NCBI GenBank assembly: GCA_951812955.1
Contig: OX638340.1
Span: 2,400,001-2,464,000 of the forward strand
Source: an uncultured Gemmatimonadota bacterium
GTDB taxonomy: Bacteria > JAAXHH01
DNA length: 64,000 nucleotides
Direction: 5' to 3'
Positions 1-64,000 of this stretch are shown here, piece by piece. Every line of letters begins with the position of its first letter. The stretch's first letter is position 1. Made by a program: the position numbers and the translations under genes. The notes below the pieces were generated by a model. That model was not told the DNA's origin and did no database searches. It saw only the letters and a list, made by a program, of their open reading frames with translations.

Positions 1-391
1 GGATACCCCCGCCTTGCCATTCAGAAGGCGCGACAGTGTTCCTCGCTCGCATCCAAGCCGGGCCGCCGGCCTTCGTCCGCGAGCGATTGGTCGAAGTGAT
101 CCAGCTTGTAGTTCTAATCTCATGCGGTCTACTGGACGCGTCGAGCGTTCACTACACAGCCTGCCTCCGTACACGCTGGCCACCCAAGCACGGTCCTGAA
201 CTAACTGTCACTTCCTTGCATGATTTCGCGTAAATAACATTTAATAGAGGGTAATTAACACACAATACACATACTTGATATGGTATATTAGTATACAGGC
301 ATCATTATGACTTTGGTTTTCGATGACCGAAGAATATACCGGGGTTTCCTCAGGCAATTGTCCGATGAAAACCAAGCCATAGACACAGGAA

Positions 392-736
392 GTGGGCAAT
401 ATGTACAGCACAACTGTATTTGCGGTGGTGCTGTTGTCCTTGGCCCTGGGCTGTAGCGGTGATAAGAACCCCATAAATCCCGAACCGCCGTCACTCCCAC
501 CACCACTCCCACCACCACCCATAACACAGGCGGACCCTGACGCATGCAAGGTCGGCCAGACACTTTCACCAGGCGAGCGTTGCAAGGTCGGCAGTGCGTG
601 GTTCTCCGTTACCGATGATGGGGGTGGTCATTACACTGACACAGGGATACATATCATCGTGGGAGAAAGCATCACACTCGGTTCTTTCATAGTCCGCCAC
701 TTAGGGGACGGTCGCTGGATTATCGAAGGAGTGTAG
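392..736 (+). CDS. small secreted lipoprotein with proline-rich segment (hypothetical)
   Basis: 114-aa ORF; hydrophobic N-terminus with lipobox-like LALGCSG; low-complexity PPSLPPPLPPPP stretch; no catalytic motif recognised. Confidence 0.4.
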   Translation: MGNMYSTTVFAVVLLSLALGCSGDKNPINPEPPSLPPPLPPPPITQADPDACKVGQTLSPGERCKVGSAWFSVTDDGGGHYTDTGIHIIVGESITLGSFIVRHLGDGRWIIEGV

Positions 737-798
737 CAATAAAAAACTATGATAACCGGCGGGAGTTGCTTAGACGATTTCCGAGGGAGGGAAATACG

Positions 799-1365
799 AT
801 GTATCGACTCATATTGTCCGCGTCAGTAGCAGTTTCAATCTTGGTTACTACGCAAGCGTTGGGCCAGCAGCCCGGGGCGTTCCTGCTGGTGGATCGTCCG
901 GCGACAAACTTGATGGCTTTAACGGACTCCGTGGCACCGGCCATCCCACAGTCGACCGAAGTGAATGAGAAAAACCCCTGGGCGGCCTTCTTTTATTCGT
1001 GGCTTATACCGGGTGGAGGCCAGTTCTATAACGATCAAGGAAAGAAGGGGCTGCTTATGCTAACAGGCGCCGCTACCGGGATCGGATTTGTGATTTATGG
1101 CATCAATGACAAGCAGGAGGAATCCTCTGAAAGTATAACGCGTACAGCAACGTCGGTTACTTTCTCGAGCCGCTACGAAGAGAGTAGCAATGATTCGGCC
1201 ATAACCATCGGGGCGGCGATCTATCTGGGAAGCGCTCTATGGTCAATGATCGACGCGCCTGTTTCTGCTAACAAAATCAACCGGGAACTACGGCAGACTT
1301 CGTTGCAGATCAACCCGGTCATTGCAGAAGATCTCGCGGGCGTGAGCCTGACACTCAAATTCTGA
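799..1365 (+). CDS. DUF5683-like membrane-associated protein (hypothetical)
   Basis: ATG at 799 preceded by GAGGGAGGG Shine-Dalgarno; signal-like N-terminus; motif WLIPGGGQFYNDQGKKG resembles the conserved PGxGQxYN core of DUF5683 proteins typical of the FCB group. Confidence 0.4.
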   Translation: MYRLILSASVAVSILVTTQALGQQPGAFLLVDRPATNLMALTDSVAPAIPQSTEVNEKNPWAAFFYSWLIPGGGQFYNDQGKKGLLMLTGAATGIGFVIYGINDKQEESSESITRTATSVTFSSRYEESSNDSAITIGAAIYLGSALWSMIDAPVSANKINRELRQTSLQINPVIAEDLAGVSLTLKF

Positions 1366-1540
1366 TTTCCCCATTCGCATGGATCATAATGAACCGTTTA
1401 CGTTCGCCGTTCACTGTGAGTTGAGATCAAAAGCATAGGGAATTATACACAATAGATCCAATATTGAACCCGACCGACTCGGGCGTACTGCCTTTAAGTC
1501 CTTGTGGGTTGTGTAGAGTGCTGTGTAAGGATTTTAGCAC

Positions 1541-4500
1541 ATGTCACAGCGTTATTTACCTACCTCGAAGTGCAGTTACCGTTTTGCCGTTTACATCATA
1601 ACCTGCGTAACCCTTCTTGGGCTGGCCACCTGCGGCAAGGATAGCCCCACCAAGACCGTTACACCGCCACAACCACCGGCGCCACAGCCTCCGACGCCAC
1701 AGCCTCCGACGACAACTCAACCCGCGCGTATAACAATCACGCCGAGATCGGCGAGTCTGTCCGCCATTGGTCAGAGGATACAACTGTCGGCCACGATTTA
1801 TGACAATCGCAATGTTCAGATCCCAGAAGCCGCAGTGTCATGGTCGAGCAACGATCCTGCCGTTGCCACAGTAGGAGCCCAAGGCCTTGTCACAGCGGTC
1901 GGCAACGGCACGGCCACAATCACCGCGCGGTCAGGAAACGCCTCAGAAACGGCATCCGTGACGGTCTTGCAGACCATCGCCAGTATCGTTGTCTTTCCCA
2001 TGCATAGCACGCTCTATGCCATAGGCGAGACCGTGCAACTAAACGCACTTGCGAGTGATAGGAGCTTGCAGAGTGTAGCCGATGCTGCCTTTACATGGAT
2101 TAGCGACAAACCTGCCGTTGCCACAGTAAGCGACCAGGGCCTAGTCACCGCGGTCAGCAAAGGCACGGCCACCATCACCGCGCGGTCAGGAAACGCCTCA
2201 GAAACTGCAACCGTGACGGTAGTCAGTAGGGACGATACAAGACTCAACCGAGAAGCCCTTGTCGCACTGTATCATAGTACGAATGGACCTGGCTGGACAA
2301 ACAGCACAAACTGGCTGAGCGATGCGCCCCTCGGAAATTGGCATGGCTTGGCTTCGTTTTTCCATGGAGAGGTGGAAGAGGTACGGCATCTTAACCTAAG
2401 GGAGAACAATCTCCAAGGCAAGATCCCACCCGAAATCGGGCAACTGCAGAGCCTAGTAAGTCTGGGGCTCTCCAACAACCAGTTGACCGGAAATATCCCA
2501 CCCGAAATCGGGCAACTCAATGAACTGACAAGCATGGAACTCTCCAACAACCAGTTGAGCGGATATATCCCATCCGAAATCGGGCAATTGCAGAAATTGA
2601 CAAGCATGGGCCTCTACAACAACCAGTTGACCGGAAACATACCATCCGAAATCGGGCAATTGCGAAAATTGACAAGCATGGGCCTCTACAACAACCAGTT
2701 GACCGGAAACATACCATCCGAAATCGGGCAATTGCAGGAATTGACCTTCCTGGGCCTCTACAACAACCAATTGACCGGAAACATACCAACCGAAATCGGG
2801 CAATTGCAGGAACTAACGCGCCTGGACCTCTCCAACAACCAGTTGACCGGAAACATACCAACCGAAATCGGGCAACTGCAGGAGCTTACAGAACTATTCC
2901 TTGGGTATAATTCTGGCCTTACCGGTCCACTGTCTGTAGAGCTCATCATGCTGTCCAATCTAGAGTTTTTTTATATACATAATACGCAGATATGCATTCC
3001 GCAAACATCTCAGTATCTGGCATGGTTTGAAGGTATACGAAACAGGTCAGGAGGTTTATACTGCCCCGCTCCTCATAGAGACTCCCTGATCGCACTGTAT
3101 GACCGGACGGATGGTCCCAACTGGACAAACAGCACGAATTGGAAAAGCCTTGATCCGCTGGACCAGTGGTACGGTATTACTGTTGACGGAGAAGGTCAGG
3201 TTACGGGACTTTCCCTGGAGAACAACAACCTGAACGGAGCGGTACCCCATCATCTGAGTGATCTTTCAAATCTCAAGATCCTCAACTTGTCGTTCAATCC
3301 AGGTCTAACGGGAATCCTGCCTGCTTCAGTGTCGCGCCTGGAACTGGAAGAACTGGAACTGGATGGTACACAGGTCTGCGCGCCTGCGGACACCGAATTT
3401 CAACAGTGGCTGGCTGATATCCCGCAACGTACTGTTACCAACTGTACCGATCTGCGACCGGACTATTATGCATTGGCCGGGCTGTATTTCAACACCACTG
3501 GACAGAACTGGACAAACAACACGAACTGGTTGAGCGACAGGCCGCTTAACACATGGTTCGGCGTGCAGACTAATTCAAGCGAAGAAGTCACGGGGCTGGA
3601 CTTAAAGGAGAACAATCTCGCGGGAGCTATCCCATCTGAAATTGGACAACTACAAAAACTTGAAAATCTGTACCTTTATAGGAACCAGTTGTCGGGCAGC
3701 ATACCCCAGGAAATCGGGCAATTGCAGGAACTGAGATTCCTGGATCTTTCTGATAATCGATTGGCAGGAGATTTACCACCCGAAATCTGGCGACTACAGA
3801 AACTCGAAAATCTGTTCCTTTATGGCAACCAGTTGTCGGGCAGCATACCACCCGAAATTGGACAACTACAGAAACTCGAAAATCTGTTCCTTTATGGCAA
3901 CCAGTTGTCGGGCAGCATACCCCAGGAAATCGGGCAATTGCAGGAACTGAGATTTTTGTATCTTTCTGATAATCGATTGGCAGGAGATTTACCACCCGAA
4001 ATCTGGCGACTACAGAATCTTAGGGCACTGGCTATTCGTGGCGATGCCTATAACCGGGATTCAGGCATCCAGTTGACGGGTATCATACCAGCTGAAGTAG
4101 CTCAGCTGGAAAACCTCGAAACTCTGAATCTCGAGTTTAACAGGTTAACGGGAAATATACCTCCCGAGATCGGAGACTTACAGAAACTCCGATATCTTAG
4201 ACTTGGTGGCAATCGGTTAACCGGGACAATCCCTTCTGAAATCGGAAAACTCCATAATCTGGTAGACCTGATACTTTCTAACAATCGCTTGACGGGGAAC
4301 ATTCCATCCAATATCGGGCAACTTCCGACCCTCGTGACACTTGATCTTTCCAGGAACGAACTGGAGGGTTCCATACCGGCTGAAATAGGAGGTCTACAAT
4401 CCCTTACACAATTGACGCTTAGCAACAACCAGTTGACCGGAACCATTCCAACAGAATTCGCGGGACTTGGCATGCTGGAAGTGCTACGCGTATCATTTAA

Positions 4501-6214
4501 TCGACTGTCGGGCAGTATCCCTGACTCCTTCGGCGATCTGGCCAACTTGAGATATCTGGGACTTACGGACAATGCCAACTTGTCTGGCACGCTGCCCCTA
4601 TCTCTTATCGGTCTGAATCTCGATGATCTGCTGCTCGGTGGCACGATGCTGTGCGCGCCTGAGATTACAGAGATCCAGGACTGGCTGCGGGAGATACCCA
4701 ATAGCCGCGTTTCCCGTTGCGACACCATTAACCTCCGATCTGTAGCTTACCTTACGCAGGCAGTGCAGACGCTGGAGTATCCGGTTCCCCTGGTAGCTGG
4801 TGAGGATGCACTCCTTCGCGTCTTCGTCACGTCCGAAACGGATATGGACGCCTATATGCCCCTGGTGCGAGCAACTTTTTACGAAGGTAGCGCCGAGGTG
4901 CATACCGTGGACATGCCGAGCCAGGAAACGCCCATACCCACGGAGGTCGATGAGGGCGACCTTTCGTCCTCAGCCAACGCACGCATTCCCGGGTCGGTGC
5001 TGACGCCCGGACTGGAGATGGTCATCGAGATCGATCCTGAAGGCGAGTTGGACCCCGCTCTTGGCATAAACGGACGATTGCCAGCGGAAGGACGGATAGC
5101 CATCGATGTACGAGAAATGCCTCCTTTCGATCTGACGATGGTACCTTTTCTGTGGACGGAGAACCCGGACAGGTCCATCCTGGCGCGGGTGGAAGGCCTG
5201 ACTGCCGATTCCGAACTCTTTCGACTTACACGCGATATCCTGCCGGTAGGTGAGTTTTATCTCACCATTCGCGAGCCTGTATGGACTTCGGTGGAGCCAA
5301 CCCCCCACAATTTTGGATCTACCTTTCGTGAGACAGTCACTATACATGCTATGGACGGCGCCGGCGGACACTATATGGGGGTTCTCACAGGGAGCGGTAC
5401 CGGGCTGGCCAATGCTCCGGGAGTAGTGAGTGTCTCAACGCTTGATAACATGGTTATCGCCCATGAACTTGGCCACAACATGAGCCTGGGGCATGCTCCG
5501 TGTGAAATCGGCAGCAACGATCATTTTATAGACCCCGATTATCCCTATCCAGTTTCGGCAGTTGGAGTTTGGGGATACGATCTGCTCAATGAGATGCCTG
5601 TGCAACCTGATACAAAAGAAGTTATGGGCTGTGGTAGCTGGATCAGCGATTACTTCTTCACCAAGGCTATAGGCTATCGATACTATCAAGAAAACGAAAC
5701 TTTGTTCTCCGCGGCATATGAACCACCAGTTCGAGGCCTGCTGCTCTGGGGTGGCGTGAACAGCGACGGTGAAGTTTTACTGGAACCGGCCTTTGTGGTT
5801 GACGCATCACCGTCTTTGCCCGACCTGTATGGGCCGTATCTACTGTCCGGCGAGGATGATGTCGGCGGCACGCTGTTCAGCCTCTCCTTCGGCATGGCCG
5901 AGATCGCAGACGGTGATGGCGAGAGAGCCTTCGCCTTCATCATTCCGGCGAGTACTGAGTGGTCAAACCGGCTTACGCACCTCACGCTGTCAGGGCCTGA
6001 GGGTGTCGCGACACTGGGCGGTGATGGGGGGTTGGAAGAGGAGCCTGCCGCCGCACTCCTGCTGGATCCCACCACGGGCAAAGTGAGAGGCCTCCTGCGC
6101 GACTGGCCGGTGCCGGGGATTACGGCTGTTTCAGCAAGGCGTGTGTTGCCTGAGCCGGGACTGGAGGTTTTTATCAGTTCGGGGGTGCCTGCTCCCGCCG
6201 ACTGGAGGCGGTAA
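1541..6214 (+). CDS. giant secreted lipoprotein: two Big_2 Ig-like domains, three LRRNT-capped plant-type LRR arrays, C-terminal M66/StcE-like zinc metallopeptidase domain
   Basis: 1557-aa ORF; signal peptide with lipobox LATCGKD; Pro-rich linker; duplicated Big_2-like units (ITARSGNASETA[ST]VTV twice); three cap motifs ALYxxTxGPxWTNxTNWLSDxPLxxWxGV each followed by 24-aa repeats LxxLxLxxNxLxGxIPxEIGQLQxL; C-terminal HELGHNMSLGH matches the extended zinc motif HE[VL]GHNxxLGH of peptidase M66 (StcE). Confidence 0.8.
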   Translation: MSQRYLPTSKCSYRFAVYIITCVTLLGLATCGKDSPTKTVTPPQPPAPQPPTPQPPTTTQPARITITPRSASLSAIGQRIQLSATIYDNRNVQIPEAAVSWSSNDPAVATVGAQGLVTAVGNGTATITARSGNASETASVTVLQTIASIVVFPMHSTLYAIGETVQLNALASDRSLQSVADAAFTWISDKPAVATVSDQGLVTAVSKGTATITARSGNASETATVTVVSRDDTRLNREALVALYHSTNGPGWTNSTNWLSDAPLGNWHGLASFFHGEVEEVRHLNLRENNLQGKIPPEIGQLQSLVSLGLSNNQLTGNIPPEIGQLNELTSMELSNNQLSGYIPSEIGQLQKLTSMGLYNNQLTGNIPSEIGQLRKLTSMGLYNNQLTGNIPSEIGQLQELTFLGLYNNQLTGNIPTEIGQLQELTRLDLSNNQLTGNIPTEIGQLQELTELFLGYNSGLTGPLSVELIMLSNLEFFYIHNTQICIPQTSQYLAWFEGIRNRSGGLYCPAPHRDSLIALYDRTDGPNWTNSTNWKSLDPLDQWYGITVDGEGQVTGLSLENNNLNGAVPHHLSDLSNLKILNLSFNPGLTGILPASVSRLELEELELDGTQVCAPADTEFQQWLADIPQRTVTNCTDLRPDYYALAGLYFNTTGQNWTNNTNWLSDRPLNTWFGVQTNSSEEVTGLDLKENNLAGAIPSEIGQLQKLENLYLYRNQLSGSIPQEIGQLQELRFLDLSDNRLAGDLPPEIWRLQKLENLFLYGNQLSGSIPPEIGQLQKLENLFLYGNQLSGSIPQEIGQLQELRFLYLSDNRLAGDLPPEIWRLQNLRALAIRGDAYNRDSGIQLTGIIPAEVAQLENLETLNLEFNRLTGNIPPEIGDLQKLRYLRLGGNRLTGTIPSEIGKLHNLVDLILSNNRLTGNIPSNIGQLPTLVTLDLSRNELEGSIPAEIGGLQSLTQLTLSNNQLTGTIPTEFAGLGMLEVLRVSFNRLSGSIPDSFGDLANLRYLGLTDNANLSGTLPLSLIGLNLDDLLLGGTMLCAPEITEIQDWLREIPNSRVSRCDTINLRSVAYLTQAVQTLEYPVPLVAGEDALLRVFVTSETDMDAYMPLVRATFYEGSAEVHTVDMPSQETPIPTEVDEGDLSSSANARIPGSVLTPGLEMVIEIDPEGELDPALGINGRLPAEGRIAIDVREMPPFDLTMVPFLWTENPDRSILARVEGLTADSELFRLTRDILPVGEFYLTIREPVWTSVEPTPHNFGSTFRETVTIHAMDGAGGHYMGVLTGSGTGLANAPGVVSVSTLDNMVIAHELGHNMSLGHAPCEIGSNDHFIDPDYPYPVSAVGVWGYDLLNEMPVQPDTKEVMGCGSWISDYFFTKAIGYRYYQENETLFSAAYEPPVRGLLLWGGVNSDGEVLLEPAFVVDASPSLPDLYGPYLLSGEDDVGGTLFSLSFGMAEIADGDGERAFAFIIPASTEWSNRLTHLTLSGPEGVATLGGDGGLEEEPAAALLLDPTTGKVRGLLRDWPVPGITAVSARRVLPEPGLEVFISSGVPAPADWRR
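2390..2900. repeat. near-identical 72-bp tandem repeats (encode 24-aa LRR units) inside the LRR gene, first array
   Basis: repeated DNA unit ...caaccagttgaccggaaacataccatccgaaatcgggcaattgca... visible at least 7 times; generates strings of antisense shadow ORFs. Confidence 0.85.
3640..4030. repeat. 72-bp tandem repeats (LRR units), third array of the same gene
   Basis: repeated ...ctttatggcaaccagttgtcgggcagcatacc(a/c)c(c/a)ggaaat(t/c)gg(a/g)caa(c/t)t(a/g)cag... units. Confidence 0.8.
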
Positions 6215-6264
6215 CAGTTGGTTGTCCCCTTGTCGCATTCGCCGAACGTCGAGGATGTTTTCAG

Positions 6265-7332
6265 TCATTCGGTACCAATCCCCTTATCCCATGGAACATC
6301 CGACAGCCAGGGCCCGATCTGGTCCCCGTAAGCGAAGATAGCCGGCAGTCCACCCGTATGGATGAACAGCACCCGGCTACCCGCAGGGATAACGCCTGAA
6401 CGCACGTGTTCGATCAGTCCCGCCATCGTCTTGCCGGTGTAGACCGGGTCGAGGAGCAGCCCCTCCTGACGTGCCGCAAGGGCGATCGCTTCGCGCGCGA
6501 CTTCGTTGAGCCGGCCATAACCGGGCGCTAGCACGCCGTCAAACGCCATCACGTCACCCGCGTCGAACGCCTCCGGCTGTTCGATCATCGCGGCCAGTTG
6601 CTCCGCCACTTTACTCACCCGCGCCACCTGGCTGCCGGCATCGCGTCGCACGCAGATGCCGTACACGGGCACGTTGACGCCCAAGGCCCGCAGCCCTACC
6701 AGGATACCCGCGTGGGTCAGGGCGCTGCCCGTGGGACAGACCACGGCGTCGAATTCCAGCTCGAGGGACCGGGCCTGTGACAGGGTCTCCTCGGCCGCGA
6801 TGACGTATCCGAGCGCACCGATCGGAGGATGGGCGGGGGCGAGATGGATGACGTAGGGCCTGCGGCCCTCCTCTTCGAGCGATTGGGCAAGCAGGTCCAG
6901 CGCCGCGTCCGCCGCGGGCTCATCATCGCCGACCGGGAAGGAATGCAGCTTCGCGCCGAAGAGGCGGTCGAGCAATACGTTGCCAGAAGTACGGTAAAGG
7001 TTGTCCACGTCGGACACGCGCTCTTCCAGCTGGATGTGTGTCTCCATGCCAAGTCGGCGTCCGGCGGCCGCGGCCACGCGGACGTAGTTCGACTGCACCG
7101 CGCTGGTGATCAACAGGGTGTCGGCATCCCGGGACTGCGCCTCGCCCAGGGGGAATTCGATTTGGCGGACCTTGTTTCCGCCCATCACCAGTCCCGTGCA
7201 GTCGTCGCGCTTGATCCACAGCTCGATGCCGAGTTCCGCGCCGAGGCGTGGCGCGGCCTCGAGCGGCGTGGGCGCGTGACATAGCCGGACCCGGGGGAAC
7301 TTGTCGATGGCCTTGGAAAGTCGACTGGGCAT
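6265..7332 (-). CDS. PLP-dependent ACC deaminase / D-cysteine desulfhydrase family enzyme
   Basis: 355 aa; N-terminus TPLEAAPRLGAELGIELWIKRDDCTGLVMGGNKVRQIEF typical of the DcyD/AcdS fold-type II PLP family. Confidence 0.8.
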   Translation of the reverse strand: MPSRLSKAIDKFPRVRLCHAPTPLEAAPRLGAELGIELWIKRDDCTGLVMGGNKVRQIEFPLGEAQSRDADTLLITSAVQSNYVRVAAAAGRRLGMETHIQLEERVSDVDNLYRTSGNVLLDRLFGAKLHSFPVGDDEPAADAALDLLAQSLEEEGRRPYVIHLAPAHPPIGALGYVIAAEETLSQARSLELEFDAVVCPTGSALTHAGILVGLRALGVNVPVYGICVRRDAGSQVARVSKVAEQLAAMIEQPEAFDAGDVMAFDGVLAPGYGRLNEVAREAIALAARQEGLLLDPVYTGKTMAGLIEHVRSGVIPAGSRVLFIHTGGLPAIFAYGDQIGPWLSDVPWDKGIGTE

Positions 7333-7365
7333 GATGGTTTTGCTCGGTTTTCAGATTAACATCTC

Positions 7366-7523
7366 GACCCGGCCGGTCCGGTTTATTACTCAGGGTAAAC
7401 CGGGTTTCCGGAATCGACCGGGTTTCCGGAATCGACCGGGTTTCCGGGTTCGACTTGTATCCGGGCTCGACCGGATTCTCGGATCAGGCGGGTTGCCCGG
7501 ACGAACCGGTTTCCCACGCGGAC
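7366..7523. repeat. degenerate 18-bp direct-repeat array (about 7 units, consensus CCGGGTTTCCGGAATCGA) upstream of the DcyD-like gene
   Basis: units at 7400-7417 and 7418-7435 are identical, followed by progressively diverged copies; no spacers of unique sequence. Confidence 0.7.
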
Positions 7524-9025
7524 TTGAGTTCGTGGACGGTCAGCGATACGATGCGCGCGCCGCCGCTGTCCGACCGCAACGCCAGAGCGTGATTGGCCGC
7601 TGCCGGCAGGAAGCAGAATGACATGGACAATTCCCCACCGTTACCGAAGATCTCCAGGGAGGTGCGGTCGACCAGGAGCTGGAGCCGCACGCGCCGCCCG
7701 ATGGTCCTCAGGTCCGCGCTCCTTCCCATGCACGAAAGGGTCTGCCTTGCCGCGTCGTATGCCACATCGTGGCCCTGCACTTCGATGGTGAATCCCTTTC
7801 CTTCGCCGATTGCGTTGTCGGCTTGGCGCCCTTCAGCACCGCACACCTCGATCTCCATGCACACGTCGAACAGGTCGCCCTCTTCCGCAAGCACCAGCCG
7901 GCTTTCCGAGTCGCGCAGGCTCGTTACCGCGTAACTGCCGATCTCACCCCTGCCGTATTGCCGTCGAAACTGTTCGGCCGCCATTGCAGCCAGGTCACCG
8001 CCCGGCCAGTTGCGAGTCCCTGTATGAAGCAGTTCGATCTCCCTCACCGGCTCGCGGCACAGCCGTATACCCACCGGCAACGTCCTGAGCGTCAGCTCCA
8101 CCGGGAAGGTCATCTGCTGGTTGAAGGGCATGGCCGGGTATTTGCCGTCCCGCATCCACGAGATCTGGATCCGCCGTCCGTCCTCCGACGGGAGGTCGCT
8201 CCAGGTCTGGGCGGCATATCCGTTGGCGCCCTCTTCCGCCTGGAGGACGTCCGTTTCCGGCGTGAAGGTCTTGCCGTCGAAGCGCCCGAGCAGGTAACCG
8301 CCGCTCGCGCCCCAGAATACCCAACGCGTGTCCGAGGGATCTCCGTCCACCGGCAGTTCGAAGAAATCTGGACATTCAGACACGCCGGGCAGGGTCAGGT
8401 CCTGCAGACGCGTCCACGACCTGAGGTCCGGGGACGAGAACAGGGCGTAGTCGTTGCCGTCCATGAACAGGGTCATGATCCATCGCGCGGTCGGTTCGTA
8501 CCAGACCACCTTCGGATCCCGGTTCTCCGAACGGATATGCCCGATAACGGGATTGCCCGCATATTTCATCCACGTCCGGCCGCGATCATTGCTGTGGGCT
8601 ATACATTGTATACACCGCTTACCGGGGAACATCCTTTCGCCCCCCGCCGTGTAGAAGGCGATCAGGGGCGGATCATCTCCGTCCTGGAACCCGCCGGTAT
8701 TTTGATGGTCCACCGCCGCGGAACCCGACCACATCCATCCCGTGTCGTCCACGTCCAGCGCGGCGATATGGAGCTGCTTCCAGTGGACGAGGTCGGTGCT
8801 GACCGCGTGGCCCCACGTCGTGCGCCCGTGCACCATACTGCCCGGCGTGTGCTGGAAGTAAAGATGGTACTCCCCGTCGAAATAAACCAGTCCGTTGGGA
8901 TCGTTGATCCAGTGCTGCTTCGCCGTGAAGTGAAACTGGGGGCGGAGAGTTTCCCGGTAGAGGGTGTCGTTGGGCATCGCAGCGCCATTAGGTTTCGCTG
9001 ATTGGCCGGTCAGGATTCGCTCCAC
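7484..9025 (-). CDS. glycoside hydrolase family 32 (beta-fructofuranosidase / sucrose-6-phosphate hydrolase-like), cytoplasmic
   Basis: motifs HWINDPNGLVYFDGEYHLYFQ (catalytic nucleophile block), RDPKVVWYE (RDP) and ECPDFFEL (EC); no signal peptide; alternative start at 8977 (MPNDTLYRE). Confidence 0.9.
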   Translation of the reverse strand: MERILTGQSAKPNGAAMPNDTLYRETLRPQFHFTAKQHWINDPNGLVYFDGEYHLYFQHTPGSMVHGRTTWGHAVSTDLVHWKQLHIAALDVDDTGWMWSGSAAVDHQNTGGFQDGDDPPLIAFYTAGGERMFPGKRCIQCIAHSNDRGRTWMKYAGNPVIGHIRSENRDPKVVWYEPTARWIMTLFMDGNDYALFSSPDLRSWTRLQDLTLPGVSECPDFFELPVDGDPSDTRWVFWGASGGYLLGRFDGKTFTPETDVLQAEEGANGYAAQTWSDLPSEDGRRIQISWMRDGKYPAMPFNQQMTFPVELTLRTLPVGIRLCREPVREIELLHTGTRNWPGGDLAAMAAEQFRRQYGRGEIGSYAVTSLRDSESRLVLAEEGDLFDVCMEIEVCGAEGRQADNAIGEGKGFTIEVQGHDVAYDAARQTLSCMGRSADLRTIGRRVRLQLLVDRTSLEIFGNGGELSMSFCFLPAAANHALALRSDSGGARIVSLTVHELKSAWETGSSGQPA

Positions 9026-9047
9026 CGTTCGCTTTTGACGCCGCGAA

Positions 9048-9596
9048 TCACACGTTCGTCTCGATCAGCGTAACGCTGTGGGGATCCAGCAGGGTATAGT
9101 CCACGACTTCGAATCGGTTGCCGTCGACGTCGGTGAGCAAAAGCCGCGTATCCGAGGCCCAGTGGGTGTTCTCGTGGCCGCGGATGACGAACTCCCGTCT
9201 GCCCCGGTCGGTCATGACGTTCCAGTAGGTGACGCCGTACTCCATCTGAATGGAGTCAATGCGCTGTATCGTGGCGCGCAGGTACCGGTGGTCCAGCTCT
9301 TCCTCGATGACCTTGCGGGAATCTTCGTCCAGGTCGTCCATGTCCCGGATGAAGGCCACTTCCTCGTTCTTTATGTCCAGGAGCGACACGTACCGGTCGG
9401 TGTGGGCCAGGGGCGAGGCCTGGACCGGCCGGACGCGTATATAGGACCGCTCGGCGCCGACCGTCATGCGCACCGTGTTCGTCGGCGCCCGGAAGACCCG
9501 TATCTCGTGAGCCTGATAGGGTTCGACGGGGGCGTTCTCGATGCCCGTCTCGAATTCAAAGCTGTCCGGCGCGTCTACGCCTGGTTCATCCGGCAT
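9048..9596 (-). CDS. small acidic cytosolic protein, hypothetical; last gene of the ABC exporter operon (possibly DUF1854-like, recalled from memory)
   Basis: 182-aa ORF, starts 14 bp downstream of the upstream ABC gene stop; no TM segments; no catalytic motif recognised. Confidence 0.5.
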   Translation of the reverse strand: MPDEPGVDAPDSFEFETGIENAPVEPYQAHEIRVFRAPTNTVRMTVGAERSYIRVRPVQASPLAHTDRYVSLLDIKNEEVAFIRDMDDLDEDSRKVIEEELDHRYLRATIQRIDSIQMEYGVTYWNVMTDRGRREFVIRGHENTHWASDTRLLLTDVDGNRFEVVDYTLLDPHSVTLIETNV

Positions 9597-9610
9597 TTCT
9601 ATCTCCCCGC

Positions 9611-11899
9611 TCAGGATGTATGTCCGTTGGCGCCGCTGTGCGGGTCGTTCCGGCCCCCGCCCACGGCCATGACGGCGGTGCTGGCACGCTGGGTTTCAAC
9701 CATTCGGTAGAAATGACCCTTCATGCCCAGCAGCTCCGCATGAGTGCCCGTCTCCACGATCCGTCCCGCGTCCAGCACCACCAGACGGTCCGCTCGGCGA
9801 AGGGTCGACAGCCGGTGGGCGATGGCAAAAGTCGTCCGGCCCTTCACGAGATTGGCGATGGCCTCCTGGATGAGCTTCTCCGTGTGGGTGTCCACCGAGG
9901 AGGTGGCCTCGTCCAGGATCAGGATGCGGGGATCGTGGATGATAGCCCGCGCGATGGCGATCCGCTGCTTTTCGCCGCCCGACAGTTCCTTGCCGTTCTC
10001 GCCGATCTGCGTATCGTATCCGTCGGGCTTCGCGCAGATGAAGTCGTGGGCGTTCGCCGTCCGCGCCGCCCGCATGATCTGCTCGAAGGAGGCGTCCGGA
10101 CTGCTGTACCGGATGTTCTCCGCGACGGATCCGCTGAAGAAGTAGGAGTCCTGCAACACCACGCCGATCTGCCTTCGAAGGTCCTTCAGGCTGATGTCCC
10201 GGATCGGCACGCCGTCGATCTTCAGGCCGCCGTCATCGATATCGTAAAACCGGCACAGCAGGTTGGTCATCGTCGTCTTGCCGGAACCGGACTTGCCTAC
10301 CAGACCGATCATCTCGCCCGGCTGCACGTGGAGGTTGATGTCGTGGAGTACGGGCTTGCCGGCCTCGTAAGCAAAGACCACGTCGCTGAATTTCACCTCG
10401 CCCTTTACGTCATTCATCTCTACCGGGACGTCCCGATCCTCGGTTTCCGCCGGCGTGTCTACGATCTCGAAGACCTTTTCCGCGCCGCTCATGGCACGGC
10501 TCGACCAGGTGTTCAGTTCGCCGAACCACCGAAGGGGCTCGTAGAGCATCCAGAGATAGGCGATGAACATCATGAGTGCGCCGAGGGTGAACGAGTCGTC
10601 GATTATGGCAGAACCCCCGTAGTACCAGACCAGGATCAGGCCAGACGAGGTAAGCATGCTGACCGTGCTGAAGAACACGGCCGCCTCCTTCTCGCTTTCG
10701 TAATCTCCCCGGAAGACGCCTTCGTTGCTGCTGCGGAACCGGCGCATCTCACGTTTTTCCTGGACGAAGGTCTTGACGACGCGCACGGAGGAGAGCATCT
10801 CGCCCGCGAGCCCTACGAGTTTGCCCCACCGGTAGTACTTCGTCCGGAAAGCCCGGATCAGCCGGATCCAGAAGAACCATCCTCCCGTTACGAGCAGAGG
10901 TATGGGAATGAGCACGAGAAGCGTGAGTTGCCAGCTGGTTATAAAAAGCAGGACCAGGATGCCCACCATGAGCAGGAGGTTGGTAATGATGTAGGGCACT
11001 CCGTCGACCAGGAACCACATCATGCTTTCCGTGTCGTTGGACACCCGCGAAATCAGGGATCCGACCTGGCGCTTGTTGTAGAATTTCATGCTCAGGCGGG
11101 AAAGGTTCTCGTACAGGTCTTCGCGGACGGACACGATCACGCGGCCGCCGAGCCATACGGAAAGCCGGTCCCTGAAGATCTCGAGGACGTAGGATCCCAG
11201 GCGGACGAACGCGAACGCGCCGATGAGGTAGTAGAGGAACGTCAAGGCGTCCTCGCGCGCGTCTACGTCCGCGACCAGGACGTCGTCGATGATGTAACGC
11301 ATAATGTAGGGCGGGCCGAGTTCCGCCAGGGTGAAGAGGAGCGACAGGAATACCATCATCGCGATGCGGCCCTTGAAGGGCAGGGCATACTTGGCGATCC
11401 GTCCCATCATCGCGAGCCGGTTGGTGCACGCCGAACAGATCCCGTTCGGCTCAGGCAGGAGGCGGTCGCATTTGCCGCACCTTGTCCGGTCTACTTCTCC
11501 CTGCATGTCGACCGGTTCGTCCTTGATGAGCTGGTCGATGCCCCGGGCGATCCGAGCGAACTTGGCGCGCTGGGTCGCGGTGTAGCGGAGGACCTCGATC
11601 TCTTCGTTTCCGATTACCACGTTGATTCGGCCCGAGCCTACCAGTTCCTCCACTGCGGCGCTTTTGGCGTCGGAAAACTCGATGGAAGCGTCCCCGTTTC
11701 CCATGCTTGCGCCGTTGGAATCGAACCGCATCAACCGCTGGTCCGTCACCACGAGCCAGCGTTCCTCGAACCGCAGTTCTTCCGTCAGGTCGGTCGCCGC
11801 CGCGATGCGGATGGTTTCCCCTTCCCGCAGCGCCTCCCGGCAACGGTCGGCCAGCGCGTCGGGCATCCGCTCTTCGTAGCTGGTTGTGCTATCCGTCAT
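9611..11899 (-). CDS. ABC exporter, fused permease/ATPase half-transporter with N-terminal PH-like domain and CxxC-x17-CxxC zinc ribbon
   Basis: 762 aa; Walker A GKSGSGKTT, ABC signature LSGGEKQRIAIARA, Walker B ILILDEATSS; 6-TM type-I exporter core; about 150-aa cytosolic N-terminal extension with CGKCDRLLPEPNGICSAC. Confidence 0.9.
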   Translation of the reverse strand: MTDSTTSYEERMPDALADRCREALREGETIRIAAATDLTEELRFEERWLVVTDQRLMRFDSNGASMGNGDASIEFSDAKSAAVEELVGSGRINVVIGNEEIEVLRYTATQRAKFARIARGIDQLIKDEPVDMQGEVDRTRCGKCDRLLPEPNGICSACTNRLAMMGRIAKYALPFKGRIAMMVFLSLLFTLAELGPPYIMRYIIDDVLVADVDAREDALTFLYYLIGAFAFVRLGSYVLEIFRDRLSVWLGGRVIVSVREDLYENLSRLSMKFYNKRQVGSLISRVSNDTESMMWFLVDGVPYIITNLLLMVGILVLLFITSWQLTLLVLIPIPLLVTGGWFFWIRLIRAFRTKYYRWGKLVGLAGEMLSSVRVVKTFVQEKREMRRFRSSNEGVFRGDYESEKEAAVFFSTVSMLTSSGLILVWYYGGSAIIDDSFTLGALMMFIAYLWMLYEPLRWFGELNTWSSRAMSGAEKVFEIVDTPAETEDRDVPVEMNDVKGEVKFSDVVFAYEAGKPVLHDINLHVQPGEMIGLVGKSGSGKTTMTNLLCRFYDIDDGGLKIDGVPIRDISLKDLRRQIGVVLQDSYFFSGSVAENIRYSSPDASFEQIMRAARTANAHDFICAKPDGYDTQIGENGKELSGGEKQRIAIARAIIHDPRILILDEATSSVDTHTEKLIQEAIANLVKGRTTFAIAHRLSTLRRADRLVVLDAGRIVETGTHAELLGMKGHFYRMVETQRASTAVMAVGGGRNDPHSGANGHTS

Positions 11900-12059
11900 G
11901 CCTCAGTGTCCTTGCCTATTCCGACGGCCGGCTTCGTTAAAGTCCTCACGGACCGGCCGGTTTTGATCAAACTTCGGTCAGGCCCCGGTCAAGCCTCACG
12001 GATCTTCCCGGCCGGCACGTGAGCGGTCAGGCCCCGGTCAAGCCTCGTTCAGGCCCTGG

Positions 12060-14324
12060 TCAGGCAACCTCCATGATCTCGGAGGTGGCTTTCTGCAGCC
12101 GCACCAGATGATGGAAATGACCGCGGTTTGCGATCAGTTCCTCGTGGGTGCCTTCCTCGACGACCTTTCCCTGCTCCAGCACCACGAGCCTGTCGGCGTC
12201 CCGCAGCGTGGAAAGGCGGTGGGCGATGGCGATCGTGGTGCGTCCCTTGATCAACCGGGCAATGGCTTCCTGGAGCTGTTTCTCCGTCTCGGCGTCCACC
12301 GAGGAGGTCGCCTCGTCCAGGATCAGGATGCGGGGGTCGTGGAGGATCGCCCGGGCGATCGAGACGCGCTGCTTCTCACCGCCCGACAGTCCGTTGCCCT
12401 TGTCCCCGAGTATCGTGTCGTATCCATCGGGCTTTGCGAGGATGAAGTTGTGGGCATTTGCCGCCCGGCCCGCCGCCATGATATCCTCAAAACTCGCGGC
12501 GGGTTTTCCATAGGCGATATTCTCCCGGATCGTCCCGTTGAAGAGGATCGGTTCCTGCAGGACGACGCCGATATGGCCACGCAGATCCTCGAGCCGGATG
12601 TCCCGCAGGTCCACGCCGTCCAGGGTGATCGAACCGTAATTGACATCGTAGAACCGGCAGATGAGATTGATGGTCGTACTCTTCCCGGCGCCCGACTTGC
12701 CAACCAGCCCGATCATCTCGCCGGGCCGGATCCGGAGATTGACGTCCCGGAGCACCGGAAGGGCTGCGTCATAGCCGAAGGTCACGTTATTGAATACGAT
12801 CTCGCCCTGCGTGCGCGGCATCGGCTTCGCGGTCCGGTCCTCATAATTCTCCGGTTCCATGTCGATGAGCTCGAATACCCGTTCGGCGGCGCTCATCGCC
12901 CGGGTCATCCAGCTGTTGACCCGGCCGAGCCACCGTAGCGGTCCGTAAAACATCTGCAGGTAGAAGTAGAACAACATCAGTTCGCCCGGGGTAAGTTCCT
13001 GGCCGAGCACCTGCCTGCCCCCCACCAGCCAGACCACGATGAAGCCCAGGAAGTTCAGCAGGCCCATGGTGGAGAAGTAGTAGATCCACTGCTTCTCGGT
13101 CCAGTATTCCAGGGCGAACATGTCCCGCGCGTTGCGCCTGAACCGGTCGACTTCCCTGTTTTCCTGTGCGAAGGCCTTGACGATGCGAATCCCCGAAAGG
13201 GACTCCTGGATGTGGGTGAAGAACCCTTCCCATTGGCGCCACATGCGTGTGTAATAGGACCGCAGTCTTCGGTACAGGACCCGGCCCCATATGACGATGA
13301 ACGGCACGGGAATGAGAATGTAAAGCGTGAGCACCCAGTTGGTATACAACAGCATACCGATGATCCCGAGCGTCGTCAGCCAGCGGAGGACGAGGAATGG
13401 CAGGCCGTCCACCAGGAAGCTGCGCACGTTCCGGGTGTCCCGCGTAACCCGCGAAAGCAGGCCGCCCGTCTTTTGCTTGTCGTGGAATCCCAGCGACAGG
13501 TATTCGACGTGGTGGTACACCTGGGCCCGGATATCCGCCACAACCCGGGCGCCTACCCAGGCCGTCAGCCAGCCGTTCGCCATCTCGCCCAGCCAGCGGA
13601 TGACAAGCAGTCCGGCCATGGCCGCGACGAACCAGAACAGAAGCTCCTTGTCCCCGTCCGGGAAGGCGTCGTCGATGATGAGCTGCGTGATCTTGGGCGG
13701 GAGGAGTTCCGCCACACTGAGTACCGCGAAGAGCCCCACCATGGTTATGGCCTTGGCCCGATGGGCGCCAAGGTAGGAGCAGATCCGCTTGAGCATGCCC
13801 CACTTGCTGACACAGGCCGGACACAGCCCGTCCTTCGTGGGCAGGCGACGGCCGCAAGTCTCGCAGACTACCCGCGGGAACTCGGTCTTGACCTGGAACG
13901 GCTTTTCCTCGATGTGCTGCTCGATACCGCGCTGCGCCTCGTTGAAGACGTCGACCCGGCTCTGGGAATACCGGATGAGCGGGATGGTGTCTTTGGCCGT
14001 GGAAACTTCCAGGCAGGAACCGCCGACCAGGGGTTCCACCGCCACCCTGGTCAGGTCCGCCAGCGGGACGGCGATGTCGTCGCCGGCGCCGTTGAGTTCC
14101 AGGGTCATGACGCGGCGGTCGGTTACGATGAGCCAGGAAGGCTCGAATCGGCCTTTCGCATCCATGTCCGATTCCAGGGTGATGCGGATTTCTTCGTTGG
14201 GTTCCAGAACGGGGTAGAGTTTTTTCTGAATCTGATCCGGCAGGGGATCGGCCAGGCGCATAGAACTTCCTTTGGGCCTATGCTGCGGGGAGTGGCTGCG
14301 TGCGGACTGAACGGAACCGTTCAT
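12060..14324 (-). CDS. ABC exporter half-transporter, paralogous partner with the same N-terminal PH-like plus zinc-ribbon extension
   Basis: 754 aa; GKSGAGKST, LSGGEKQRVSIARA, ILILDEATSS; N-terminal CETCGRRLPTKDGLCPAC; alternative start at about 14261 (MRLADPLPD). Confidence 0.9.
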   Translation of the reverse strand: MNGSVQSARSHSPQHRPKGSSMRLADPLPDQIQKKLYPVLEPNEEIRITLESDMDAKGRFEPSWLIVTDRRVMTLELNGAGDDIAVPLADLTRVAVEPLVGGSCLEVSTAKDTIPLIRYSQSRVDVFNEAQRGIEQHIEEKPFQVKTEFPRVVCETCGRRLPTKDGLCPACVSKWGMLKRICSYLGAHRAKAITMVGLFAVLSVAELLPPKITQLIIDDAFPDGDKELLFWFVAAMAGLLVIRWLGEMANGWLTAWVGARVVADIRAQVYHHVEYLSLGFHDKQKTGGLLSRVTRDTRNVRSFLVDGLPFLVLRWLTTLGIIGMLLYTNWVLTLYILIPVPFIVIWGRVLYRRLRSYYTRMWRQWEGFFTHIQESLSGIRIVKAFAQENREVDRFRRNARDMFALEYWTEKQWIYYFSTMGLLNFLGFIVVWLVGGRQVLGQELTPGELMLFYFYLQMFYGPLRWLGRVNSWMTRAMSAAERVFELIDMEPENYEDRTAKPMPRTQGEIVFNNVTFGYDAALPVLRDVNLRIRPGEMIGLVGKSGAGKSTTINLICRFYDVNYGSITLDGVDLRDIRLEDLRGHIGVVLQEPILFNGTIRENIAYGKPAASFEDIMAAGRAANAHNFILAKPDGYDTILGDKGNGLSGGEKQRVSIARAILHDPRILILDEATSSVDAETEKQLQEAIARLIKGRTTIAIAHRLSTLRDADRLVVLEQGKVVEEGTHEELIANRGHFHHLVRLQKATSEIMEVA

Positions 14325-14701
14325 ATATCAATAAAGTGGATGCACCCTTAAGCCATCATTGCCGCGAATGCCGTTGAAGCATTCATCGGGAGTGCGTTAA
14401 ACCCCCGTCCGAACCAGTTTGTGAAAGTACATTTTCGAGCACCAAAGTCAAGGAGAAGCTTCGGCATGAACGCGTTTATTTCCTGTATATTCCTTGATTT
14501 ACGTACGCCTCCGCTTACATTGCGTGAGGTCGTTCCGAACCTGAATTTTTACCGCATGTGATCGTCCCGAACCCGTATCCTTACCGTGTGTGGCCATTCG
14601 GTACCCGTATACCCACAACCTGAAATCACCCTGAACGCCAGATCTCATCCGAGTTCTCACGGGGCCGATCATTCCCCGGCCCTGTCACGACAGCCTGACT
14701 C

Positions 14702-15763
14702 ATGATGACCCCGCACCGATTGGAAAATCTGTTGTCCCGCTTCGCCGGACTGTCCGTCCTGGTCGTCGGCGACTTCTTCCTCGACAAGTACCTGGTCATC
14801 GATCCGGATCTCGATGAGCCGTCCCTGGAGACCGGGCTGCACGCGCACCAGATAGTGGACCGCCGGTGCATGCCAGGCGCAGCGGGTACGGTCACGTCCA
14901 ACCTGCACGCCCTGGGCGTCGGGAACATCCATGCCCTCGGCGTCACGGGCGACGACGGGGAAGGATACGAACTCAGGCAGGGGCTGGCGGCGATGGATGT
15001 GCGGCTGGAGGGACTGATCGTATCCCCGGAACGATTCACGCCCACCTACATCAAGCCCATGTACCGCGAGCAGGGCGTAGAGCGGGAATCGAACCGGATC
15101 GACCTGCAGAACCGGACGTCCACGCCGGGTGCGCTGGAAGACCGGATCATCGAAAACCTGCGAGACATGGCGCCCGTGATGGATGGGCTGGTCGTACTGG
15201 ACCAGGTGGGACAGCGCAACACCGGGGTCGTCACGGACCGGGTCCGGGAAGCGATCTGCGACCTGGGCAGGACCCAACCGGAAAAGGTCATCCTGGCGGA
15301 TTCCCGCGAACGCATCGGCGAGTTCCGTCATGTGATTCGCAAGGGGAACCGAAGCGAAATCCACCGTGCCGCGCCGGACAGGTCGGACAGGTCGGAAAGA
15401 ACGGGCAGAACGGACAGATCGCATGCGGCCGGATGGGGCCAGGCGCTTTTCGAACGCGGCCTGGACGCGGGCGAAGGAACTTACAGGCCGGTTTTCGTCA
15501 CCCTGGGCGAGGACGGCTTGCTAGTGATCGATGACGACGGCTGCCGTCATTTGCCGGGCATCACGGTTCCCGGGTCCGTGGACACGGTCGGTGCGGGAGA
15601 CAGCGTCACCGCCGGGATCGTTTCCGCGCTCGCCGCCGGCGCGACCCTTGACGAGGCTGGCTTGGTGGGAAACCTGGCGGCTTCCGTCACCGTCCGGCAA
15701 CTTGGGGTCACCGGAACGGCGTCGCCGGGGCAGCTGTTGGAAGCTTTGAAAGCGCTAGGTTGA
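14702..15763 (+). CDS. PfkB-family carbohydrate kinase (RfaE/HldE kinase-domain-like)
   Basis: N-terminal LSVLVVGDFFLDKYL and C-terminal PfkB signature DTVGAGDSVTAGIV; contains a low-complexity insert RSDRSERTGRTDRS encoded by short DNA repeats. Confidence 0.75.
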   Translation: MMTPHRLENLLSRFAGLSVLVVGDFFLDKYLVIDPDLDEPSLETGLHAHQIVDRRCMPGAAGTVTSNLHALGVGNIHALGVTGDDGEGYELRQGLAAMDVRLEGLIVSPERFTPTYIKPMYREQGVERESNRIDLQNRTSTPGALEDRIIENLRDMAPVMDGLVVLDQVGQRNTGVVTDRVREAICDLGRTQPEKVILADSRERIGEFRHVIRKGNRSEIHRAAPDRSDRSERTGRTDRSHAAGWGQALFERGLDAGEGTYRPVFVTLGEDGLLVIDDDGCRHLPGITVPGSVDTVGAGDSVTAGIVSALAAGATLDEAGLVGNLAASVTVRQLGVTGTASPGQLLEALKALG

Positions 15764-15797
15764 AGGGGCGCCTGACAGGTTCCGAAGCGCAACATGA

Positions 15798-18700
15798 TTA
15801 CTTCGCTCCGGCCTTCTCACGCGTACGCCTGCCACTCAGATAGGCCTTCAGCTTCGGCGGAAAATCCCGCTTGACCAGTTCCTGCCGCAACGCCCACTTT
15901 TCTTCGTCCGACACCGGAGACGCCTCCCTGATATCACCGCCCTCCATGATCAGGATCGGTTCGCCGTCCCGGTAGAGGATCCGGTTGTTGGTGATGCCGG
16001 GAATGCGCCGCCCGGGCGTAATGATCCCGACCAGATTGAGCGGGTCGGCCGCGCTGATGGCGACGAGCGTGCCCTGCTTCTCCTTCCGCCGGATACTTCT
16101 CAAAAGGGTGACGGCCTCGCCCAGGGCGTACTGCTCGCCCCAGACGCCGTTCACGAACCGGCCGCCGCGGATCTCTCCCCTTGCTTCCATCCGCCTCAGT
16201 ACCCGTACCAGGTCCCTCCACGGCGGCGAGGTGTTTTCCCGTTCCGTGAGCCGCCTGAACACCACGCCGTACCTGGCCAGGGCGACGCGGGCATAGGCCT
16301 CGAGATCCTCCTCCGGGTTGCCGTCCTCCGGTGTCCTGGCAGTCAGCCCCCACCGTCCCGCCGTCGACAGGTCGAAGGGATTCCTGCGTTCCCGTCCCCG
16401 CCTGGACTCCCTGTGGCGCGTCGGCGCCAGCAGGGCCCTGAGCCCCGCGAAACTGTCGGAGGTCGCCATCCCCGCCGAGACCAGTTCCGCCACGGCTTCC
16501 TCGGCGTGGGTACGCAGGATCCCGGCCTGCGCGACGATGTCGTCGAAGAACACAGCGCCTTGCCGGGTCATGACGTCCAGTGCCGTCTTCGCGTAGGTGG
16601 ACAGCGAAAGATCCTCGTCGCCGGTCACGCCGCTCAGGGACATCCACAGCGACCGGTTCATGCGGTCCACGATGGCGATGGGCGTCGTTCGGATCGGGCC
16701 GGCCGTCTTCCCGTTCTCGCCGTTCGATTTATGGGGACGAAGCCGTCCCCACGCGTACTTGCCGGAAAGACACAGGTTGTCGAGCCAGACATAATCGTAG
16801 TCGGTAACGCGGGAAGGCAGGATCTCGCTCTCCCAGGCCGCGGCCGGCGCCTCCACGCCTTCGAGCATGCGCAGCACGGCGGTCACGGCGTCGGCCCCCT
16901 TCAACCGGGTGTCTGGCGCCAGGTGATGCCAGGTGAAAAGGAACTGCATGAAGTCGGCAGGTGAAACAGGCTGGATTTCGCGGCGCAGCTTCGTGATCGT
17001 GAAGCGATGGATCCGGGCGAGAAGCCGGCGCTCGCACCATTCCAGCCCGTCCGCGGCCGGCGAAAACTGTCCTCTGAAGACAAATCCCTCGTTCTCGAGC
17101 ACGGAAAGTGCCTTTTCGATCTTCCCGACCGGCAGATCAATGGAATCGGCCAAAGCAGCAGCCGTAACCGGGCCGAGTGTCTCCAGTCTTCCGCGCACCA
17201 GTTCCACCAGGGCGGATTCTTCCGTCGCGGATGCTCCACCCGCGGATGCTCCACCCGCGGGTTGAAAACTCTTTTCCAGGTTGCCCCTCACTTCGGCCGG
17301 GATTTCCTCCTCCGGCTCGAACCTTCCCTGCGGGTGCACCTGCTCGAAGTGAATGCGTCGCTCAAGGGGCGCCCACAATCGCCGGCCTCCACGGGTGATG
17401 AGCGTGGCGGCCCGGCGGTCGCCTTCCAGCTCGGCGTAGTAGTCCGTCCAACTCCCGTACTGATCCCCCTTCTTTCCCTCTTCCTCCGTCACGTACCCCG
17501 CGAGCACCAGAGCGTCGTGGAGTTCGTCGGGACTCCGCACCTCGGGCCAGGCGTCGCCGCGGACGGTGTCGATGGCCTCCGGGTCCAGGCGTCCCAGGTC
17601 CCCCGCTACGGCCGGGTCGAGCCAGCGGCGGTTCCGAACGGCGTTGGTCCGCCGCTCCTCGAGCGGCGCGTCGTCCAGGAAGGCGTACGGACGGGCGTTG
17701 AGAATCTCCTCCGCCATGGGCGAGGGCTCGCGGAGGTCCCGCGCGTGCACGTTCATTTCCCCTGCCTTCATCGTCTTCAGCACGGACTCCAGCGTCTCGA
17801 TGTCCATGGCCTCGTGCAGGCAGTCTTCGATGGTCTGGCTGACCAGGGGATGGTCCGGCACTTCCCGGTCTCCCGCGATATTCTCGAGGCACGCGATCTG
17901 GTCGGGGAAGATCTGGGCGATCAGGTCTTCGGACACGGACCGCTGTATCTGCGGCGGCACCCGGTCCCCGCCCCTGCGCCGCAACACGGCCAGGGCGATC
18001 GACGCGTTCCACCGCCAGCGCACCTCGAACATGGGCGCGTCGAGCAGGGCCTGGACCAGGACTTCGCGTACCGAAGCGGCGTTGAGGTATTTGAAAACGT
18101 CGTCGAGGGGAAAGCTGTGGGTGGCGCCCAGGGACAAAATGATGGCATCCTCGTTCGCCGCGGCCTGCAGCTCGAAGTTGAACGTGCGGCAGAACCGCTT
18201 GCGCAGGGCAAGGCCCCATGCCCGGTTTACCCGGCTGCCGAAGGGACTGTGGAGCACGAGGTGCATGTCGCCGGCCTCGTCGAAAAACCGCTCGGCCACC
18301 AGGTCCTTCTGGGAGGGTATCACGCCGAGTGCAGCCTTGGCAGTGCCCAGGTACTCCGCGATCTGCGTCGCCGCCACGTGGGAGATGCCCGCGGACTCCA
18401 TCAGCCATTCCTCGGCCTCCCGCTTCCATTCCGCGTCGAGCTTTCTTCCGCTATCCCGTCCGTTTACGGCATCCGATCCGTCGTTGTTCAACGGTCCGTT
18501 TTCGGCGCCCGATCCGTCGTCAGTGTTCAGCGGTCCGTTTTCGGCGCCCGATCCGTCGTCAGTGTTCAGCGGTCCGTTCCCGATGTCCATCCGGCTCGCA
18601 ACTTCCTCTCTCAACCGCGACAGGGAAGCGGATAGTTCGGCCGTCCTCCCCGGCGCTTCGCCGAACCAGAAGGGCATCGTGGGCGGCATGCCCTGGGCGT

Positions 18701-20351
18701 CCTCCACCCGGATCTTGCCCTTCTCCACGCGCAGGATGCGCCACGAGTTGTTGCCCAGTTGCACGATGTCCCCGGCCGTGCTCTCGATGGCGAAGTCCTC
18801 GTTCAGCGTACCGATGAAAGTCTCCGTCGGCTCCATGATCACGTCGTAGTCGAACTGGTCCGGGATCGTTCCGCCCGACATCAGGGCGTTGATCCGGGCC
18901 CCTCCGCGGCCCTTGACCGCTCCGTTCATCAGGTCACGCTGGATGTAGGCGTGCTTGCGCCCACGACGCGGGGTATAGCCCTCGGACAACATGGCCACGA
19001 CGCCGTCGAATTCCTCCCGGGACAGGGCGCGGTAGGGATAGGCCTTCCGCACCAGGTGGTACAGGTCGTCCTCCTGGAAGTCGCAGTTGGCCACCTCCGC
19101 GATGATCTGCTGGGCCAGCACGTCCAGCGGCTTTTCGGGGATGATGATGCGGTCGAGTTCTCCCCGCCGCACCGAATCCATGATCGCGGCCGCCTCCACC
19201 AGTTCGTCGCGCGTCAGGGGGAACAGGCGCCCTCGCGGCGTGCCCGTGATCGTGTGGCCGGAGCGGCCCACGCGCTGGATGAGCGTCGCGATGGCCTTGG
19301 GCGAACCGATCTGGCACACCAGGTCGACCGACCCGATGTCGATCCCGAGTTCCAGGGAGGCCGTGGCCACGAGGGCCTTCAGCGTGCCGGCCTTGAGCCG
19401 CTGTTCGGCGTCGTGGCGATGCTCCTTCGACATGCTGCCGTGGTGGGAGGTGACGTTCTCCACGCCCAACCGGTCGCTCAGGTGGCGGGCCAGCCGTTCC
19501 GACATGCTCCGCGTCGTGACGAAGACCAGCGTGGTCTCGTGCCGGAGAATGAGCTCCTCTAGGCGTTCATACACCTCCTCCCACACTTCGTTGGACATGA
19601 CCGCGCCGAGCGGGGAGCGTGGCACCTCGATCTTGAGCTCGAGTTTCCGCCGATGGCCGGTGTTGAGGATCTTGCATCCCTCTCCCTTCGCGTAGCCCGC
19701 GCCGGTGAGGAAGTGGGCGATCCGGTCGATGGGTTTCTGTGTTGCCGATATGCCGATGCGCGTAAGTGGACCGGAGGTAAGCCGTTCCAGGCGCTCCACA
19801 GAAAGGGCCAGGTGCGATCCCCGTTTGTTGCCCACCAGCGCGTGGATTTCGTCGATGATGAGGGTGTGCACATTCGGCAGGATGCGCCGGCCCCCCGCGC
19901 TCGTGAGCAGCAGGTACAGGCTTTCCGGCGTCGTTACCAAAATGTGGGGCGGGTGCTTCGTCATGGCGGCGCGCTCGCTCGTGGGCGTATCGCCCGTGCG
20001 GACCGCCACGCGGATGGGCACGTCCGGCCTCTCGCGCTCCTTCAGGATCGCCCGGATGCCCTTCAGGGGGACCTGCAAGTTGGCGTGGATGTCGTTGCTG
20101 AGGGCCTTCAGGGGCGATACGTAGACGATCTGGGTGCCCTCGGGCAGCGAACCGTACTGGCCCTGTCGGACCAGGTCGTCGATGGAAGACAGGAAGGCGG
20201 CAAGCGTCTTGCCGGAACCTGTGGGTGCGGCGATCAGCGCGTGCTTCTGCTGCTTGATGACCGGCCAGGCACGCTTCTGGATGTCGGACGGTTCCGCGAA
20301 CCGTTCCTCGAACCAGGCAGCCACGGCGGGATGGAAGAGGTCGTTGGTCAT
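15798..20351 (-). CDS. lhr: large ATP-dependent helicase Lhr
   Basis: 1517 aa; N-terminus [14 protein letters not shown] (helicase motif I), DEIH (motif II), and length/architecture of Lhr; in-frame low-complexity insert. Confidence 0.9.
18470..18585. repeat. 39-bp in-frame tandem repeat (about 2.9 copies) inside lhr
   Basis: unit gatccgtcgtcagtgttcagcggtccgttttcggcgccc; encodes [13 protein letters not shown] three times on the minus strand. Confidence 0.85.
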
Positions 20352-20459
20352 GGGTCCAATTTAGATGATAATCAATTATTGTACGTTGATACTCGCTCTC
20401 AGTTCAATGGGTGATGGAAGACCATCAATTGTAGTGGTAGTTACCACGATATATTAAAG

Positions 20460-20624
20460 CTAAATCGAAATCCCGTAAACCAACATTACGGTACCGGCGA
20501 TAAGCGCGATTAGTCCCCTGTTCCGGGTGGTGAGTCCGATCCGTTCATACGTTCTGCCGCTGGCCCATACAAGCACGCCCGAGACGAACAGGTATATGCC
20601 GGCGGCGATCAATGCTACGCTCAT
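20460..20624 (-). CDS. possible small two-TM membrane peptide (hypothetical)
   Basis: internal Met of ORF 20460-20843 gives 54 aa with two hydrophobic helices (MSVALIAAGIYLFVSGVLVW...IALIAGTVMLVYGI); no homology recognised. Confidence 0.2.
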   Translation of the reverse strand: MSVALIAAGIYLFVSGVLVWASGRTYERIGLTTRNRGLIALIAGTVMLVYGISI

Positions 20625-20637
20625 AAATCCGCTCGAT

Positions 20638-21477
20638 TCATTCCTCGTACAACACTGGACAATACGCGGGATCGTCCAGGTGCTGCACGTAGTAGTCTTC
20701 GCGGCCCTCCACCGGACGTGCCTTTTCGGTCCGCATGTGGAAGGCGAAGCTTCGGCGCGGCGCGTCCGATACATTGGGCCCGCTGGCGTGGTAGGTGTGA
20801 CGGTCGTGGAAACTGACCGCGCCGGGCGGCAGAACCACCTCAACTTCCTCCCAATCTTCCCCCTCGGGCACGGGGATCTCCTGCTGTTGGGCTTCGTGAT
20901 CGTGTCCGAAGAAGTCGCCGCTGTCCAGCAGGCCCCACCGGTGCGAGCCCCGCAGGAACCGCATCGGTCCGGATTCAGCGGTCACGTTGCTCACGGCAAC
21001 CCAGGCCGTGAACAACTCGCCGTCCAGGTACCTCCAGTACTGCTTGTCCTGGTGCCATCCGACATTGCCTGCCACCTCGCCGCCGGCTGGCTTGAAGAGC
21101 ATCTGGGACGCCCAGAGCTGGACACGTTTCGCGCCAAGCAACTCCGCCGCCCAGCGCCCGATTTCCGGATGGGAGGCCAGTTCGTAGATGGCCCGGTTCG
21201 ACAGGTGCGCCTGGTCGATCTTCCGGATGCGCTTCGGGTCGTCGCCGGGATTCCACGATCGGCGGGGTGGTTCACCGGTTTCGTACGTGCCATCCATGAC
21301 CGCGTCCATGGCGGTCGTCACCCGTTCGATCAGGTCGGCCGGGATGATGGGCGTCGACAGGAAGAAGCCGTCTCGGCGGTAGTGTTCCCGGGCGGACGGG
21401 GGGATGGACACTTTCGGAATAGAAATCGTCATCTGGTCCTCGTCAATCCGGCTGTCGCTCATTCGGTCCTCGCTCAT
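20638..21477 (-). CDS. phytanoyl-CoA dioxygenase (PhyH) family Fe(II)/2-oxoglutarate oxygenase
   Basis: 279 aa; WHQDKQYW (H-x-D iron ligands) and distal H in RGSHRWG; typical PhyH length. Confidence 0.75.
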   Translation of the reverse strand: MSEDRMSDSRIDEDQMTISIPKVSIPPSAREHYRRDGFFLSTPIIPADLIERVTTAMDAVMDGTYETGEPPRRSWNPGDDPKRIRKIDQAHLSNRAIYELASHPEIGRWAAELLGAKRVQLWASQMLFKPAGGEVAGNVGWHQDKQYWRYLDGELFTAWVAVSNVTAESGPMRFLRGSHRWGLLDSGDFFGHDHEAQQQEIPVPEGEDWEEVEVVLPPGAVSFHDRHTYHASGPNVSDAPRRSFAFHMRTEKARPVEGREDYYVQHLDDPAYCPVLYEE

Positions 21478-21484
21478 CCTAACC

Positions 21485-22927
21485 TCACGCGTCCGGCAAC
21501 GCGCTCTTGTACGTCGCGCCGCCGCGCGCCTCGTAGAATTCCTCGTTGGCCCGGGCGAGCAGGTCCGGGTTCCGCAGCAGGTCCAGCCCCGTCAGCGCCA
21601 TGGCCTTGGCGGCGAAGAGCATGCCCCTGTTGCCGATACTCGATCCGGAGGAGGCCACCATCTGCCAGCTGTGGGCGGGCGTGCCCAGGGGCCAGCAGCA
21701 GGTCGTGATCTGCCCGGTGGGCGTGATCCAGCTCACGTCGCCCACGTCCGTCGACCCCTCCACGCCCGGCGGGGTGTCGTTATGGGGAAGCACCTGCGTC
21801 CACAGCGGGTTCTCGATGCTCTCTTCGATGGAGTTTCTCTCCGTTGACTTCTCCATCCGTTCGTAGGCCATCTGGACGGCGTTCTCCGGGAACGTGGCCT
21901 GCAGCTGGCGGGCGAAGCGCCGCTCGTCAGCAGTGAAGGCTAGGTCGTTCACCACCTGCATCTTCGCCAGCATCAGGTCGGAGAGCGTATCGTTCGGTAG
22001 GACGTCGTAACAGCCCGCGATGAACTCGATCTCGTGGGTGGTGCCGCTCATCAGGGCCGCGCCCCGGGCGATGTCGAGCACGCGCTCGTACATCTCGTCC
22101 ACCTCGGAGCGTTTCGGCGACCGGATGTAGTACCAGACCTGGGCGAATGCAGGCACCACGTTCGGCGCCTCACCGCCGCTCGTCACCACGCTGTGGATGC
22201 GAGCCTCCGAAATCACGTGCTCCCTGAGGTAGTTCATGCCCACGTCCATGAGCATGACGCCGTCCAGCGCGCTGCGCCCGAGGTATGGCGCCGCGGCCGC
22301 GTGGGAGGCCACGCCGTGGAAGTTGACCTTGAAGGAGTTCAGGGCCAGAGAGGACCCGTTCCAGACCAGGTTCGTGCTGCCGGGATGCCAGGTGATGGCG
22401 GTGTCGAGGTCGTCAAAGACTCCGGCGCGGGCCATCAGTACCTTGCCCACCACCTGCTCCTCCGCCGGGCAACCATAGTACCGGATGGTGCCGGCGATAC
22501 CGTCCCGCTCCATCGCCCGCTTAAGCGCCATTACCGAACCCATGCAGGCTGTGCCGTACAGATTATGCCCGCAACCATGGCCGGGTCCACCCGGCTCGAT
22601 CACCTCCTTCTCCGCGGACACTGTCTGCGACAGGCCCGGCAGGGCGTCGTATTCGCCGAGGTAGCCGATGATCGGGCCGCCCGAGCCCCACGTGGCGATA
22701 AAGGCCGTGTCCATCCCGCCAGCGCCCCACTCGATGGAGAAGCCATCCGCCTCCAGTTCCTTTGCCTGCAGCTCCGACGCGTAGGTCTCCTGCAGGGCGA
22801 TCTGCGGATGGTCCCAGATGTCCTTCGCGATCCGGGACAGGCTGTCGTCCTGGTCGTTGACGTAATCGATGATTAACTTTTCCGAACTCATGTGCGTGCT
22901 TCTCCGGTTGATTTGCGCGGTATTCAA
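21485..22927 (-). CDS. M20-family amidohydrolase (AbgB / aminobenzoyl-glutamate utilisation protein B-like)
   Basis: 480 aa; metal-ligand blocks GHGCGHNL, GCPAEE, and overall AbgB-like layout; likely true start MSSEKLI at about 22891. Confidence 0.75.
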   Translation of the reverse strand: MNTAQINRRSTHMSSEKLIIDYVNDQDDSLSRIAKDIWDHPQIALQETYASELQAKELEADGFSIEWGAGGMDTAFIATWGSGGPIIGYLGEYDALPGLSQTVSAEKEVIEPGGPGHGCGHNLYGTACMGSVMALKRAMERDGIAGTIRYYGCPAEEQVVGKVLMARAGVFDDLDTAITWHPGSTNLVWNGSSLALNSFKVNFHGVASHAAAAPYLGRSALDGVMLMDVGMNYLREHVISEARIHSVVTSGGEAPNVVPAFAQVWYYIRSPKRSEVDEMYERVLDIARGAALMSGTTHEIEFIAGCYDVLPNDTLSDLMLAKMQVVNDLAFTADERRFARQLQATFPENAVQMAYERMEKSTERNSIEESIENPLWTQVLPHNDTPPGVEGSTDVGDVSWITPTGQITTCCWPLGTPAHSWQMVASSGSSIGNRGMLFAAKAMALTGLDLLRNPDLLARANEEFYEARGGATYKSALPDA

Positions 22928-23157
22928 AGGGTATTCGGTATTTGGGATGTCGATGCGGAATACAGTGGTATATTATAACGGTCACCCGAAGCACATGCAA
23001 CGTAGATGCAACGTAGATGCTGAAGTGTAGACATATTGAAGATACGGACACTGTAGCATAGAAACACTGTAAATACGGCTGCGGAGTTTCTGACGGGCAC
23101 CGGGGTACCACCCTACCATCAGCGCATCAGGAACCATCCAGGGAGCGTACCGCCACC

Positions 23158-24000
23158 ATGCGCCAGTTCGACCGGAAATTCGGCGAAAGGCTCATCGAGA
23201 ATTCTCCCATGACACCTGCGGTATACCTGTTCAAGGACGGGCAGGGCTCGGTGATCTACGTCGGCAAGGCCGGGAACATCCGCCGGCGCCTCCAGCAGTA
23301 CCGCAACGCCTCTCGGCGCAAGGTGCACCGCAAGATGCGGACGCTGGTCCGAGAGGCGAGCGCTCTCGAGATCATCCCTCAGGAATCCGAACGCGAAGCC
23401 CTGTTGCTCGAGAACGAACTGATCCGCAAGCTGCGGCCGCCGTACAACGAGGACGGCACGTGGGATTTTCTATATCCGGCACTCGGAATCGGCGGCACCG
23501 AAAAACAGGTACTGATTTGCTTCACAACCCACGTGGACGCGTGGAAAAGCCTGGACCTGAGGTGGTACGGCGTGTTCAAATCGCGGCGGCGGGCGCTGGC
23601 CGCATTCGATGCGCTGGTCTACCTCCTGCGGCTGATCGGACATATCGAACCGGTGCGGTATCTTCCGCCCCACGAACGGATCCGGGGTTCCCGCCTCACC
23701 GGTTTCCGCCAATTGGCGCCCGAAGTCGTTTCCGCGCTGGACCGCTTCCTGTCCGGAGTCGGCCCCGAAGCGCTCCTACCCCTGACCCACGGTCTGCTGG
23801 AAAAACCCGCCGCCCGCCACGACGCATCGGAAGTCCAGCGGAACATCCGCATGCTCGCGCACTTCCACGAAAGGGACCTCGCGCCCCTGCGCGCGGCCAT
23901 GCGTTCTGCGGGGCGGCCGGGCTCCTTCGTGTCCCAGGCCGAGCGCGACGCGCTGTTCCTGGCCACGGACGAGCGGATCGGCAATGAGGCGGATCCCTGA
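23158..24000 (+). CDS. GIY-YIG nuclease, Cho/UvrC-N-terminal-like excinuclease
   Basis: 280 aa; GIY-YIG core AVYLFKDGQGSVIYVGKAGNIRRRLQQY ... ENELIRKLRPPYN; size matches Cho rather than full-length UvrC. Confidence 0.65.
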   Translation: MRQFDRKFGERLIENSPMTPAVYLFKDGQGSVIYVGKAGNIRRRLQQYRNASRRKVHRKMRTLVREASALEIIPQESEREALLLENELIRKLRPPYNEDGTWDFLYPALGIGGTEKQVLICFTTHVDAWKSLDLRWYGVFKSRRRALAAFDALVYLLRLIGHIEPVRYLPPHERIRGSRLTGFRQLAPEVVSALDRFLSGVGPEALLPLTHGLLEKPAARHDASEVQRNIRMLAHFHERDLAPLRAAMRSAGRPGSFVSQAERDALFLATDERIGNEADP

Positions 24001-24111
24001 CCTCGCCGCCGGCAAAGATTCCGCAAATTCGAAGTAAGTAAATAACCATCAGTAAGGAGTTTTAGAAATAGTAATTTCTATTGACAATAGTAAGGGTTTT
24101 CTTGTAGAGTA

Positions 24112-24381
24112 ATGATATTGTCCGATGACCATGGGAGACATACGACCGTGATTGAATCCGGCATCACGAGCAAAGGGCAGACCACGGTGCCCAAGTTGGT
24201 ACGGGAAGCGCTTGGTCTGGAGTCCGGCGACAGGGTGCGATACGTGATTGATGACCAGGAAGTGCGCATGCTGCCCGTACGTCCGATCGGCAGGCTGTTT
24301 GGCGTACTCAGACATTGTGGCCCACCCGTCACCATCGACGAGATGGAACAGGCCGTTGCCCGCGGAGCCGTCGACCAATGA
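24112..24381 (+). CDS. vapB: AbrB/SpoVT-fold antitoxin (VapB-like)
   Basis: ITSKGQTTVPKLVREALGLESGDRVRYVIDD swapped-hairpin motif; overlaps downstream PIN gene. Confidence 0.6.
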   Translation: MILSDDHGRHTTVIESGITSKGQTTVPKLVREALGLESGDRVRYVIDDQEVRMLPVRPIGRLFGVLRHCGPPVTIDEMEQAVARGAVDQ

Positions 24382-24770
24382 TCGCGCTGGATACCAATGT
24401 CCTGGTCCGGTTTCTCGTGCGCGATGACGAGTCGCAGGCTGCGTCCGCCCGGACTATGCTGGCATCGTGCTCGGCAGAAAAACCCGGATTTGTCTGCCGC
24501 GAAGTCATCCTCGAACTCGTATGGGTCCTTGAACGGGCATACAGCTTCCCTCGCGAACAGATTGCCGACGTACTGGAGCAACTGGTCTCGACCGAGGAAC
24601 TGGTGGTGGAGGCCGCCGCCGATGTTGCGCGCGCTGCATTCAAATACGGAACGGGTGAAGCGGGATTCTCCGACCTGATGATTCTGGCAGCTGCCGAAAG
24701 ATCGCACGCACTGCCCGTGTACACCTTTGACCAAAAGGCCGCGCGGGCCGAAGGTGTGCGTTTGCTGTAG
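24375..24770 (+). CDS. vapC: PIN-domain ribonuclease toxin (VapC)
   Basis: starts MIALDTNVLVRFL (first acidic PIN residue), about 131 aa, 4-bp overlap with antitoxin gene. Confidence 0.7.
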   Translation, partial: PMIALDTNVLVRFLVRDDESQAASARTMLASCSAEKPGFVCREVILELVWVLERAYSFPREQIADVLEQLVSTEELVVEAAADVARAAFKYGTGEAGFSDLMILAAAERSHALPVYTFDQKAARAEGVRLL

Positions 24771-24906
24771 GGAACGAATACTCACCCGTCCGATGTTTTA
24801 CCGAGTGACCAAATAGCTGAAACGAACCAGGGAAGATTGCCTGCTTACCATGAAGAAGCGCTGCTACTTAATCGAGGCATACGCTTCTTCTTAATCGAGA
24901 CATACC

Positions 24907-25764
24907 ATGTTTAAAAAAGTACTGCAGGATGTTTGGGCCTTCGACGCGGAATGGGTTCCCGATCCCGATGCGGGGCGTTTGCTCTACGACCTGCCGCCCG
25001 ACATGCCCGACCGCGAAGTCGTCCAGGAAATGTGGCGCATGAACGGAGCCACGGTAGAAATGCCGCGACCTTTTCTCAAGTATGCCATGAGCCGCCTGGT
25101 GTCCATCGCCATGGTGACCAGAACCCAGGGCCCGGATGGAAACGTATCGCTCGACCTGCGGGTGCAGCCCAGGAATCCGGAAAACCCCGATGACTGTGAC
25201 GAAGCCACGATTCTGTCCCGTTTCCTGGAAAGCGTGGGCCGGCGCCAGCCCCAGCTCGTAGGCTTTAATTCCTCTGGATCGGACCTGCCGATCATGATTC
25301 AGCGGGGGATCATCAAGGGCGTCACCGCGGCCGGGTTCTGCAAGCGGCCGGACAAACCCTGGGAGGGTTACGACTACTTCTCCCGCGCCAGCGATTGGAA
25401 CGTGGACCTGATGACGGCAATCGGGGATTGGGGCAAGGCGCGGCCGTCATTGAAGGAGATGGCCGTACTGTCAGGCATACCTGGGAAGATGGGCGGTTTC
25501 GACGGCGACAGCGTTGCCGAGGCCTGGCTTGACGGAGACATCCGGAGGATCGCCCAGTACAACCAGCACGACGCTGTGACGACCTACCTTGTCTGGCTGC
25601 GCATCGCCCACTTCGCGGGCTTCTTCGACGACGTTCAGTACCGAGACGAACACGCTCTGGTGCGATCGATGCTCAAAGAGAAGGCGCAGTCACCAGAGAA
25701 CCAGCACCTGGCCGAATATGTGCAGGAATGGGACCGGCTCACGGGGATGATCGGGGAAGGGTAG
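24907..25764 (+). CDS. predicted 3'-5' exonuclease related to the PolB exonuclease domain (COG3298-like, DEDDy)
   Basis: 285 aa; Exo I WAFDAEW, Exo II GFNSSGSDLPIM, Exo III YNQHDAVTTY (YxxxD). Confidence 0.6.
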   Translation: MFKKVLQDVWAFDAEWVPDPDAGRLLYDLPPDMPDREVVQEMWRMNGATVEMPRPFLKYAMSRLVSIAMVTRTQGPDGNVSLDLRVQPRNPENPDDCDEATILSRFLESVGRRQPQLVGFNSSGSDLPIMIQRGIIKGVTAAGFCKRPDKPWEGYDYFSRASDWNVDLMTAIGDWGKARPSLKEMAVLSGIPGKMGGFDGDSVAEAWLDGDIRRIAQYNQHDAVTTYLVWLRIAHFAGFFDDVQYRDEHALVRSMLKEKAQSPENQHLAEYVQEWDRLTGMIGEG

Positions 25765-25837
25765 GGGATGAGAGCCCCGATCAGATGAAGGATTGCTCAA
25801 CCTGTTGGGTATGGTTTTCGATCCCGTGTTTACCAAC

Positions 25838-26284
25838 TCATATATACATTTCCATGCACCACGTCTCGAACCCATGGCTCCGGTAGAACTTGAGCACACC
25901 GTCCAGGTCTTTTGTCGCGGAATGCACGCGGAACCGCCGAATGCCATTCCGACCGGCAATCTCCTTCATGCGTTCAACCAGCTTGCCCCCGACTCCGGCG
26001 CTTCGGTAGGGTTTTCTGACATACAGATCGTATATTTCCATATGCCGCTCACCTTCTTCGAATACACACAGGTCGCGGCTGACGTGGACCTCGCCGCGGC
26101 TGTACCCGATGATTTCGTCATCGACGACAGCCACGAGCAAATAGGGTCCCAGGGCTTCCCTGATTTCGTCCGGCGAACTGGGTCCGAAGCCGTATGTTAC
26201 CCCTTCGGATTCCCAGTCCAGGTCCAGTTGATGAACGGCTTCCACGTCACCGGGTTCGCATTCGCGTATGATCAGGTTGTTCAT
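25838..26284 (-). CDS. GNAT-family N-acetyltransferase
   Basis: 148 aa; acetyl-CoA binding block VRKPYRSAGVGGKLVERM and GNAT topology. Confidence 0.85.
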   Translation of the reverse strand: MNNLIIRECEPGDVEAVHQLDLDWESEGVTYGFGPSSPDEIREALGPYLLVAVVDDEIIGYSRGEVHVSRDLCVFEEGERHMEIYDLYVRKPYRSAGVGGKLVERMKEIAGRNGIRRFRVHSATKDLDGVLKFYRSHGFETWCMEMYI

Positions 26285-26496
26285 TTGAGCGCCTTTGGTT
26301 TACGTATTGTGGATTAAAATCCCTCGAAACCTTAGTTGCCGCAGTACCTTTGGAGTCCGGCTTTACCACGGAATCCGCAACGCCTGCAACTTGCGGATCC
26401 TTGCTCTCGCTTCGTTCCGCGTATAATAATGTACTATGAGCTATATGAAATCCAGTTGTTAAACATCGTGAAATTGAAGGTAAAAGGTAGCGCCAG

Positions 26497-26823
26497 ATGC
26501 GAGATGATGGACTTGCAGGTAGGATACGTCCTTTGCTTTCACAGCTTCCGGGTTACTCAGAGAAATACATGTTCGGCGGCGTCTGCTTCATGATCAACGG
26601 CAACATGTGCGCGGGAACATGGAAGGACTCGCTGATCGTACGGCTCGAACGGGATAAGCACGACGAGACGCTGGCCGAACCGCACACGAAACCCGCCGAC
26701 ATCGCGGGTCGGGCCATGAGAGGATGGGCACTTGTGGAACCGGAAGGGATCGCGAGTGAGGATGACCTGGAAACGTGGGTAGCCCGCGCCGCCGATTACG
26801 CCGGTTCTCTGCCGGCGAAGTAG
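26497..26823 (+). CDS. TfoX N-terminal domain protein
   Basis: 108 aa; KYMFGGVCFMINGNMCAGTWKDSLIVRL matches TfoX_N core; TATAAT-like -10 element about 40 bp upstream. Confidence 0.6.
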   Translation: MRDDGLAGRIRPLLSQLPGYSEKYMFGGVCFMINGNMCAGTWKDSLIVRLERDKHDETLAEPHTKPADIAGRAMRGWALVEPEGIASEDDLETWVARAADYAGSLPAK

Positions 26824-26907
26824 GCGAATCGGTACCGGCCATTTTCAGGTTCGAATGGATGAAGATTGCTGGTCCGCGTGGCGGCTGTTAGCAAGTCCAG
26901 GTTGCGG

Positions 26908-26945
26908 CTGATTGCAAGTTTTTAACCGTCCAAGTGCAAGTTTGA
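26908..26945. repeat. about 38-bp element GGCTGATTGCAAGTTTnnAAyCGTCCAAGTGCAAGTT, copy overlapping the 3' end of the ATPase gene
   Basis: direct repeat of the element found upstream of the same gene at 28351-28433. Confidence 0.8.
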
Positions 26946-28319
26946 GGCGGTTTCTACCGGATTCTCCCAAAGCAAACTGACCGGCGCAACCGTCAGTCCT
27001 TCTCCAAAACTCCAACACTTTTCTCCGTCATAAAGCACCACGCCGCCGGCGAACCGGTCACCAGCTGCATCCTTCAGCTTGCGCAATCCGTGGAAATCCG
27101 AAGCGCGTACAGTACTTGACGCTTTCACTTCCACACCCGCAACGGCCATTGTCCCCTTCTCGATCACCAGGTCTACCTCAACCTTGTCCTTGTCCCGATA
27201 GTGATAAAATGTCAGCGTATCATCAGACCAACTGGCCTGTCGTTTTAACTCTTGAAACACGAATGATTCCAGATACTGTCCGAATAGATCCCGATCTTTC
27301 TTCAGCGCCTCGCTGCTCGCACCGATCACGGCGCATCCGATTCCCGTGTCGCAGACATGCAGCTTCGGTGCCTTGACCATTCTCTTCAATCGATTGTTCT
27401 GCCATGCGGGTATCCGTTCCAGCAGGAAGATTCTTTCAAGGATCTCTACATACTTACCTATGGTCGGTCGGCTGAGGCTAAAGGTGGAGGACATGTCCTG
27501 AAGATTGTACAACCTTGCTGTTTGAGTCGCTGCAACAGAGAGGAGTCGAATCATGGCTCCATGATCACTTATCTTGGCTATGTCACGTACATCCCTTTGA
27601 AGTTGTGTTTCAACATAGTTCAGGTACCAATTGCGTCTTCTACCCTCGGTTGAGCGAGCCAACGCGGCCGGGAATCCTCCAGCTACGATTCTATCGGCCA
27701 GTCGGTCCGACGCTCCGGCCAACTCTGGCGCTTTAAGATCACCAGAAAACAATCGATCAAGAAAGGTGGGATGCTGACCCGACAGTTCACACTGGGCCAG
27801 TGGGTGGAGTCTGATGATCTCCAGCCGCCCCGCAAGAGAATCCGATACTCGTGGCACGAGCAGTACCTGCGATGATCCCGTTAGCAGAAACCGGCCGGGA
27901 ATCCGATCACGGTCGATCGCCATTTTCAAAGCGGTGAATATGGAAGGCGCCCGCTGAACCTCATCCAGAATTACTCTGCCAGGCAAATCGTTAACGAAGC
28001 CTATTGGATCTCTTTCCGCGGCTTCGCGTGCTGTTTCATCGTCAAAGGTAATGTAGTTGGCACCGCCCCATTCAATGACCGTTTCGCCGCCCCATACTAT
28101 GGTTTGCGACGGATTCATCATTCTCGCCAAGGTGGTCTTGCCACACTGTCTCGGACCGTGGATCAGGACGGCCGGCGAATCGGCAAGCGCCTCTTTCAGT
28201 GGGTGTTCCGCGTAACGCGGATAGAGTTTGGTCTCGGATGTCATTTTCGTAACGGGCTTTCGAGTAAGTTCCGTTCCTGATCGCATTGTACTGAGTGGTA
28301 CGTTCAATTCTTCTACCAT
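26922..28319 (-). CDS. AAA+ ATPase of the COG1373 / DUF4143 family
   Basis: 465 aa; Walker A AVLIHGPRQCGKTTLARM, Walker B VILDEVQ, C-terminal DUF4143-like region. Confidence 0.75.
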   Translation of the reverse strand: MVEELNVPLSTMRSGTELTRKPVTKMTSETKLYPRYAEHPLKEALADSPAVLIHGPRQCGKTTLARMMNPSQTIVWGGETVIEWGGANYITFDDETAREAAERDPIGFVNDLPGRVILDEVQRAPSIFTALKMAIDRDRIPGRFLLTGSSQVLLVPRVSDSLAGRLEIIRLHPLAQCELSGQHPTFLDRLFSGDLKAPELAGASDRLADRIVAGGFPAALARSTEGRRRNWYLNYVETQLQRDVRDIAKISDHGAMIRLLSVAATQTARLYNLQDMSSTFSLSRPTIGKYVEILERIFLLERIPAWQNNRLKRMVKAPKLHVCDTGIGCAVIGASSEALKKDRDLFGQYLESFVFQELKRQASWSDDTLTFYHYRDKDKVEVDLVIEKGTMAVAGVEVKASSTVRASDFHGLRKLKDAAGDRFAGGVVLYDGEKCWSFGEGLTVAPVSLLWENPVETASNLHLDG

Positions 28320-28350
28320 GGCTTCCTGTTGTAAAATCTAATCCTTTCAT

Positions 28351-28433
28351 CGGCTGATTGCAAGTTTATAATCGTCCAAGTGCAAGTTATCACCCGTCCA
28401 ATTGCAAGTTTAATTGCCGTCCAAGTGCAAGTT
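28351..28433. repeat. three tandem copies of the GTCCAAGTGCAAGTT-containing element in the dnaE2/ATPase intergenic region
   Basis: ggctgattgcaagtttataatcgtccaagtgcaagtt / ccgtccaattgcaagttt / gccgtccaagtgcaagtt. Confidence 0.8.
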
Positions 28434-28483
28434 ATCGATCAGTAACATGTTGAAATCATATCATTTAACCATTTATAATCTCC

Positions 28484-31400
28484 TCAACGAAAATCCCGAC
28501 TCCGAAGCCGCAGCGTCCGGTCCTCCAGCCTCGGGTCCCAGACCGCCTCGGCCACGAGGTGGACCACCCCTTCGCCCACCTGCAGGTTTCCGGTCACGCC
28601 TAAGCAGGGAAGCGTCCTGACCAGCGAGGAATAGTACTCGAATACTTTCTCCCAGATGACCAGATTCACGAACCCCGTTTCGTCCTCCAGTGTCATGAAG
28701 GTGACGCCCTGGGCAGTCCCCGGACGCTGACGGCAGATGACCATGCCCACGTAATGGACCAGGCTGCCGTCCGGCATCCCGTTGAGTTCCCGTGCCGCGG
28801 GCAGTCCCTGGGCGGCCAGACCGGGGCGCAGCGGTTCCAAGAGGTGGCCCAGAACGCTGTGGTCGCTGACCTGATGATCCCAGACGATAGTTTCCAGGCT
28901 GCCCAGGGAGGGAAACCGGGGAGGGGAGGTGCGGCTGTCGAGCGGCAGCGCGGGCGGCTGCCGGGTTTTGGTACCCAGGACCTGCCATAAGGCGCCGCGG
29001 CGGTCTAGGCCGAAACACGCGAAGGCACCCGCCTCGGCCAGGGACTCCAACTTGTCCTCGTGGAGTCCGCTCCGCCGGGCGACGTCCGGAAGGTCCCGGA
29101 AGGGGGTCCGCTCCATAGCCCGGATCAGTTTCTCCCAGTCTCCTTTGCTCAGTCTCTGGACATAGCGCAGTCCCATGCGCACCGCGAACCGGGCGCAACC
29201 CTCACCGCCATCCCCGGCACCGCCCCTGCTATCGTTCCCTGTACTGCCTCCGCTATCGCCCGCGTCTTCCGCTTCAATCTCCTCCAGGGTGCAGTCCCAG
29301 CGGCTGTGAAGAATGCTCACCGGCCGCACTTCCACCCCGTGTATCCGGGCGTCGTTGACGATGGTGGCGGGCGAGTAGAATCCCATGGGCTGGGCGTTCA
29401 GCAGGGCGCAGGTGAACTCCGCCGGGTAGTGGCAGCGCAGGTAGGCGGTGGCGTAGGCGATGTGGGCGAAGCTGGCGGCGTGGCTTTCCGGGAACCCGTA
29501 CTCGCCGAACCCCCGGATCTGCTGGAAGACGCGTTCGCCGAATTCCTGCTTGATGCCCTTCCTCATCATGCGCGTGACCAGCCGTTCCCGGTGCCGTTCG
29601 ATCCGTCCCGAGCGCCGCCAGGCGGCCATGTCCCGCCGGAGCTGGTCGGCCTCGCCGGGGGTGTAGTCCGCCGCCACCATGGCCAGTTGCATCACCTGCT
29701 CCTGGAAGAGGGGCACGCCCAGGGTCTTCTCCAGGACGGGCACGAGGCACTCGTGGGGATAGGTGACTTCCTCCACTCCGTTGCGCCGACGCAGGTAGGG
29801 ATGGACCATGCCGCCCGTGATGGGCCCGGGACGGACGATGCTGATCTCGATCACAAGGTCATAGTAGGTGCGCGGCTTCAGGCGCCCCAGCATGGCCATC
29901 TGGGCCCGGCTCTCGATCTGGAACACCCCCACCGTGTCGCTGCGGCAGATCAGGTCGAAGGTGGCGGCATCCCCCCGGGGGAGCTTGGCCAGAGAGAGGT
30001 CTATCCGGCGGTGCCGCCGCAGGAGGTCGAAGCCGAGGTGCAACAGGTTGAGGGCGCCCAGGCCCAGGAGGTCCACCTTGAACAGTCCCGCGTCTTCCAC
30101 ATCCTCCTTGTCCCACTGGATCACGGTCCGCCCCTCCATGGTGGCGTTCTCGATGGGCACCAGGTCATGGACGGGATAATGGCCCAGCATGAAGCCCCCG
30201 GGATGGATGGAGAGATGGCGGGGAAAATCCTGGATCTCCCGCACCAGGACGTTCAGGTGGAGCAGGGCCGGGTTTTCGGGATCGAGGCCTGCCTGCCGGA
30301 TGAAGGCCCCGTCCCAGCGTTCGTGAGCTATCAGCTTGGCCAGACGGTCCAGGCTGGTTGCTGGTATCTCCAGTACCTTGCCCACCTCCCGGATGGCGGA
30401 CCGGTGGCGGTAACGGACGACGTTGGCCACCATGGCGGCGTGGGTGCGCCCGTACTTCTGGTACACGTGCCGGATCACCTCTTCCCGGCGGTTGTGTTCG
30501 ATGTCCAGGTCGATGTCCGGCGGCTCCGCCCTTTCCCTCGACAGAAAACGCTCGAAGAGGAGGTCCACCTGGGTGGGGTCCACGCTGGTGATGCCCAGGG
30601 AGAAGCAGACAGCGGAGTTGGCCGCCGATCCGCGGCCCTGGCAGAGGATCTTCTCGCGGCGGCAGTATTCCACGATCTCGTGCATGGTCAGGAAATACCC
30701 CTCGTACTCCAATTCCCGGATCAGGGCGAGTTCTTTCTTCAACTGGGGAGTCAGTTGCTTACTTTTGCCGGGCAGGCGGCGTTCCGCGCCCGCGAAGGTG
30801 CGTTCCTCCAGGTACTGGATGGACGTCTTGCCTTTTGGCAGGCGCTCCAGCGGGTAGCGGTAGCGCAGTTCCCCGAGGGAGAAGGTGCAGCGGTCGGCTA
30901 TCTCAAGGGTGCGTTCGAGGGACGCCGGGTCATCGCCGAAGAGCCGCGCCATGTCTTCCGATCCCTTCAGGGCGTACTGGTCGTTCGGCCGGAGGAGGCG
31001 CCCGGCCGCGGGCAGCGTCACGCCCTCCCGGATGCAGGTCAGCACGTCCTGCAGGGGACGCCGTTCGGGCGCGTGGTAGAGCACCTCCACGGCAGCCACG
31101 GTGGGCAGTCCGAAGCGGTCCGCCAGCTCCCGGAGACGAAACTCCTTCAGGATCTCCTCCGCCCTGCGATGCCGGGCCAGGACCACGTACAGGCGGTCTT
31201 TGAAGGCCGCGCGGAGTGGTTCGAGGATAGGGGCGAGGCTGGGGTCTGCAAGGGGCGGCGCGGACTCGGAAAGACCCGATTCGGGGGACGCGCCCTCAAG
31301 GGGCGGCGGGGACGCGTCGGCGGCTCCGGGCGCCGTCGATTCAGGCACGCCGCGCGATTTCAAGTCTCCAGCGCCAGGCGCGGACCCGACGGTGACCGTT

Positions 31401-31882
31401 CCAGAGCCGGACGATCCAGATCCCCCGATCCACAGGGCGATCAACCCCGGGCTGTGGCGGCACACTTCCTCCCAACTCACCCGGCAGTTCCCCTTGGCGC
31501 CGCGCAGGTGCCCGGCGGTCAGCAGCCGGCAGAGCTGGGCGTAGCCGTCCCGGTTCTGGACCAGCAGCAGGATCTCCGAGCCGTCCCGGAGGCTGACCTG
31601 CGATCCCACGACCAGGTGGACGTCCAGTTCCCGGGCGCGGACGTGGGCCCGCACGATGCCGTACACCCCGTTGCGGTCGGTGAGGACCAGGGACGGAAGG
31701 TCCAGGCGGCGGCAGGCCTCCACCAGTTCCTCGGGATGGCTGGCCCCTTCCAGGAAGGAGTAGTTGCTCTTGCACCAGAGGGGCGCGTAGGAGGGAGCTG
31801 GAGACACAAATCCATTCGTGGCCGCCGGACGCGACCCGGTTTTTGTTTTCTCGGTATTCATGATGATCTCAGCGGCCGACAA
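28484..31882 (-). CDS. dnaE2: error-prone DNA polymerase DnaE2 (ImuC)
   Basis: 1132 aa; N-terminal PHP domain [14 protein letters not shown], Pol III alpha catalytic core; Ser/Gly/Pro-rich insert; sits downstream of imuA-imuB. Confidence 0.9.
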
Positions 31883-31921
31883 GGCTGGACAGGACCGAAA
31901 GGATCAAAGAGATTCCGGCCA

Positions 31922-33412
31922 TCATTCCACCCGGCCCTGGACGTACCAGCGGCCCCGCCGGTGGTCGTAATAGACCCAGAGGGTTTCGCCCCGGGCGGTA
32001 TCGACGAAGCGATAGTCCCTCCGGACCTCCCGTACCCACCATCCACCGCTGACCAGGTGTTCTGGGGGCGGACCGGGACCCGAAGGCGCCTGCCAGTGCA
32101 CGGGCTGGCCTTCCAGGACGCGGGGACTGGCGTGGGCGCGCCGCACCAGGGAACGCACGGCGACGGGCCGGGGACTGGCCGCTGCGAGCTTGCCGAAGGG
32201 CCGCCACGCGAAACGGGCCTCCGGCAGGTGCGCCGAGGCCAACCGGGCCGTGAGGACCGAATCGGGGCCGAACTCGGCGCGGACCCGCGCCAGGGCCCGC
32301 ATGGCCGACCCGGTATCGCGGTCCGGATTCTCCTGCAGCAGGTTCAGTTTATCGGCGGTGACGCCCACGGCCTCCACCTCGAGGGCCAACTCCACCGGGG
32401 GAAAGGGGAAGGAGACCGTTTCCAGATGCAGAACCACCAGCTCCAGCAGGATCTTCGCGTCCAGCGTCGGTTCGGCCGCCTGGACCCGGCAGCGGTGCCG
32501 CGTTCCGTTCTCCTGCCGGAACGCCATCTGGAGGGCGGCGGCCGCCTGGTATCTTTCACCCGCGGCCTTCAGCAGGGGCGCCAGCAGTTGGGACACCCGG
32601 AACAGGAGGCCCCGGGCATCGGACTCGTTATCGTCCAGTTCCATCCGGGCCTGGAGCGGTTCGGGAAGCGCCCGGGGCTGGAGGGGCAGGGGGCGGTCAC
32701 CCGTCGCGAAGCGGTAGAGTTCCCTCGCCTGCTCGCCGAGATGCCGGGCGATACGCTCCCCGGGAAGCGCTAGGAAGTCCCCCACGGTATGCACGGCCAG
32801 CTTGTCCAGCCGCTCCCGCAGTTTCGGCTCGAGTTGCAGGTGCACCAGCCCCACCTTGCGGTATTCGGCTTCCTCGGCTTCCACGGACGGGAGTACGATT
32901 ACCCCGTTCCTCGCTCTGGCGACGGCATAGGCGCCGAAACGGCCGAAACCGACCACGACGCTCGCCGAAAACTCCAGCGCGGTGAGGGCGGCGTGCATCT
33001 GTCCGGCCCAGTCCTCCAGCGACACGTAGAGCCAGTCCAGCCCCCCCGCGTCCACCCAGAAGATCCCCGGTTCCTCCCCGCTCGGTTCCACCCGGGGGCT
33101 GAAGCGATCCAGCGCGCCGTGGACCTGCCGGACTGCGGCCCCGACCTCCTCCTCCGAAACCGTCCCGGCGCACAGGCAGCGATCCAGGGAGAGGGCCGCG
33201 GCGTACCGCATGCCCGGCCGGATCCCGCCCCGGACGGCCGCGTCGTTGAGCCACAGGATGGGGCTCAGGGGTTTTTCTTCCTCTACCACCACCACCGGTC
33301 TCTCCCGCCACTGCGGATGGCTCCGCAGCAGGAGCTGCAGCGGCAGCGCCCGAATGTTAATGCAGGCCGTCCGGCCCGCGGCAGATTTCGGTGTGGCGCC
33401 AGCCCGGTCCAT
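31922..33412 (-). CDS. imuB: ImuB, Y-family-polymerase-like mutasome subunit
   Basis: 496 aa; N-terminus WLNDAAVRGGIRPGMRYAAALSL typical of ImuB; position between imuA and dnaE2. Confidence 0.8.
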   Translation of the reverse strand: MDRAGATPKSAAGRTACINIRALPLQLLLRSHPQWRERPVVVVEEEKPLSPILWLNDAAVRGGIRPGMRYAAALSLDRCLCAGTVSEEEVGAAVRQVHGALDRFSPRVEPSGEEPGIFWVDAGGLDWLYVSLEDWAGQMHAALTALEFSASVVVGFGRFGAYAVARARNGVIVLPSVEAEEAEYRKVGLVHLQLEPKLRERLDKLAVHTVGDFLALPGERIARHLGEQARELYRFATGDRPLPLQPRALPEPLQARMELDDNESDARGLLFRVSQLLAPLLKAAGERYQAAAALQMAFRQENGTRHRCRVQAAEPTLDAKILLELVVLHLETVSFPFPPVELALEVEAVGVTADKLNLLQENPDRDTGSAMRALARVRAEFGPDSVLTARLASAHLPEARFAWRPFGKLAAASPRPVAVRSLVRRAHASPRVLEGQPVHWQAPSGPGPPPEHLVSGGWWVREVRRDYRFVDTARGETLWVYYDHRRGRWYVQGRVE

Positions 33413-33992
33413 GACGTCTGTCCTTCAGGATTTCGATTTCACATTGAAAACGGTCCACCGCCAGGCGGCGGCAGGAGGTCTGGCCCCTCAGGGTGACCAT
33501 CGGCCCCAGCGAAGGCGCCTCCCGGGATTTGGCGGTCAGGCACAGCAGGGCGGCGTGGTGGTCCCGCGCCTGCCGGGCCAGGCGCACCTGCAGCGGCACG
33601 GGGACCCTGGAATCGGCGTGCAGGTCCATCACCACCAGCCCGAATCCACCCGATCGCAGGACCCGGTCCCCCGCCCGCGCCGCGGCCCGGGCGTCCGGTA
33701 CGCGGATGACCACCAGGGCGTCCAAGTCCACGCCGCTCTCCGCCGCGTCCGGCGCGAAGAAGGTGTCCGGCGTTGCCGTGATCCAGGCCGCCGGCTCGCC
33801 CTCGAGCTGGGCGTCCAGCACCAGCCGGAAGGCGGCCGTCAGCAGGGCGGCCCCGGGGACGGACGAGAGCTCGCAGAGCCGCCCGGCCAGCTGGGCCCGC
33901 GACCAGCACGGCTGCTCCTCCCGTTTCTTGACGGGCATACGCGTGAAATAGGGATCGAGATCCTGCAGATCCCGATCCCGCGGGGACGACAT
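33357..33992 (-). CDS. imuA: ImuA (RecA/SulA-fold SOS mutagenesis protein)
   Basis: 211 aa; ImuA-like block ELSSVPGAALLTAAFRLVLDAQLEGEPAAWITATPDTF...LRSGGFGLVVMDL; translationally coupled (56-bp overlap) with imuB. Confidence 0.7.
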   Translation of the reverse strand: MSSPRDRDLQDLDPYFTRMPVKKREEQPCWSRAQLAGRLCELSSVPGAALLTAAFRLVLDAQLEGEPAAWITATPDTFFAPDAAESGVDLDALVVIRVPDARAAARAGDRVLRSGGFGLVVMDLHADSRVPVPLQVRLARQARDHHAALLCLTAKSREAPSLGPMVTLRGQTSCRRLAVDRFQCEIEILKDRRHGPGWRHTEICRGPDGLH

Positions 33993-34003
33993 AGTGGTTC
34001 CTT

Positions 34004-34618
34004 TTACTCAACGCTCCGCCGCACCTCGATGACCTTACCCAACAGCGAAAAAGGCGCTCCGTCCTCCCGGGGGATGATCGGACTGAAGGCCTCGTTCTCC
34101 GGATGCAGCTCGACACGGCCGTCCCGCTCCCGGTACCGCTTGACCGTCGCCTCGTCGCCCACCAGGGCCACCACGATGTCCCCCGGACTGGCCGTTGCCT
34201 GCCGACGCACGATCACGATGTCCCCCGGCAGGATGCCGGCATGAAGCATGCTCTCCCCCTCCACGGCCAGCGCGAAGAGCTCATCGTCGTCGAAACGCGT
34301 CTGCACCATGATGTATTCCGGCGGATCCTCCATGGCCTCGGTCAGTTCGCCCGCCTGTACGCGCCCCAGCATGGCGATCAACTGGGGCGGACGGGCCTTG
34401 CCGAACTCCGGCAGCCGGTAACCCCGAGACCTTCCGTCCACCTTGGCGAGCTTCCCCTCGGACACCAGCTTCTCCAGGTGCTGGCGGGCGGACTGGACCG
34501 CCCGGAACCCGAAGGCGCGCTGCACGTCCCGGGTCGTGGGCGGGATCCCGCTTAAGATCCGTTCCCGCACGAAATCGTAGATCTTCTCCCTGGTCTTTCC
34601 AGATGGCGTGTAGGCCAT
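34004..34618 (-). CDS. lexA: LexA repressor
   Basis: true start MAYTPSGKTREKIYDF at 34618; wHTH N-domain, S24 peptidase C-domain with cleavage-site and catalytic blocks (GDIVIVRRQ...); 11 bp upstream of imuA. Confidence 0.9.
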   Translation of the reverse strand: MAYTPSGKTREKIYDFVRERILSGIPPTTRDVQRAFGFRAVQSARQHLEKLVSEGKLAKVDGRSRGYRLPEFGKARPPQLIAMLGRVQAGELTEAMEDPPEYIMVQTRFDDDELFALAVEGESMLHAGILPGDIVIVRRQATASPGDIVVALVGDEATVKRYRERDGRVELHPENEAFSPIIPREDGAPFSLLGKVIEVRRSVE

Positions 34619-34757
34619 GATGGTCTCCTCGGGGCCGGGCCGGTGAAAGGGGTTGATGGAAAGGACCAGCGCAACGGAGAAAAGGGCCGGCGCGAAGGGC
34701 CGATGAAACGTGCCGGGGCGCACCAAAACGCATCAACGAGCGCCTGAAAACCCATAA

Positions 34758-34775
34758 AACAGACATTTGTCTGTT
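34758..34775. promoter_or_regulatory. perfect 18-bp palindrome AACAGACATTTGTCTGTT, candidate LexA operator in the lexA / COG1373-ATPase divergent promoter
   Basis: seen directly; half-sites ACAG...CTGT with 8-bp centre; about 140 bp upstream of lexA start and 120 bp upstream of the ATPase start. Confidence 0.45.
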
Positions 34776-34896
34776 ATGTCAAGCGGTTTTTAGGAAAATT
34801 GGGGATTGGGAACGGGTGAGAACCATTTCACTAACCGCAAGTTCTTTTCAAAATTACAGCTTGCTTATTGATACAATTAACGTTAAATATATTAAT

Positions 34897-36057
34897 ATGA
34901 TGGCAGATTTTTACATTCCTCAAGCGCAACTCACCACACTCGCCCACCTGGTTACACCGGGCAAAGTCGTTGTGGTATACGGACCCAGAAGGGTGGGCAA
35001 GACCACGCTGATCAAGCGTTACATGCGAGAACACGACCCCGACGCCCTGCTCGTAACGGGGGAGGACATCGTGGTCAGGGAGTACCTCGAGAGTCAGTCC
35101 CTGGCCAAATTGACGTCCTTCGTCGGCCGTCGCCGTACACTGATCATCGACGAAGCTCAGCATATCCGGCAAATCGGGCTGAATCTCAAGCTGATCGCCG
35201 ACCACGTCGAAGGGCTTAAGATCATCACCACAGGCTCGTCCTCCTTCGACCTGGCCAATCAGACTGGCGAGCCCCTGACCGGCCGCAAGTATACCCTGCT
35301 GCTTCTGCCACTGGCCCAGTTGGAACTCCAGGAAACCGAATCCGCGCACCAGACACGAGCCCATCTCGAACTTCGGATGATTTACGGGTCGTATCCCGAA
35401 GTCGTCCTCATGGAGTCAAACGAAGACCGGCAACTCTATATCAAGGAACTGATCGCTTCCTATCTATTCAGGGACATACTCCAGCTGGAGGGCATACGCC
35501 ATGCGGACAAGCTGCTCAGGCTGCTGCAACTGGTCGCCTTCCAGATCGGACGCGAGGTATCGACTTCCGAACTGGGCACCCAGTTGGGCATGAAAGCGAA
35601 CACCGTGGATCGATATCTAGACTTACTTGAGAAATCCTATATCCTATACAGCCGCCGCGGGTTCAGCCGCAATCTGCGTAAGGAAATAACCAAGAGCCGA
35701 CGGTATTACTTCTACGACAACGGCATCAGGAACGGGTTGATCAACAACTTCAACCCACTTGCAATGCGGGATGACGCGGGGGAGTTGTGGGAAAGCTACA
35801 TCCTGGTGGAACGATTGAAGCACAACCTCTACAACGGACACCTGGCGGAAAGCTACTTCTGGCGTACATACGATCGCCAGGAAATCGACCTAGTTGAGGA
35901 GTGGGGAGGTCAACTACTTGCCACGGAAATGAAATGGACCGCCAGATCACACCGGGCGCCCGGCGCCTGGCGCAAGGCCTATCCCGAAAGTTCGTTCCAG
36001 GTTGTTCATCCTGAAAACTATCTCAGTTTTATTTCTGAATCACCGGCCGCACCCTAA
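34897..36057 (+). CDS. second AAA+ ATPase of the COG1373 / DUF4143 family
   Basis: start MMADFYIP; Walker A VVVYGPRRVGKTTLIKRYM, Walker B LIIDEAQ; paralog of 26922-28319. Confidence 0.75.
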   Translation: MMADFYIPQAQLTTLAHLVTPGKVVVVYGPRRVGKTTLIKRYMREHDPDALLVTGEDIVVREYLESQSLAKLTSFVGRRRTLIIDEAQHIRQIGLNLKLIADHVEGLKIITTGSSSFDLANQTGEPLTGRKYTLLLLPLAQLELQETESAHQTRAHLELRMIYGSYPEVVLMESNEDRQLYIKELIASYLFRDILQLEGIRHADKLLRLLQLVAFQIGREVSTSELGTQLGMKANTVDRYLDLLEKSYILYSRRGFSRNLRKEITKSRRYYFYDNGIRNGLINNFNPLAMRDDAGELWESYILVERLKHNLYNGHLAESYFWRTYDRQEIDLVEEWGGQLLATEMKWTARSHRAPGAWRKAYPESSFQVVHPENYLSFISESPAAP

Positions 36058-36077
36058 ACGAACAACAGATCCTTCGT

Positions 36078-36557
36078 TCAACCGGTCTGCGCAATGACCG
36101 TTTCCGGCTCGTGATCGACCGCGAAGTTCACGGACCTGGCGATAAAGCACATGGCATGGGCTTTTTCGTGCAGGCGCTCCGCGGTTTCCGCATCCCTCTC
36201 CGCCGTTATCGTAACACGCGGCCTGAGGGTCACGCGTCCGAACTGGCCCGAGCCGTCCGGATTCAGTTCCATCACGCCTTCCGCCTGGTCTTCGTAGGCC
36301 GTCACCACGACTTTGTTCACCGTGCAAAGATGCAGATACCAGAGCATGTGGCAGGCCGAAAGAGAAGCCAGCAGCATGTCCTCCGGATTATGGCGGGCAG
36401 CGTCGCCCAGGTAGCCAGGATCCGCGGAACCCTTGAGAACCGGCTTGCCCTTGCATGCGATGTCGTAATCACGCGTATAGCCCCTGTACGTGCTCGAACC
36501 GTTGCCCAGATTGCCCTTCCACACAACACCGACCTCGTACGTATGCTGCTTGTTCAT
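36078..36557 (-). CDS. osmC: OsmC/Ohr-family peroxiredoxin-like protein
   Basis: 159 aa; paired cysteines in LASLSACHML and AHAMCFIARS typical of OsmC fold. Confidence 0.8.
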   Translation of the reverse strand: MNKQHTYEVGVVWKGNLGNGSSTYRGYTRDYDIACKGKPVLKGSADPGYLGDAARHNPEDMLLASLSACHMLWYLHLCTVNKVVVTAYEDQAEGVMELNPDGSGQFGRVTLRPRVTITAERDAETAERLHEKAHAMCFIARSVNFAVDHEPETVIAQTG

Positions 36558-36597
36558 GATGCCTCCAGGTTTCTAGTCAATTACGGTGCCTGAACTT

Positions 36598-36620
36598 AAC
36601 TGATCGGTACACGATCAGTT
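36598..36620. promoter_or_regulatory. perfect inverted repeat AACTGATCG-gtaca-CGATCAGTT about 40 bp upstream of osmC start
   Basis: seen directly; second IR ACAGGTT-aa-AACCTGT at 36650-36665. Confidence 0.3.
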
Positions 36621-36796
36621 TCAATCGTAGTAACTCACCTGGTGCCATGCAACAGGTTAAAACCTGTGGTGCATCCGGTAGCCTTAAGACCGGGTTGGAT
36701 GTAACGGACAGAAAATTGGAAGAAACTTCTTGTTTGGTCAGATAATTACTTTAATTTTCTGACAATAATTGATACTGAGCATATCGCATATCACGG

Positions 36797-37429
36797 GTGT
36801 TTTCAATGAGCAGTATGGCCGCTAAAATCATGCGTCGGGTGTCCGCTCATCCCACCGGAAAGTGGGTTTGTACACCGAAGGATTTCCTGGACTTCGGGAG
36901 CAGGGAGGCCATTGACCAGGCTCTGTCGCGCCTGGCCAGATCCGATCGGCTGCGGCGCATAGGCCACGGCCTCTATGACAGGCCCAGGTTCAGCAACGTA
37001 CTGAGACGTCCTGCGCCGGTTGATCTGGATGCTGCAGTTAGCGCACTGGCAAGGAGGGACGGCGTTCAGATCCTGCCGGATGGCATGGCCTCTGCGAATC
37101 AGTTGGGACTCACGAACGCCGTACCGGCCAAAGTCAGCTTCGTAACAGATGGCTACTCCAGGACACTTAAAATTGAAGGAAGGACGGTCCGTTTTCGACA
37201 TGCGAGCCCGAGCGTTATGAAATGGGCCGGAAGACCGTCAGCTTCGGTGGTTCAGGCGTTGCGATGGCTTGGTCCCGCCGCGGCCGAGGACGCACGGGTC
37301 CTGTCGACCTTGAGCCGAACCCTCTCGGAAGAAGTGAAGGTCGATTTATTAAGAAACATACGCGATCTGCCGGGATGGGTATTGCCGCTGTTGCGAGAAA
37401 TAACCACTGAACATCACGACGCAATATGA
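36797..37429 (+). CDS. AbiEi-like / DUF6088 antitoxin (type IV TA system)
   Basis: 210 aa; wHTH-like N-terminus VCTPKDFLDFGSREAIDQALSRLARSDRLRRIGHGLY resembling AbiEi_4/DUF6088. Confidence 0.5.
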   Translation: MFSMSSMAAKIMRRVSAHPTGKWVCTPKDFLDFGSREAIDQALSRLARSDRLRRIGHGLYDRPRFSNVLRRPAPVDLDAAVSALARRDGVQILPDGMASANQLGLTNAVPAKVSFVTDGYSRTLKIEGRTVRFRHASPSVMKWAGRPSASVVQALRWLGPAAAEDARVLSTLSRTLSEEVKVDLLRNIRDLPGWVLPLLREITTEHHDAI

Positions 37430-37436
37430 AAATGGA

Positions 37437-38174
37437 TTGCGTATCTTTCCTCTCCCTTCCTGTCCAGGACAGACGGGACCTCTTCGAGTCAGCGGCAAAC
37501 TGAAAACCGCACTTTCGAGACGAATCGACGAGATCGTCGAAGGAGGTCTTGTCATTCCAGATGAAAGCGACGTCGACGGCCAGACGCTTCTCGTGGAGTA
37601 CCCTACACTTTACCCTGGAGACAGTGTCGCCTACGTGGCGCCACGGGTACGAATCGAGGCAGGGGCGAGATCGGCGCTGGATCCCAACCTGACCCGTACC
37701 ATCAAACCATTCATCGCGGATGAGGTGCGAGACTTGTCTTTGGCAGTGGAAAACATCCGCGTTATCGCACCAGATCGCACGCTCTGGGAGAAGCTGTTGA
37801 TCCTGCATGGGTTGTACTGCGGATATCGGGACGCACAGCGTCTACCGGCAGACAGAGATCGGATATCCCGCCACTACTACGATGTTGCCATGATAACGGA
37901 GACCGAGTCCGGCAGGGCCGCTCTATCCAACCTTGAATTGATGGATTCAGTTCGTAAACACAACCTTATTGCGTTTCGACAGGCCTGGAAGAAGTTCGAA
38001 GAGGCCGTACCTGGACGGGTGAAACTGGTTCCTCAGTTGGAACTGCACATGCTGATCGAGCGGGACTATGAAGCCATGCAGGACATGATCCTGGGTGACG
38101 TCCCGAATTTCAGATGGATCGTGGACCAATTGATGCATGCCGAAGCCATTGTCAATGGAACTACGAGAAGTTAA
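37437..38174 (+). CDS. AbiEii/DUF1814-like nucleotidyltransferase toxin, possibly N-terminally shortened
   Basis: 245 aa; C-terminal SRHYYDVAMI resembles the RhxYD motif of AbiEii; N-terminal GGTAL...RxSxDxD NTase motif only weakly present (EGGLVIPDESDVD). Confidence 0.4.
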   Translation: MRIFPLPSCPGQTGPLRVSGKLKTALSRRIDEIVEGGLVIPDESDVDGQTLLVEYPTLYPGDSVAYVAPRVRIEAGARSALDPNLTRTIKPFIADEVRDLSLAVENIRVIAPDRTLWEKLLILHGLYCGYRDAQRLPADRDRISRHYYDVAMITETESGRAALSNLELMDSVRKHNLIAFRQAWKKFEEAVPGRVKLVPQLELHMLIERDYEAMQDMILGDVPNFRWIVDQLMHAEAIVNGTTRS

Positions 38175-38298
38175 CGTTCATGAATGCCAGGACGGCAGCA
38201 CTATCTCTAATTACACGTCATGATACCTTGACGGTCGTGCTCGATTTCGACGTCAGACAACACGAAGATCAGTCGGACCAATATGAAGGAGCTCCAAC

Positions 38299-38916
38299 AT
38301 GGCAACCCGGCGAGAACTTGCCTTTCCCGTCGAATCTCAGGAAGCCGCTGAACTCGCAATCGAAGATGACCGCACCGGTATCATCCTCGATCCGCTTCGC
38401 TGGCGTCTCCTTGAGATCCTGGGAGCGGGAAAGTCGGTGACGGAGATTTCTGAAGCGCTTGATGTTACGGACGCCCGGGTGCTGTACCACGTGCAGAGAC
38501 TGGCACAGACGGGAGTCGTGCATCTGGAGGATGATGCGGCGGCAGATCCCCGGGAATGGCGGTGTCTGCCCGCGGCGGCAGTGATTAGCGTACAGGAGGA
38601 GCAGGAGGCGGGCAGGTCATCCGGGCAGGAGGACAGACAGGCACAAGTGGCCGTCCCGGAGGCAGTGGCCGGCCAGTTTAACCAGGCTTTTCGCGAAGCG
38701 GCGGAAGGGATGTACGGACCGTCCTTCCAGATGTCCGTCAACCACAACCGCGCGCGGCTGTCAGAAGCCCAGGCCGCCGAATTCAACCGTAGGCTGCTTG
38801 CGCTCATCGAAGAGTACTTCCCTCCCGGAAAAGGAGACCGGTCGGGCGTCAAGTACGGTTTCCACGGCGTGCTAACACCGATCGATCTTCATCCGCTTGG
38901 GGATGCCGAGGGATAG
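38299..38916 (+). CDS. ArsR-like wHTH transcriptional regulator (hypothetical)
   Basis: PLRWRLLEILGAGKSVTEISEALDVTDARVLYHVQRLAQTGVV resembles ArsR/HTH_20; C-terminal half unknown. Confidence 0.45.
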   Translation: MATRRELAFPVESQEAAELAIEDDRTGIILDPLRWRLLEILGAGKSVTEISEALDVTDARVLYHVQRLAQTGVVHLEDDAAADPREWRCLPAAAVISVQEEQEAGRSSGQEDRQAQVAVPEAVAGQFNQAFREAAEGMYGPSFQMSVNHNRARLSEAQAAEFNRRLLALIEEYFPPGKGDRSGVKYGFHGVLTPIDLHPLGDAEG

Positions 38917-38988
38917 GTGTTCGCGGATATCACGAACGTCATCCGCTCGGAGATGCCGGGGGATAGAGAGGTGGGTATACCATAAGCA

Positions 38989-39249
38989 TCACCGGGGTCC
39001 GCGACCATCACCGCGGCCTGAGACGACGGACCACAAGAAGACCGCCATACCTGCCAGCACAAGCACGGCCCCCAGGCAAAGGAACAAAGTCATCGAGACC
39101 GGATGGATCCAGAACAGGGTCGCCACTTCCACGACGAGGCCAACCGCAATCAACAAGCCCGCAATGTAAAGCCGGCCGGCGAATCCAGTTCGACCACCGG
39201 ACCGGAGGGATTCATGCATATCGCTCACTCTCCCGCCGCCGGTTCCCAT
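38989..39249 (-). CDS. small two-TM membrane protein (hypothetical)
   Basis: 86 aa; two hydrophobic helices; overlaps 3' end of the cytochrome gene by 25 bp. Confidence 0.3.
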   Translation of the reverse strand: MGTGGGRVSDMHESLRSGGRTGFAGRLYIAGLLIAVGLVVEVATLFWIHPVSMTLFLCLGAVLVLAGMAVFLWSVVSGRGDGRGPR

Positions 39250-39852
39250 TTGCCAAAACGATCCAGCTTGTCCACCTCATGCACCAGGTTGTGGCACATC
39301 ACGCATGATCTGGTACCGTTGAGCATTTCTCGCAGATAGGGCCGGTGGTCCGGATGCTCCTCGTACGAGCGCGCGCCTGCGTGACATTCGAGGCAGGCCG
39401 TGTTTTCGTAGGGCTCGTACAGCGCGACGGGTTCGGACCACGTCCCCCAGACGTTGTGCCATACGTGCCGCACGCCCCGGATCTTGTCGTCCACGTCCCC
39501 GAACATCGTGTAGTCCGAATGGCAGACGTAGCAGGCATAGTCCGCGGGGATCCGCTTATTCTGGAAATGGGCGGCCGGCAGAAACCGGCCGTCGTCGATA
39601 TACAGGCTTTCCAGGAAGGGTTGGTTGACGTGGCAGGAGACGCAGAACTCGGTCGACTTGGCTTGCTCGTAGTGCTGCACGGTTCCCACCGAGCAGCGCC
39701 ACGCCGGGCAGCAGTAGAAACGTGAAGAACGCGAAGATCATGCCGCCGGCCGAGGCGGTAAGATCGGGCCGCCGCAGGACTACCGCGATCATGGCCAGCG
39801 TAATGGCCGCCAGGACGATCAGGGTGATGGTAAATCCGGTCATTCCGGCCAC
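39225..39852 (-). CDS. NrfH/NapC-family membrane-anchored tetraheme cytochrome c, apparently split by a frameshift near 39690
   Basis: ORF 39225-39689 has four CxxCH (CVSCH, CYVCH, CLECH, CVMCH) but no membrane anchor; overlapping ORF 39556-39852 in another frame encodes only TM helices; joining at about 39690 gives TM helix, then about 15 aa, then TEFCVSCH as in NrfH. Confidence 0.6.
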
Positions 39853-40106
39853 TCAGTTCGACTCCTGTCCCCGGTCGCTATGGCTGCTTCGGTCGGCTCT
39901 ATTGTTCAGGCCGCCGACACTGCTCCGGCCACTTACTCCGCCGAACCGCGCCGGCCGGCTTCCTCACGAAGGTCCCGGGAGAGCGCCCTGATCTCGGCCA
40001 GGTCCTGCACCATCTCGCTCCAGCCGTACCACAGCGCATAGTCGGGATTGTTATGGAAGGTCCCCTGGAATGCCCGCATGCGATGTTCCAGGTGCATCCT
40101 GAAGAG

Positions 40107-41315
40107 TCACTGTTCGATCCTCGAAGGCGCGTCGTGAAACGCCAGCAGGTCGGGATAGTCGTATGCGTAATGTTCCGGCCGGACCAGTACCCCGTCCCGG
40201 TACAGCGCGGAGACGATGCGGATGGCCTCGGCCAGGAGGCGGTCGGTCTCGCGGATCATCTCATCGCCCTTTGCGAGTTCCGCCCGCACGAGGTTTTCCG
40301 AATGGCACTGCTCGCAGATGCCGGTCATGCGGTCGCGCTCCCGCTGCCAGTCCTCCTGGGTCAGCCGGGCCACGTCGGCCTGCCTGACCACATCCAGTCG
40401 CGGGGTGGGGTTGCCGTCCGGGTCCAGCACGCCAAGTGCCTGGAGGATCGTTGCCCGGTCCTCCGCCCACTGCGGGTCTTCCGGCATGGGAAGTCGGACG
40501 GCCAGGAAACCCCAGGCGGTCCGGACGCCGTGATCTCCCTCGGGCATGTGGCAGGTCTGGCACGTAGGCGCCTGGGCATGCTCGGGCAGCGTGCCGTTCT
40601 GCTTGAGCAGATGCCGCACGCCATGCTTGGAGGACGAGTACATTTCCCACTGGGGATGATCGAACCCCATGTGGCACGTCCTGCACGCCTGGGGCTCCCG
40701 GGCCTCCTTCACAGAAAAGAGATGGCGGGTATGACATACGTCGCAGGACGACAGGCCGAAAAGCCCGTCCTGCGCCTTGATCGTCTTAATCTCCTCTTCG
40801 CTCTTGAGGCCGATGCGGTGGCATCCGCCGCAGCCCTTCATACCCTCAGTCAGGGCCATGGGCAGGAAGTGGGTCGTCGGCATGGCGTTCATGCTGGTCC
40901 AGGCAAGGGCGTGCTTGCCCCCCGCGAACTGTTCCACCTGGATCGGATGGCACGTGGCGCACACGTCCGGGGTCGCGACGCCGGCCAGGGCCACGTCCTC
41001 CTCCGTGCGGTGATCGCCGCCGTGACACATGACGCAGTCCACGCCGTTCGTGCTGTGGGTGCTGAGTTCCCAGTCAATTACGATGCCGGGCGTGGCATCC
41101 TGGTGGCAGGCCACGCAGTCGGACGTGGCCCGCGGTGGATCGGCGGAGGGACCGCAGGCGGCAAGGGACAGCAGGAAGAATGATACGATGAAGAAGGATA
41201 CGATGTTGTTAACAAGGATGGCACGGCATACGCGGTACCTGGTTTTAGCAAGGAAGCGACTCCTGGAAAGCAGAGACGTCAGACTACCGGATTGCCGGGC
41301 CATCTTGTACCTCAT
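40107..41315 (-). CDS. octaheme c-type cytochrome, lipoprotein (HAO/ONR-family-like multiheme oxidoreductase)
   Basis: 402 aa; signal with lipobox LAACG; eight CxxCH motifs (CVACH, CVMCH, CATCH, CGGCH, CDVCH, CRTCH, CQTCH, CEQCH); followed on same strand by NrfH-like gene. Confidence 0.75.
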   Translation of the reverse strand: MRYKMARQSGSLTSLLSRSRFLAKTRYRVCRAILVNNIVSFFIVSFFLLSLAACGPSADPPRATSDCVACHQDATPGIVIDWELSTHSTNGVDCVMCHGGDHRTEEDVALAGVATPDVCATCHPIQVEQFAGGKHALAWTSMNAMPTTHFLPMALTEGMKGCGGCHRIGLKSEEEIKTIKAQDGLFGLSSCDVCHTRHLFSVKEAREPQACRTCHMGFDHPQWEMYSSSKHGVRHLLKQNGTLPEHAQAPTCQTCHMPEGDHGVRTAWGFLAVRLPMPEDPQWAEDRATILQALGVLDPDGNPTPRLDVVRQADVARLTQEDWQRERDRMTGICEQCHSENLVRAELAKGDEMIRETDRLLAEAIRIVSALYRDGVLVRPEHYAYDYPDLLAFHDAPSRIEQ

Positions 41316-41321
41316 GGAAGG

Positions 41322-41723
41322 TCACTGCCGGTTTTCAACGGCTTTCCGCCGCACCTCTTCACTCACCAGAACATCCGCGATGATTGCCACGATGTAGAAC
41401 TTGCCTTCCAACAGGTGCTCGTTGCTGAAAATGGGTTCCAGTTTTATCCATCTTCGAAGGTTCAGGTTCCCCCGGACCGTGTTGTATATAATGTCGTAAA
41501 ACTTCTGCGTGTCGTCAAACACCCAGGCTTCCGTGAAAATGATCCAGAACCCGATTTCTTCGGGAATGCCGTCCCAGTCGTTTGCCACCGCCCAGTTAAT
41601 CTCGATCGCCGGGTCGCTGTCGTACTTTATGGACTTCGATTCCGTGCCCATGACGATGCGGATTTGCAGATCCATATCGTTGATCTGGTTGAGCACGCCG
41701 TTCACGTCCTCGATAATTGCCAT
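41322..41723 (-). CDS. hypothetical protein, visibly lower GC than neighbours
   Basis: 133-aa ORF, acidic; no motif recognised. Confidence 0.4.
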   Translation of the reverse strand: MAIIEDVNGVLNQINDMDLQIRIVMGTESKSIKYDSDPAIEINWAVANDWDGIPEEIGFWIIFTEAWVFDDTQKFYDIIYNTVRGNLNLRRWIKLEPIFSNEHLLEGKFYIVAIIADVLVSEEVRRKAVENRQ

Positions 41724-41880
41724 GTGCGCTCCTGGTGATGCGCTGGTTGTTGAATTGAATTCCAGTTGAAACCGAAGGTCGTTCGGACCCCGTAATCCTT
41801 TACTGCCGGCCTTGCAATCTAAAAAGTAAATCAGGTTGAGCAGAACCGGAAGGTAAACCGAAAGTTCGGATCCTCATCCA

Positions 41881-42495
41881 TCATGGCCCCTCCCAGGGCC
41901 GTATCCTCGGAAACCAGCGCGGCACGTTCGCCTTGTACAACCGGTAGGGTTCACCGAACCGGCGCTCGAGGCCCGGCTCCTCGTAGAACGGGAAGTAGAT
42001 CGCGCACACAACGAAGAACACGCACATCCAGGCCGCAAGGTGCCATGAGCCGAAGAGCAGGGCTTCGGCGCCGAGTATGAGCACCATACCCGAATTCATG
42101 GGGTTGCGCACGTGGCGATAAGGTCCGAGGACGACCAGCTTCTCGGGCGGAGCCCAGGGCGCTGGCGTGCCCTTCCCGACCCTGTCGAACAGCGCCATGG
42201 TCCAGGCGGCAAGGAACAGGCCGTCCACCGCCATCGCGACCCCGATCCAGAACCGGAACTGCGCGGGTTCCGCCGGTGACAGCGCGCCCGGCGAGTCTGA
42301 CGATATCCACAGTATCACGCCCGGAACGTAGACCGTAGCAGCTGCCGGAAGGAGAAGGACGGTCTTCGCAGTAGTCCATTTCACGCGGGACACCCCCTCG
42401 CACGGTCCATAGTGTCCATTTCGTACATTGGCGATTATTCCATTCGGCCGCTCAGCGACACCCATGACGAAGGGATAAAAACCGGTCCATGTCAA
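41881..42495 (-). CDS. isoprenylcysteine carboxyl methyltransferase (ICMT) / phospholipid methyltransferase family membrane protein
   Basis: multi-TM; C-terminal GPYRHVRNPMNSGMVL ... EEPGLERRFGEPYRLYKANVPRWFP matches ICMT/PEMT signature. Confidence 0.7.
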   Translation of the reverse strand: MTWTGFYPFVMGVAERPNGIIANVRNGHYGPCEGVSRVKWTTAKTVLLLPAAATVYVPGVILWISSDSPGALSPAEPAQFRFWIGVAMAVDGLFLAAWTMALFDRVGKGTPAPWAPPEKLVVLGPYRHVRNPMNSGMVLILGAEALLFGSWHLAAWMCVFFVVCAIYFPFYEEPGLERRFGEPYRLYKANVPRWFPRIRPWEGP

Positions 42496-42791
42496 GCGTT
42501 AGTAATTAAGTGACAAATCCCCCGGCCGGGACAAATGCGACAATTATATTGCACACGTTTGTTGTTCGTTATACTATACGAAATTCGAAACGATATTTGA
42601 ACGAACCTATGAACTTGAACCCTGCGATTTGAACTGGAACCTTGAGAATCCGCCGCGGATCTGTAGGGTCACTGCCAGGACCGGTAACCGCTTCGGTACG
42701 GATACGCGACAATCCCGCAGAATCGGACGGCGGATGCGGGACCGCGCCTTAACGGCCAAACCCGTTCCGACACACAGCCGGAGGATAAAGA

Positions 42792-43733
42792 ATGCATGGC
42801 GCCGAGAACGATATTCCATTTGAAGGCGAGGGGACTCATACAGGCGGGCCGGACCGGGCTGTTGACGATACGATCCGGCTGAACTGGCGCGAGAAGCTGG
42901 TTGAAGTCGGCCTGATGATGGTAATGTTCACGTGCGGTATGCTGATCGGAATGTTCGTCATCATAGCTTCTCTGCTTACCATGCGAAGTACATTCGAGCA
43001 GTTGGCCCCGGGATTCATGGAAGTAGGTTCGATTCCGCTCATCATTCTGGTCGTCGTGGCCGTGATCGTCGGGAATATCTGTTCGTTCAGCTGCGCTCCC
43101 TACCTCATACGTCTCTTCTTTCGGGGCTACGAGTTGAAGGACGAGCGGATCGACCGCGCTTTGGATCACCTGATTTCCGTGACCGGGATGGAAATCAGGG
43201 CCGAACGGATCTACGCCATAAAGGGCAGGACGGCCAACGCCGTCGTGGCCGGCCTCTTCCGGAAGGGTCAGTACATCTTCTTTACCAACAGGCTTCTGGA
43301 GAGAATGAGAGAAGGAGAGATCATGGCGATCCTGGCGCACGAACTGGCCCATGTGCGGCACCGGCACATGCCGAGGATGATGCTGGGCATCGTGCTATGG
43401 ACCCTCGGCATCCAGGTATTCTTCTGGCTGATTGGCTTCCAGGTTTACTTCGAATCGATCGAAGAATCCTGGAAAATGTGGGTGTATGGCGGAATAAATG
43501 CCTTGAACTTCTACCTGCTTGTTTTCCTCGTTCTGTTCCCGCAGTCGAGGCGTCACGAATACGAGGCGGATGAGGCCGCCGCCCGGTGGGTGGGCATAAG
43601 CCAGTACAAGCAGGCCCTTTACCGGTTGCATCAATTGAATGACCAACTGAAACCACCGAGGAAGATCCTGTCGAAGCTAAGTACCCATCCGACGCTTCAG
43701 CAGAGGCTGGAGCGGGTGGGGAATCTGGAATAA
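42792..43733 (+). CDS. M48-family (HtpX/Ste24-like) zinc metallopeptidase, membrane-embedded
   Basis: 313 aa; HELAHVRHRH (HExxH) and downstream EYEADEAA third ligand; 4 to 5 TM helices. Confidence 0.85.
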   Translation: MHGAENDIPFEGEGTHTGGPDRAVDDTIRLNWREKLVEVGLMMVMFTCGMLIGMFVIIASLLTMRSTFEQLAPGFMEVGSIPLIILVVVAVIVGNICSFSCAPYLIRLFFRGYELKDERIDRALDHLISVTGMEIRAERIYAIKGRTANAVVAGLFRKGQYIFFTNRLLERMREGEIMAILAHELAHVRHRHMPRMMLGIVLWTLGIQVFFWLIGFQVYFESIEESWKMWVYGGINALNFYLLVFLVLFPQSRRHEYEADEAAARWVGISQYKQALYRLHQLNDQLKPPRKILSKLSTHPTLQQRLERVGNLE

Positions 43734-43799
43734 CGTGTGACTGGTGTTTCAGCGTGCTATCCGCGTTTGTAAGGAAGGTTACAGGACGTGTATACGGAC

Positions 43800-45023
43800 T
43801 CACTCCATGTTCATCGCATCCACCGGGCTCAGCTGCGAAGCCTTCAAGGCGGGATATATTCCGGCACATAGACCTATTGCCAGTGAGATCGCCAGCGACA
43901 AGAGGATATTGGAAACCGACGTACCAGTCGTGAAAGTGAGATCCAACACCTGATTCAATACGAACGAGAAAACCGATCCAAGGCCCAGTCCCAGCAATAT
44001 CCCCAGTAACCCCCCTAAAGCACTGATACCTATGGCTTCCAGCGTGAATTGATTCACGATATCGACGTGTCTGGCTCCTACTGACTTCCTAATACCTATT
44101 TCCCGCCTTCGTTCCGTTACGGAGACCAGCATCATATTCATGATCCCGATTCCACCCACCATCAGTGAGATGCCCGCCACGGCGGCAATCGCCGACTTAA
44201 CGGCGTTAATCACACCTCCTATCTGGTCCATTGCGTTTTTTCCGCTGACTATGTCAAATCCGGGCGCATCACCATGGATTGTCTTCAAGGCTGCCTCAAT
44301 GTCATCCACCGCAATTTCCATGACACTCGAATCCACTACCTTGATGGTCAAAAGGTCGAAGCCTTCATGGCCAAGCATCCTTTTCTGGACCGTCGTTATC
44401 GGAACGAAGACCCGGTTGCCCCAACTTTCATTGAAAACAATCTTTGGCTTCATGACGCCGATCACGGCAAATCTCTGACCATTCAGTTTCACTTCCTTGC
44501 CGACCGGATTGGTATCGTCAAACAATCTAGCGGCCAGTTCATCGCCCAGTACACATACTTTTCGCCAGCGCTTGACGTCGCGGTCGGTAATGAATCGACC
44601 CGTGGAAACCGACCACTGGTACATCTCCGGAAATGAAGGCGTCGTGCCGTACAACATCCCTCCATGCGACGTTTTTGCGAATCTGAGATCTACATTCAAT
44701 GTCGCGGCGGGGACCAATTGGCGCACGGCGCTCGATCTTCTCCCGATTTCCAGCATATCCTGCCAGACAAGATGCTCGTAATCGGATACAGGCATCCAAC
44801 TTCCTTCCCTATTTTCGTATCTCGATGGACTCACCCACACCATGGAGCCGCCACGTACGGATTCGAATTCATCCATCACCATGTCGTGAAGCCCCTCTCC
44901 AATCACGATGATGCCTGTTACAGCGCCAATGCCGACCGCAATCCCCAGCAGCGTCAGGACCGAACGCAGCCTGTAGTGAACGAGATTGGTAAACACCGTG
45001 TGGACATGGTGCGCTAAAGACAT
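43800..45023 (-). CDS. MacB/FtsX-type ABC permease with periplasmic domain (no NBD)
   Basis: 407 aa; N-terminal TM, large periplasmic domain, three C-terminal TM helices (FtsX fold); no adjacent ATPase gene. Confidence 0.8.
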
Positions 45024-45045
45024 AGACGACAGGGTCCGTAGAGGA

Positions 45046-46260
45046 CTATTGGTGTTTCGATTTCAGCGCGATATGAACCGCTCTTGCATCCGCTGCGATG
45101 TGTGCTCCAGGTTCGATACCGGACAGAATCTCCACATATTCAGTCGATTCAATTCCGATCTCGACCATGGTGGATTCCAGGTATTCTTCCGGACATTTCG
45201 ACATACCAGGGTCCATCGAAGTACAACGATAAACCACGTACGGCTTGCCGGGCACCGACCCAGTAGATGCTGTTTCCTTCTGTTCAGTGGCTATACCTAC
45301 GTAATCACCCATTTCCATGACCGAAGATGCAGGCGCAAGCAGCGAGCCTTCATTCTTCTCCAACACGATGTCGATATCGCAGGACATTCCCTGCTGCAAA
45401 TCCAGCGATGGATTCGATATCACGATTTCGGCATCGAACGTTACAAGCGCACTCCCGGGTTTCCGCACACCGATAGGCGCCAACCGCTCAACATGCCCGC
45501 TGTACAATGTGTCCGGGTAGGCATCGACACGAATCCGTACTTCCTGTCCAGGCCTGACCCTGCCTGCGTCAATTTCCCCAATGGCCGATTTGACGATCAT
45601 TCTGTCCGGATCGCCAATATGAAACATCTCCGTACCGCCGGTATACGAGGAGGTGCCCGATGCTACGACCTCGCCCGTTTCCACCATGCGGGCAACGACG
45701 ATGCCGTTCAAGGGAGACAGGATCCTCACGGCATCATGCGTTCTGTTGGAATCCACCTCAACATTAACCTTCAGTTCAAGTATTTTGAGTTCGAGTTCCG
45801 CCATGTTGAGATTATGATTGGCCTTGGTTTTTTCAATCCTTGCCTTGTCGAATTCCGCAGACGATATCAGGGATCTCTCATGTAATTCACGCTTTCTTTT
45901 AAAGGAGATCTCTTGTTCTGACAGATCTATTCGAGCGCCTTCAACTCTGGCGCGCTGCCGGGACAACTGAAGGGACTGAGACGGATCCGGCTCTATCACG
46001 GCAAGGACATCCCCCTTTGATACCGTATCCCCTACATCGGCGTGAATATGCCTGATTTCCCCGGATATGGTGGGTTTGACCATGACGGTCCTGACAAACT
46101 GGATCGTACCTGTCTCCACCAGGATATCGGAGATCGTTCCATGTTGAACCTGGAGTATTGGGAACGAGGCAACCCGGACCGTGGAACTGTAAACAAAGTA
46201 CAGTAGAACGGCTACGAGAATGCATGCCGATACGCAGACAATGACTATGCGTTTTTTCAT
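45046..46260 (-). CDS. HlyD-family membrane-fusion (periplasmic adaptor) protein
   Basis: 404 aa; single N-terminal TM, coiled-coil region ([20 protein letters not shown]...), beta-barrel/lipoyl-like segments. Confidence 0.75.
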
Positions 46261-46281
46261 GTCAGCGGTGATTTCCAGGAA

Positions 46282-47013
46282 TTACACGTAAACGGTACCA
46301 AGGTTCTCCATGGTCCTGCGAATGACAATCCACATGCACCACACTAGTCCCAACGCGAACCATGTGAGTATAACCGATCCCTGGAAAGTCCGTGCAAGAC
46401 CCAACCCCAGCAGGTAAAGAAACCAAATACCGAAAAAGTCGACACCTGTAAGGAACAGGCCCGGGAGGGTTTCGAGGTCTGCATCGTCGAGCAACACACC
46501 AGGATGGATAGCCGGATCTAGCGACCCCCAAAGCAGAACCAGCGTGGTTTTGACGACTGTTTCGGGTACGAGGACAAGCAAGGCGTAGCCGGTAATCGGC
46601 AGAACCTTGTTGTACGGCAGGAGCTTACCGAAGATCAATTCTCCGCTGTGTTTCCCTACAACCGACCACGCGACAAGCATAAGGCAGACGCTGGCCGGCA
46701 TGATTAAAAGACCGGCGAGTTGCCTATGGTCGAATTTCGAAGCCTCGCGCAGGATAATAGATTGCTGAAACATACTGAGATTCGAATAGGACTGGAGTTC
46801 CATTTCGATCAACGCCCGTTCCGTATCCAGCGCAACCGGCAAAGTTACTATCCCGGCGATCAGTACGACCGACACGATAACGATCAGAATCAGGATCGAC
46901 TCAGAGGCGGACTGTTCAGTTTCAAGATCCGCAAATGCCCTCCCGGGACTGTAATAGACTCGTAGCCATCGCCTGGCATATCTTCCCATATCTATTGACG
47001 CGCTCAAGGACAT
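46282..47013 (-). CDS. multi-pass membrane protein, possibly Yip1/DUF1282-like
   Basis: 243 aa; 5 predicted TM helices; N-terminal YYSPGRAFADLE...ILILIVIVSVVLIAG resembles Yip1-domain start; 10-bp overlap with upstream gene. Confidence 0.4.
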   Translation of the reverse strand: MSLSASIDMGRYARRWLRVYYSPGRAFADLETEQSASESILILIVIVSVVLIAGIVTLPVALDTERALIEMELQSYSNLSMFQQSIILREASKFDHRQLAGLLIMPASVCLMLVAWSVVGKHSGELIFGKLLPYNKVLPITGYALLVLVPETVVKTTLVLLWGSLDPAIHPGVLLDDADLETLPGLFLTGVDFFGIWFLYLLGLGLARTFQGSVILTWFALGLVWCMWIVIRRTMENLGTVYV

Positions 47014-48224
47014 AGATCTCCCATGATGACCAGATGGTAGTAGCTGTGTCCGCCACCGGACCAGAATGGACTATTCCAGGGCCAGAACCTCCACCAGATT
47101 GGTTTGGAACGGGTATATGCACCTTGGCGAAAACTCTCCAGGAAGGTACTGATGTGATGTACCGTGCTCGTGGAAAGATGCCTGCCGACTCTCTTGGGAT
47201 GGGATTCCACGCCGAGGTAAGAACGAATCATAAGGCTGTGTTCATCGATTGGAAGCGCATCGACATTCTCGACGTACCAATTGAACACGTAGTAGAAGTG
47301 GTTTATGAGGAAGTACTCAACGTTAGAAACATAGAAAACGGAAATGCTCGAGTCGTGGGCTTCAGCGTAAGAACCGATGGCCCTCAACGTCTTCTCGCCC
47401 GCGAAGTTTCCCACGACGGGAATGATCAGGTTCCTGTGATGCAGGCGCTTCACGAACCTGAATGTATCTTCGGTAAACAAGAAACTGGCGAATTCTCCCT
47501 CCACAGTCGTACCTGTCATCAGGTCTTTGAACGAAGGATAGGATAACCCGTTGCCCAGTCGTGTTTCAGCGTATGTAATCGAAAGCTGTTTTTCGTAAAA
47601 CGATCGGTATATGTAGCGCATCCTGTCGAGATCGTACCGATCTTTGATCCCATACATGCCTACTTCCCGACTGAGCCGCCTCCAATTCTGTTTAAAAAAC
47701 AGTGAGTCGGCCGTGGTCGACGATTCGATGTATTCCAGGACTTCCGTAACGGAAGCGGTTTTATCCGGTAATCCGTTCAAAGCCAATCCGACTTCCCGGT
47801 TATGTCTACTGAACAGCAGCATCAGGAAGGATGTCCGGTCCCGGGCCAGGGTAAAAAGGGCTTTGTAGAGGAGATGCTGAAGCAGGTTTTCACGTCGGAT
47901 GTCGACGACAAATGCGATTTCCGGTCTCGTAGCAGCGATGTAGGAGAAGTTCTGTTCCGTACCGACGCCGATATAGACGCCGCCGCGTTTTCCCAGTTCG
48001 ATTACGGTCGGGACAACGTGCAGGTAGGACGATTCATTGGAAACGAAGTTGTCGCCGGGAAAGTGACCGGGATCTTCGGAGAACGCAGTCATGATCCTGG
48101 CGAATTCGGACAGCGCAAGGGAGTCCGGCAACGCCCCGTAAGATGGGAAGCGCAGGTCAGTCAGCGCGCCGATGGTCAGTAGCAGTATGACAACTCGAAT
48201 CAACTTCATCGGTTTTACATCCAT
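47004..48224 (-). CDS. secreted hypothetical protein (406 aa) with Rossmann-like GxGxxxN motif
   Basis: signal peptide MKLIRVVILLLTIGALTDL; GGVYIGVGTEQNF...VVDIRREN looks like a nucleotide-binding beta-alpha-beta start; no family confidently recognised. Confidence 0.5.
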   Translation of the reverse strand: MDVKPMKLIRVVILLLTIGALTDLRFPSYGALPDSLALSEFARIMTAFSEDPGHFPGDNFVSNESSYLHVVPTVIELGKRGGVYIGVGTEQNFSYIAATRPEIAFVVDIRRENLLQHLLYKALFTLARDRTSFLMLLFSRHNREVGLALNGLPDKTASVTEVLEYIESSTTADSLFFKQNWRRLSREVGMYGIKDRYDLDRMRYIYRSFYEKQLSITYAETRLGNGLSYPSFKDLMTGTTVEGEFASFLFTEDTFRFVKRLHHRNLIIPVVGNFAGEKTLRAIGSYAEAHDSSISVFYVSNVEYFLINHFYYVFNWYVENVDALPIDEHSLMIRSYLGVESHPKRVGRHLSTSTVHHISTFLESFRQGAYTRSKPIWWRFWPWNSPFWSGGGHSYYHLVIMGDLCP

Positions 48225-48244
48225 TCCATCTGCATTTGGTTCGT

Positions 48245-49192
48245 CTATTGCGCGTCCAACCTTGACACGCGGTCGAGACGGTTCTGCATCGTGGGGTGGG
48301 TCAGAAGTACTCTAACAAATCTCGGTGGTGGCTTTAAATTGTCATTGACTTGATGAAGACGGTAGAGCGCCCGTTTGTATTGCTCCGTGCCCACCCATTT
48401 TGCCGCCGTAGCATCTGCTTCGTATTCGTTACGCCTCGATAGCGGGTAAATGACCAGAAACATGAGAAGCCACACGTTCACGGCATTTAAAAGCCCGTAC
48501 GTCCACATTTTAAAAGACTCATCCATTGCATCGACATATGCACTGAAATCTAGCAGATACAGGAAAGCCTGCATCCCGCAGACCCACATAAATGTAGCCA
48601 ACTGCATCTTGGGAAGATGCCTGTGACGAACATGGGCCAATTCGTGGGCGAATATTGCCAAAATCTCCTCTTCGTTCGCTTTCGCCAGAAGTTTGTCCGT
48701 AAAGAAGATGTACCTGTTTTTGCGGAAAAGCCCAGTTACCATCGCGTTGGCAGTCCTGCTCTTGATGGTGTACAGGGTTTCTGCCGCAATGTTCATATCG
48801 ACGGACGATATCAGCTTCCCGACTGACCGATCCAGGCGATCGTCCCGTAACTCGTATCCACGGAAGATGAGACGTATCAGATATGGAGAACACAACCATG
48901 CACAGGCGTTCCCTACGGTTGCCGACAGGATGACCAGCAACACAATCGTTAAGGAACCTTGGTCCAATAGACCCGGAACTCCCTGAACAATCATGTCATC
49001 CGCGGTTAACAGAATGCTTAAGAACACGAATACCGCGATCAATATGCCCACCAGGGTCACACTCATGTTCAACCCGATTTCGACCAGTCTGTCGCGCCAG
49101 GTCAACCGGATTGGTTCATCTTTAATCGATGAAGCGCCGCCGGCTACTTCATTTATACGGTGTGTAGGTTCGACCATTATTTCCTTCTTCAA
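48245..49192 (-). CDS. M48-family zinc metallopeptidase, paralog of 42792-43733
   Basis: 315 aa; HELAHVRHRH and EYEADATAA; collinear similarity to the other copy over the whole length (IRLTWRDRLVEIGL / IRLNWREKLVEVGL, ... LTHPTMQNRLDRV / STHPTLQQRLERV). Confidence 0.85.
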   Translation of the reverse strand: MKKEIMVEPTHRINEVAGGASSIKDEPIRLTWRDRLVEIGLNMSVTLVGILIAVFVFLSILLTADDMIVQGVPGLLDQGSLTIVLLVILSATVGNACAWLCSPYLIRLIFRGYELRDDRLDRSVGKLISSVDMNIAAETLYTIKSRTANAMVTGLFRKNRYIFFTDKLLAKANEEEILAIFAHELAHVRHRHLPKMQLATFMWVCGMQAFLYLLDFSAYVDAMDESFKMWTYGLLNAVNVWLLMFLVIYPLSRRNEYEADATAAKWVGTEQYKRALYRLHQVNDNLKPPPRFVRVLLTHPTMQNRLDRVSRLDAQ

Positions 49193-49199
49193 ATCAGCG

Positions 49200-49850
49200 T
49201 TATGACATAACGGCTTGTACCAGGCCGTTTAGCGCGACGTATGCCAGGATCACGCCGACTGCTTTGAACCTGGGCATCAAGCAGACCCTGTGCACCGCTT
49301 CGATGGCAAAAGCGACCACCAGGGTCAAAGCAATATACCGACCGTATCGAATCCACTTAAGCAACCCGATATCCTGCATCTTCGTGATCTCGCCGGGCAA
49401 TTGATCGATCGTGGCCAGGTTCGACAGTCCGACATAGACCATCTGGTCTGAAAACGCAAGCATGAGAACGACCGCCATGATCGAATACACTGTAACCGGG
49501 GTGTATGCGACACCCAGCCATCCAAACAGCGCGCGATGACGACGTCTACTGTTCAATAGCGCAACAACGATCATTACAAACAGCCAACCGAACACGAAAA
49601 TCACGATTTCGCCCAATGTGACGCCCAATATCATGGTTATGAACATAACTGAGAATAACTGTGCATATGTTTCGGTAAGATGATCCGGTATTTGTCCTGC
49701 AACTGACCTGAAAGTCAGAAAAAGTACGATCCCGTTCATAAGCAAGTATATGACAAACATGCCGATGCCCGTCGAGAGCGGTTCGGTTACACTGATTGAT
49801 ACCAGCCTGTCGGATGCCCTGCGTGGAATTTCCATTTTCTGTCCGTTCAA
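49200..49850 (-). CDS. multi-pass membrane protein, possibly Yip1-like
   Basis: 216 aa; 5 hydrophobic helices; 4-bp overlap with upstream gene. Confidence 0.4.
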   Translation of the reverse strand: MNGQKMEIPRRASDRLVSISVTEPLSTGIGMFVIYLLMNGIVLFLTFRSVAGQIPDHLTETYAQLFSVMFITMILGVTLGEIVIFVFGWLFVMIVVALLNSRRRHRALFGWLGVAYTPVTVYSIMAVVLMLAFSDQMVYVGLSNLATIDQLPGEITKMQDIGLLKWIRYGRYIALTLVVAFAIEAVHRVCLMPRFKAVGVILAYVALNGLVQAVMS

Positions 49851-50518
49851 TTGATTTTGTTCGCTATTTGTCCAGTGACAAAGGTTTCTATAATCGAAGC
49901 CACCGTGATCAGAAGGAATCCGGTGACGAGTCTGCGTACGTTCAAGGCCAACCTATCCGAATCTATGAGCCATGTATCGAACTTGAGTTTTTGGCAAAAG
50001 AGGACCAGACCTTCGCATCCCACAGCGCCGAAAAACACAAACCCCGCCAACTCAATCACGCCATGGGGTAGAATCAAAGCGGCTATGTGGTATATCGAAG
50101 CACCGGAATCAACCGCAGAAAGCGTAGACCATGCCACGATAGTTCCTGTCCAGCCCAATATCACAACACTGACCAATCCAAAGGACAGAAGGCCCAATAG
50201 TATTTTCATGGAAACGAGGAAATTGTTGCCAATAATGAAACGCCATTCATCCCCACCGTCCAAAAAGGGACGTGAATCCAGCATGAGGGTGGAGCTACCC
50301 GGATCTGTTGGTTTATTCTCAATCATATCCAGGGGCATTGCCGCTCCAACACCCAAGCCGACGATGACAGAAGCAAAGGAAATTAAAATGGGTAGTTTGC
50401 TTGGTTTGCGCGTTGACATAGATCCCACACTAGGTATCATCCATAAATTCCGAGGAAAGGATGGAGGCCATTTTCGGCCTCCATCCATCGTACTTACCAG
50501 CTTGTTAAATTCCAGCAC
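49847..50518 (-). CDS. SpoIIM / DUF95-family membrane protein
   Basis: 223 aa; LPHGVIELAGFVFFGAVG matches the conserved HGxxE(L/I)xA motif of DUF95/SpoIIM. Confidence 0.55.
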   Translation of the reverse strand: MLEFNKLVSTMDGGRKWPPSFPRNLWMIPSVGSMSTRKPSKLPILISFASVIVGLGVGAAMPLDMIENKPTDPGSSTLMLDSRPFLDGGDEWRFIIGNNFLVSMKILLGLLSFGLVSVVILGWTGTIVAWSTLSAVDSGASIYHIAALILPHGVIELAGFVFFGAVGCEGLVLFCQKLKFDTWLIDSDRLALNVRRLVTGFLLITVASIIETFVTGQIANKIN

Positions 50519-50789
50519 CTATAAACACGGCGCCAACACCGGTTCCAATGCCAACGCTGGCCACGAGACCATAGCCGGCTGCTGTCAGCCAACCAATTGT
50601 TCCACCACCAGCCAATCCACCCAGTGCAACACCGCCAACCAGGGACGCATTGGAACCCCACAAGCAGTAAGCGAGGTTCGGCGACGCTGCGATGCCCGGT
50701 GTTTCAGCCAGCGGCGAACTGGCCGTTGAGTTGACGCTCGCGCCTGCGATCAGGGCGAACATGAACACTGAGAGAATGAGTTTTTTCAT
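50505..50789 (-). CDS. small secreted Gly/Ala-rich hydrophobic peptide, first gene of the island operon
   Basis: start MKKLILSVFMFALIAGASVNS (signal peptide); C-terminal GGVALGGLAGGGTIGWLTAAGYGLVASVGIGTGVGAVFIGAGI with serial GxxxG motifs. Confidence 0.45.
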   Translation of the reverse strand: MKKLILSVFMFALIAGASVNSTASSPLAETPGIAASPNLAYCLWGSNASLVGGVALGGLAGGGTIGWLTAAGYGLVASVGIGTGVGAVFIGAGI

Positions 50790-51110
50790 AATGATTTGTT
50801 CCCCTCGATTTTGGTATATATCGAACCAATGTGGTTTATCCTTCGAAAGACTCTGTAATGCCGTTAACCTCCTTTCCTCTCTCAAATTAGATTCCATCCG
50901 CCGTTCTCATTCGATGCGACGTCATTCTCTGCCCAGGTACCAGGAAACTCGGTTGCAGGTCTCGGAATGCGCAGTTCCGAGAGAAAGCGTCGATCTCTTA
51001 ACGGGGACTCGACCTAATGTTAAAACTGAATCCAGTAACTGTGACCGCAGCGATCTATCACAATTAGTCTCCGTGAATCCCCGGTTCTCGTAGACAATCT
51101 CTATTTCCTG

Positions 51111-51143
51111 CAATAAAAAAGCCCGGCGATCGTACCGCCGGGC
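51111..51143 (-). terminator. rho-independent terminator downstream of the 51275-53884 gene
   Basis: on minus strand: stem GCCCGGCG-loop-CGCCGGGC followed by TTTTTTAT. Confidence 0.55.
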
Positions 51144-51274
51144 GTTCACATATCCCATTCGCATTCCGATAAACCCAGTATTTTACCTCATCCCCTCCTT
51201 AGCCTCAATCTCGTCTCGTATTCTTTTTAAATCGCTGGATATTGTCTTACAGACTACGGCAGGATTCTTCTTTA

Positions 51275-53884
51275 CTACTCCCCGTCCCCATCCCCCACCG
51301 CATCCAGCAGCGCTTCCCGCGTCATGCCATCGGGAGGCGTGTTTAGGCCCGATTCCTCGCCCGGGTCGGCGACGAGCCAGATGCCGCGCTCGAGGGCGTA
51401 GCCATCTCGTTCGGAGGCCTTTTGGAGGAGTTCCTGCAGGTCTTCGCCATCCATCAGGCCCAGCAGCCCGACGGGGATCACCCGGGCGGAGATTCCCCTT
51501 TCGCGCAGGAAGCCCGCGTACCAGTCGGGAGGACGTTCATAGGAGAACACGAGAAAGGGGCGTTCCGGCGTGCCGGCGCCCCGCCAGAATCCCAGGCGAT
51601 ACCAGTCCGGCCGCAGGGAGCGGACGAAGGCGCCGTGGCGCAGCCGGGGATTGATTTCGTCCATGGACTGCCGGTACAGCGTGCCGAGGCGCTCCGCGTT
51701 GGCTTCCTGGAGCTGGATATAGGTCTCGAGGTATCCCGACTTGAGCAGCCACTCGAACCGGTCTTCCCGGTCCAGTCCCATGAGCGACCTGAATTCGTCG
51801 CCGTGGTACAGACCGTTCCGGACGAGATGCCGGATGAAGTACCGGAAATGCAGGTCGTCGAAGACGTCGGTCGCGGCATAGGCGTGCCGCGGACGCGTGA
51901 TATGGGGATCCCAGTCGTGCACGATGGCCTGCGGGGCCCCCTGGAGGCGGCTGTGCCGGGCGATGGCGCGGGCCGGCTCAAAGAGGTGGCGGTTCAGGTA
52001 TGCCATGTCGAGCCGGGAAGGCAGGTCGACGTCCTCCCCGCGGGCGTTCAGGGCGGCTGCGTAGTCGCCGGTGATCTCGCGCTCGCGAGGGGCGCTGACG
52101 CCGGCGTACCAGGCCGTCGGTGTGCCGCCCACGCGGCTGAGGATGGGCATGGCCCACGATTCGAAACGCACGTCGCCCGTCACCGCCGCGCCCCCGGTGT
52201 AACTGGCAGCCGGCGCCACGGTCCAAAGGAAGTCCATCCCGAGGCCGGGCAACGTTCCGGCGAGTTCGGACACGTGTTCATGCCGGCGGGCGATGAAATC
52301 CCAGACGCCTCGAAGCGGTACGGCATCCGTCGTGCCGGTAGAGAGGCCGGCGTCTGCCGAGTCGCCGGGACTGGGGCGGGCTTCGGCGTCCACGCTGGCG
52401 TCTGAGCCGGAACCCGGACCAGCGCCCAGCTCTGCACTTGAACCTGTGCCGGCTCCGGAACCCGTGCCGTCGCCTGTGCCCGCGCCGTCGCCTGTGCCCG
52501 CGCCGGGTCCGTCATCCGGACCGGACGCCGCGCTGCTGAGCACCCGGACCCGTTCGGGCGCCGCCGTCCTTATGGATACGTTGTTGAGGGAGAAATCCGG
52601 TTTCCGGTTGCCGGGCATCTGGGCCGTGGCATAGTCGTGTTCGGGAGACCAGTCTCCGGGGGAATCGACCAGCGCGCGGACGTAGCTCGCGAGTCCGTCC
52701 ATAAAATCATCCAGTCCTTCGAGATCGGCTTCCCGGGGGCGGATGCCCAGGGGCGGCAAGGGCCGGTCGAGCCCGGATAGCACCTGGCGGTCAACGGCAA
52801 GGACGAATCCCTCGTTCAGCCGGCCGGTCCGTCCCGCGGCCGCTACCGCCATGCGGCCGAAGGTCTCCTCGTCGCCTCGCATGGTTTCCAGGTCTTCGGC
52901 CGACCCGATCTCTTCCCGGATCTCCCGGTCGGCGAAAGCGGCGGCGATGATCTCCACCGGAACGCCCACCAGCGCGTATTCGGATCCCCAGCGGTTTCCG
53001 GACATGCGCACGGTCAGCGTGTCCTTCGCATCTGAAACGCCTTCCACCCTGCCCTTGAATCTCGCCGCGGTCCAGTCCACCGGCACGAGCCGATCCCGGT
53101 TCCGGTACTGCAGGCTGGTCCGCAGCTCCTGGTCGCCGCGCAGCAGCAGTTCGACGTCTTCTCCCGCAATCGCGTCCGCGGGGGAGATACGCAAGGTACG
53201 CCGGACTACGCGGTATTCGGGTTCGGGTTCGGGTGCGGGTTCCGGTTCGATCTCCTCTCCAGGGTCCGGCGCTTGAGGTTCCACGAGCAGCGGCTCGGCA
53301 CCGTCGCCCACGAGCAGCCGGGTGCCGGCGCGGGCGGCCACGCTGCCGTCCATGCCCCGCCCGACCGGGTGGCCGTCGGCAATTTCGAAATAGACCACGG
53401 GGTTCAGGACTGGACTGGTTTCGTGGTCGGCGTTCAGCGCGTGCAGGTTGATGTTCAGACGGGCCAAGATCTCGTTGAACTGATACCGGTCGTGGACGCC
53501 GGGATTGACCTTCCTCCGCTCGCTGTAGGGCCCGTCGGAGGGCATCGCCAGCACGAGCACTTTACCCCGCGACACGAAGTTGATGACCAGGTCCACTTCC
53601 TGGATGCTCATGCCCGGATCGCCGCCGCCCAGAAGCACGATGGCGTCGTAGTCCCGGGCGTCCCGTTCGACCATGGCCGGATAATACGGCCGGTAGTCGA
53701 CGTCGAACCCCGCTTCCGAGAACGCCTGTATCATCCCGGTGTGCTCTTCCGGATAGGCCATGGCGTATTCGACGACGAGCAGGCGGGGATCGCCGTTCGG
53801 CCCGGCGGACGGCTCCTGCCTCGCGCTTGCGGAGTAATTGGGCGCCAGGAATACAATCAGGCAGACAATCAGTTTGATTCGCAT
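51275..53884 (-). CDS. large secreted protein (869 aa), N-terminal class-I glutamine-amidotransferase-like/ThuA-like fold suspected, Gly/Thr/Asp-rich linker, C-terminal domain unknown
   Basis: signal peptide MRIKLIVCLIVFLAPNYSASA; low-complexity GPGAGTGDGAGTGDGTGSGAGTGSS; no catalytic motif confidently recognised. Confidence 0.55.
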   Translation of the reverse strand: MRIKLIVCLIVFLAPNYSASARQEPSAGPNGDPRLLVVEYAMAYPEEHTGMIQAFSEAGFDVDYRPYYPAMVERDARDYDAIVLLGGGDPGMSIQEVDLVINFVSRGKVLVLAMPSDGPYSERRKVNPGVHDRYQFNEILARLNINLHALNADHETSPVLNPVVYFEIADGHPVGRGMDGSVAARAGTRLLVGDGAEPLLVEPQAPDPGEEIEPEPAPEPEPEYRVVRRTLRISPADAIAGEDVELLLRGDQELRTSLQYRNRDRLVPVDWTAARFKGRVEGVSDAKDTLTVRMSGNRWGSEYALVGVPVEIIAAAFADREIREEIGSAEDLETMRGDEETFGRMAVAAAGRTGRLNEGFVLAVDRQVLSGLDRPLPPLGIRPREADLEGLDDFMDGLASYVRALVDSPGDWSPEHDYATAQMPGNRKPDFSLNNVSIRTAAPERVRVLSSAASGPDDGPGAGTGDGAGTGDGTGSGAGTGSSAELGAGPGSGSDASVDAEARPSPGDSADAGLSTGTTDAVPLRGVWDFIARRHEHVSELAGTLPGLGMDFLWTVAPAASYTGGAAVTGDVRFESWAMPILSRVGGTPTAWYAGVSAPREREITGDYAAALNARGEDVDLPSRLDMAYLNRHLFEPARAIARHSRLQGAPQAIVHDWDPHITRPRHAYAATDVFDDLHFRYFIRHLVRNGLYHGDEFRSLMGLDREDRFEWLLKSGYLETYIQLQEANAERLGTLYRQSMDEINPRLRHGAFVRSLRPDWYRLGFWRGAGTPERPFLVFSYERPPDWYAGFLRERGISARVIPVGLLGLMDGEDLQELLQKASERDGYALERGIWLVADPGEESGLNTPPDGMTREALLDAVGDGDGE

Positions 53885-54296
53885 GGCATTCGGATCCGGG
53901 GAGATGATATCGACCGACTTACCATATTATAACCATGCGACCTCGATCACAAGCCGATAAACGGCGAAACGCCCGGCAATAACAGGCCATGCTTGCCACC
54001 ATGGTCTCTTGATCGAAGGATACCGGGCGAACGGGTGTCTGTGCGGCGGACGGCTACGTTAGCGGTTACGTTAAAAGTAAACTGCAGACAGGGCAAAATA
54101 TCAGATTTTTAGTGACAAACGTGTGTAATGGTTTCGTTATTTGGAGACTAATACGCGTTTTTTCGCCTTTACAGCGGGATTTCGCGATTTCAAGCGCGCT
54201 TGCGGAAGATCCGCTGCGGAATCGTTCGGCCCGGAGGCTTAATCCGCACCCGGGACGGAATGAACGCGTGGTGGACATCCAGGGGAGGGCAGATAG

Positions 54297-56681
54297 TTGA
54301 GTGCTCGCGACGATCCGGTACCGGAGATACAGGCGTTGCGCGCACGCAACGACGCGCTCAACGCGGCGATCCTGCGTATCAACGCAAGCCTGGACCTCGA
54401 AAACGTCCTCAGGGAGGTCGTGGAGAGTGCCAGGGCGCTCACCGGTGCCCGCTTCGGCGCCATCACCACCATCGACGAGACCGGCGTTCTCCAGGACTTC
54501 GTCTCCTCCGGTCTTACCGAAGAGGATCATCGGCGCATGGTGGACTGGCCGGAAGGGCCGCAACTCTTCGAACACTTCCGCGACCTGCCGGGACCGCTGC
54601 GGCTCGCGGACATGTCCGAATACGTGCGCAAAATCGGTTTTTCGGCTGACCGACTGCCGAACGTCCGTTCCTTCCTGGGTACGCCGATGCGTCTTGGTGG
54701 CGAGCACGTAGGCAGCTTCTACCTGGTCGAAACGGCAGGCGGCGAGGAGTTCACGAATGAGGACGAGGAGGCCCTTGTACTGTTCGCTTCACAGGCGGCC
54801 GTCGCGATTGCCAATGCGCGTGCGCACCGTATCGAGCAGCGTACCAGGGCCGACCTCGAAGCGCTGGTCGAGACCTCTCCGGTGGGCGTCGTGGTGTTCG
54901 ATGCCGTGGCGGGCAGGCGGGTGTCATTCAACCGGGAGGCGAAGCGGATCGTGGAGCACCTGCGCATACCGGGCCGATCCTATGAAGCCATACTCGAGGT
55001 GGCGACCTGCCGCTTCGCCGACGGACGCGAAGTCGCGCTGGACCAGCTCTCGCTGTCCCGTGTGCTCAGTGGTTCCGTGACGGTGAAGGCCGAGGAGATC
55101 GTGCTTTCCACACCCGATGGGCGCAGTGTGACGATGCTCGTAAACGCCACCACGATCCGCGGCGAGGACGGCGCGGTTGCGTCGGTGGTGGTCACCATGC
55201 AGGACCTGGCGCCGCTGCAGGAACTGGACCGGACGCGGGCCGAGTTTCTCAGCATGGTGAGCCACGAACTGCGCGCGCCGCTGACTTCCATCAAGGGGTC
55301 GGCGACGACGGTGTTGAACGCCTCACGGGAACTGGACCCGGCCGAAGTCCGCCAGTTCTTCCGTATCATCGATGAACAGGCCAATCTCATGGACAGCCTG
55401 ATCGGCGATCTGCTCGATGCGGGACGCATCGATACGGGCAGTTTGTCTGTCTCCCCCGAACCCTCCGACGTCGGCGCCCTGGTGGACCAGGCCCGCAACA
55501 CTTTCCTGTCCGGAGGCGTCAGACACGACGTACTCATCGACCTGCCGCCCGATCTGCCCCCGGTTCTCGCCGACAGGAAACGCATCGGGCAGGTGCTGAA
55601 CAACCTGCTGTCCAACGCCGCACGCCACTCGGCGGCGACAACGCCCATCCGGATCTCGGCCGAACGGGACGGCGTATACGTCGCGCTCACCGTTTCCGAC
55701 GAGGGCCGGGGCATAGCGCCGAAACTTCTCGGACGGTTGTTTCGCAAGTACGGGCGCACCGAAGAAGACGCAGGCGTGACCGGAGGCCTGGGGCTGGTCA
55801 TCTGCAAGGGGCTGGTCGAGGCACATGGCGGGCGCATACGGGCCGAAAGCCCGGGCATGGGGAAGGGCACGCGCTTCGTCTTCACGATACCTGTTGCGGC
55901 AAAGGGCGGCGAAGACGCAGCGGACGGCGATGCCCGCCAGTCCTCGGGCATACCTTCCGAAGGCCGCCAGCCGACGCCTGTCCTCGTTGTGGACGACGAT
56001 CCACAGACCCTGCGTTACGTGCACGACATTCTCGCCGATTCGGGCTACTCCGCACTGGTCACGGCCGAACACAGGGATATTTCGAAAATCATCGAAGCGG
56101 AGAAGCCCAAACTGGTTCTGCTCGACCTCATGCTGCCCGAAACCGACGGGATCGAACTCATGCAGACTATTCCCGAGCTTGCCATCCTGCCGGTAATCTT
56201 CATCTCGGGCTATGGACGCGACGAGACGATTGCAAGGGCGCTGGAAGCCGGCGCCGAGGACTATATCGTCAAGCCCTTCTCACCGACCGAGCTCACCGCA
56301 CGGATCGGAGCCATCCTCCGCCGACGGGCCAATCCGGAACGCTTCGTGCTCGGCGAGCTGGCCATCGACTACGACCGCCGCGAGGTCGAAATCGCGGGTC
56401 GGCCGGTGCCGCTTACGGCGACAGAGTACGAGGTGTTGCGTGTGCTTTCGCTCTGCGTGGGGCGAATCGCTACCTACGACGCCTTGCTGCGTGAGATCTG
56501 GGGCAGGCGCGGCTTCGGCGACGCGAGACTCGTACGGGCCATCGTCAAGCGTCTTCGGAGGAAGCTCGGCGACGACGCGAACAATCCGTCCTACATCGCC
56601 AACGTGCGCGGCCTTGGCTACCGCCTGATCCGGCCGGCCGGAACGGGGGAATCGGGCGGACCGGGTGGACAGGGCGGATAG
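54297..56681 (+). CDS. cytoplasmic single-polypeptide two-component system: GAF, histidine kinase (HisKA plus HATPase_c), receiver, OmpR-type winged-helix DNA-binding domain
   Basis: 794 aa, TTG start; GAF-like N-terminus; H-box LSMVSHELRAPLTSIKGS; G-boxes GGLGLVICKGLVEAHGG; receiver VLVVDDDPQ...LLDLMLPETDGIEL...EDYIVKPF; C-terminal ...NVRGLGYRLIRP (Trans_reg_C). Confidence 0.85.
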   Translation: MSARDDPVPEIQALRARNDALNAAILRINASLDLENVLREVVESARALTGARFGAITTIDETGVLQDFVSSGLTEEDHRRMVDWPEGPQLFEHFRDLPGPLRLADMSEYVRKIGFSADRLPNVRSFLGTPMRLGGEHVGSFYLVETAGGEEFTNEDEEALVLFASQAAVAIANARAHRIEQRTRADLEALVETSPVGVVVFDAVAGRRVSFNREAKRIVEHLRIPGRSYEAILEVATCRFADGREVALDQLSLSRVLSGSVTVKAEEIVLSTPDGRSVTMLVNATTIRGEDGAVASVVVTMQDLAPLQELDRTRAEFLSMVSHELRAPLTSIKGSATTVLNASRELDPAEVRQFFRIIDEQANLMDSLIGDLLDAGRIDTGSLSVSPEPSDVGALVDQARNTFLSGGVRHDVLIDLPPDLPPVLADRKRIGQVLNNLLSNAARHSAATTPIRISAERDGVYVALTVSDEGRGIAPKLLGRLFRKYGRTEEDAGVTGGLGLVICKGLVEAHGGRIRAESPGMGKGTRFVFTIPVAAKGGEDAADGDARQSSGIPSEGRQPTPVLVVDDDPQTLRYVHDILADSGYSALVTAEHRDISKIIEAEKPKLVLLDLMLPETDGIELMQTIPELAILPVIFISGYGRDETIARALEAGAEDYIVKPFSPTELTARIGAILRRRANPERFVLGELAIDYDRREVEIAGRPVPLTATEYEVLRVLSLCVGRIATYDALLREIWGRRGFGDARLVRAIVKRLRRKLGDDANNPSYIANVRGLGYRLIRPAGTGESGGPGGQGG

Positions 56682-56737
56682 GGCGGATAGGGCGGAGCGA
56701 GCGGACACGGCGACGCTTAGACGGTTCTCCAGGTTCC

Positions 56738-57736
56738 TCACACCACCGCGAGCCGCTCCAGCAGGTCGACGCAGCGGTTTGAGTAGCCCCACTCGTTATC
56801 GTACCAGCCGCAGATCTTGACGAGGCCGTCGTCGATGATCATGGTCAGCTCGGAGTCGAAGATGCAGGAGGCGGGGTTGTGCACGATGTCGACGGAGACG
56901 ATGGGGTCTTCGCAGTACTCGAGGATGCCGTGGAGGGGGCCCTTCGCGGCCGCCGCGAAGGCGGCGTTGACTTCGTCGGCTGTGGGCACACGTTCGACCT
57001 GGGCAACGAAGTCGGTGAGGGATCCGTCGGGGACGGGCACGCGGACGGCCATGCCGTTGAGACGGCCGTTCAGCGCGGGGATCACCTCGCCGATTGCCTT
57101 GGCCGCGCCGGTGCTTGTGGGGATCATGGACAGTGCGGCCGACCGGGCCCTACGGGGGTCCTTGTGGGCGAAGTCGATGATCTGCTGGTCGCTGGTATAG
57201 GCGTGGACCGTGGTCATGGAACCGCGGACGACGCCGAAGTTGTCGTGCAGCACAGATGCCATGGGAGCGAGGCAGTTGGTGGTGCAGGAGGCGTTGGAGA
57301 TCACCCGGTGCGAATCGTTCAGGATCCCGTCGTTCACGCCCATGACGATAGTGGCGTCCACGTTGGTTGCCGGCGCGGAGATCAGCACCTTCTTCGCACC
57401 GGCGGAAAGGTGCGCCGACGCCTGTTCGCCGTCGGTGAAGATGCCCGTGGATTCCACCACGAGGTCGACGCCGCGGTCGCCCCAGGGCAGATCCGCAGGA
57501 TTCCGTTCGGAGACGATCTCGATCGTGTTTCCGTTCACCGCGAGTCCGCCGTTCACGGCTTCAACCGGATGGTCGTACCGGCCGTGGACGGAGTCGAATT
57601 TCAACAGGTGCGCCAGCGTGGCGTTGTCGGTGAGGTCGTTGATGGCGACCACGTCGAAGCCGCCGCGGTCCGTCATGGCGCGGAAGACCATGCGGCCGAT
57701 GCGGCCGAACCCGTTGATGCCGACTCTGATACCCAT
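56738..57736 (-). CDS. gap: glyceraldehyde-3-phosphate dehydrogenase
   Basis: start [15 protein letters not shown]; catalytic [12 protein letters not shown]; [10 protein letters not shown]-terminus. Confidence 0.95.
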
Positions 57737-57865
57737 GGTACGCATGCCTCCAAAAGTTTCGGGAAACCGTCCCGTGCTACCGGGGCCGATTTCCCTTTTT
57801 CAATTCCGGCTTCGGCCGGTTCGATGTCTATGCTTTCGTCCGCCTGCCGCGTGTTGCGCGCGCCG

Positions 57866-60637
57866 CTATGCTCCGGACTTCAGCAGGCCGCGCAGCACGT
57901 ACTGCAAAATGCCTCCGTGGCGGTAGTATTCCACCTCGACCGGCGTGTCGATGCGCGTGATGGTGTCGAAATTCTTTACCTTACCGTCGTCTGACGTCAC
58001 GCGGACACGGACGCGCTGTCGGGGCGCGATGCCGCCCTCGATCCCCTCGATGTCGTAGGTCTCAAAGCCGGTCAGGCCGAGTGAATCGGCGCTCTCCCCT
58101 TCCTCGAACTGGAGGGGCAGGATGCCCATGCCGATGAGATTGCTGCGGTGGATGCGCTCGTAGCTCTCCACGATGACGGCCCGGACGCCGAGGAGGTTGG
58201 GTCCCTTGGCGGCCCAGTCCCGGGACGAACCGGATCCGTACTCCTTGCCGGCGATGACGACCAGGGGCGTGCCGGACGCGCGGTATCCCATGGCGGCGTC
58301 GTAGATGGCGACCGGCTCGGTGTCGGGCGAAGTTTTTGTCCAGCCGCCCTCAGTTCCCGGCGCCAGGCGGTTACGCAACCGGATGTTGGCGAAGGTGCCC
58401 CGCATCATGACTTCGTGATTGCCCCGCCGCGCGCCGTACGAATTGAAGTCCTTCGGCGCGACGCCGCGCTCGACCAGGTATCGGCCCGAGGGACTGTCGG
58501 CCTGGATCGAACCGGCCGGCGAGATGTGGTCCGTCGTGACGGAATCGCCGAGCACCGCCAGTACGCGGGCGCCCCGTATATCCGAGATATCGCCTGGTTC
58601 CATCTGCATGCCGTCGAAGTAGGGCGGAAGCTTCACGTAGGTGGAAGCGTCGTCCCAGGCATAGGACTCGTCCCGGGTCGCGGCCAGTTCCGCCCAGCGG
58701 TCGTCCCCCGTGAAGACGTCGGCGTAGATGGACTGGAACATCTCCCGGCGCACCGAGACGCGCACGGCCTCACGGACTTCATCCGGCGTCGGCCAGATGT
58801 CGCGCAGATATACATCGTCACCCTTCGGGTCGGTACCAATAGGCTCGGTGTACAGGTCCACGTCCATGCGCCCGGCGATCGCGTAGGCGACCACCAGCGG
58901 CGGCGAGGCCAGGTAATTGGCCTTGACGATGGGATTCACGCGGCCTTCGAAATTGCGGTTTCCACTCAGCACGGCGGCCGCGACGAGCTTCGACTCCCGC
59001 ACCGCGTCTCCGATGGGGGCGGGTACGGGCCCGCTGTTACCGATGCACGTCGTGCAGCCGTAGCCCACGACGTGGAACCGGAGCTGCTCCAGGTAGGAGA
59101 GGAGGCCCATGTCTTCCAGGTACCGGGTCACGACCTGCGATCCCGGCGCGAGGCTGGTCTTCACCCAGGGCCGGGTGGACAGGCCCCGTTCGACGGCTTT
59201 CCTCGCCAGTACCCCGGCGGCCGCGAGGACGGCCGGATTGGACGTATTCGTGCAGCTGGTAATCGCGGCGATCACGACCGATCCGTGTCCCACTTCGAAG
59301 GACGATCCGTCCATATCGACGGCCGCTTTCTTCGTCAGCGTGCCCAGATCGCCAGGTGTGTGCCCGTTGCCGTCCACCCACTGGTCGACGGTATCATCGG
59401 ACAGGCCCGGGTTCTCGTCGGACAGCATAGAGGCCAGTTCCCTCCGGAAGGAAGGTTTCATACTGGACAGCGACACGCGGTCCTGGGGCCTGCGCGGCCC
59501 AGCCATGCTCGGTTCCACGGAGCCCAGGTCGAGATCCAATGCGTCAGCGAAATGGGGATCGGGTGAATCGGAAGTGCGGAACAGGCCCTGCGCTTTCGTG
59601 TATGCCTCCACCAGGGCGATCTCCTCACGTCCGCGACCGGTCAGTTCCATGTAGGTCAGCGTCTCGCCGTCGATGGGGAAGAACCCTACAGTGGCCCCGT
59701 ATTCGGGCGCCATGTTGGCGATCGTGGCCCGGTCGGGCAGAGAGAGGCTGTCCAGGCCCGGACCGTAGAATTCGACGAACTTGCCGACGACGCCGTGAGC
59801 CCGGAGCATCTGAGTTACCGTAAGGACCAGGTCCGTGGCCGTGGCCCCGGCCGGCAGCGCTCCCGTCATCTTGAACCCCACCACGGACGGGATGAGCATG
59901 GATACCGGCTGTCCCAGCATCGCCGCTTCCGCCTCGATGCCGCCGACGCCCCAGCCGACGACGCCGAGTCCGTTGATCATGGTCGTATGGGAGTCAGTGC
60001 CCACCAGCGTGTCGGGATAGGCGATCGTTCCACCGTCGCGCTCCCGGACGAAGACAACCTTGGCCAGGTACTCGAGGTTGACCTGGTGCACGATGCCCGT
60101 GCCGGGCGGGACGACGCGGAAGTTGTCGAAGGCCCGCTGTCCCCACTTCAGGAAGAGATACCGCTCCTGGTTGCGGTCGAATTCGCGGTCCACGTTGGCC
60201 GCGAAGGCCCGGCGGGTTCCGAACTCGTCCACCTGGACGGAGTGGTCGATGACCAGGTCCACATCCTGCAGGGGATTGATGCGGTCGGCCGCGCCGCCCA
60301 GTTTTCCTATGGCGTCCCGCATGGCCGCCAGGTCGACGACGGCCGGCACGCCCGTGAAGTCCTGCATCAGGACCCGCGCGGGCCGGAAGGCGATCTCCCG
60401 TTCAGATGTTCCGGCTCCCACGCTCTCCACGACGGCGGCCACATCTTCGGCGGAGACCACCACGCCGTCTTCGTGTCGCAGCAGGTTTTCCACCATGACT
60501 TTGAGGGAAAAGGGCAGGCGGGAAATGTCACCGACGCCGCCCTCCATGGCCCGCGTAAGCGAATAGTAGGTGCTGGTGCTTCCGCCCGTGCTCAATTCGG
60601 CGCGGGCACCGAAGCTGTCCTGGTGTCTCGTGGTCAT
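57866..60637 (-). CDS. acnA: aconitate hydratase A
   Basis: about 923 aa from MTTRHQD; full AcnA/IRP layout including Fe-S cysteines ([14 protein letters not shown]) and SRDWAAKG... [12 protein letters not shown]. Confidence 0.95.
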
Positions 60638-60908
60638 GCGCAACTCCGTCTTGCCCGTTCGCACTGGACGGTCGTGAAAGTGATTCTGTGGCTGGACCGA
60701 CCGGTTGCGCCTGTGGGGCGTAGATCCCTGCGGGACGGGCGAAATGGTCGTTTTCTCAAGAAAAAGCAACGTAAGAGCAAATCAGAAGGATGTCAAGCAC
60801 AAACCATCAGCGTAATAGGTACGGATACCTTGACAAACGGGGGTTCCCGGCCTACCATCATAGCGCTTCGAATCGTCGAATAACCCCGATTCCCGGAAGG
60901 GAGAAACA

Positions 60909-61787
60909 ATGCCGGCTACAGGCACGACGCTCCGCGTTCTCGCCCGTGTGGCAGGCCGGCTGTACCGCGACCTTCCCCGGGTCGGCGTGTTATGCCTGGC
61001 GCTCGCCCTGACATTGGACGCCGCAGCAGGGTCCTGGCGTTTCGCCGCGCCGCAACAGCGGCTGTTCCGTCCGCTCCTGGCCGACCCGACCGAGGCGCGG
61101 TTAGCCGTCACAACGAATCTCAACAACCGGCTGAACGGCAATATCGGAGCTTCCTGGGAGGCAGCGGACTATACATGGGACGCAGCGGGCCTGCTGCGAT
61201 TCCGGACAGGGATCCACGCCGGCGTCTTCTCGAAACTTCGCTGGTCCGGTACGACCTTCCCTCTCGAAACCGCGGACTACCTGGTCGGATTTCACGCTGA
61301 CCTGGGCAACGACGGGATGACGGGCCGATTCGAGTACGCCCACGTAAGCGCCCACCTGGCCGACGGGTACGACGGACCGGAACGCGCCTTCACCTACAGC
61401 CGGGAGTACTTCACGCTGTATGGATCCTACGCGCGGGAAGCGCGCCGGGGAACCATGATCGGAAGCGTACGGGTCTATGGAAGCTTTCGGTGGTCGAACC
61501 ACGCCATCCCGGACGTGCGCCGATGGCGGGTCCAGGGCGGTGCGGAACTGGTCTCCGGTCCACTCGCGGGCGGGGCAACCCGCGCCTATCTCGCCGGCGA
61601 CCTGCGAGTTTTCCGGGACGGGGACGTAGCAATAAACCCCACAGTACAGGCAGGATTACTATTTCACAATGAGGCGAACAGGGGCCTACGCATCGCCCTG
61701 GTCTACCACGGGGGACGCAGCGAACACGGACAGTTTCACCACCTGGAAGACAACTACGGCGGCGTCGGACTGTTCTTCGACCTGTAA
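60909..61787 (+). CDS. hypothetical protein, possibly DUF1207-like outer-membrane protein
   Basis: 292 aa; signal-like N-terminus; beta-rich; C-terminal GVGLFFDL. Confidence 0.35.
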   Translation: MPATGTTLRVLARVAGRLYRDLPRVGVLCLALALTLDAAAGSWRFAAPQQRLFRPLLADPTEARLAVTTNLNNRLNGNIGASWEAADYTWDAAGLLRFRTGIHAGVFSKLRWSGTTFPLETADYLVGFHADLGNDGMTGRFEYAHVSAHLADGYDGPERAFTYSREYFTLYGSYAREARRGTMIGSVRVYGSFRWSNHAIPDVRRWRVQGGAELVSGPLAGGATRAYLAGDLRVFRDGDVAINPTVQAGLLFHNEANRGLRIALVYHGGRSEHGQFHHLEDNYGGVGLFFDL

Positions 61788-61949
61788 AAGCTGCACGGGA
61801 GTGGATTCGCACGGCGGAAGCCGCGTGCTGCACGGGAGTGGATTCGCACGGCAGAGACCGCGTGCTGTGCGGGAGAAGAAGCCGCGTGCTGCGCGGGAAA
61901 CCTGCACGGGAGAGCGGAACGTCCCGCCGCGTCGGAAACCCAAGCGAAA

Positions 61950-63143
61950 GTGACGATCATGAGCTTTCTCATCGACCTGGAATGCAGCGACTGCGGTAAA
62001 CGGCTGACGTCGGACGAGTTGCAGAACCTGTGTCCGGACTGCGCCAGGCCGCTTCTGGCAAGGTACGACACGGACGGTGCGGCCGAAGCGCTGACCCTGG
62101 AAACTCTGGCGGTACGAGAACCCAATATGTGGCGCTATCGCGAGATGCTTCCGGTACGCGACGAATCGGCCATCGTCACCCTGAGCGAGGGCGGCACGCC
62201 GCTGATCCACGCCCGGCGCCTGGGTGATCGCCTGGGCATGGACGGGCTATACATCAAGGATGAGTCCGTCAATCCTACCGGTTCATTCAAGGCGCGGGGC
62301 CTGTCCATGGCCGTGTCCCGCGCCCTTGAACTGGGGGCCGAGTCCCTGGCCATCCCGTCCGCCGGCAACGCGGCGGGGGCCCTCTCGGCCTACGGCGCCA
62401 AAGCCGGCATCCCCGTGTACGTGTTCATGCCCCGGGACACGCCCCGTCCCTTCATAGTCGAGTGCCGGGCCCACGGCGCGGCGGTGGAACTCGTCGATGG
62501 ACTGATTACGGACTGCGGCAAACTGGTGGCCGCCCGGAAGGACGCGGAAGGGTGGTTCGACGTGTCCACCCTGAAGGAACCTTACCGGGTGGAAGGCAAG
62601 AAGACCATGGGATACGAACTTGCGGAACAGTGCGGATGGGTGCTACCGGACGCGATCCTCTACCCCGCGGGGGGCGGGACTGGACTCATCGGCATGTGGA
62701 AGGCCTTCTCAGAGATGGAGGCCCTCGGATGGATCGGACCGGAGCGGCCCCGCATGATCGCGGTGCAGGCCGCCGGGTGCCAGCCCATCGTCCGCGCCTG
62801 GGAACAGCAATGGCCCGACGCCCCGGAATGGGAGAATGCCCGCACACTCGCCAGCGGACTGCGCGTGCCCGCCGCGGTGGGCGACAAGCTGATGCTGGCC
62901 GCGATCCGTGAGAGCGGCGGCGACGCAGTGGCCGTACCCGACGGCGACATGGTGAAAGGCGTGCGGGAGATCGGGACCTGCGAGGGCATCTTCGCGGCGC
63001 CCGAAGGCGGCGCCGTGCTGGCCGGACTGCGGAAAATGATCGCGCTGGGACGCATCGACCGGGCCGACCGGGTCGTGCTCTTCAACACGGGGAGCGGGCA
63101 CAAGTACGTGGACAACCTGGCGGAGTTGCATGAAGGAGCTTAG
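61950..63143 (+). CDS. thrC: threonine synthase (PLP-dependent, with N-terminal zinc ribbon)
   Basis: 397 aa; CSDCGKR...CPDC ribbon; PLP lysine block NPTGSFKARG; fold-type II PLP core. Confidence 0.9.
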   Translation: MTIMSFLIDLECSDCGKRLTSDELQNLCPDCARPLLARYDTDGAAEALTLETLAVREPNMWRYREMLPVRDESAIVTLSEGGTPLIHARRLGDRLGMDGLYIKDESVNPTGSFKARGLSMAVSRALELGAESLAIPSAGNAAGALSAYGAKAGIPVYVFMPRDTPRPFIVECRAHGAAVELVDGLITDCGKLVAARKDAEGWFDVSTLKEPYRVEGKKTMGYELAEQCGWVLPDAILYPAGGGTGLIGMWKAFSEMEALGWIGPERPRMIAVQAAGCQPIVRAWEQQWPDAPEWENARTLASGLRVPAAVGDKLMLAAIRESGGDAVAVPDGDMVKGVREIGTCEGIFAAPEGGAVLAGLRKMIALGRIDRADRVVLFNTGSGHKYVDNLAELHEGA

Positions 63144-63373
63144 CTATACGTAACGGATGTATGAGACCTTGTTTCATTGTCGGATTCGAGATTATGAGTT
63201 GCGCTCCGACTGTTATTTAAGACTTGCCAAATTGTGTCTGGAAGCATGAGGCGCAACCTTGAATCATGACCTGTTTCCGTTGACCATGAGGACGAACGGC
63301 GTCATATTCTTCGATAGAGGACGGAGCAGAATGGCCGGATTTACCGATCCACTCTTTCGAAGGGAAGATTGCC

Positions 63374-63667
63374 ATGAAAGTCAGGGTTACTGTTGTAATA
63401 GAACCTGATGGCGAGCAGTTTCATGCATACTGTCCTGCTTTGCCCGGTATCCATATCAATGGTTCTACGGTCGAGGAAGCCTGTGAACGGACCATACCTG
63501 CGATAGAATGGTATCTGGACTCTTTGGATGAGCAAGGCGACCCTATTCCCGTGGGGCCGGATCTGGATATCGAAGTGAATAAAGAAATCGTCGACCTCCT
63601 TTCAAAACCTTCCGATTCAACGGTCCAGAGCGTTGAGGTCCCATGGCCGTCAGCCGTTCCTCGTTAG
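63374..63667 (+). CDS. hicB: HicB-family antitoxin (UPF0150)
   Basis: 97 aa; VIEPDGEQFHAYCPALPGIHINGSTVEEACERTIPAIEWYL matches HicB N-domain. Confidence 0.7.
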   Translation: MKVRVTVVIEPDGEQFHAYCPALPGIHINGSTVEEACERTIPAIEWYLDSLDEQGDPIPVGPDLDIEVNKEIVDLLSKPSDSTVQSVEVPWPSAVPR

Positions 63668-63909
63668 AGCAACTCAAATCCAGAACCTCCGCCGATTTTA
63701 TACGCGCTCTTAAACGGGACGATTGGGAAGAATTGACGAACAGAGGTGCAACACGGCCATTCACCAAAACCAACGCTTCAGGTAAACGGCTTCGAGTAGT
63801 AATACATTATCACCCCAAAAACACCTATGGGCCCAAACTCCTGAAGTCACTGATGGAAGATACAGGTTGGACGGACGGTGATCTGAGACGACTTAAACTG
63901 ATCAGATAG
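63643..63909 (+). CDS. hicA: HicA-family mRNA interferase toxin
   Basis: 88 aa; FIRALKRDDWEE...RVVIHYHPKNTYGPKLLKSLMEDTGW matches HicA (YcfA-like) with catalytic His; 25-bp overlap with hicB. Confidence 0.7.
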   Translation: MAVSRSSLEQLKSRTSADFIRALKRDDWEELTNRGATRPFTKTNASGKRLRVVIHYHPKNTYGPKLLKSLMEDTGWTDGDLRRLKLIR

Positions 63910-63946
63910 TCATTCGGGCCAATTCCAACACATCCTTAAATAACCA

Positions 63947-64000
63947 ATGCGAAGATACGTCCTTTCCGTCACCGCACTGCTCCTCCTTTCCGCGCCTTCG
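63947..64000 (+). CDS. 5' fragment of a secreted-protein gene (partial at window edge)
   Basis: MRRYVLSVTALLLLSAPS... signal-peptide-like start; truncated by window end. Confidence 0.25.
   Translation, partial: MRRYVLSVTALLLLSAPS

Follow-up and report, generated by a model that had tools for sequence, protein, structure and literature searches.

What does an eight-gene operon of envelope proteins, headed by a small glycine-rich peptide, do in an uncultured Gemmatimonadota bacterium? We studied it within a window of 64,000 nucleotides, to which all positions refer. The initial annotation had proposed a bacteriocin-like module for peptide production, processing, export and immunity, and this interpretation as a whole was partly supported. 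[quoted passage not shown] Toxicity and cyclization are both presumed here. The module reading gains support from the circular-bacteriocin gene set and from the behaviour of a variable cassette.

Layout, composition and chromosomal site

The features of the locus are as follows.

51121-51143: terminator-like hairpin after the upstream 869-aa gene (terminator-like site found, sequence read)
50790..51120, minus: intergenic leader/promoter region of the operon, 3' of the hairpin
50664..50789, minus: precursor leader, residues 1-42, MKKLILSVFMFALIAGASVNSTASSPLAETPGIAASPNLAYC; signal-peptide-like, with a conserved ..PN.xYC motif
50505..50663, minus: predicted core (residues 43-94, LWGS...GAGI, 52 aa) and stop codon
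49847..50518, minus: SpoIIM/DUF95-family membrane protein, five hydrophobic segments (PF01944, E 7.6e-14, 52 bits)
49200..49850, minus: Yip1a, six-segment membrane protein by TM scan (PF04893 21 bits, under the 28.6 cutoff)
48245..49192, minus: M48a, integral-membrane M48 (HtpX-like) zinc metalloprotease (PF01435, 100 bits)
48230..50663, minus: hypervariable cassette of ~2.4 kb (peptide core, SpoIIM, Yip1a, M48a), from nucleotide identity in sliding windows and identity matrices for the individual genes
47004..48224, minus: conserved DUF7790 protein (126 bits), N-terminal signal/anchor and class-I methyltransferase-like Rossmann fold
46282..47013, minus: Yip1b, Yip1-family membrane protein (PF04893 30.4 bits, above cutoff)
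45046..46260, minus: membrane-fusion protein (MFP, periplasmic adaptor; HlyD/RND_mfp; TIGR01730 RND_mfp 117 bits, above cutoff; MacA-like matches)
43800..45023, minus: MacB-type permease (MacB_PCD and FtsX, 4 TM) with no ATPase domain (PF12704 140 bits, PF02687 67 bits)
42792..43733, plus: M48b, convergent M48a paralogue (53% identity), GC3 0.73

The ORF list of the window showed eight tightly packed genes at 43800-50789, all on the minus strand, with a GC content of ~0.50. Two pairs overlap, by 4 bp (49847-49850) and 10 bp (47004-47013), and the remaining gaps are 7-22 bp. The ORFs and overlaps are as first annotated, and a single operon of envelope proteins is supported. The domain identities also held in Pfam and NCBIfam, with the upstream Yip1 copy falling under the cutoff.

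The reported drop in GC content is real. In 500-nt windows, GC was 0.46-0.55 over 43.75-51.25 kb, against 0.65-0.72 over 51.25-53.5 kb. GC3 was 0.50-0.63 in the eight operon genes and 0.78-0.88 in the core genes of the window, so the operon differs in codon usage, beyond amino-acid content alone. The flanks had been described as above 60% GC, which is correct on the right but not on the left, where GC is just 0.52-0.60 over 41-43.7 kb. The window is a compositional mosaic, with further low-GC3 stretches at 1-6, 24-29 and 34-38 kb that carry accessory genes (LRR/Big_2 protein, DUF4143 ATPases, AbiEi/AbiEii).

The operon is kept at the same chromosomal site in 14 species-level relatives, indicating that it is not a recent island. 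Relatives with protein identity as low as 62-70% have the operon at this same site and with the same low GC3, so the earlier implication that the island was acquired recently, horizontally and as a whole is not supported. The peptide family and its SpoIIM subfamily are restricted to one lineage. M48b is probably associated with the operon, yet lies outside both operon and cassette; it tracks species clades and is absent from the corresponding position in L002/L015, L008 and L016.

The precursor peptide and its hypervariable cassette

The precursor peptide has 94 aa counted from MKKLIL (50505-50789) and no match in Pfam or NCBIfam. Its ORF length and leader are conserved in 48 clusters, and some relatives carry tandem second precursor genes. 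Alignments showed that M1, K2, K3, S7, A12, I14, A15, G16, P37 and C42 of the leader do not vary within the family; column entropy averaged 0.62 bits in the leader and 1.50 bits in the core. Gly makes up 32% of the core in the window, which lacks charged residues and contains six GxxxG motifs; the predicted mass of this core is 4641.50 Da in linear and 4623.49 Da in cyclic form. The family cores are 48-52 aa long, Gly/Ala-rich and nearly uncharged; they contain between 2 and 7 GxxxG motifs and as many as 13 three-step glycine zippers. They are hypervariable, with a mean identity between species of 50% and a minimum of 29%.

Cleavage probably occurs directly after C42. At the predicted cut site, position -2 is aromatic and position +1 is Leu, and the core C-termini are hydrophobic or aromatic; these features fit the published terminal-residue rules (PMC10028692). 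The 21 residues that separate the signal-like segment from the core are strongly conserved, which argues for dedicated processing beyond signal peptidase. Two observations count against a circular bacteriocin: AF2 gave no confident helical bundle (pLDDT 54), and residue +1 is His in the most distant relative (L016).

Alleles of the cassette fall into at least three deeply separated types (~40-60% identity), of which the window carries type A. Nucleotide identity of same-clade pairs drops from ~90-98% to ~40-58% exactly across 48230..50663. Species whose flanks share 77-94% identity share 40-67% in SpoIIM, Yip1a and M48a. Cassette types are incongruent with flank clades, the breakpoints are sharp, and the left recombination breakpoint is the leader/core junction of the precursor gene. 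The region 50790..51120 keeps 88-98% nucleotide identity among same-clade relatives with different cassette types and therefore lies outside the variable cassette. Core identity correlates with that of SpoIIM, Yip1a and M48a (Spearman rho 0.56, 0.60 and 0.37) and with no other gene (|rho| <= 0.12). Judged from these sequence comparisons, the mobile unit is the 2.4-kb sub-cassette, reshuffled among species, and not the whole island.

The true start of SpoIIM is probably ATG 50488, 50440 or 50419 rather than that of the gene callers' 163-aa version, upstream of which lies a conserved N-terminal TM helix. The gene for Yip1a varies the most (40-96% identity), and its product is a candidate partner in immunity or maturation. 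An Acidobacteria MAG carries a SpoIIM and Yip1a-like pair (26% identity, E 4e-18). M48a is a candidate leader peptidase, in line with the earlier suggestion of a maturation or immunity protease. Its HExxH motif is intact in 16/16 orthologues examined, all cassette types among them; an E[YF]EAD expression matched 15 of the 16, with no match in L009. The 5' third of M48a is as variable as the cassette, and the 3' two thirds are intermediate (66-76% nucleotide identity).

Comparison with known clusters and pumps

The initial annotation knew of no such system, but the gene set is documented for circular bacteriocin clusters (PMC8659200, PMC8534725, bioRxiv 10.1101/2025.10.31.685828). The minimal published set is a precursor, SpoIIM and a transporter; Yip1 is common, especially beside the three-gene accessory ABC set, and some clusters have M48 three genes downstream of the precursor or multi-copy precursors (PMC8659200). 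The cerecyclin cluster contains DUF95, YIP1 and the ABC transporter cycEFG (PMC8534725), and altitudin S clusters combine a precursor with Yip1, SpoIIM, ABC and M48 (bioRxiv 10.1101/2025.10.31.685828).

The altitudin S-type clusters of Bacillales and the M48 'group 1' (PMC8659200), compared by published description, are among the closest. They share with the operon a long-leader precursor, SpoIIM/DUF95, a YIP1-family membrane protein, ABC-transporter components, M48 either next to the structural gene or three genes downstream from it, and occasional multiple precursors. Their hosts are Firmicutes, whereas the present one is a Gram-negative-type Gemmatimonadota/'Latescibacterota' lineage. Here the transporter has no ATP-binding subunit and consists of MFP and MacB permease only, and a DUF7790 protein and a second Yip1 are added. 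In contrast to the short, uncharged, Gly-rich core, altitudin S is a long cationic peptide with five helices. Characterized circular bacteriocins have 58-70 aa, and the shorter, far Gly-richer core counts against that reading; the neutral, Gly/Ala-rich cores of circular bacteriocin subgroup ii resemble it.

The enterocin AS-48 cluster (as-48ABCC1DD1EFGH, Enterococcus faecalis pPD1) was compared directly in sequence. Both have a signal-peptide-like hydrophobic leader, a DUF95 protein and a set of accessory membrane protein, MFP and permease (As-48E, F, H). SpoIIM matched As-48C marginally (E 0.017 BLAST; 1.4e-3 hhalign), with an LPHG.IEL motif in common, MFP matched As-48F weakly (E 1e-3), and the MacB permease had 30% identity to As-48H (E 1.5e-25). 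As-48E did not match the operon's Yip1; Yip1b is its positional equivalent, as it is of YknW. Of the two clusters, only AS-48 has As-48B, a pair of ATPases (D, G) and a 56-aa immunity protein (D1), whereas M48, DUF7790 and a recognisable Yip1 are found only here. The AS-48 core is cationic and 70 aa long, unlike that of the operon.

In Bacillus, YknWXYZ (Yip1, MFP, ATPase and MacB-type permease) protects against the endogenous membrane-active peptide SDP (PMC4887032). The order of Yip1-family protein, MFP and permease is the same, but here the YknY ATPase is missing and the pump belongs to an operon for peptide production in a Gram-negative-type cell. Yip1b aligned with NCBIfam YknW_fam over its full length below threshold (E 4e-5; 23 bits, cutoff 110), and it tracks species clades, not cassette types. 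As first annotated, MFP and MacB permease have no adjacent ATPase. The window holds no MacB-type ATPase; ABC NBDs occur in it only as two fused exporters (9.6-14.3 kb). Every reported circular bacteriocin cluster has an ABC ATP-binding protein, so it counts against this reading that 16/17 related loci have no ABC NBD within ±10 kb. The same holds for the lack of a small immunity ORF and of an As-48B-like protein in the cluster, and for L016, which keeps the peptide and the next five genes but lacks MFP and MacB, making the pump a dispensable part.

Alternative explanations and proposed role

The peptide may instead be a linear, Sec-exported glycine-zipper toxin, comparable to Caulobacter CdzC/CdzD and class II bacteriocins, which we consider unlikely. 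Signal peptidase and/or M48a would trim the precursor, SpoIIM and Yip1a would be type-specific immunity proteins, and MFP-MacB with an outer-membrane channel would extrude the peptide from the periplasm in a MacAB-TolC-like manner. The glycine-zipper core with few charges, shorter than any known circular bacteriocin, the N-terminus resembling a classical Sec signal and the missing ATPase suit this explanation, and a passage of PMC4887032 cites MacAB-TolC as implicated in enterotoxin secretion. Cdz toxins are likewise glycine-zipper proteins (84-86 aa), sometimes two-peptide, with a multi-TM immunity protein (PMC5380434). CdzABCDI and the operon have in common small glycine-zipper peptides (84-96 aa), which can occur as a pair of paralogues, an MFP, a lineage-restricted distribution and an expected multi-pass membrane immunity function. 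However, Cdz relies on a type I secretion ABC transporter, absent here, and on an RTX-like N-terminal signal; it has no SpoIIM, Yip1 or M48, and no sequence similarity was detected. In the literature, DUF95/SpoIIM, Yip1 and M48 beside a precursor are specific to circular bacteriocin clusters, and the conserved segment before the core also speaks against simple trimming.

A role other than a weapon appears quite unlikely. The glycine-zipper protein would then have a structural or regulatory part within a SpoIIM/Yip1a/M48a membrane complex, as one of its subunits; this complex would serve envelope homeostasis or cell-cell/self recognition, and phage, host-immune or kin-recognition pressure would diversify the cassette. 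All components are membrane or extracytoplasmic; DUF7790 is related to Leptospira LipL40 (PDB 6ulo), and these relatives are envelope lipoproteins without assigned function. Vertical retention at one locus (14/14 relatives) differs from many sporadic bacteriocin islands, and neither a dedicated immunity gene nor an ATPase is present. Against this, a conserved leader and variable core with the breakpoint at their junction is the layout of a processed secreted peptide, not of a stable subunit; the gene set matches bacteriocin clusters, PADLOC found no defence-system match, and restriction to one lineage is atypical for housekeeping. A defensive efflux operon only, with a YknWXYZ-like pump and M48 acting on foreign membrane-active peptides and an incidental or regulatory small ORF, would account for the Yip1b-MFP-MacB order (yknW-X-(Y)-Z) but is very improbable, since the conserved peptide ORF co-varies with three downstream genes and L016 dispenses with the pump.

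For the circular-bacteriocin-type locus that we favour, we propose that the leader directs the precursor to the inner membrane, where M48a would cleave it off, probably after the conserved Tyr-Cys (41-42), so that the core begins at Leu43. SpoIIM with Yip1a may mature and release the core, possibly via cyclization, and/or give type-specific immunity. Yip1b-MFP-MacB permease may form an As-48EFGH/YknWXYZ-like pump, for which an ATPase from a gene located elsewhere would supply the power; by removing the peptide from the membrane or periplasm, the pump would provide both export and self-protection.

Compared with the known clusters of Firmicutes (AS-48, cerecyclin, altitudin S), the absence of a nearby ABC ATPase and of a small immunity gene, the extra extracytoplasmic methyltransferase-fold protein and the short, nearly uncharged Gly/Ala-rich cores are new, as is the uncultured Gram-negative-type host. 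The operon holds most of the Gram-positive gene set for ring-shaped antimicrobial peptides, and its front half, the peptide with three genes, is swapped between related species in the manner of a toxin/immunity cassette. Such polymorphism would be the outcome expected from frequency-dependent selection on toxin/immunity specificity.

Gene content, composition and age of the operon

The eight minus-strand ORFs of the operon (43800–50789) were all present with the overlaps claimed in the initial annotation, whose domain calls were all correct. They encode a precursor peptide, SpoIIM, Yip1a, the peptidase M48a, DUF7790, Yip1b, an MFP and a MacB permease, and all products were membrane or extracytoplasmic by hydropathy. 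The first two genes and the neighbours of the operon are as follows (L001 is a related locus in another genome, at 92% identity).

50505–50789, minus strand: precursor peptide, 94 aa from MKKLIL
49847–50518, minus strand: SpoIIM-like gene, directly downstream of the precursor gene; 163 aa in public gene calls (e.g., protein record P0205 and the L001 call)
42792–43733, plus strand: second M48 gene (M48b), convergent to the operon, 53% identical to M48a, GC3 0.73
51275–53884, minus strand: 869-aa protein without a family match, found directly upstream of the operon wherever a relative's locus extends that far, with a Gly/Asp/Thr/Ser/Ala-rich low-complexity insert around residues 450–520; this insert (about 52.3–52.5 kb) aligns poorly between species
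40107–41315, minus strand, and 16897–18974 in L001: multi-haem cytochromes (Multi-haem_cyto/Cytochrome_C554, NapC/NirT-like), just past PEMT and kept beside the operon in most relatives

SpoIIM matched PF01944 with 52.4 bits (cutoff 26.9) over profile positions 5–162 of 163. With the 163-aa start, a TM helix (KLPxLLS..G..G) that every cassette type conserves is lost, so the true start probably lies further upstream. M48a has an intact HExxH in all types examined, and only the related locus L009 gave no match to the regex E[YF]EAD; two TM segments ahead of HExxH gave an HtpX-like hydropathy layout. The MFP matched TIGR01730 at 117 bits, and the permease is of the MacB_PCD/FtsX kind. Yip1a and Yip1b had no detectable similarity to each other. 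In L001 (11203–11927), Yip1b is split by a frameshift into ORFs of 65 and 176 aa, which reflects a pseudogene or an error in long-read assembly.

The lower-GC island proposed at first held for the operon and less well for its surroundings. In 500-nt windows, GC was 0.46–0.55 over 43.75–51.25 kb and 0.65–0.72 beyond the step at 51.25 kb. Codon usage differed as well, with a GC3 of 0.50–0.63 in the eight operon genes vs. 0.78–0.88 in core genes, so the composition effect sits in codon usage. The left flank (41–43.7 kb) had a GC of just 0.52–0.60, and the window itself is a mosaic in which low-GC3 segments elsewhere hold the first two entries below. Low GC3 seems to be a general mark of the accessory gene pool in this genome.

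1541–6214, plus strand: 1557-aa protein combining numerous leucine-rich repeats with Big_2 Ig-like domains, plus a weak Peptidase_M66 match; GC3 0.57; it resembles the eukaryote-like repeat proteins often seen in host-associated bacteria
26922–28319, minus strand, 34816–36057, plus strand, and 36797–38174, plus strand: two DUF4143/AAA_14 ATPases and a DUF6088(AbiEi-like)/AbiEii toxin–antitoxin pair, GC3 0.55–0.66
9611–11899 and 12060–14324, minus strand: adjacent fused ABC exporters (ABC_membrane + ABC_tran) of 762 and 754 aa, core-like GC3
17625–17718, plus strand: 94-nt tRNA-Glu(CTC) called by ARAGORN, inside and antisense to a 1517-aa ORF (15798–20351)

The Rfam scan gave no match in the window, hence no tRNA, and the ARAGORN call is probably a false positive. 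Exact-sequence look-ups of the window proteins returned zero records, and the sole match to the PADLOC defence-system models was a generic LolE/FtsX TM-domain match to the permease. As initially noted, this permease has no adjacent ATPase: a MacB-type ATPase is absent from the window, whose only ABC ATPase domains are in the two fused exporters, of the type I exporter kind and not MacB partners. In 16 of 17 related loci, no ORF with Walker A and LSGGQ was found in the operon or within ±10 kb. No small hydrophobic immunity ORF (about 50–60 aa) was seen between the operon genes, which from SpoIIM to MacB overlap or are separated by at most 22 bp.

DUF7790 had about 36 close relatives (60–92% identity), and the few with organism names were labelled Gemmatimonadetes/Gemmatimonadota. 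A scan with one genome per species gave 15 loci, whose MAGs bear the labels Gemmatimonadetes, Gemmatimonadota, 'Candidatus Latescibacterota' or 'bacterium'. The 12 sufficiently long loci all had the eight genes in identical order at the same site, with an 860-aa protein upstream and M48b, PEMT and cytochromes downstream. Low GC3 relative to the flanks was seen in relatives at both 92% and 70% identity. The same site and the same low GC3 argue against the recent horizontal acquisition of the whole island that had been implied, and the operon is old in this lineage. A mobile element was rejected: the operon has no flanking direct repeat (just short chance-level two-copy matches) and no adjoining tRNA, it is bordered by cytochromes, PEMT and a histidine kinase, and all relatives keep the site.

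The most distant relative, L016 (a MetaBAT-binned MAG, bin ERR599008_bin.45; DUF7790 at 62% identity), retains the genes from peptide to Yip1b and is without MFP/MacB. DUF7790 failed as a synteny anchor outside the lineage: homologues farther away (about 40% identity, in Acidobacteria among others) stand alone in unrelated contexts, so it is not diagnostic of the system. The SpoIIM profile search for distant syntenic clusters returned only this lineage, one Acidobacteria fragment and a weak Haloarcula match. The Acidobacteria fragment (MAG JAGNMH010000680.1, 1–1056) holds part of a SpoIIM gene and, after it, a gene for a 220-aa protein with 26% identity to Yip1a (E 4e-18); neither M48 nor DUF7790 follows, and the contig ends before any precursor-gene position. 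The SpoIIM–Yip1a pair may be an older two-gene unit. For the peptide family, a word-indexed search gave 48 clusters, and an exhaustive HMMER search of 1.84 billion representatives gave only four true representative clusters and no match outside this lineage; three long repetitive proteins matching the profile were rejected as spurious tandem-repeat translations. The SpoIIM subfamily and the peptide family of the operon are thus lineage-restricted in these searches.

Precursor peptide and the hypervariable cassette

The precursor matched no Pfam or NCBIfam family at E ≤ 10. The family alignment (31–46 members) showed that residues 1–42, MKKLILSVFMFALIAGASVNS followed by ..PN.xYC, are near-invariant (mean entropy 0.62 bits), whereas the C-terminal 48–52 residues are hypervariable (1.50 bits). 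The cores contain 19–32% Gly, 14–30% Ala, 0–6 charged residues and 2–7 GxxxG motifs. Several loci with cassette type C carry a distinct second precursor gene in tandem. A putative cut after the invariant Cys42 coincides with the end of conservation and with a recombination breakpoint; it places Tyr41 at −2 and the nearly invariant Leu43 at +1, with L016 (His at +1) as the exception. The predicted cores are 48–52 aa (57 aa in L016) and end in I, V, L, Y or A; that of the window has a predicted mass of 4641.50 Da if linear and 4623.49 Da if cyclic. The AF2 model of the precursor had a pLDDT of 54 and a pTM of 0.21, and its predicted helices are unreliable. A lipoprotein via the conserved Cys was rejected, as L-A-Y-C does not fit the standard lipobox consensus.

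Identities between species were compared over 13 loci, L015 and L016 left out. DUF7790, Yip1b, the MFP, the permease and the flanking genes were 66–97% identical and gave three clades: I (window, L001, L018), II (L008, L007, L013, L014) and III (L020, L011, L010, L012, L009, L017). Between many of the same species, the peptide core, SpoIIM, Yip1a and M48a were only 29–67% identical. This cassette occurs as type A (window, L001, L018, L019, L008, L020), type B (L011, L007) and type C (L010, L013, L012, L014, L009, L017), with separate forms in L015 and L016, and the deep types cut across the flank clades. For L020 and L010, identity was 88–92% in the 869-aa upstream protein, DUF7790, MFP and permease and 87% in Yip1b, vs. 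48% in SpoIIM, 41% in Yip1a and 67% in M48a.

Sliding nucleotide identity between same-clade, different-type pairs was ~90–98% from the upstream gene across the intergenic region and into the peptide gene (its first ~140 nt), ~40–58% from the peptide core to the 5′ third of M48a, and 66–76% over the remainder of M48a, with ~90% regained at the start of DUF7790. In window coordinates, the cassette spans about 50663 to 48230. The window and L008, of another clade and the same type, were 80–92% identical in the cassette vs. 76–87% in the flanks, the cassette being at least equal. Core identity correlated with that of SpoIIM (rho 0.56), Yip1a (0.60) and M48a (0.37), and every other gene had |rho| ≤ 0.12 (13 loci). 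Core, SpoIIM, Yip1a and M48a are swapped together, one breakpoint lying where leader and core join.

Although M48b evolves faster than the genes around it, its variation tracks the species clades rather than the cassette types. L002/L015, L008 and L016 lack it at this position; it might serve as a spare or general protease for processing or immunity.

Likeness to bacteriocin clusters

A literature search on the co-occurrence of SpoIIM, M48 and Yip1 led to head-to-tail cyclized bacteriocins, for which this gene set, initially taken as undescribed, is already published. Circular bacteriocin clusters comprise a precursor, SpoIIM/DUF95 and transporter proteins; Yip1 is common in them, particularly adjoining a three-gene accessory ABC set, in a few, an M48 peptidase is encoded three genes after the precursor, and some have more than one precursor copy (PMC8659200). 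Precursor, YIP1, SpoIIM, ABC and M48 together define the altitudin S subgroup (bioRxiv 10.1101/2025.10.31.685828), and the cerecyclin cluster has DUF95, YIP1 and cycEFG (PMC8534725). The leader-cleaving and ring-closing enzymes of the class are still unknown (PMC8659200, PMC10028692).

The operon shares with this class a leader ahead of a hydrophobic C-terminal core (at the putative cut) and a SpoIIM gene adjoining the precursor, and its MFP and permease supply the at least one transporter protein expected in a cluster (PMC8659200). The circularization-site rules, namely a hydrophobic core position 1, a hydrophobic/aromatic C-terminus and an aromatic/charged residue near −1/−2 (PMC10028692), fit the precursors at the putative cut, except in L016. 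One survey holds an ATP-binding protein obligatory (PMC8534725), whereas the operon lacks an ABC ATPase in 16 of 17 loci; nor was a counterpart of the small dedicated immunity protein of the class seen between its genes. Circular bacteriocins have cores of about 58–70 residues with 4–5 helices and a saposin-like fold, whereas the predicted operon cores are shorter (48–52 aa) and much richer in glycine than the characterized ones. AF2 gave no confident fold for the precursor.

The AS-48 cluster of plasmid pPD1 was compared directly by sequence. Its leader MVKENKFSKIFILMALSFLGLALFSASLQFLPIAH is signal-peptide-like, as is the operon leader. As-48H was 30% identical to the window permease (E 1.5e-25), As-48F matched the MFP (E 1e-3), and the weak match of As-48C to SpoIIM (BLAST E 0.017, hhalign E 1.4e-3) fell on the conserved LPHG.IEL segment. 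As-48E had no detectable similarity to Yip1a, and an As-48B-like protein is absent from the operon. The locus would be a variant of a known cluster type, in a phylum new to the class and with an unusual set of components, and we consider it rather probable that the operon as a whole is a bacteriocin cluster. The initial functional guess of a peptide production, processing and export–immunity module was a good one. Cyclization of the core itself is possible but somewhat less likely than not.

Alternatives were weighed separately from this reading. A linear Cdz-like glycine-zipper toxin shares most of the bacteriocin reading and differs only on ring closure. Glycine-zipper peptides occur in both systems, but the T1SS ABC transporter of Cdz is absent from the operon, and no CdzI counterpart was seen among its genes (CdzI sequences were not compared); we consider this alternative unlikely. 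A non-toxic membrane-complex or recognition function of the locus is quite improbable. YknWXYZ protects Bacillus against the SDP peptide (PMC4887032), and its order yknW-X-(Y)-Z is equalled by Yip1b–MFP–permease; three of the four components of YknWXYZ/As-48EFGH are present in the right order, but the ATPase is absent and Yip1b scored 23 bits against a YknW_fam cutoff of 110. A purely defensive pump is very improbable.

Proposed mechanism and significance

In the bacteriocin reading, the leader would carry the precursor to the inner membrane, and M48a would cut it off. The active site of HtpX is cytoplasmic; because M48a resembles HtpX in layout, leader cleavage may come before translocation rather than after Sec export. 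SpoIIM and Yip1a would mature and release the core, possibly via cyclization, and/or give type-specific immunity. Yip1b, the MFP and the permease would expel the peptide, drawing on an ATPase and an outer-membrane channel whose genes lie elsewhere.

Of all results, the cassette structure is the most interesting. It allows comparisons of which proteins read the core, and it opens the roles of SpoIIM, Yip1 and M48 to experiment. SpoIIM, Yip1a and M48 alone co-vary with the core, leader and exporter staying constant; if the system is of the circular-bacteriocin type, this would mark these three as the core-contacting maturation (leader cleavage, cyclization) and/or immunity machinery.

Gemmatimonadota is a Gram-negative phylum. 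No publication linking circular bacteriocins with Gemmatimonad* was found in the literature searched. It is possible, though doubtful, that the operon is the first circular-bacteriocin-type RiPP system in a phylum of Gram-negative type, in uncultured, possibly sponge-associated Gemmatimonadota, with the cassette polymorphism as a natural genetic experiment. In published surveys, circular bacteriocin clusters come almost exclusively from Firmicutes; one survey counted 6,925 precursors there, against 2 in Actinobacteria and 1 in Thermotogae (PMC8534725). The class would become broader if it took in a homologous-looking system from a Gram-negative-type lineage, with no dedicated ATPase, Gly-zipper-like cores and an MFP/MacB module as a possible route for the product through the outer membrane. 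Trans-species cassette polymorphism would be expected if toxin/immunity specificity is under frequency-dependent selection, and the locus suggests antagonism or recognition between strains of an uncultured, possibly symbiotic, population.
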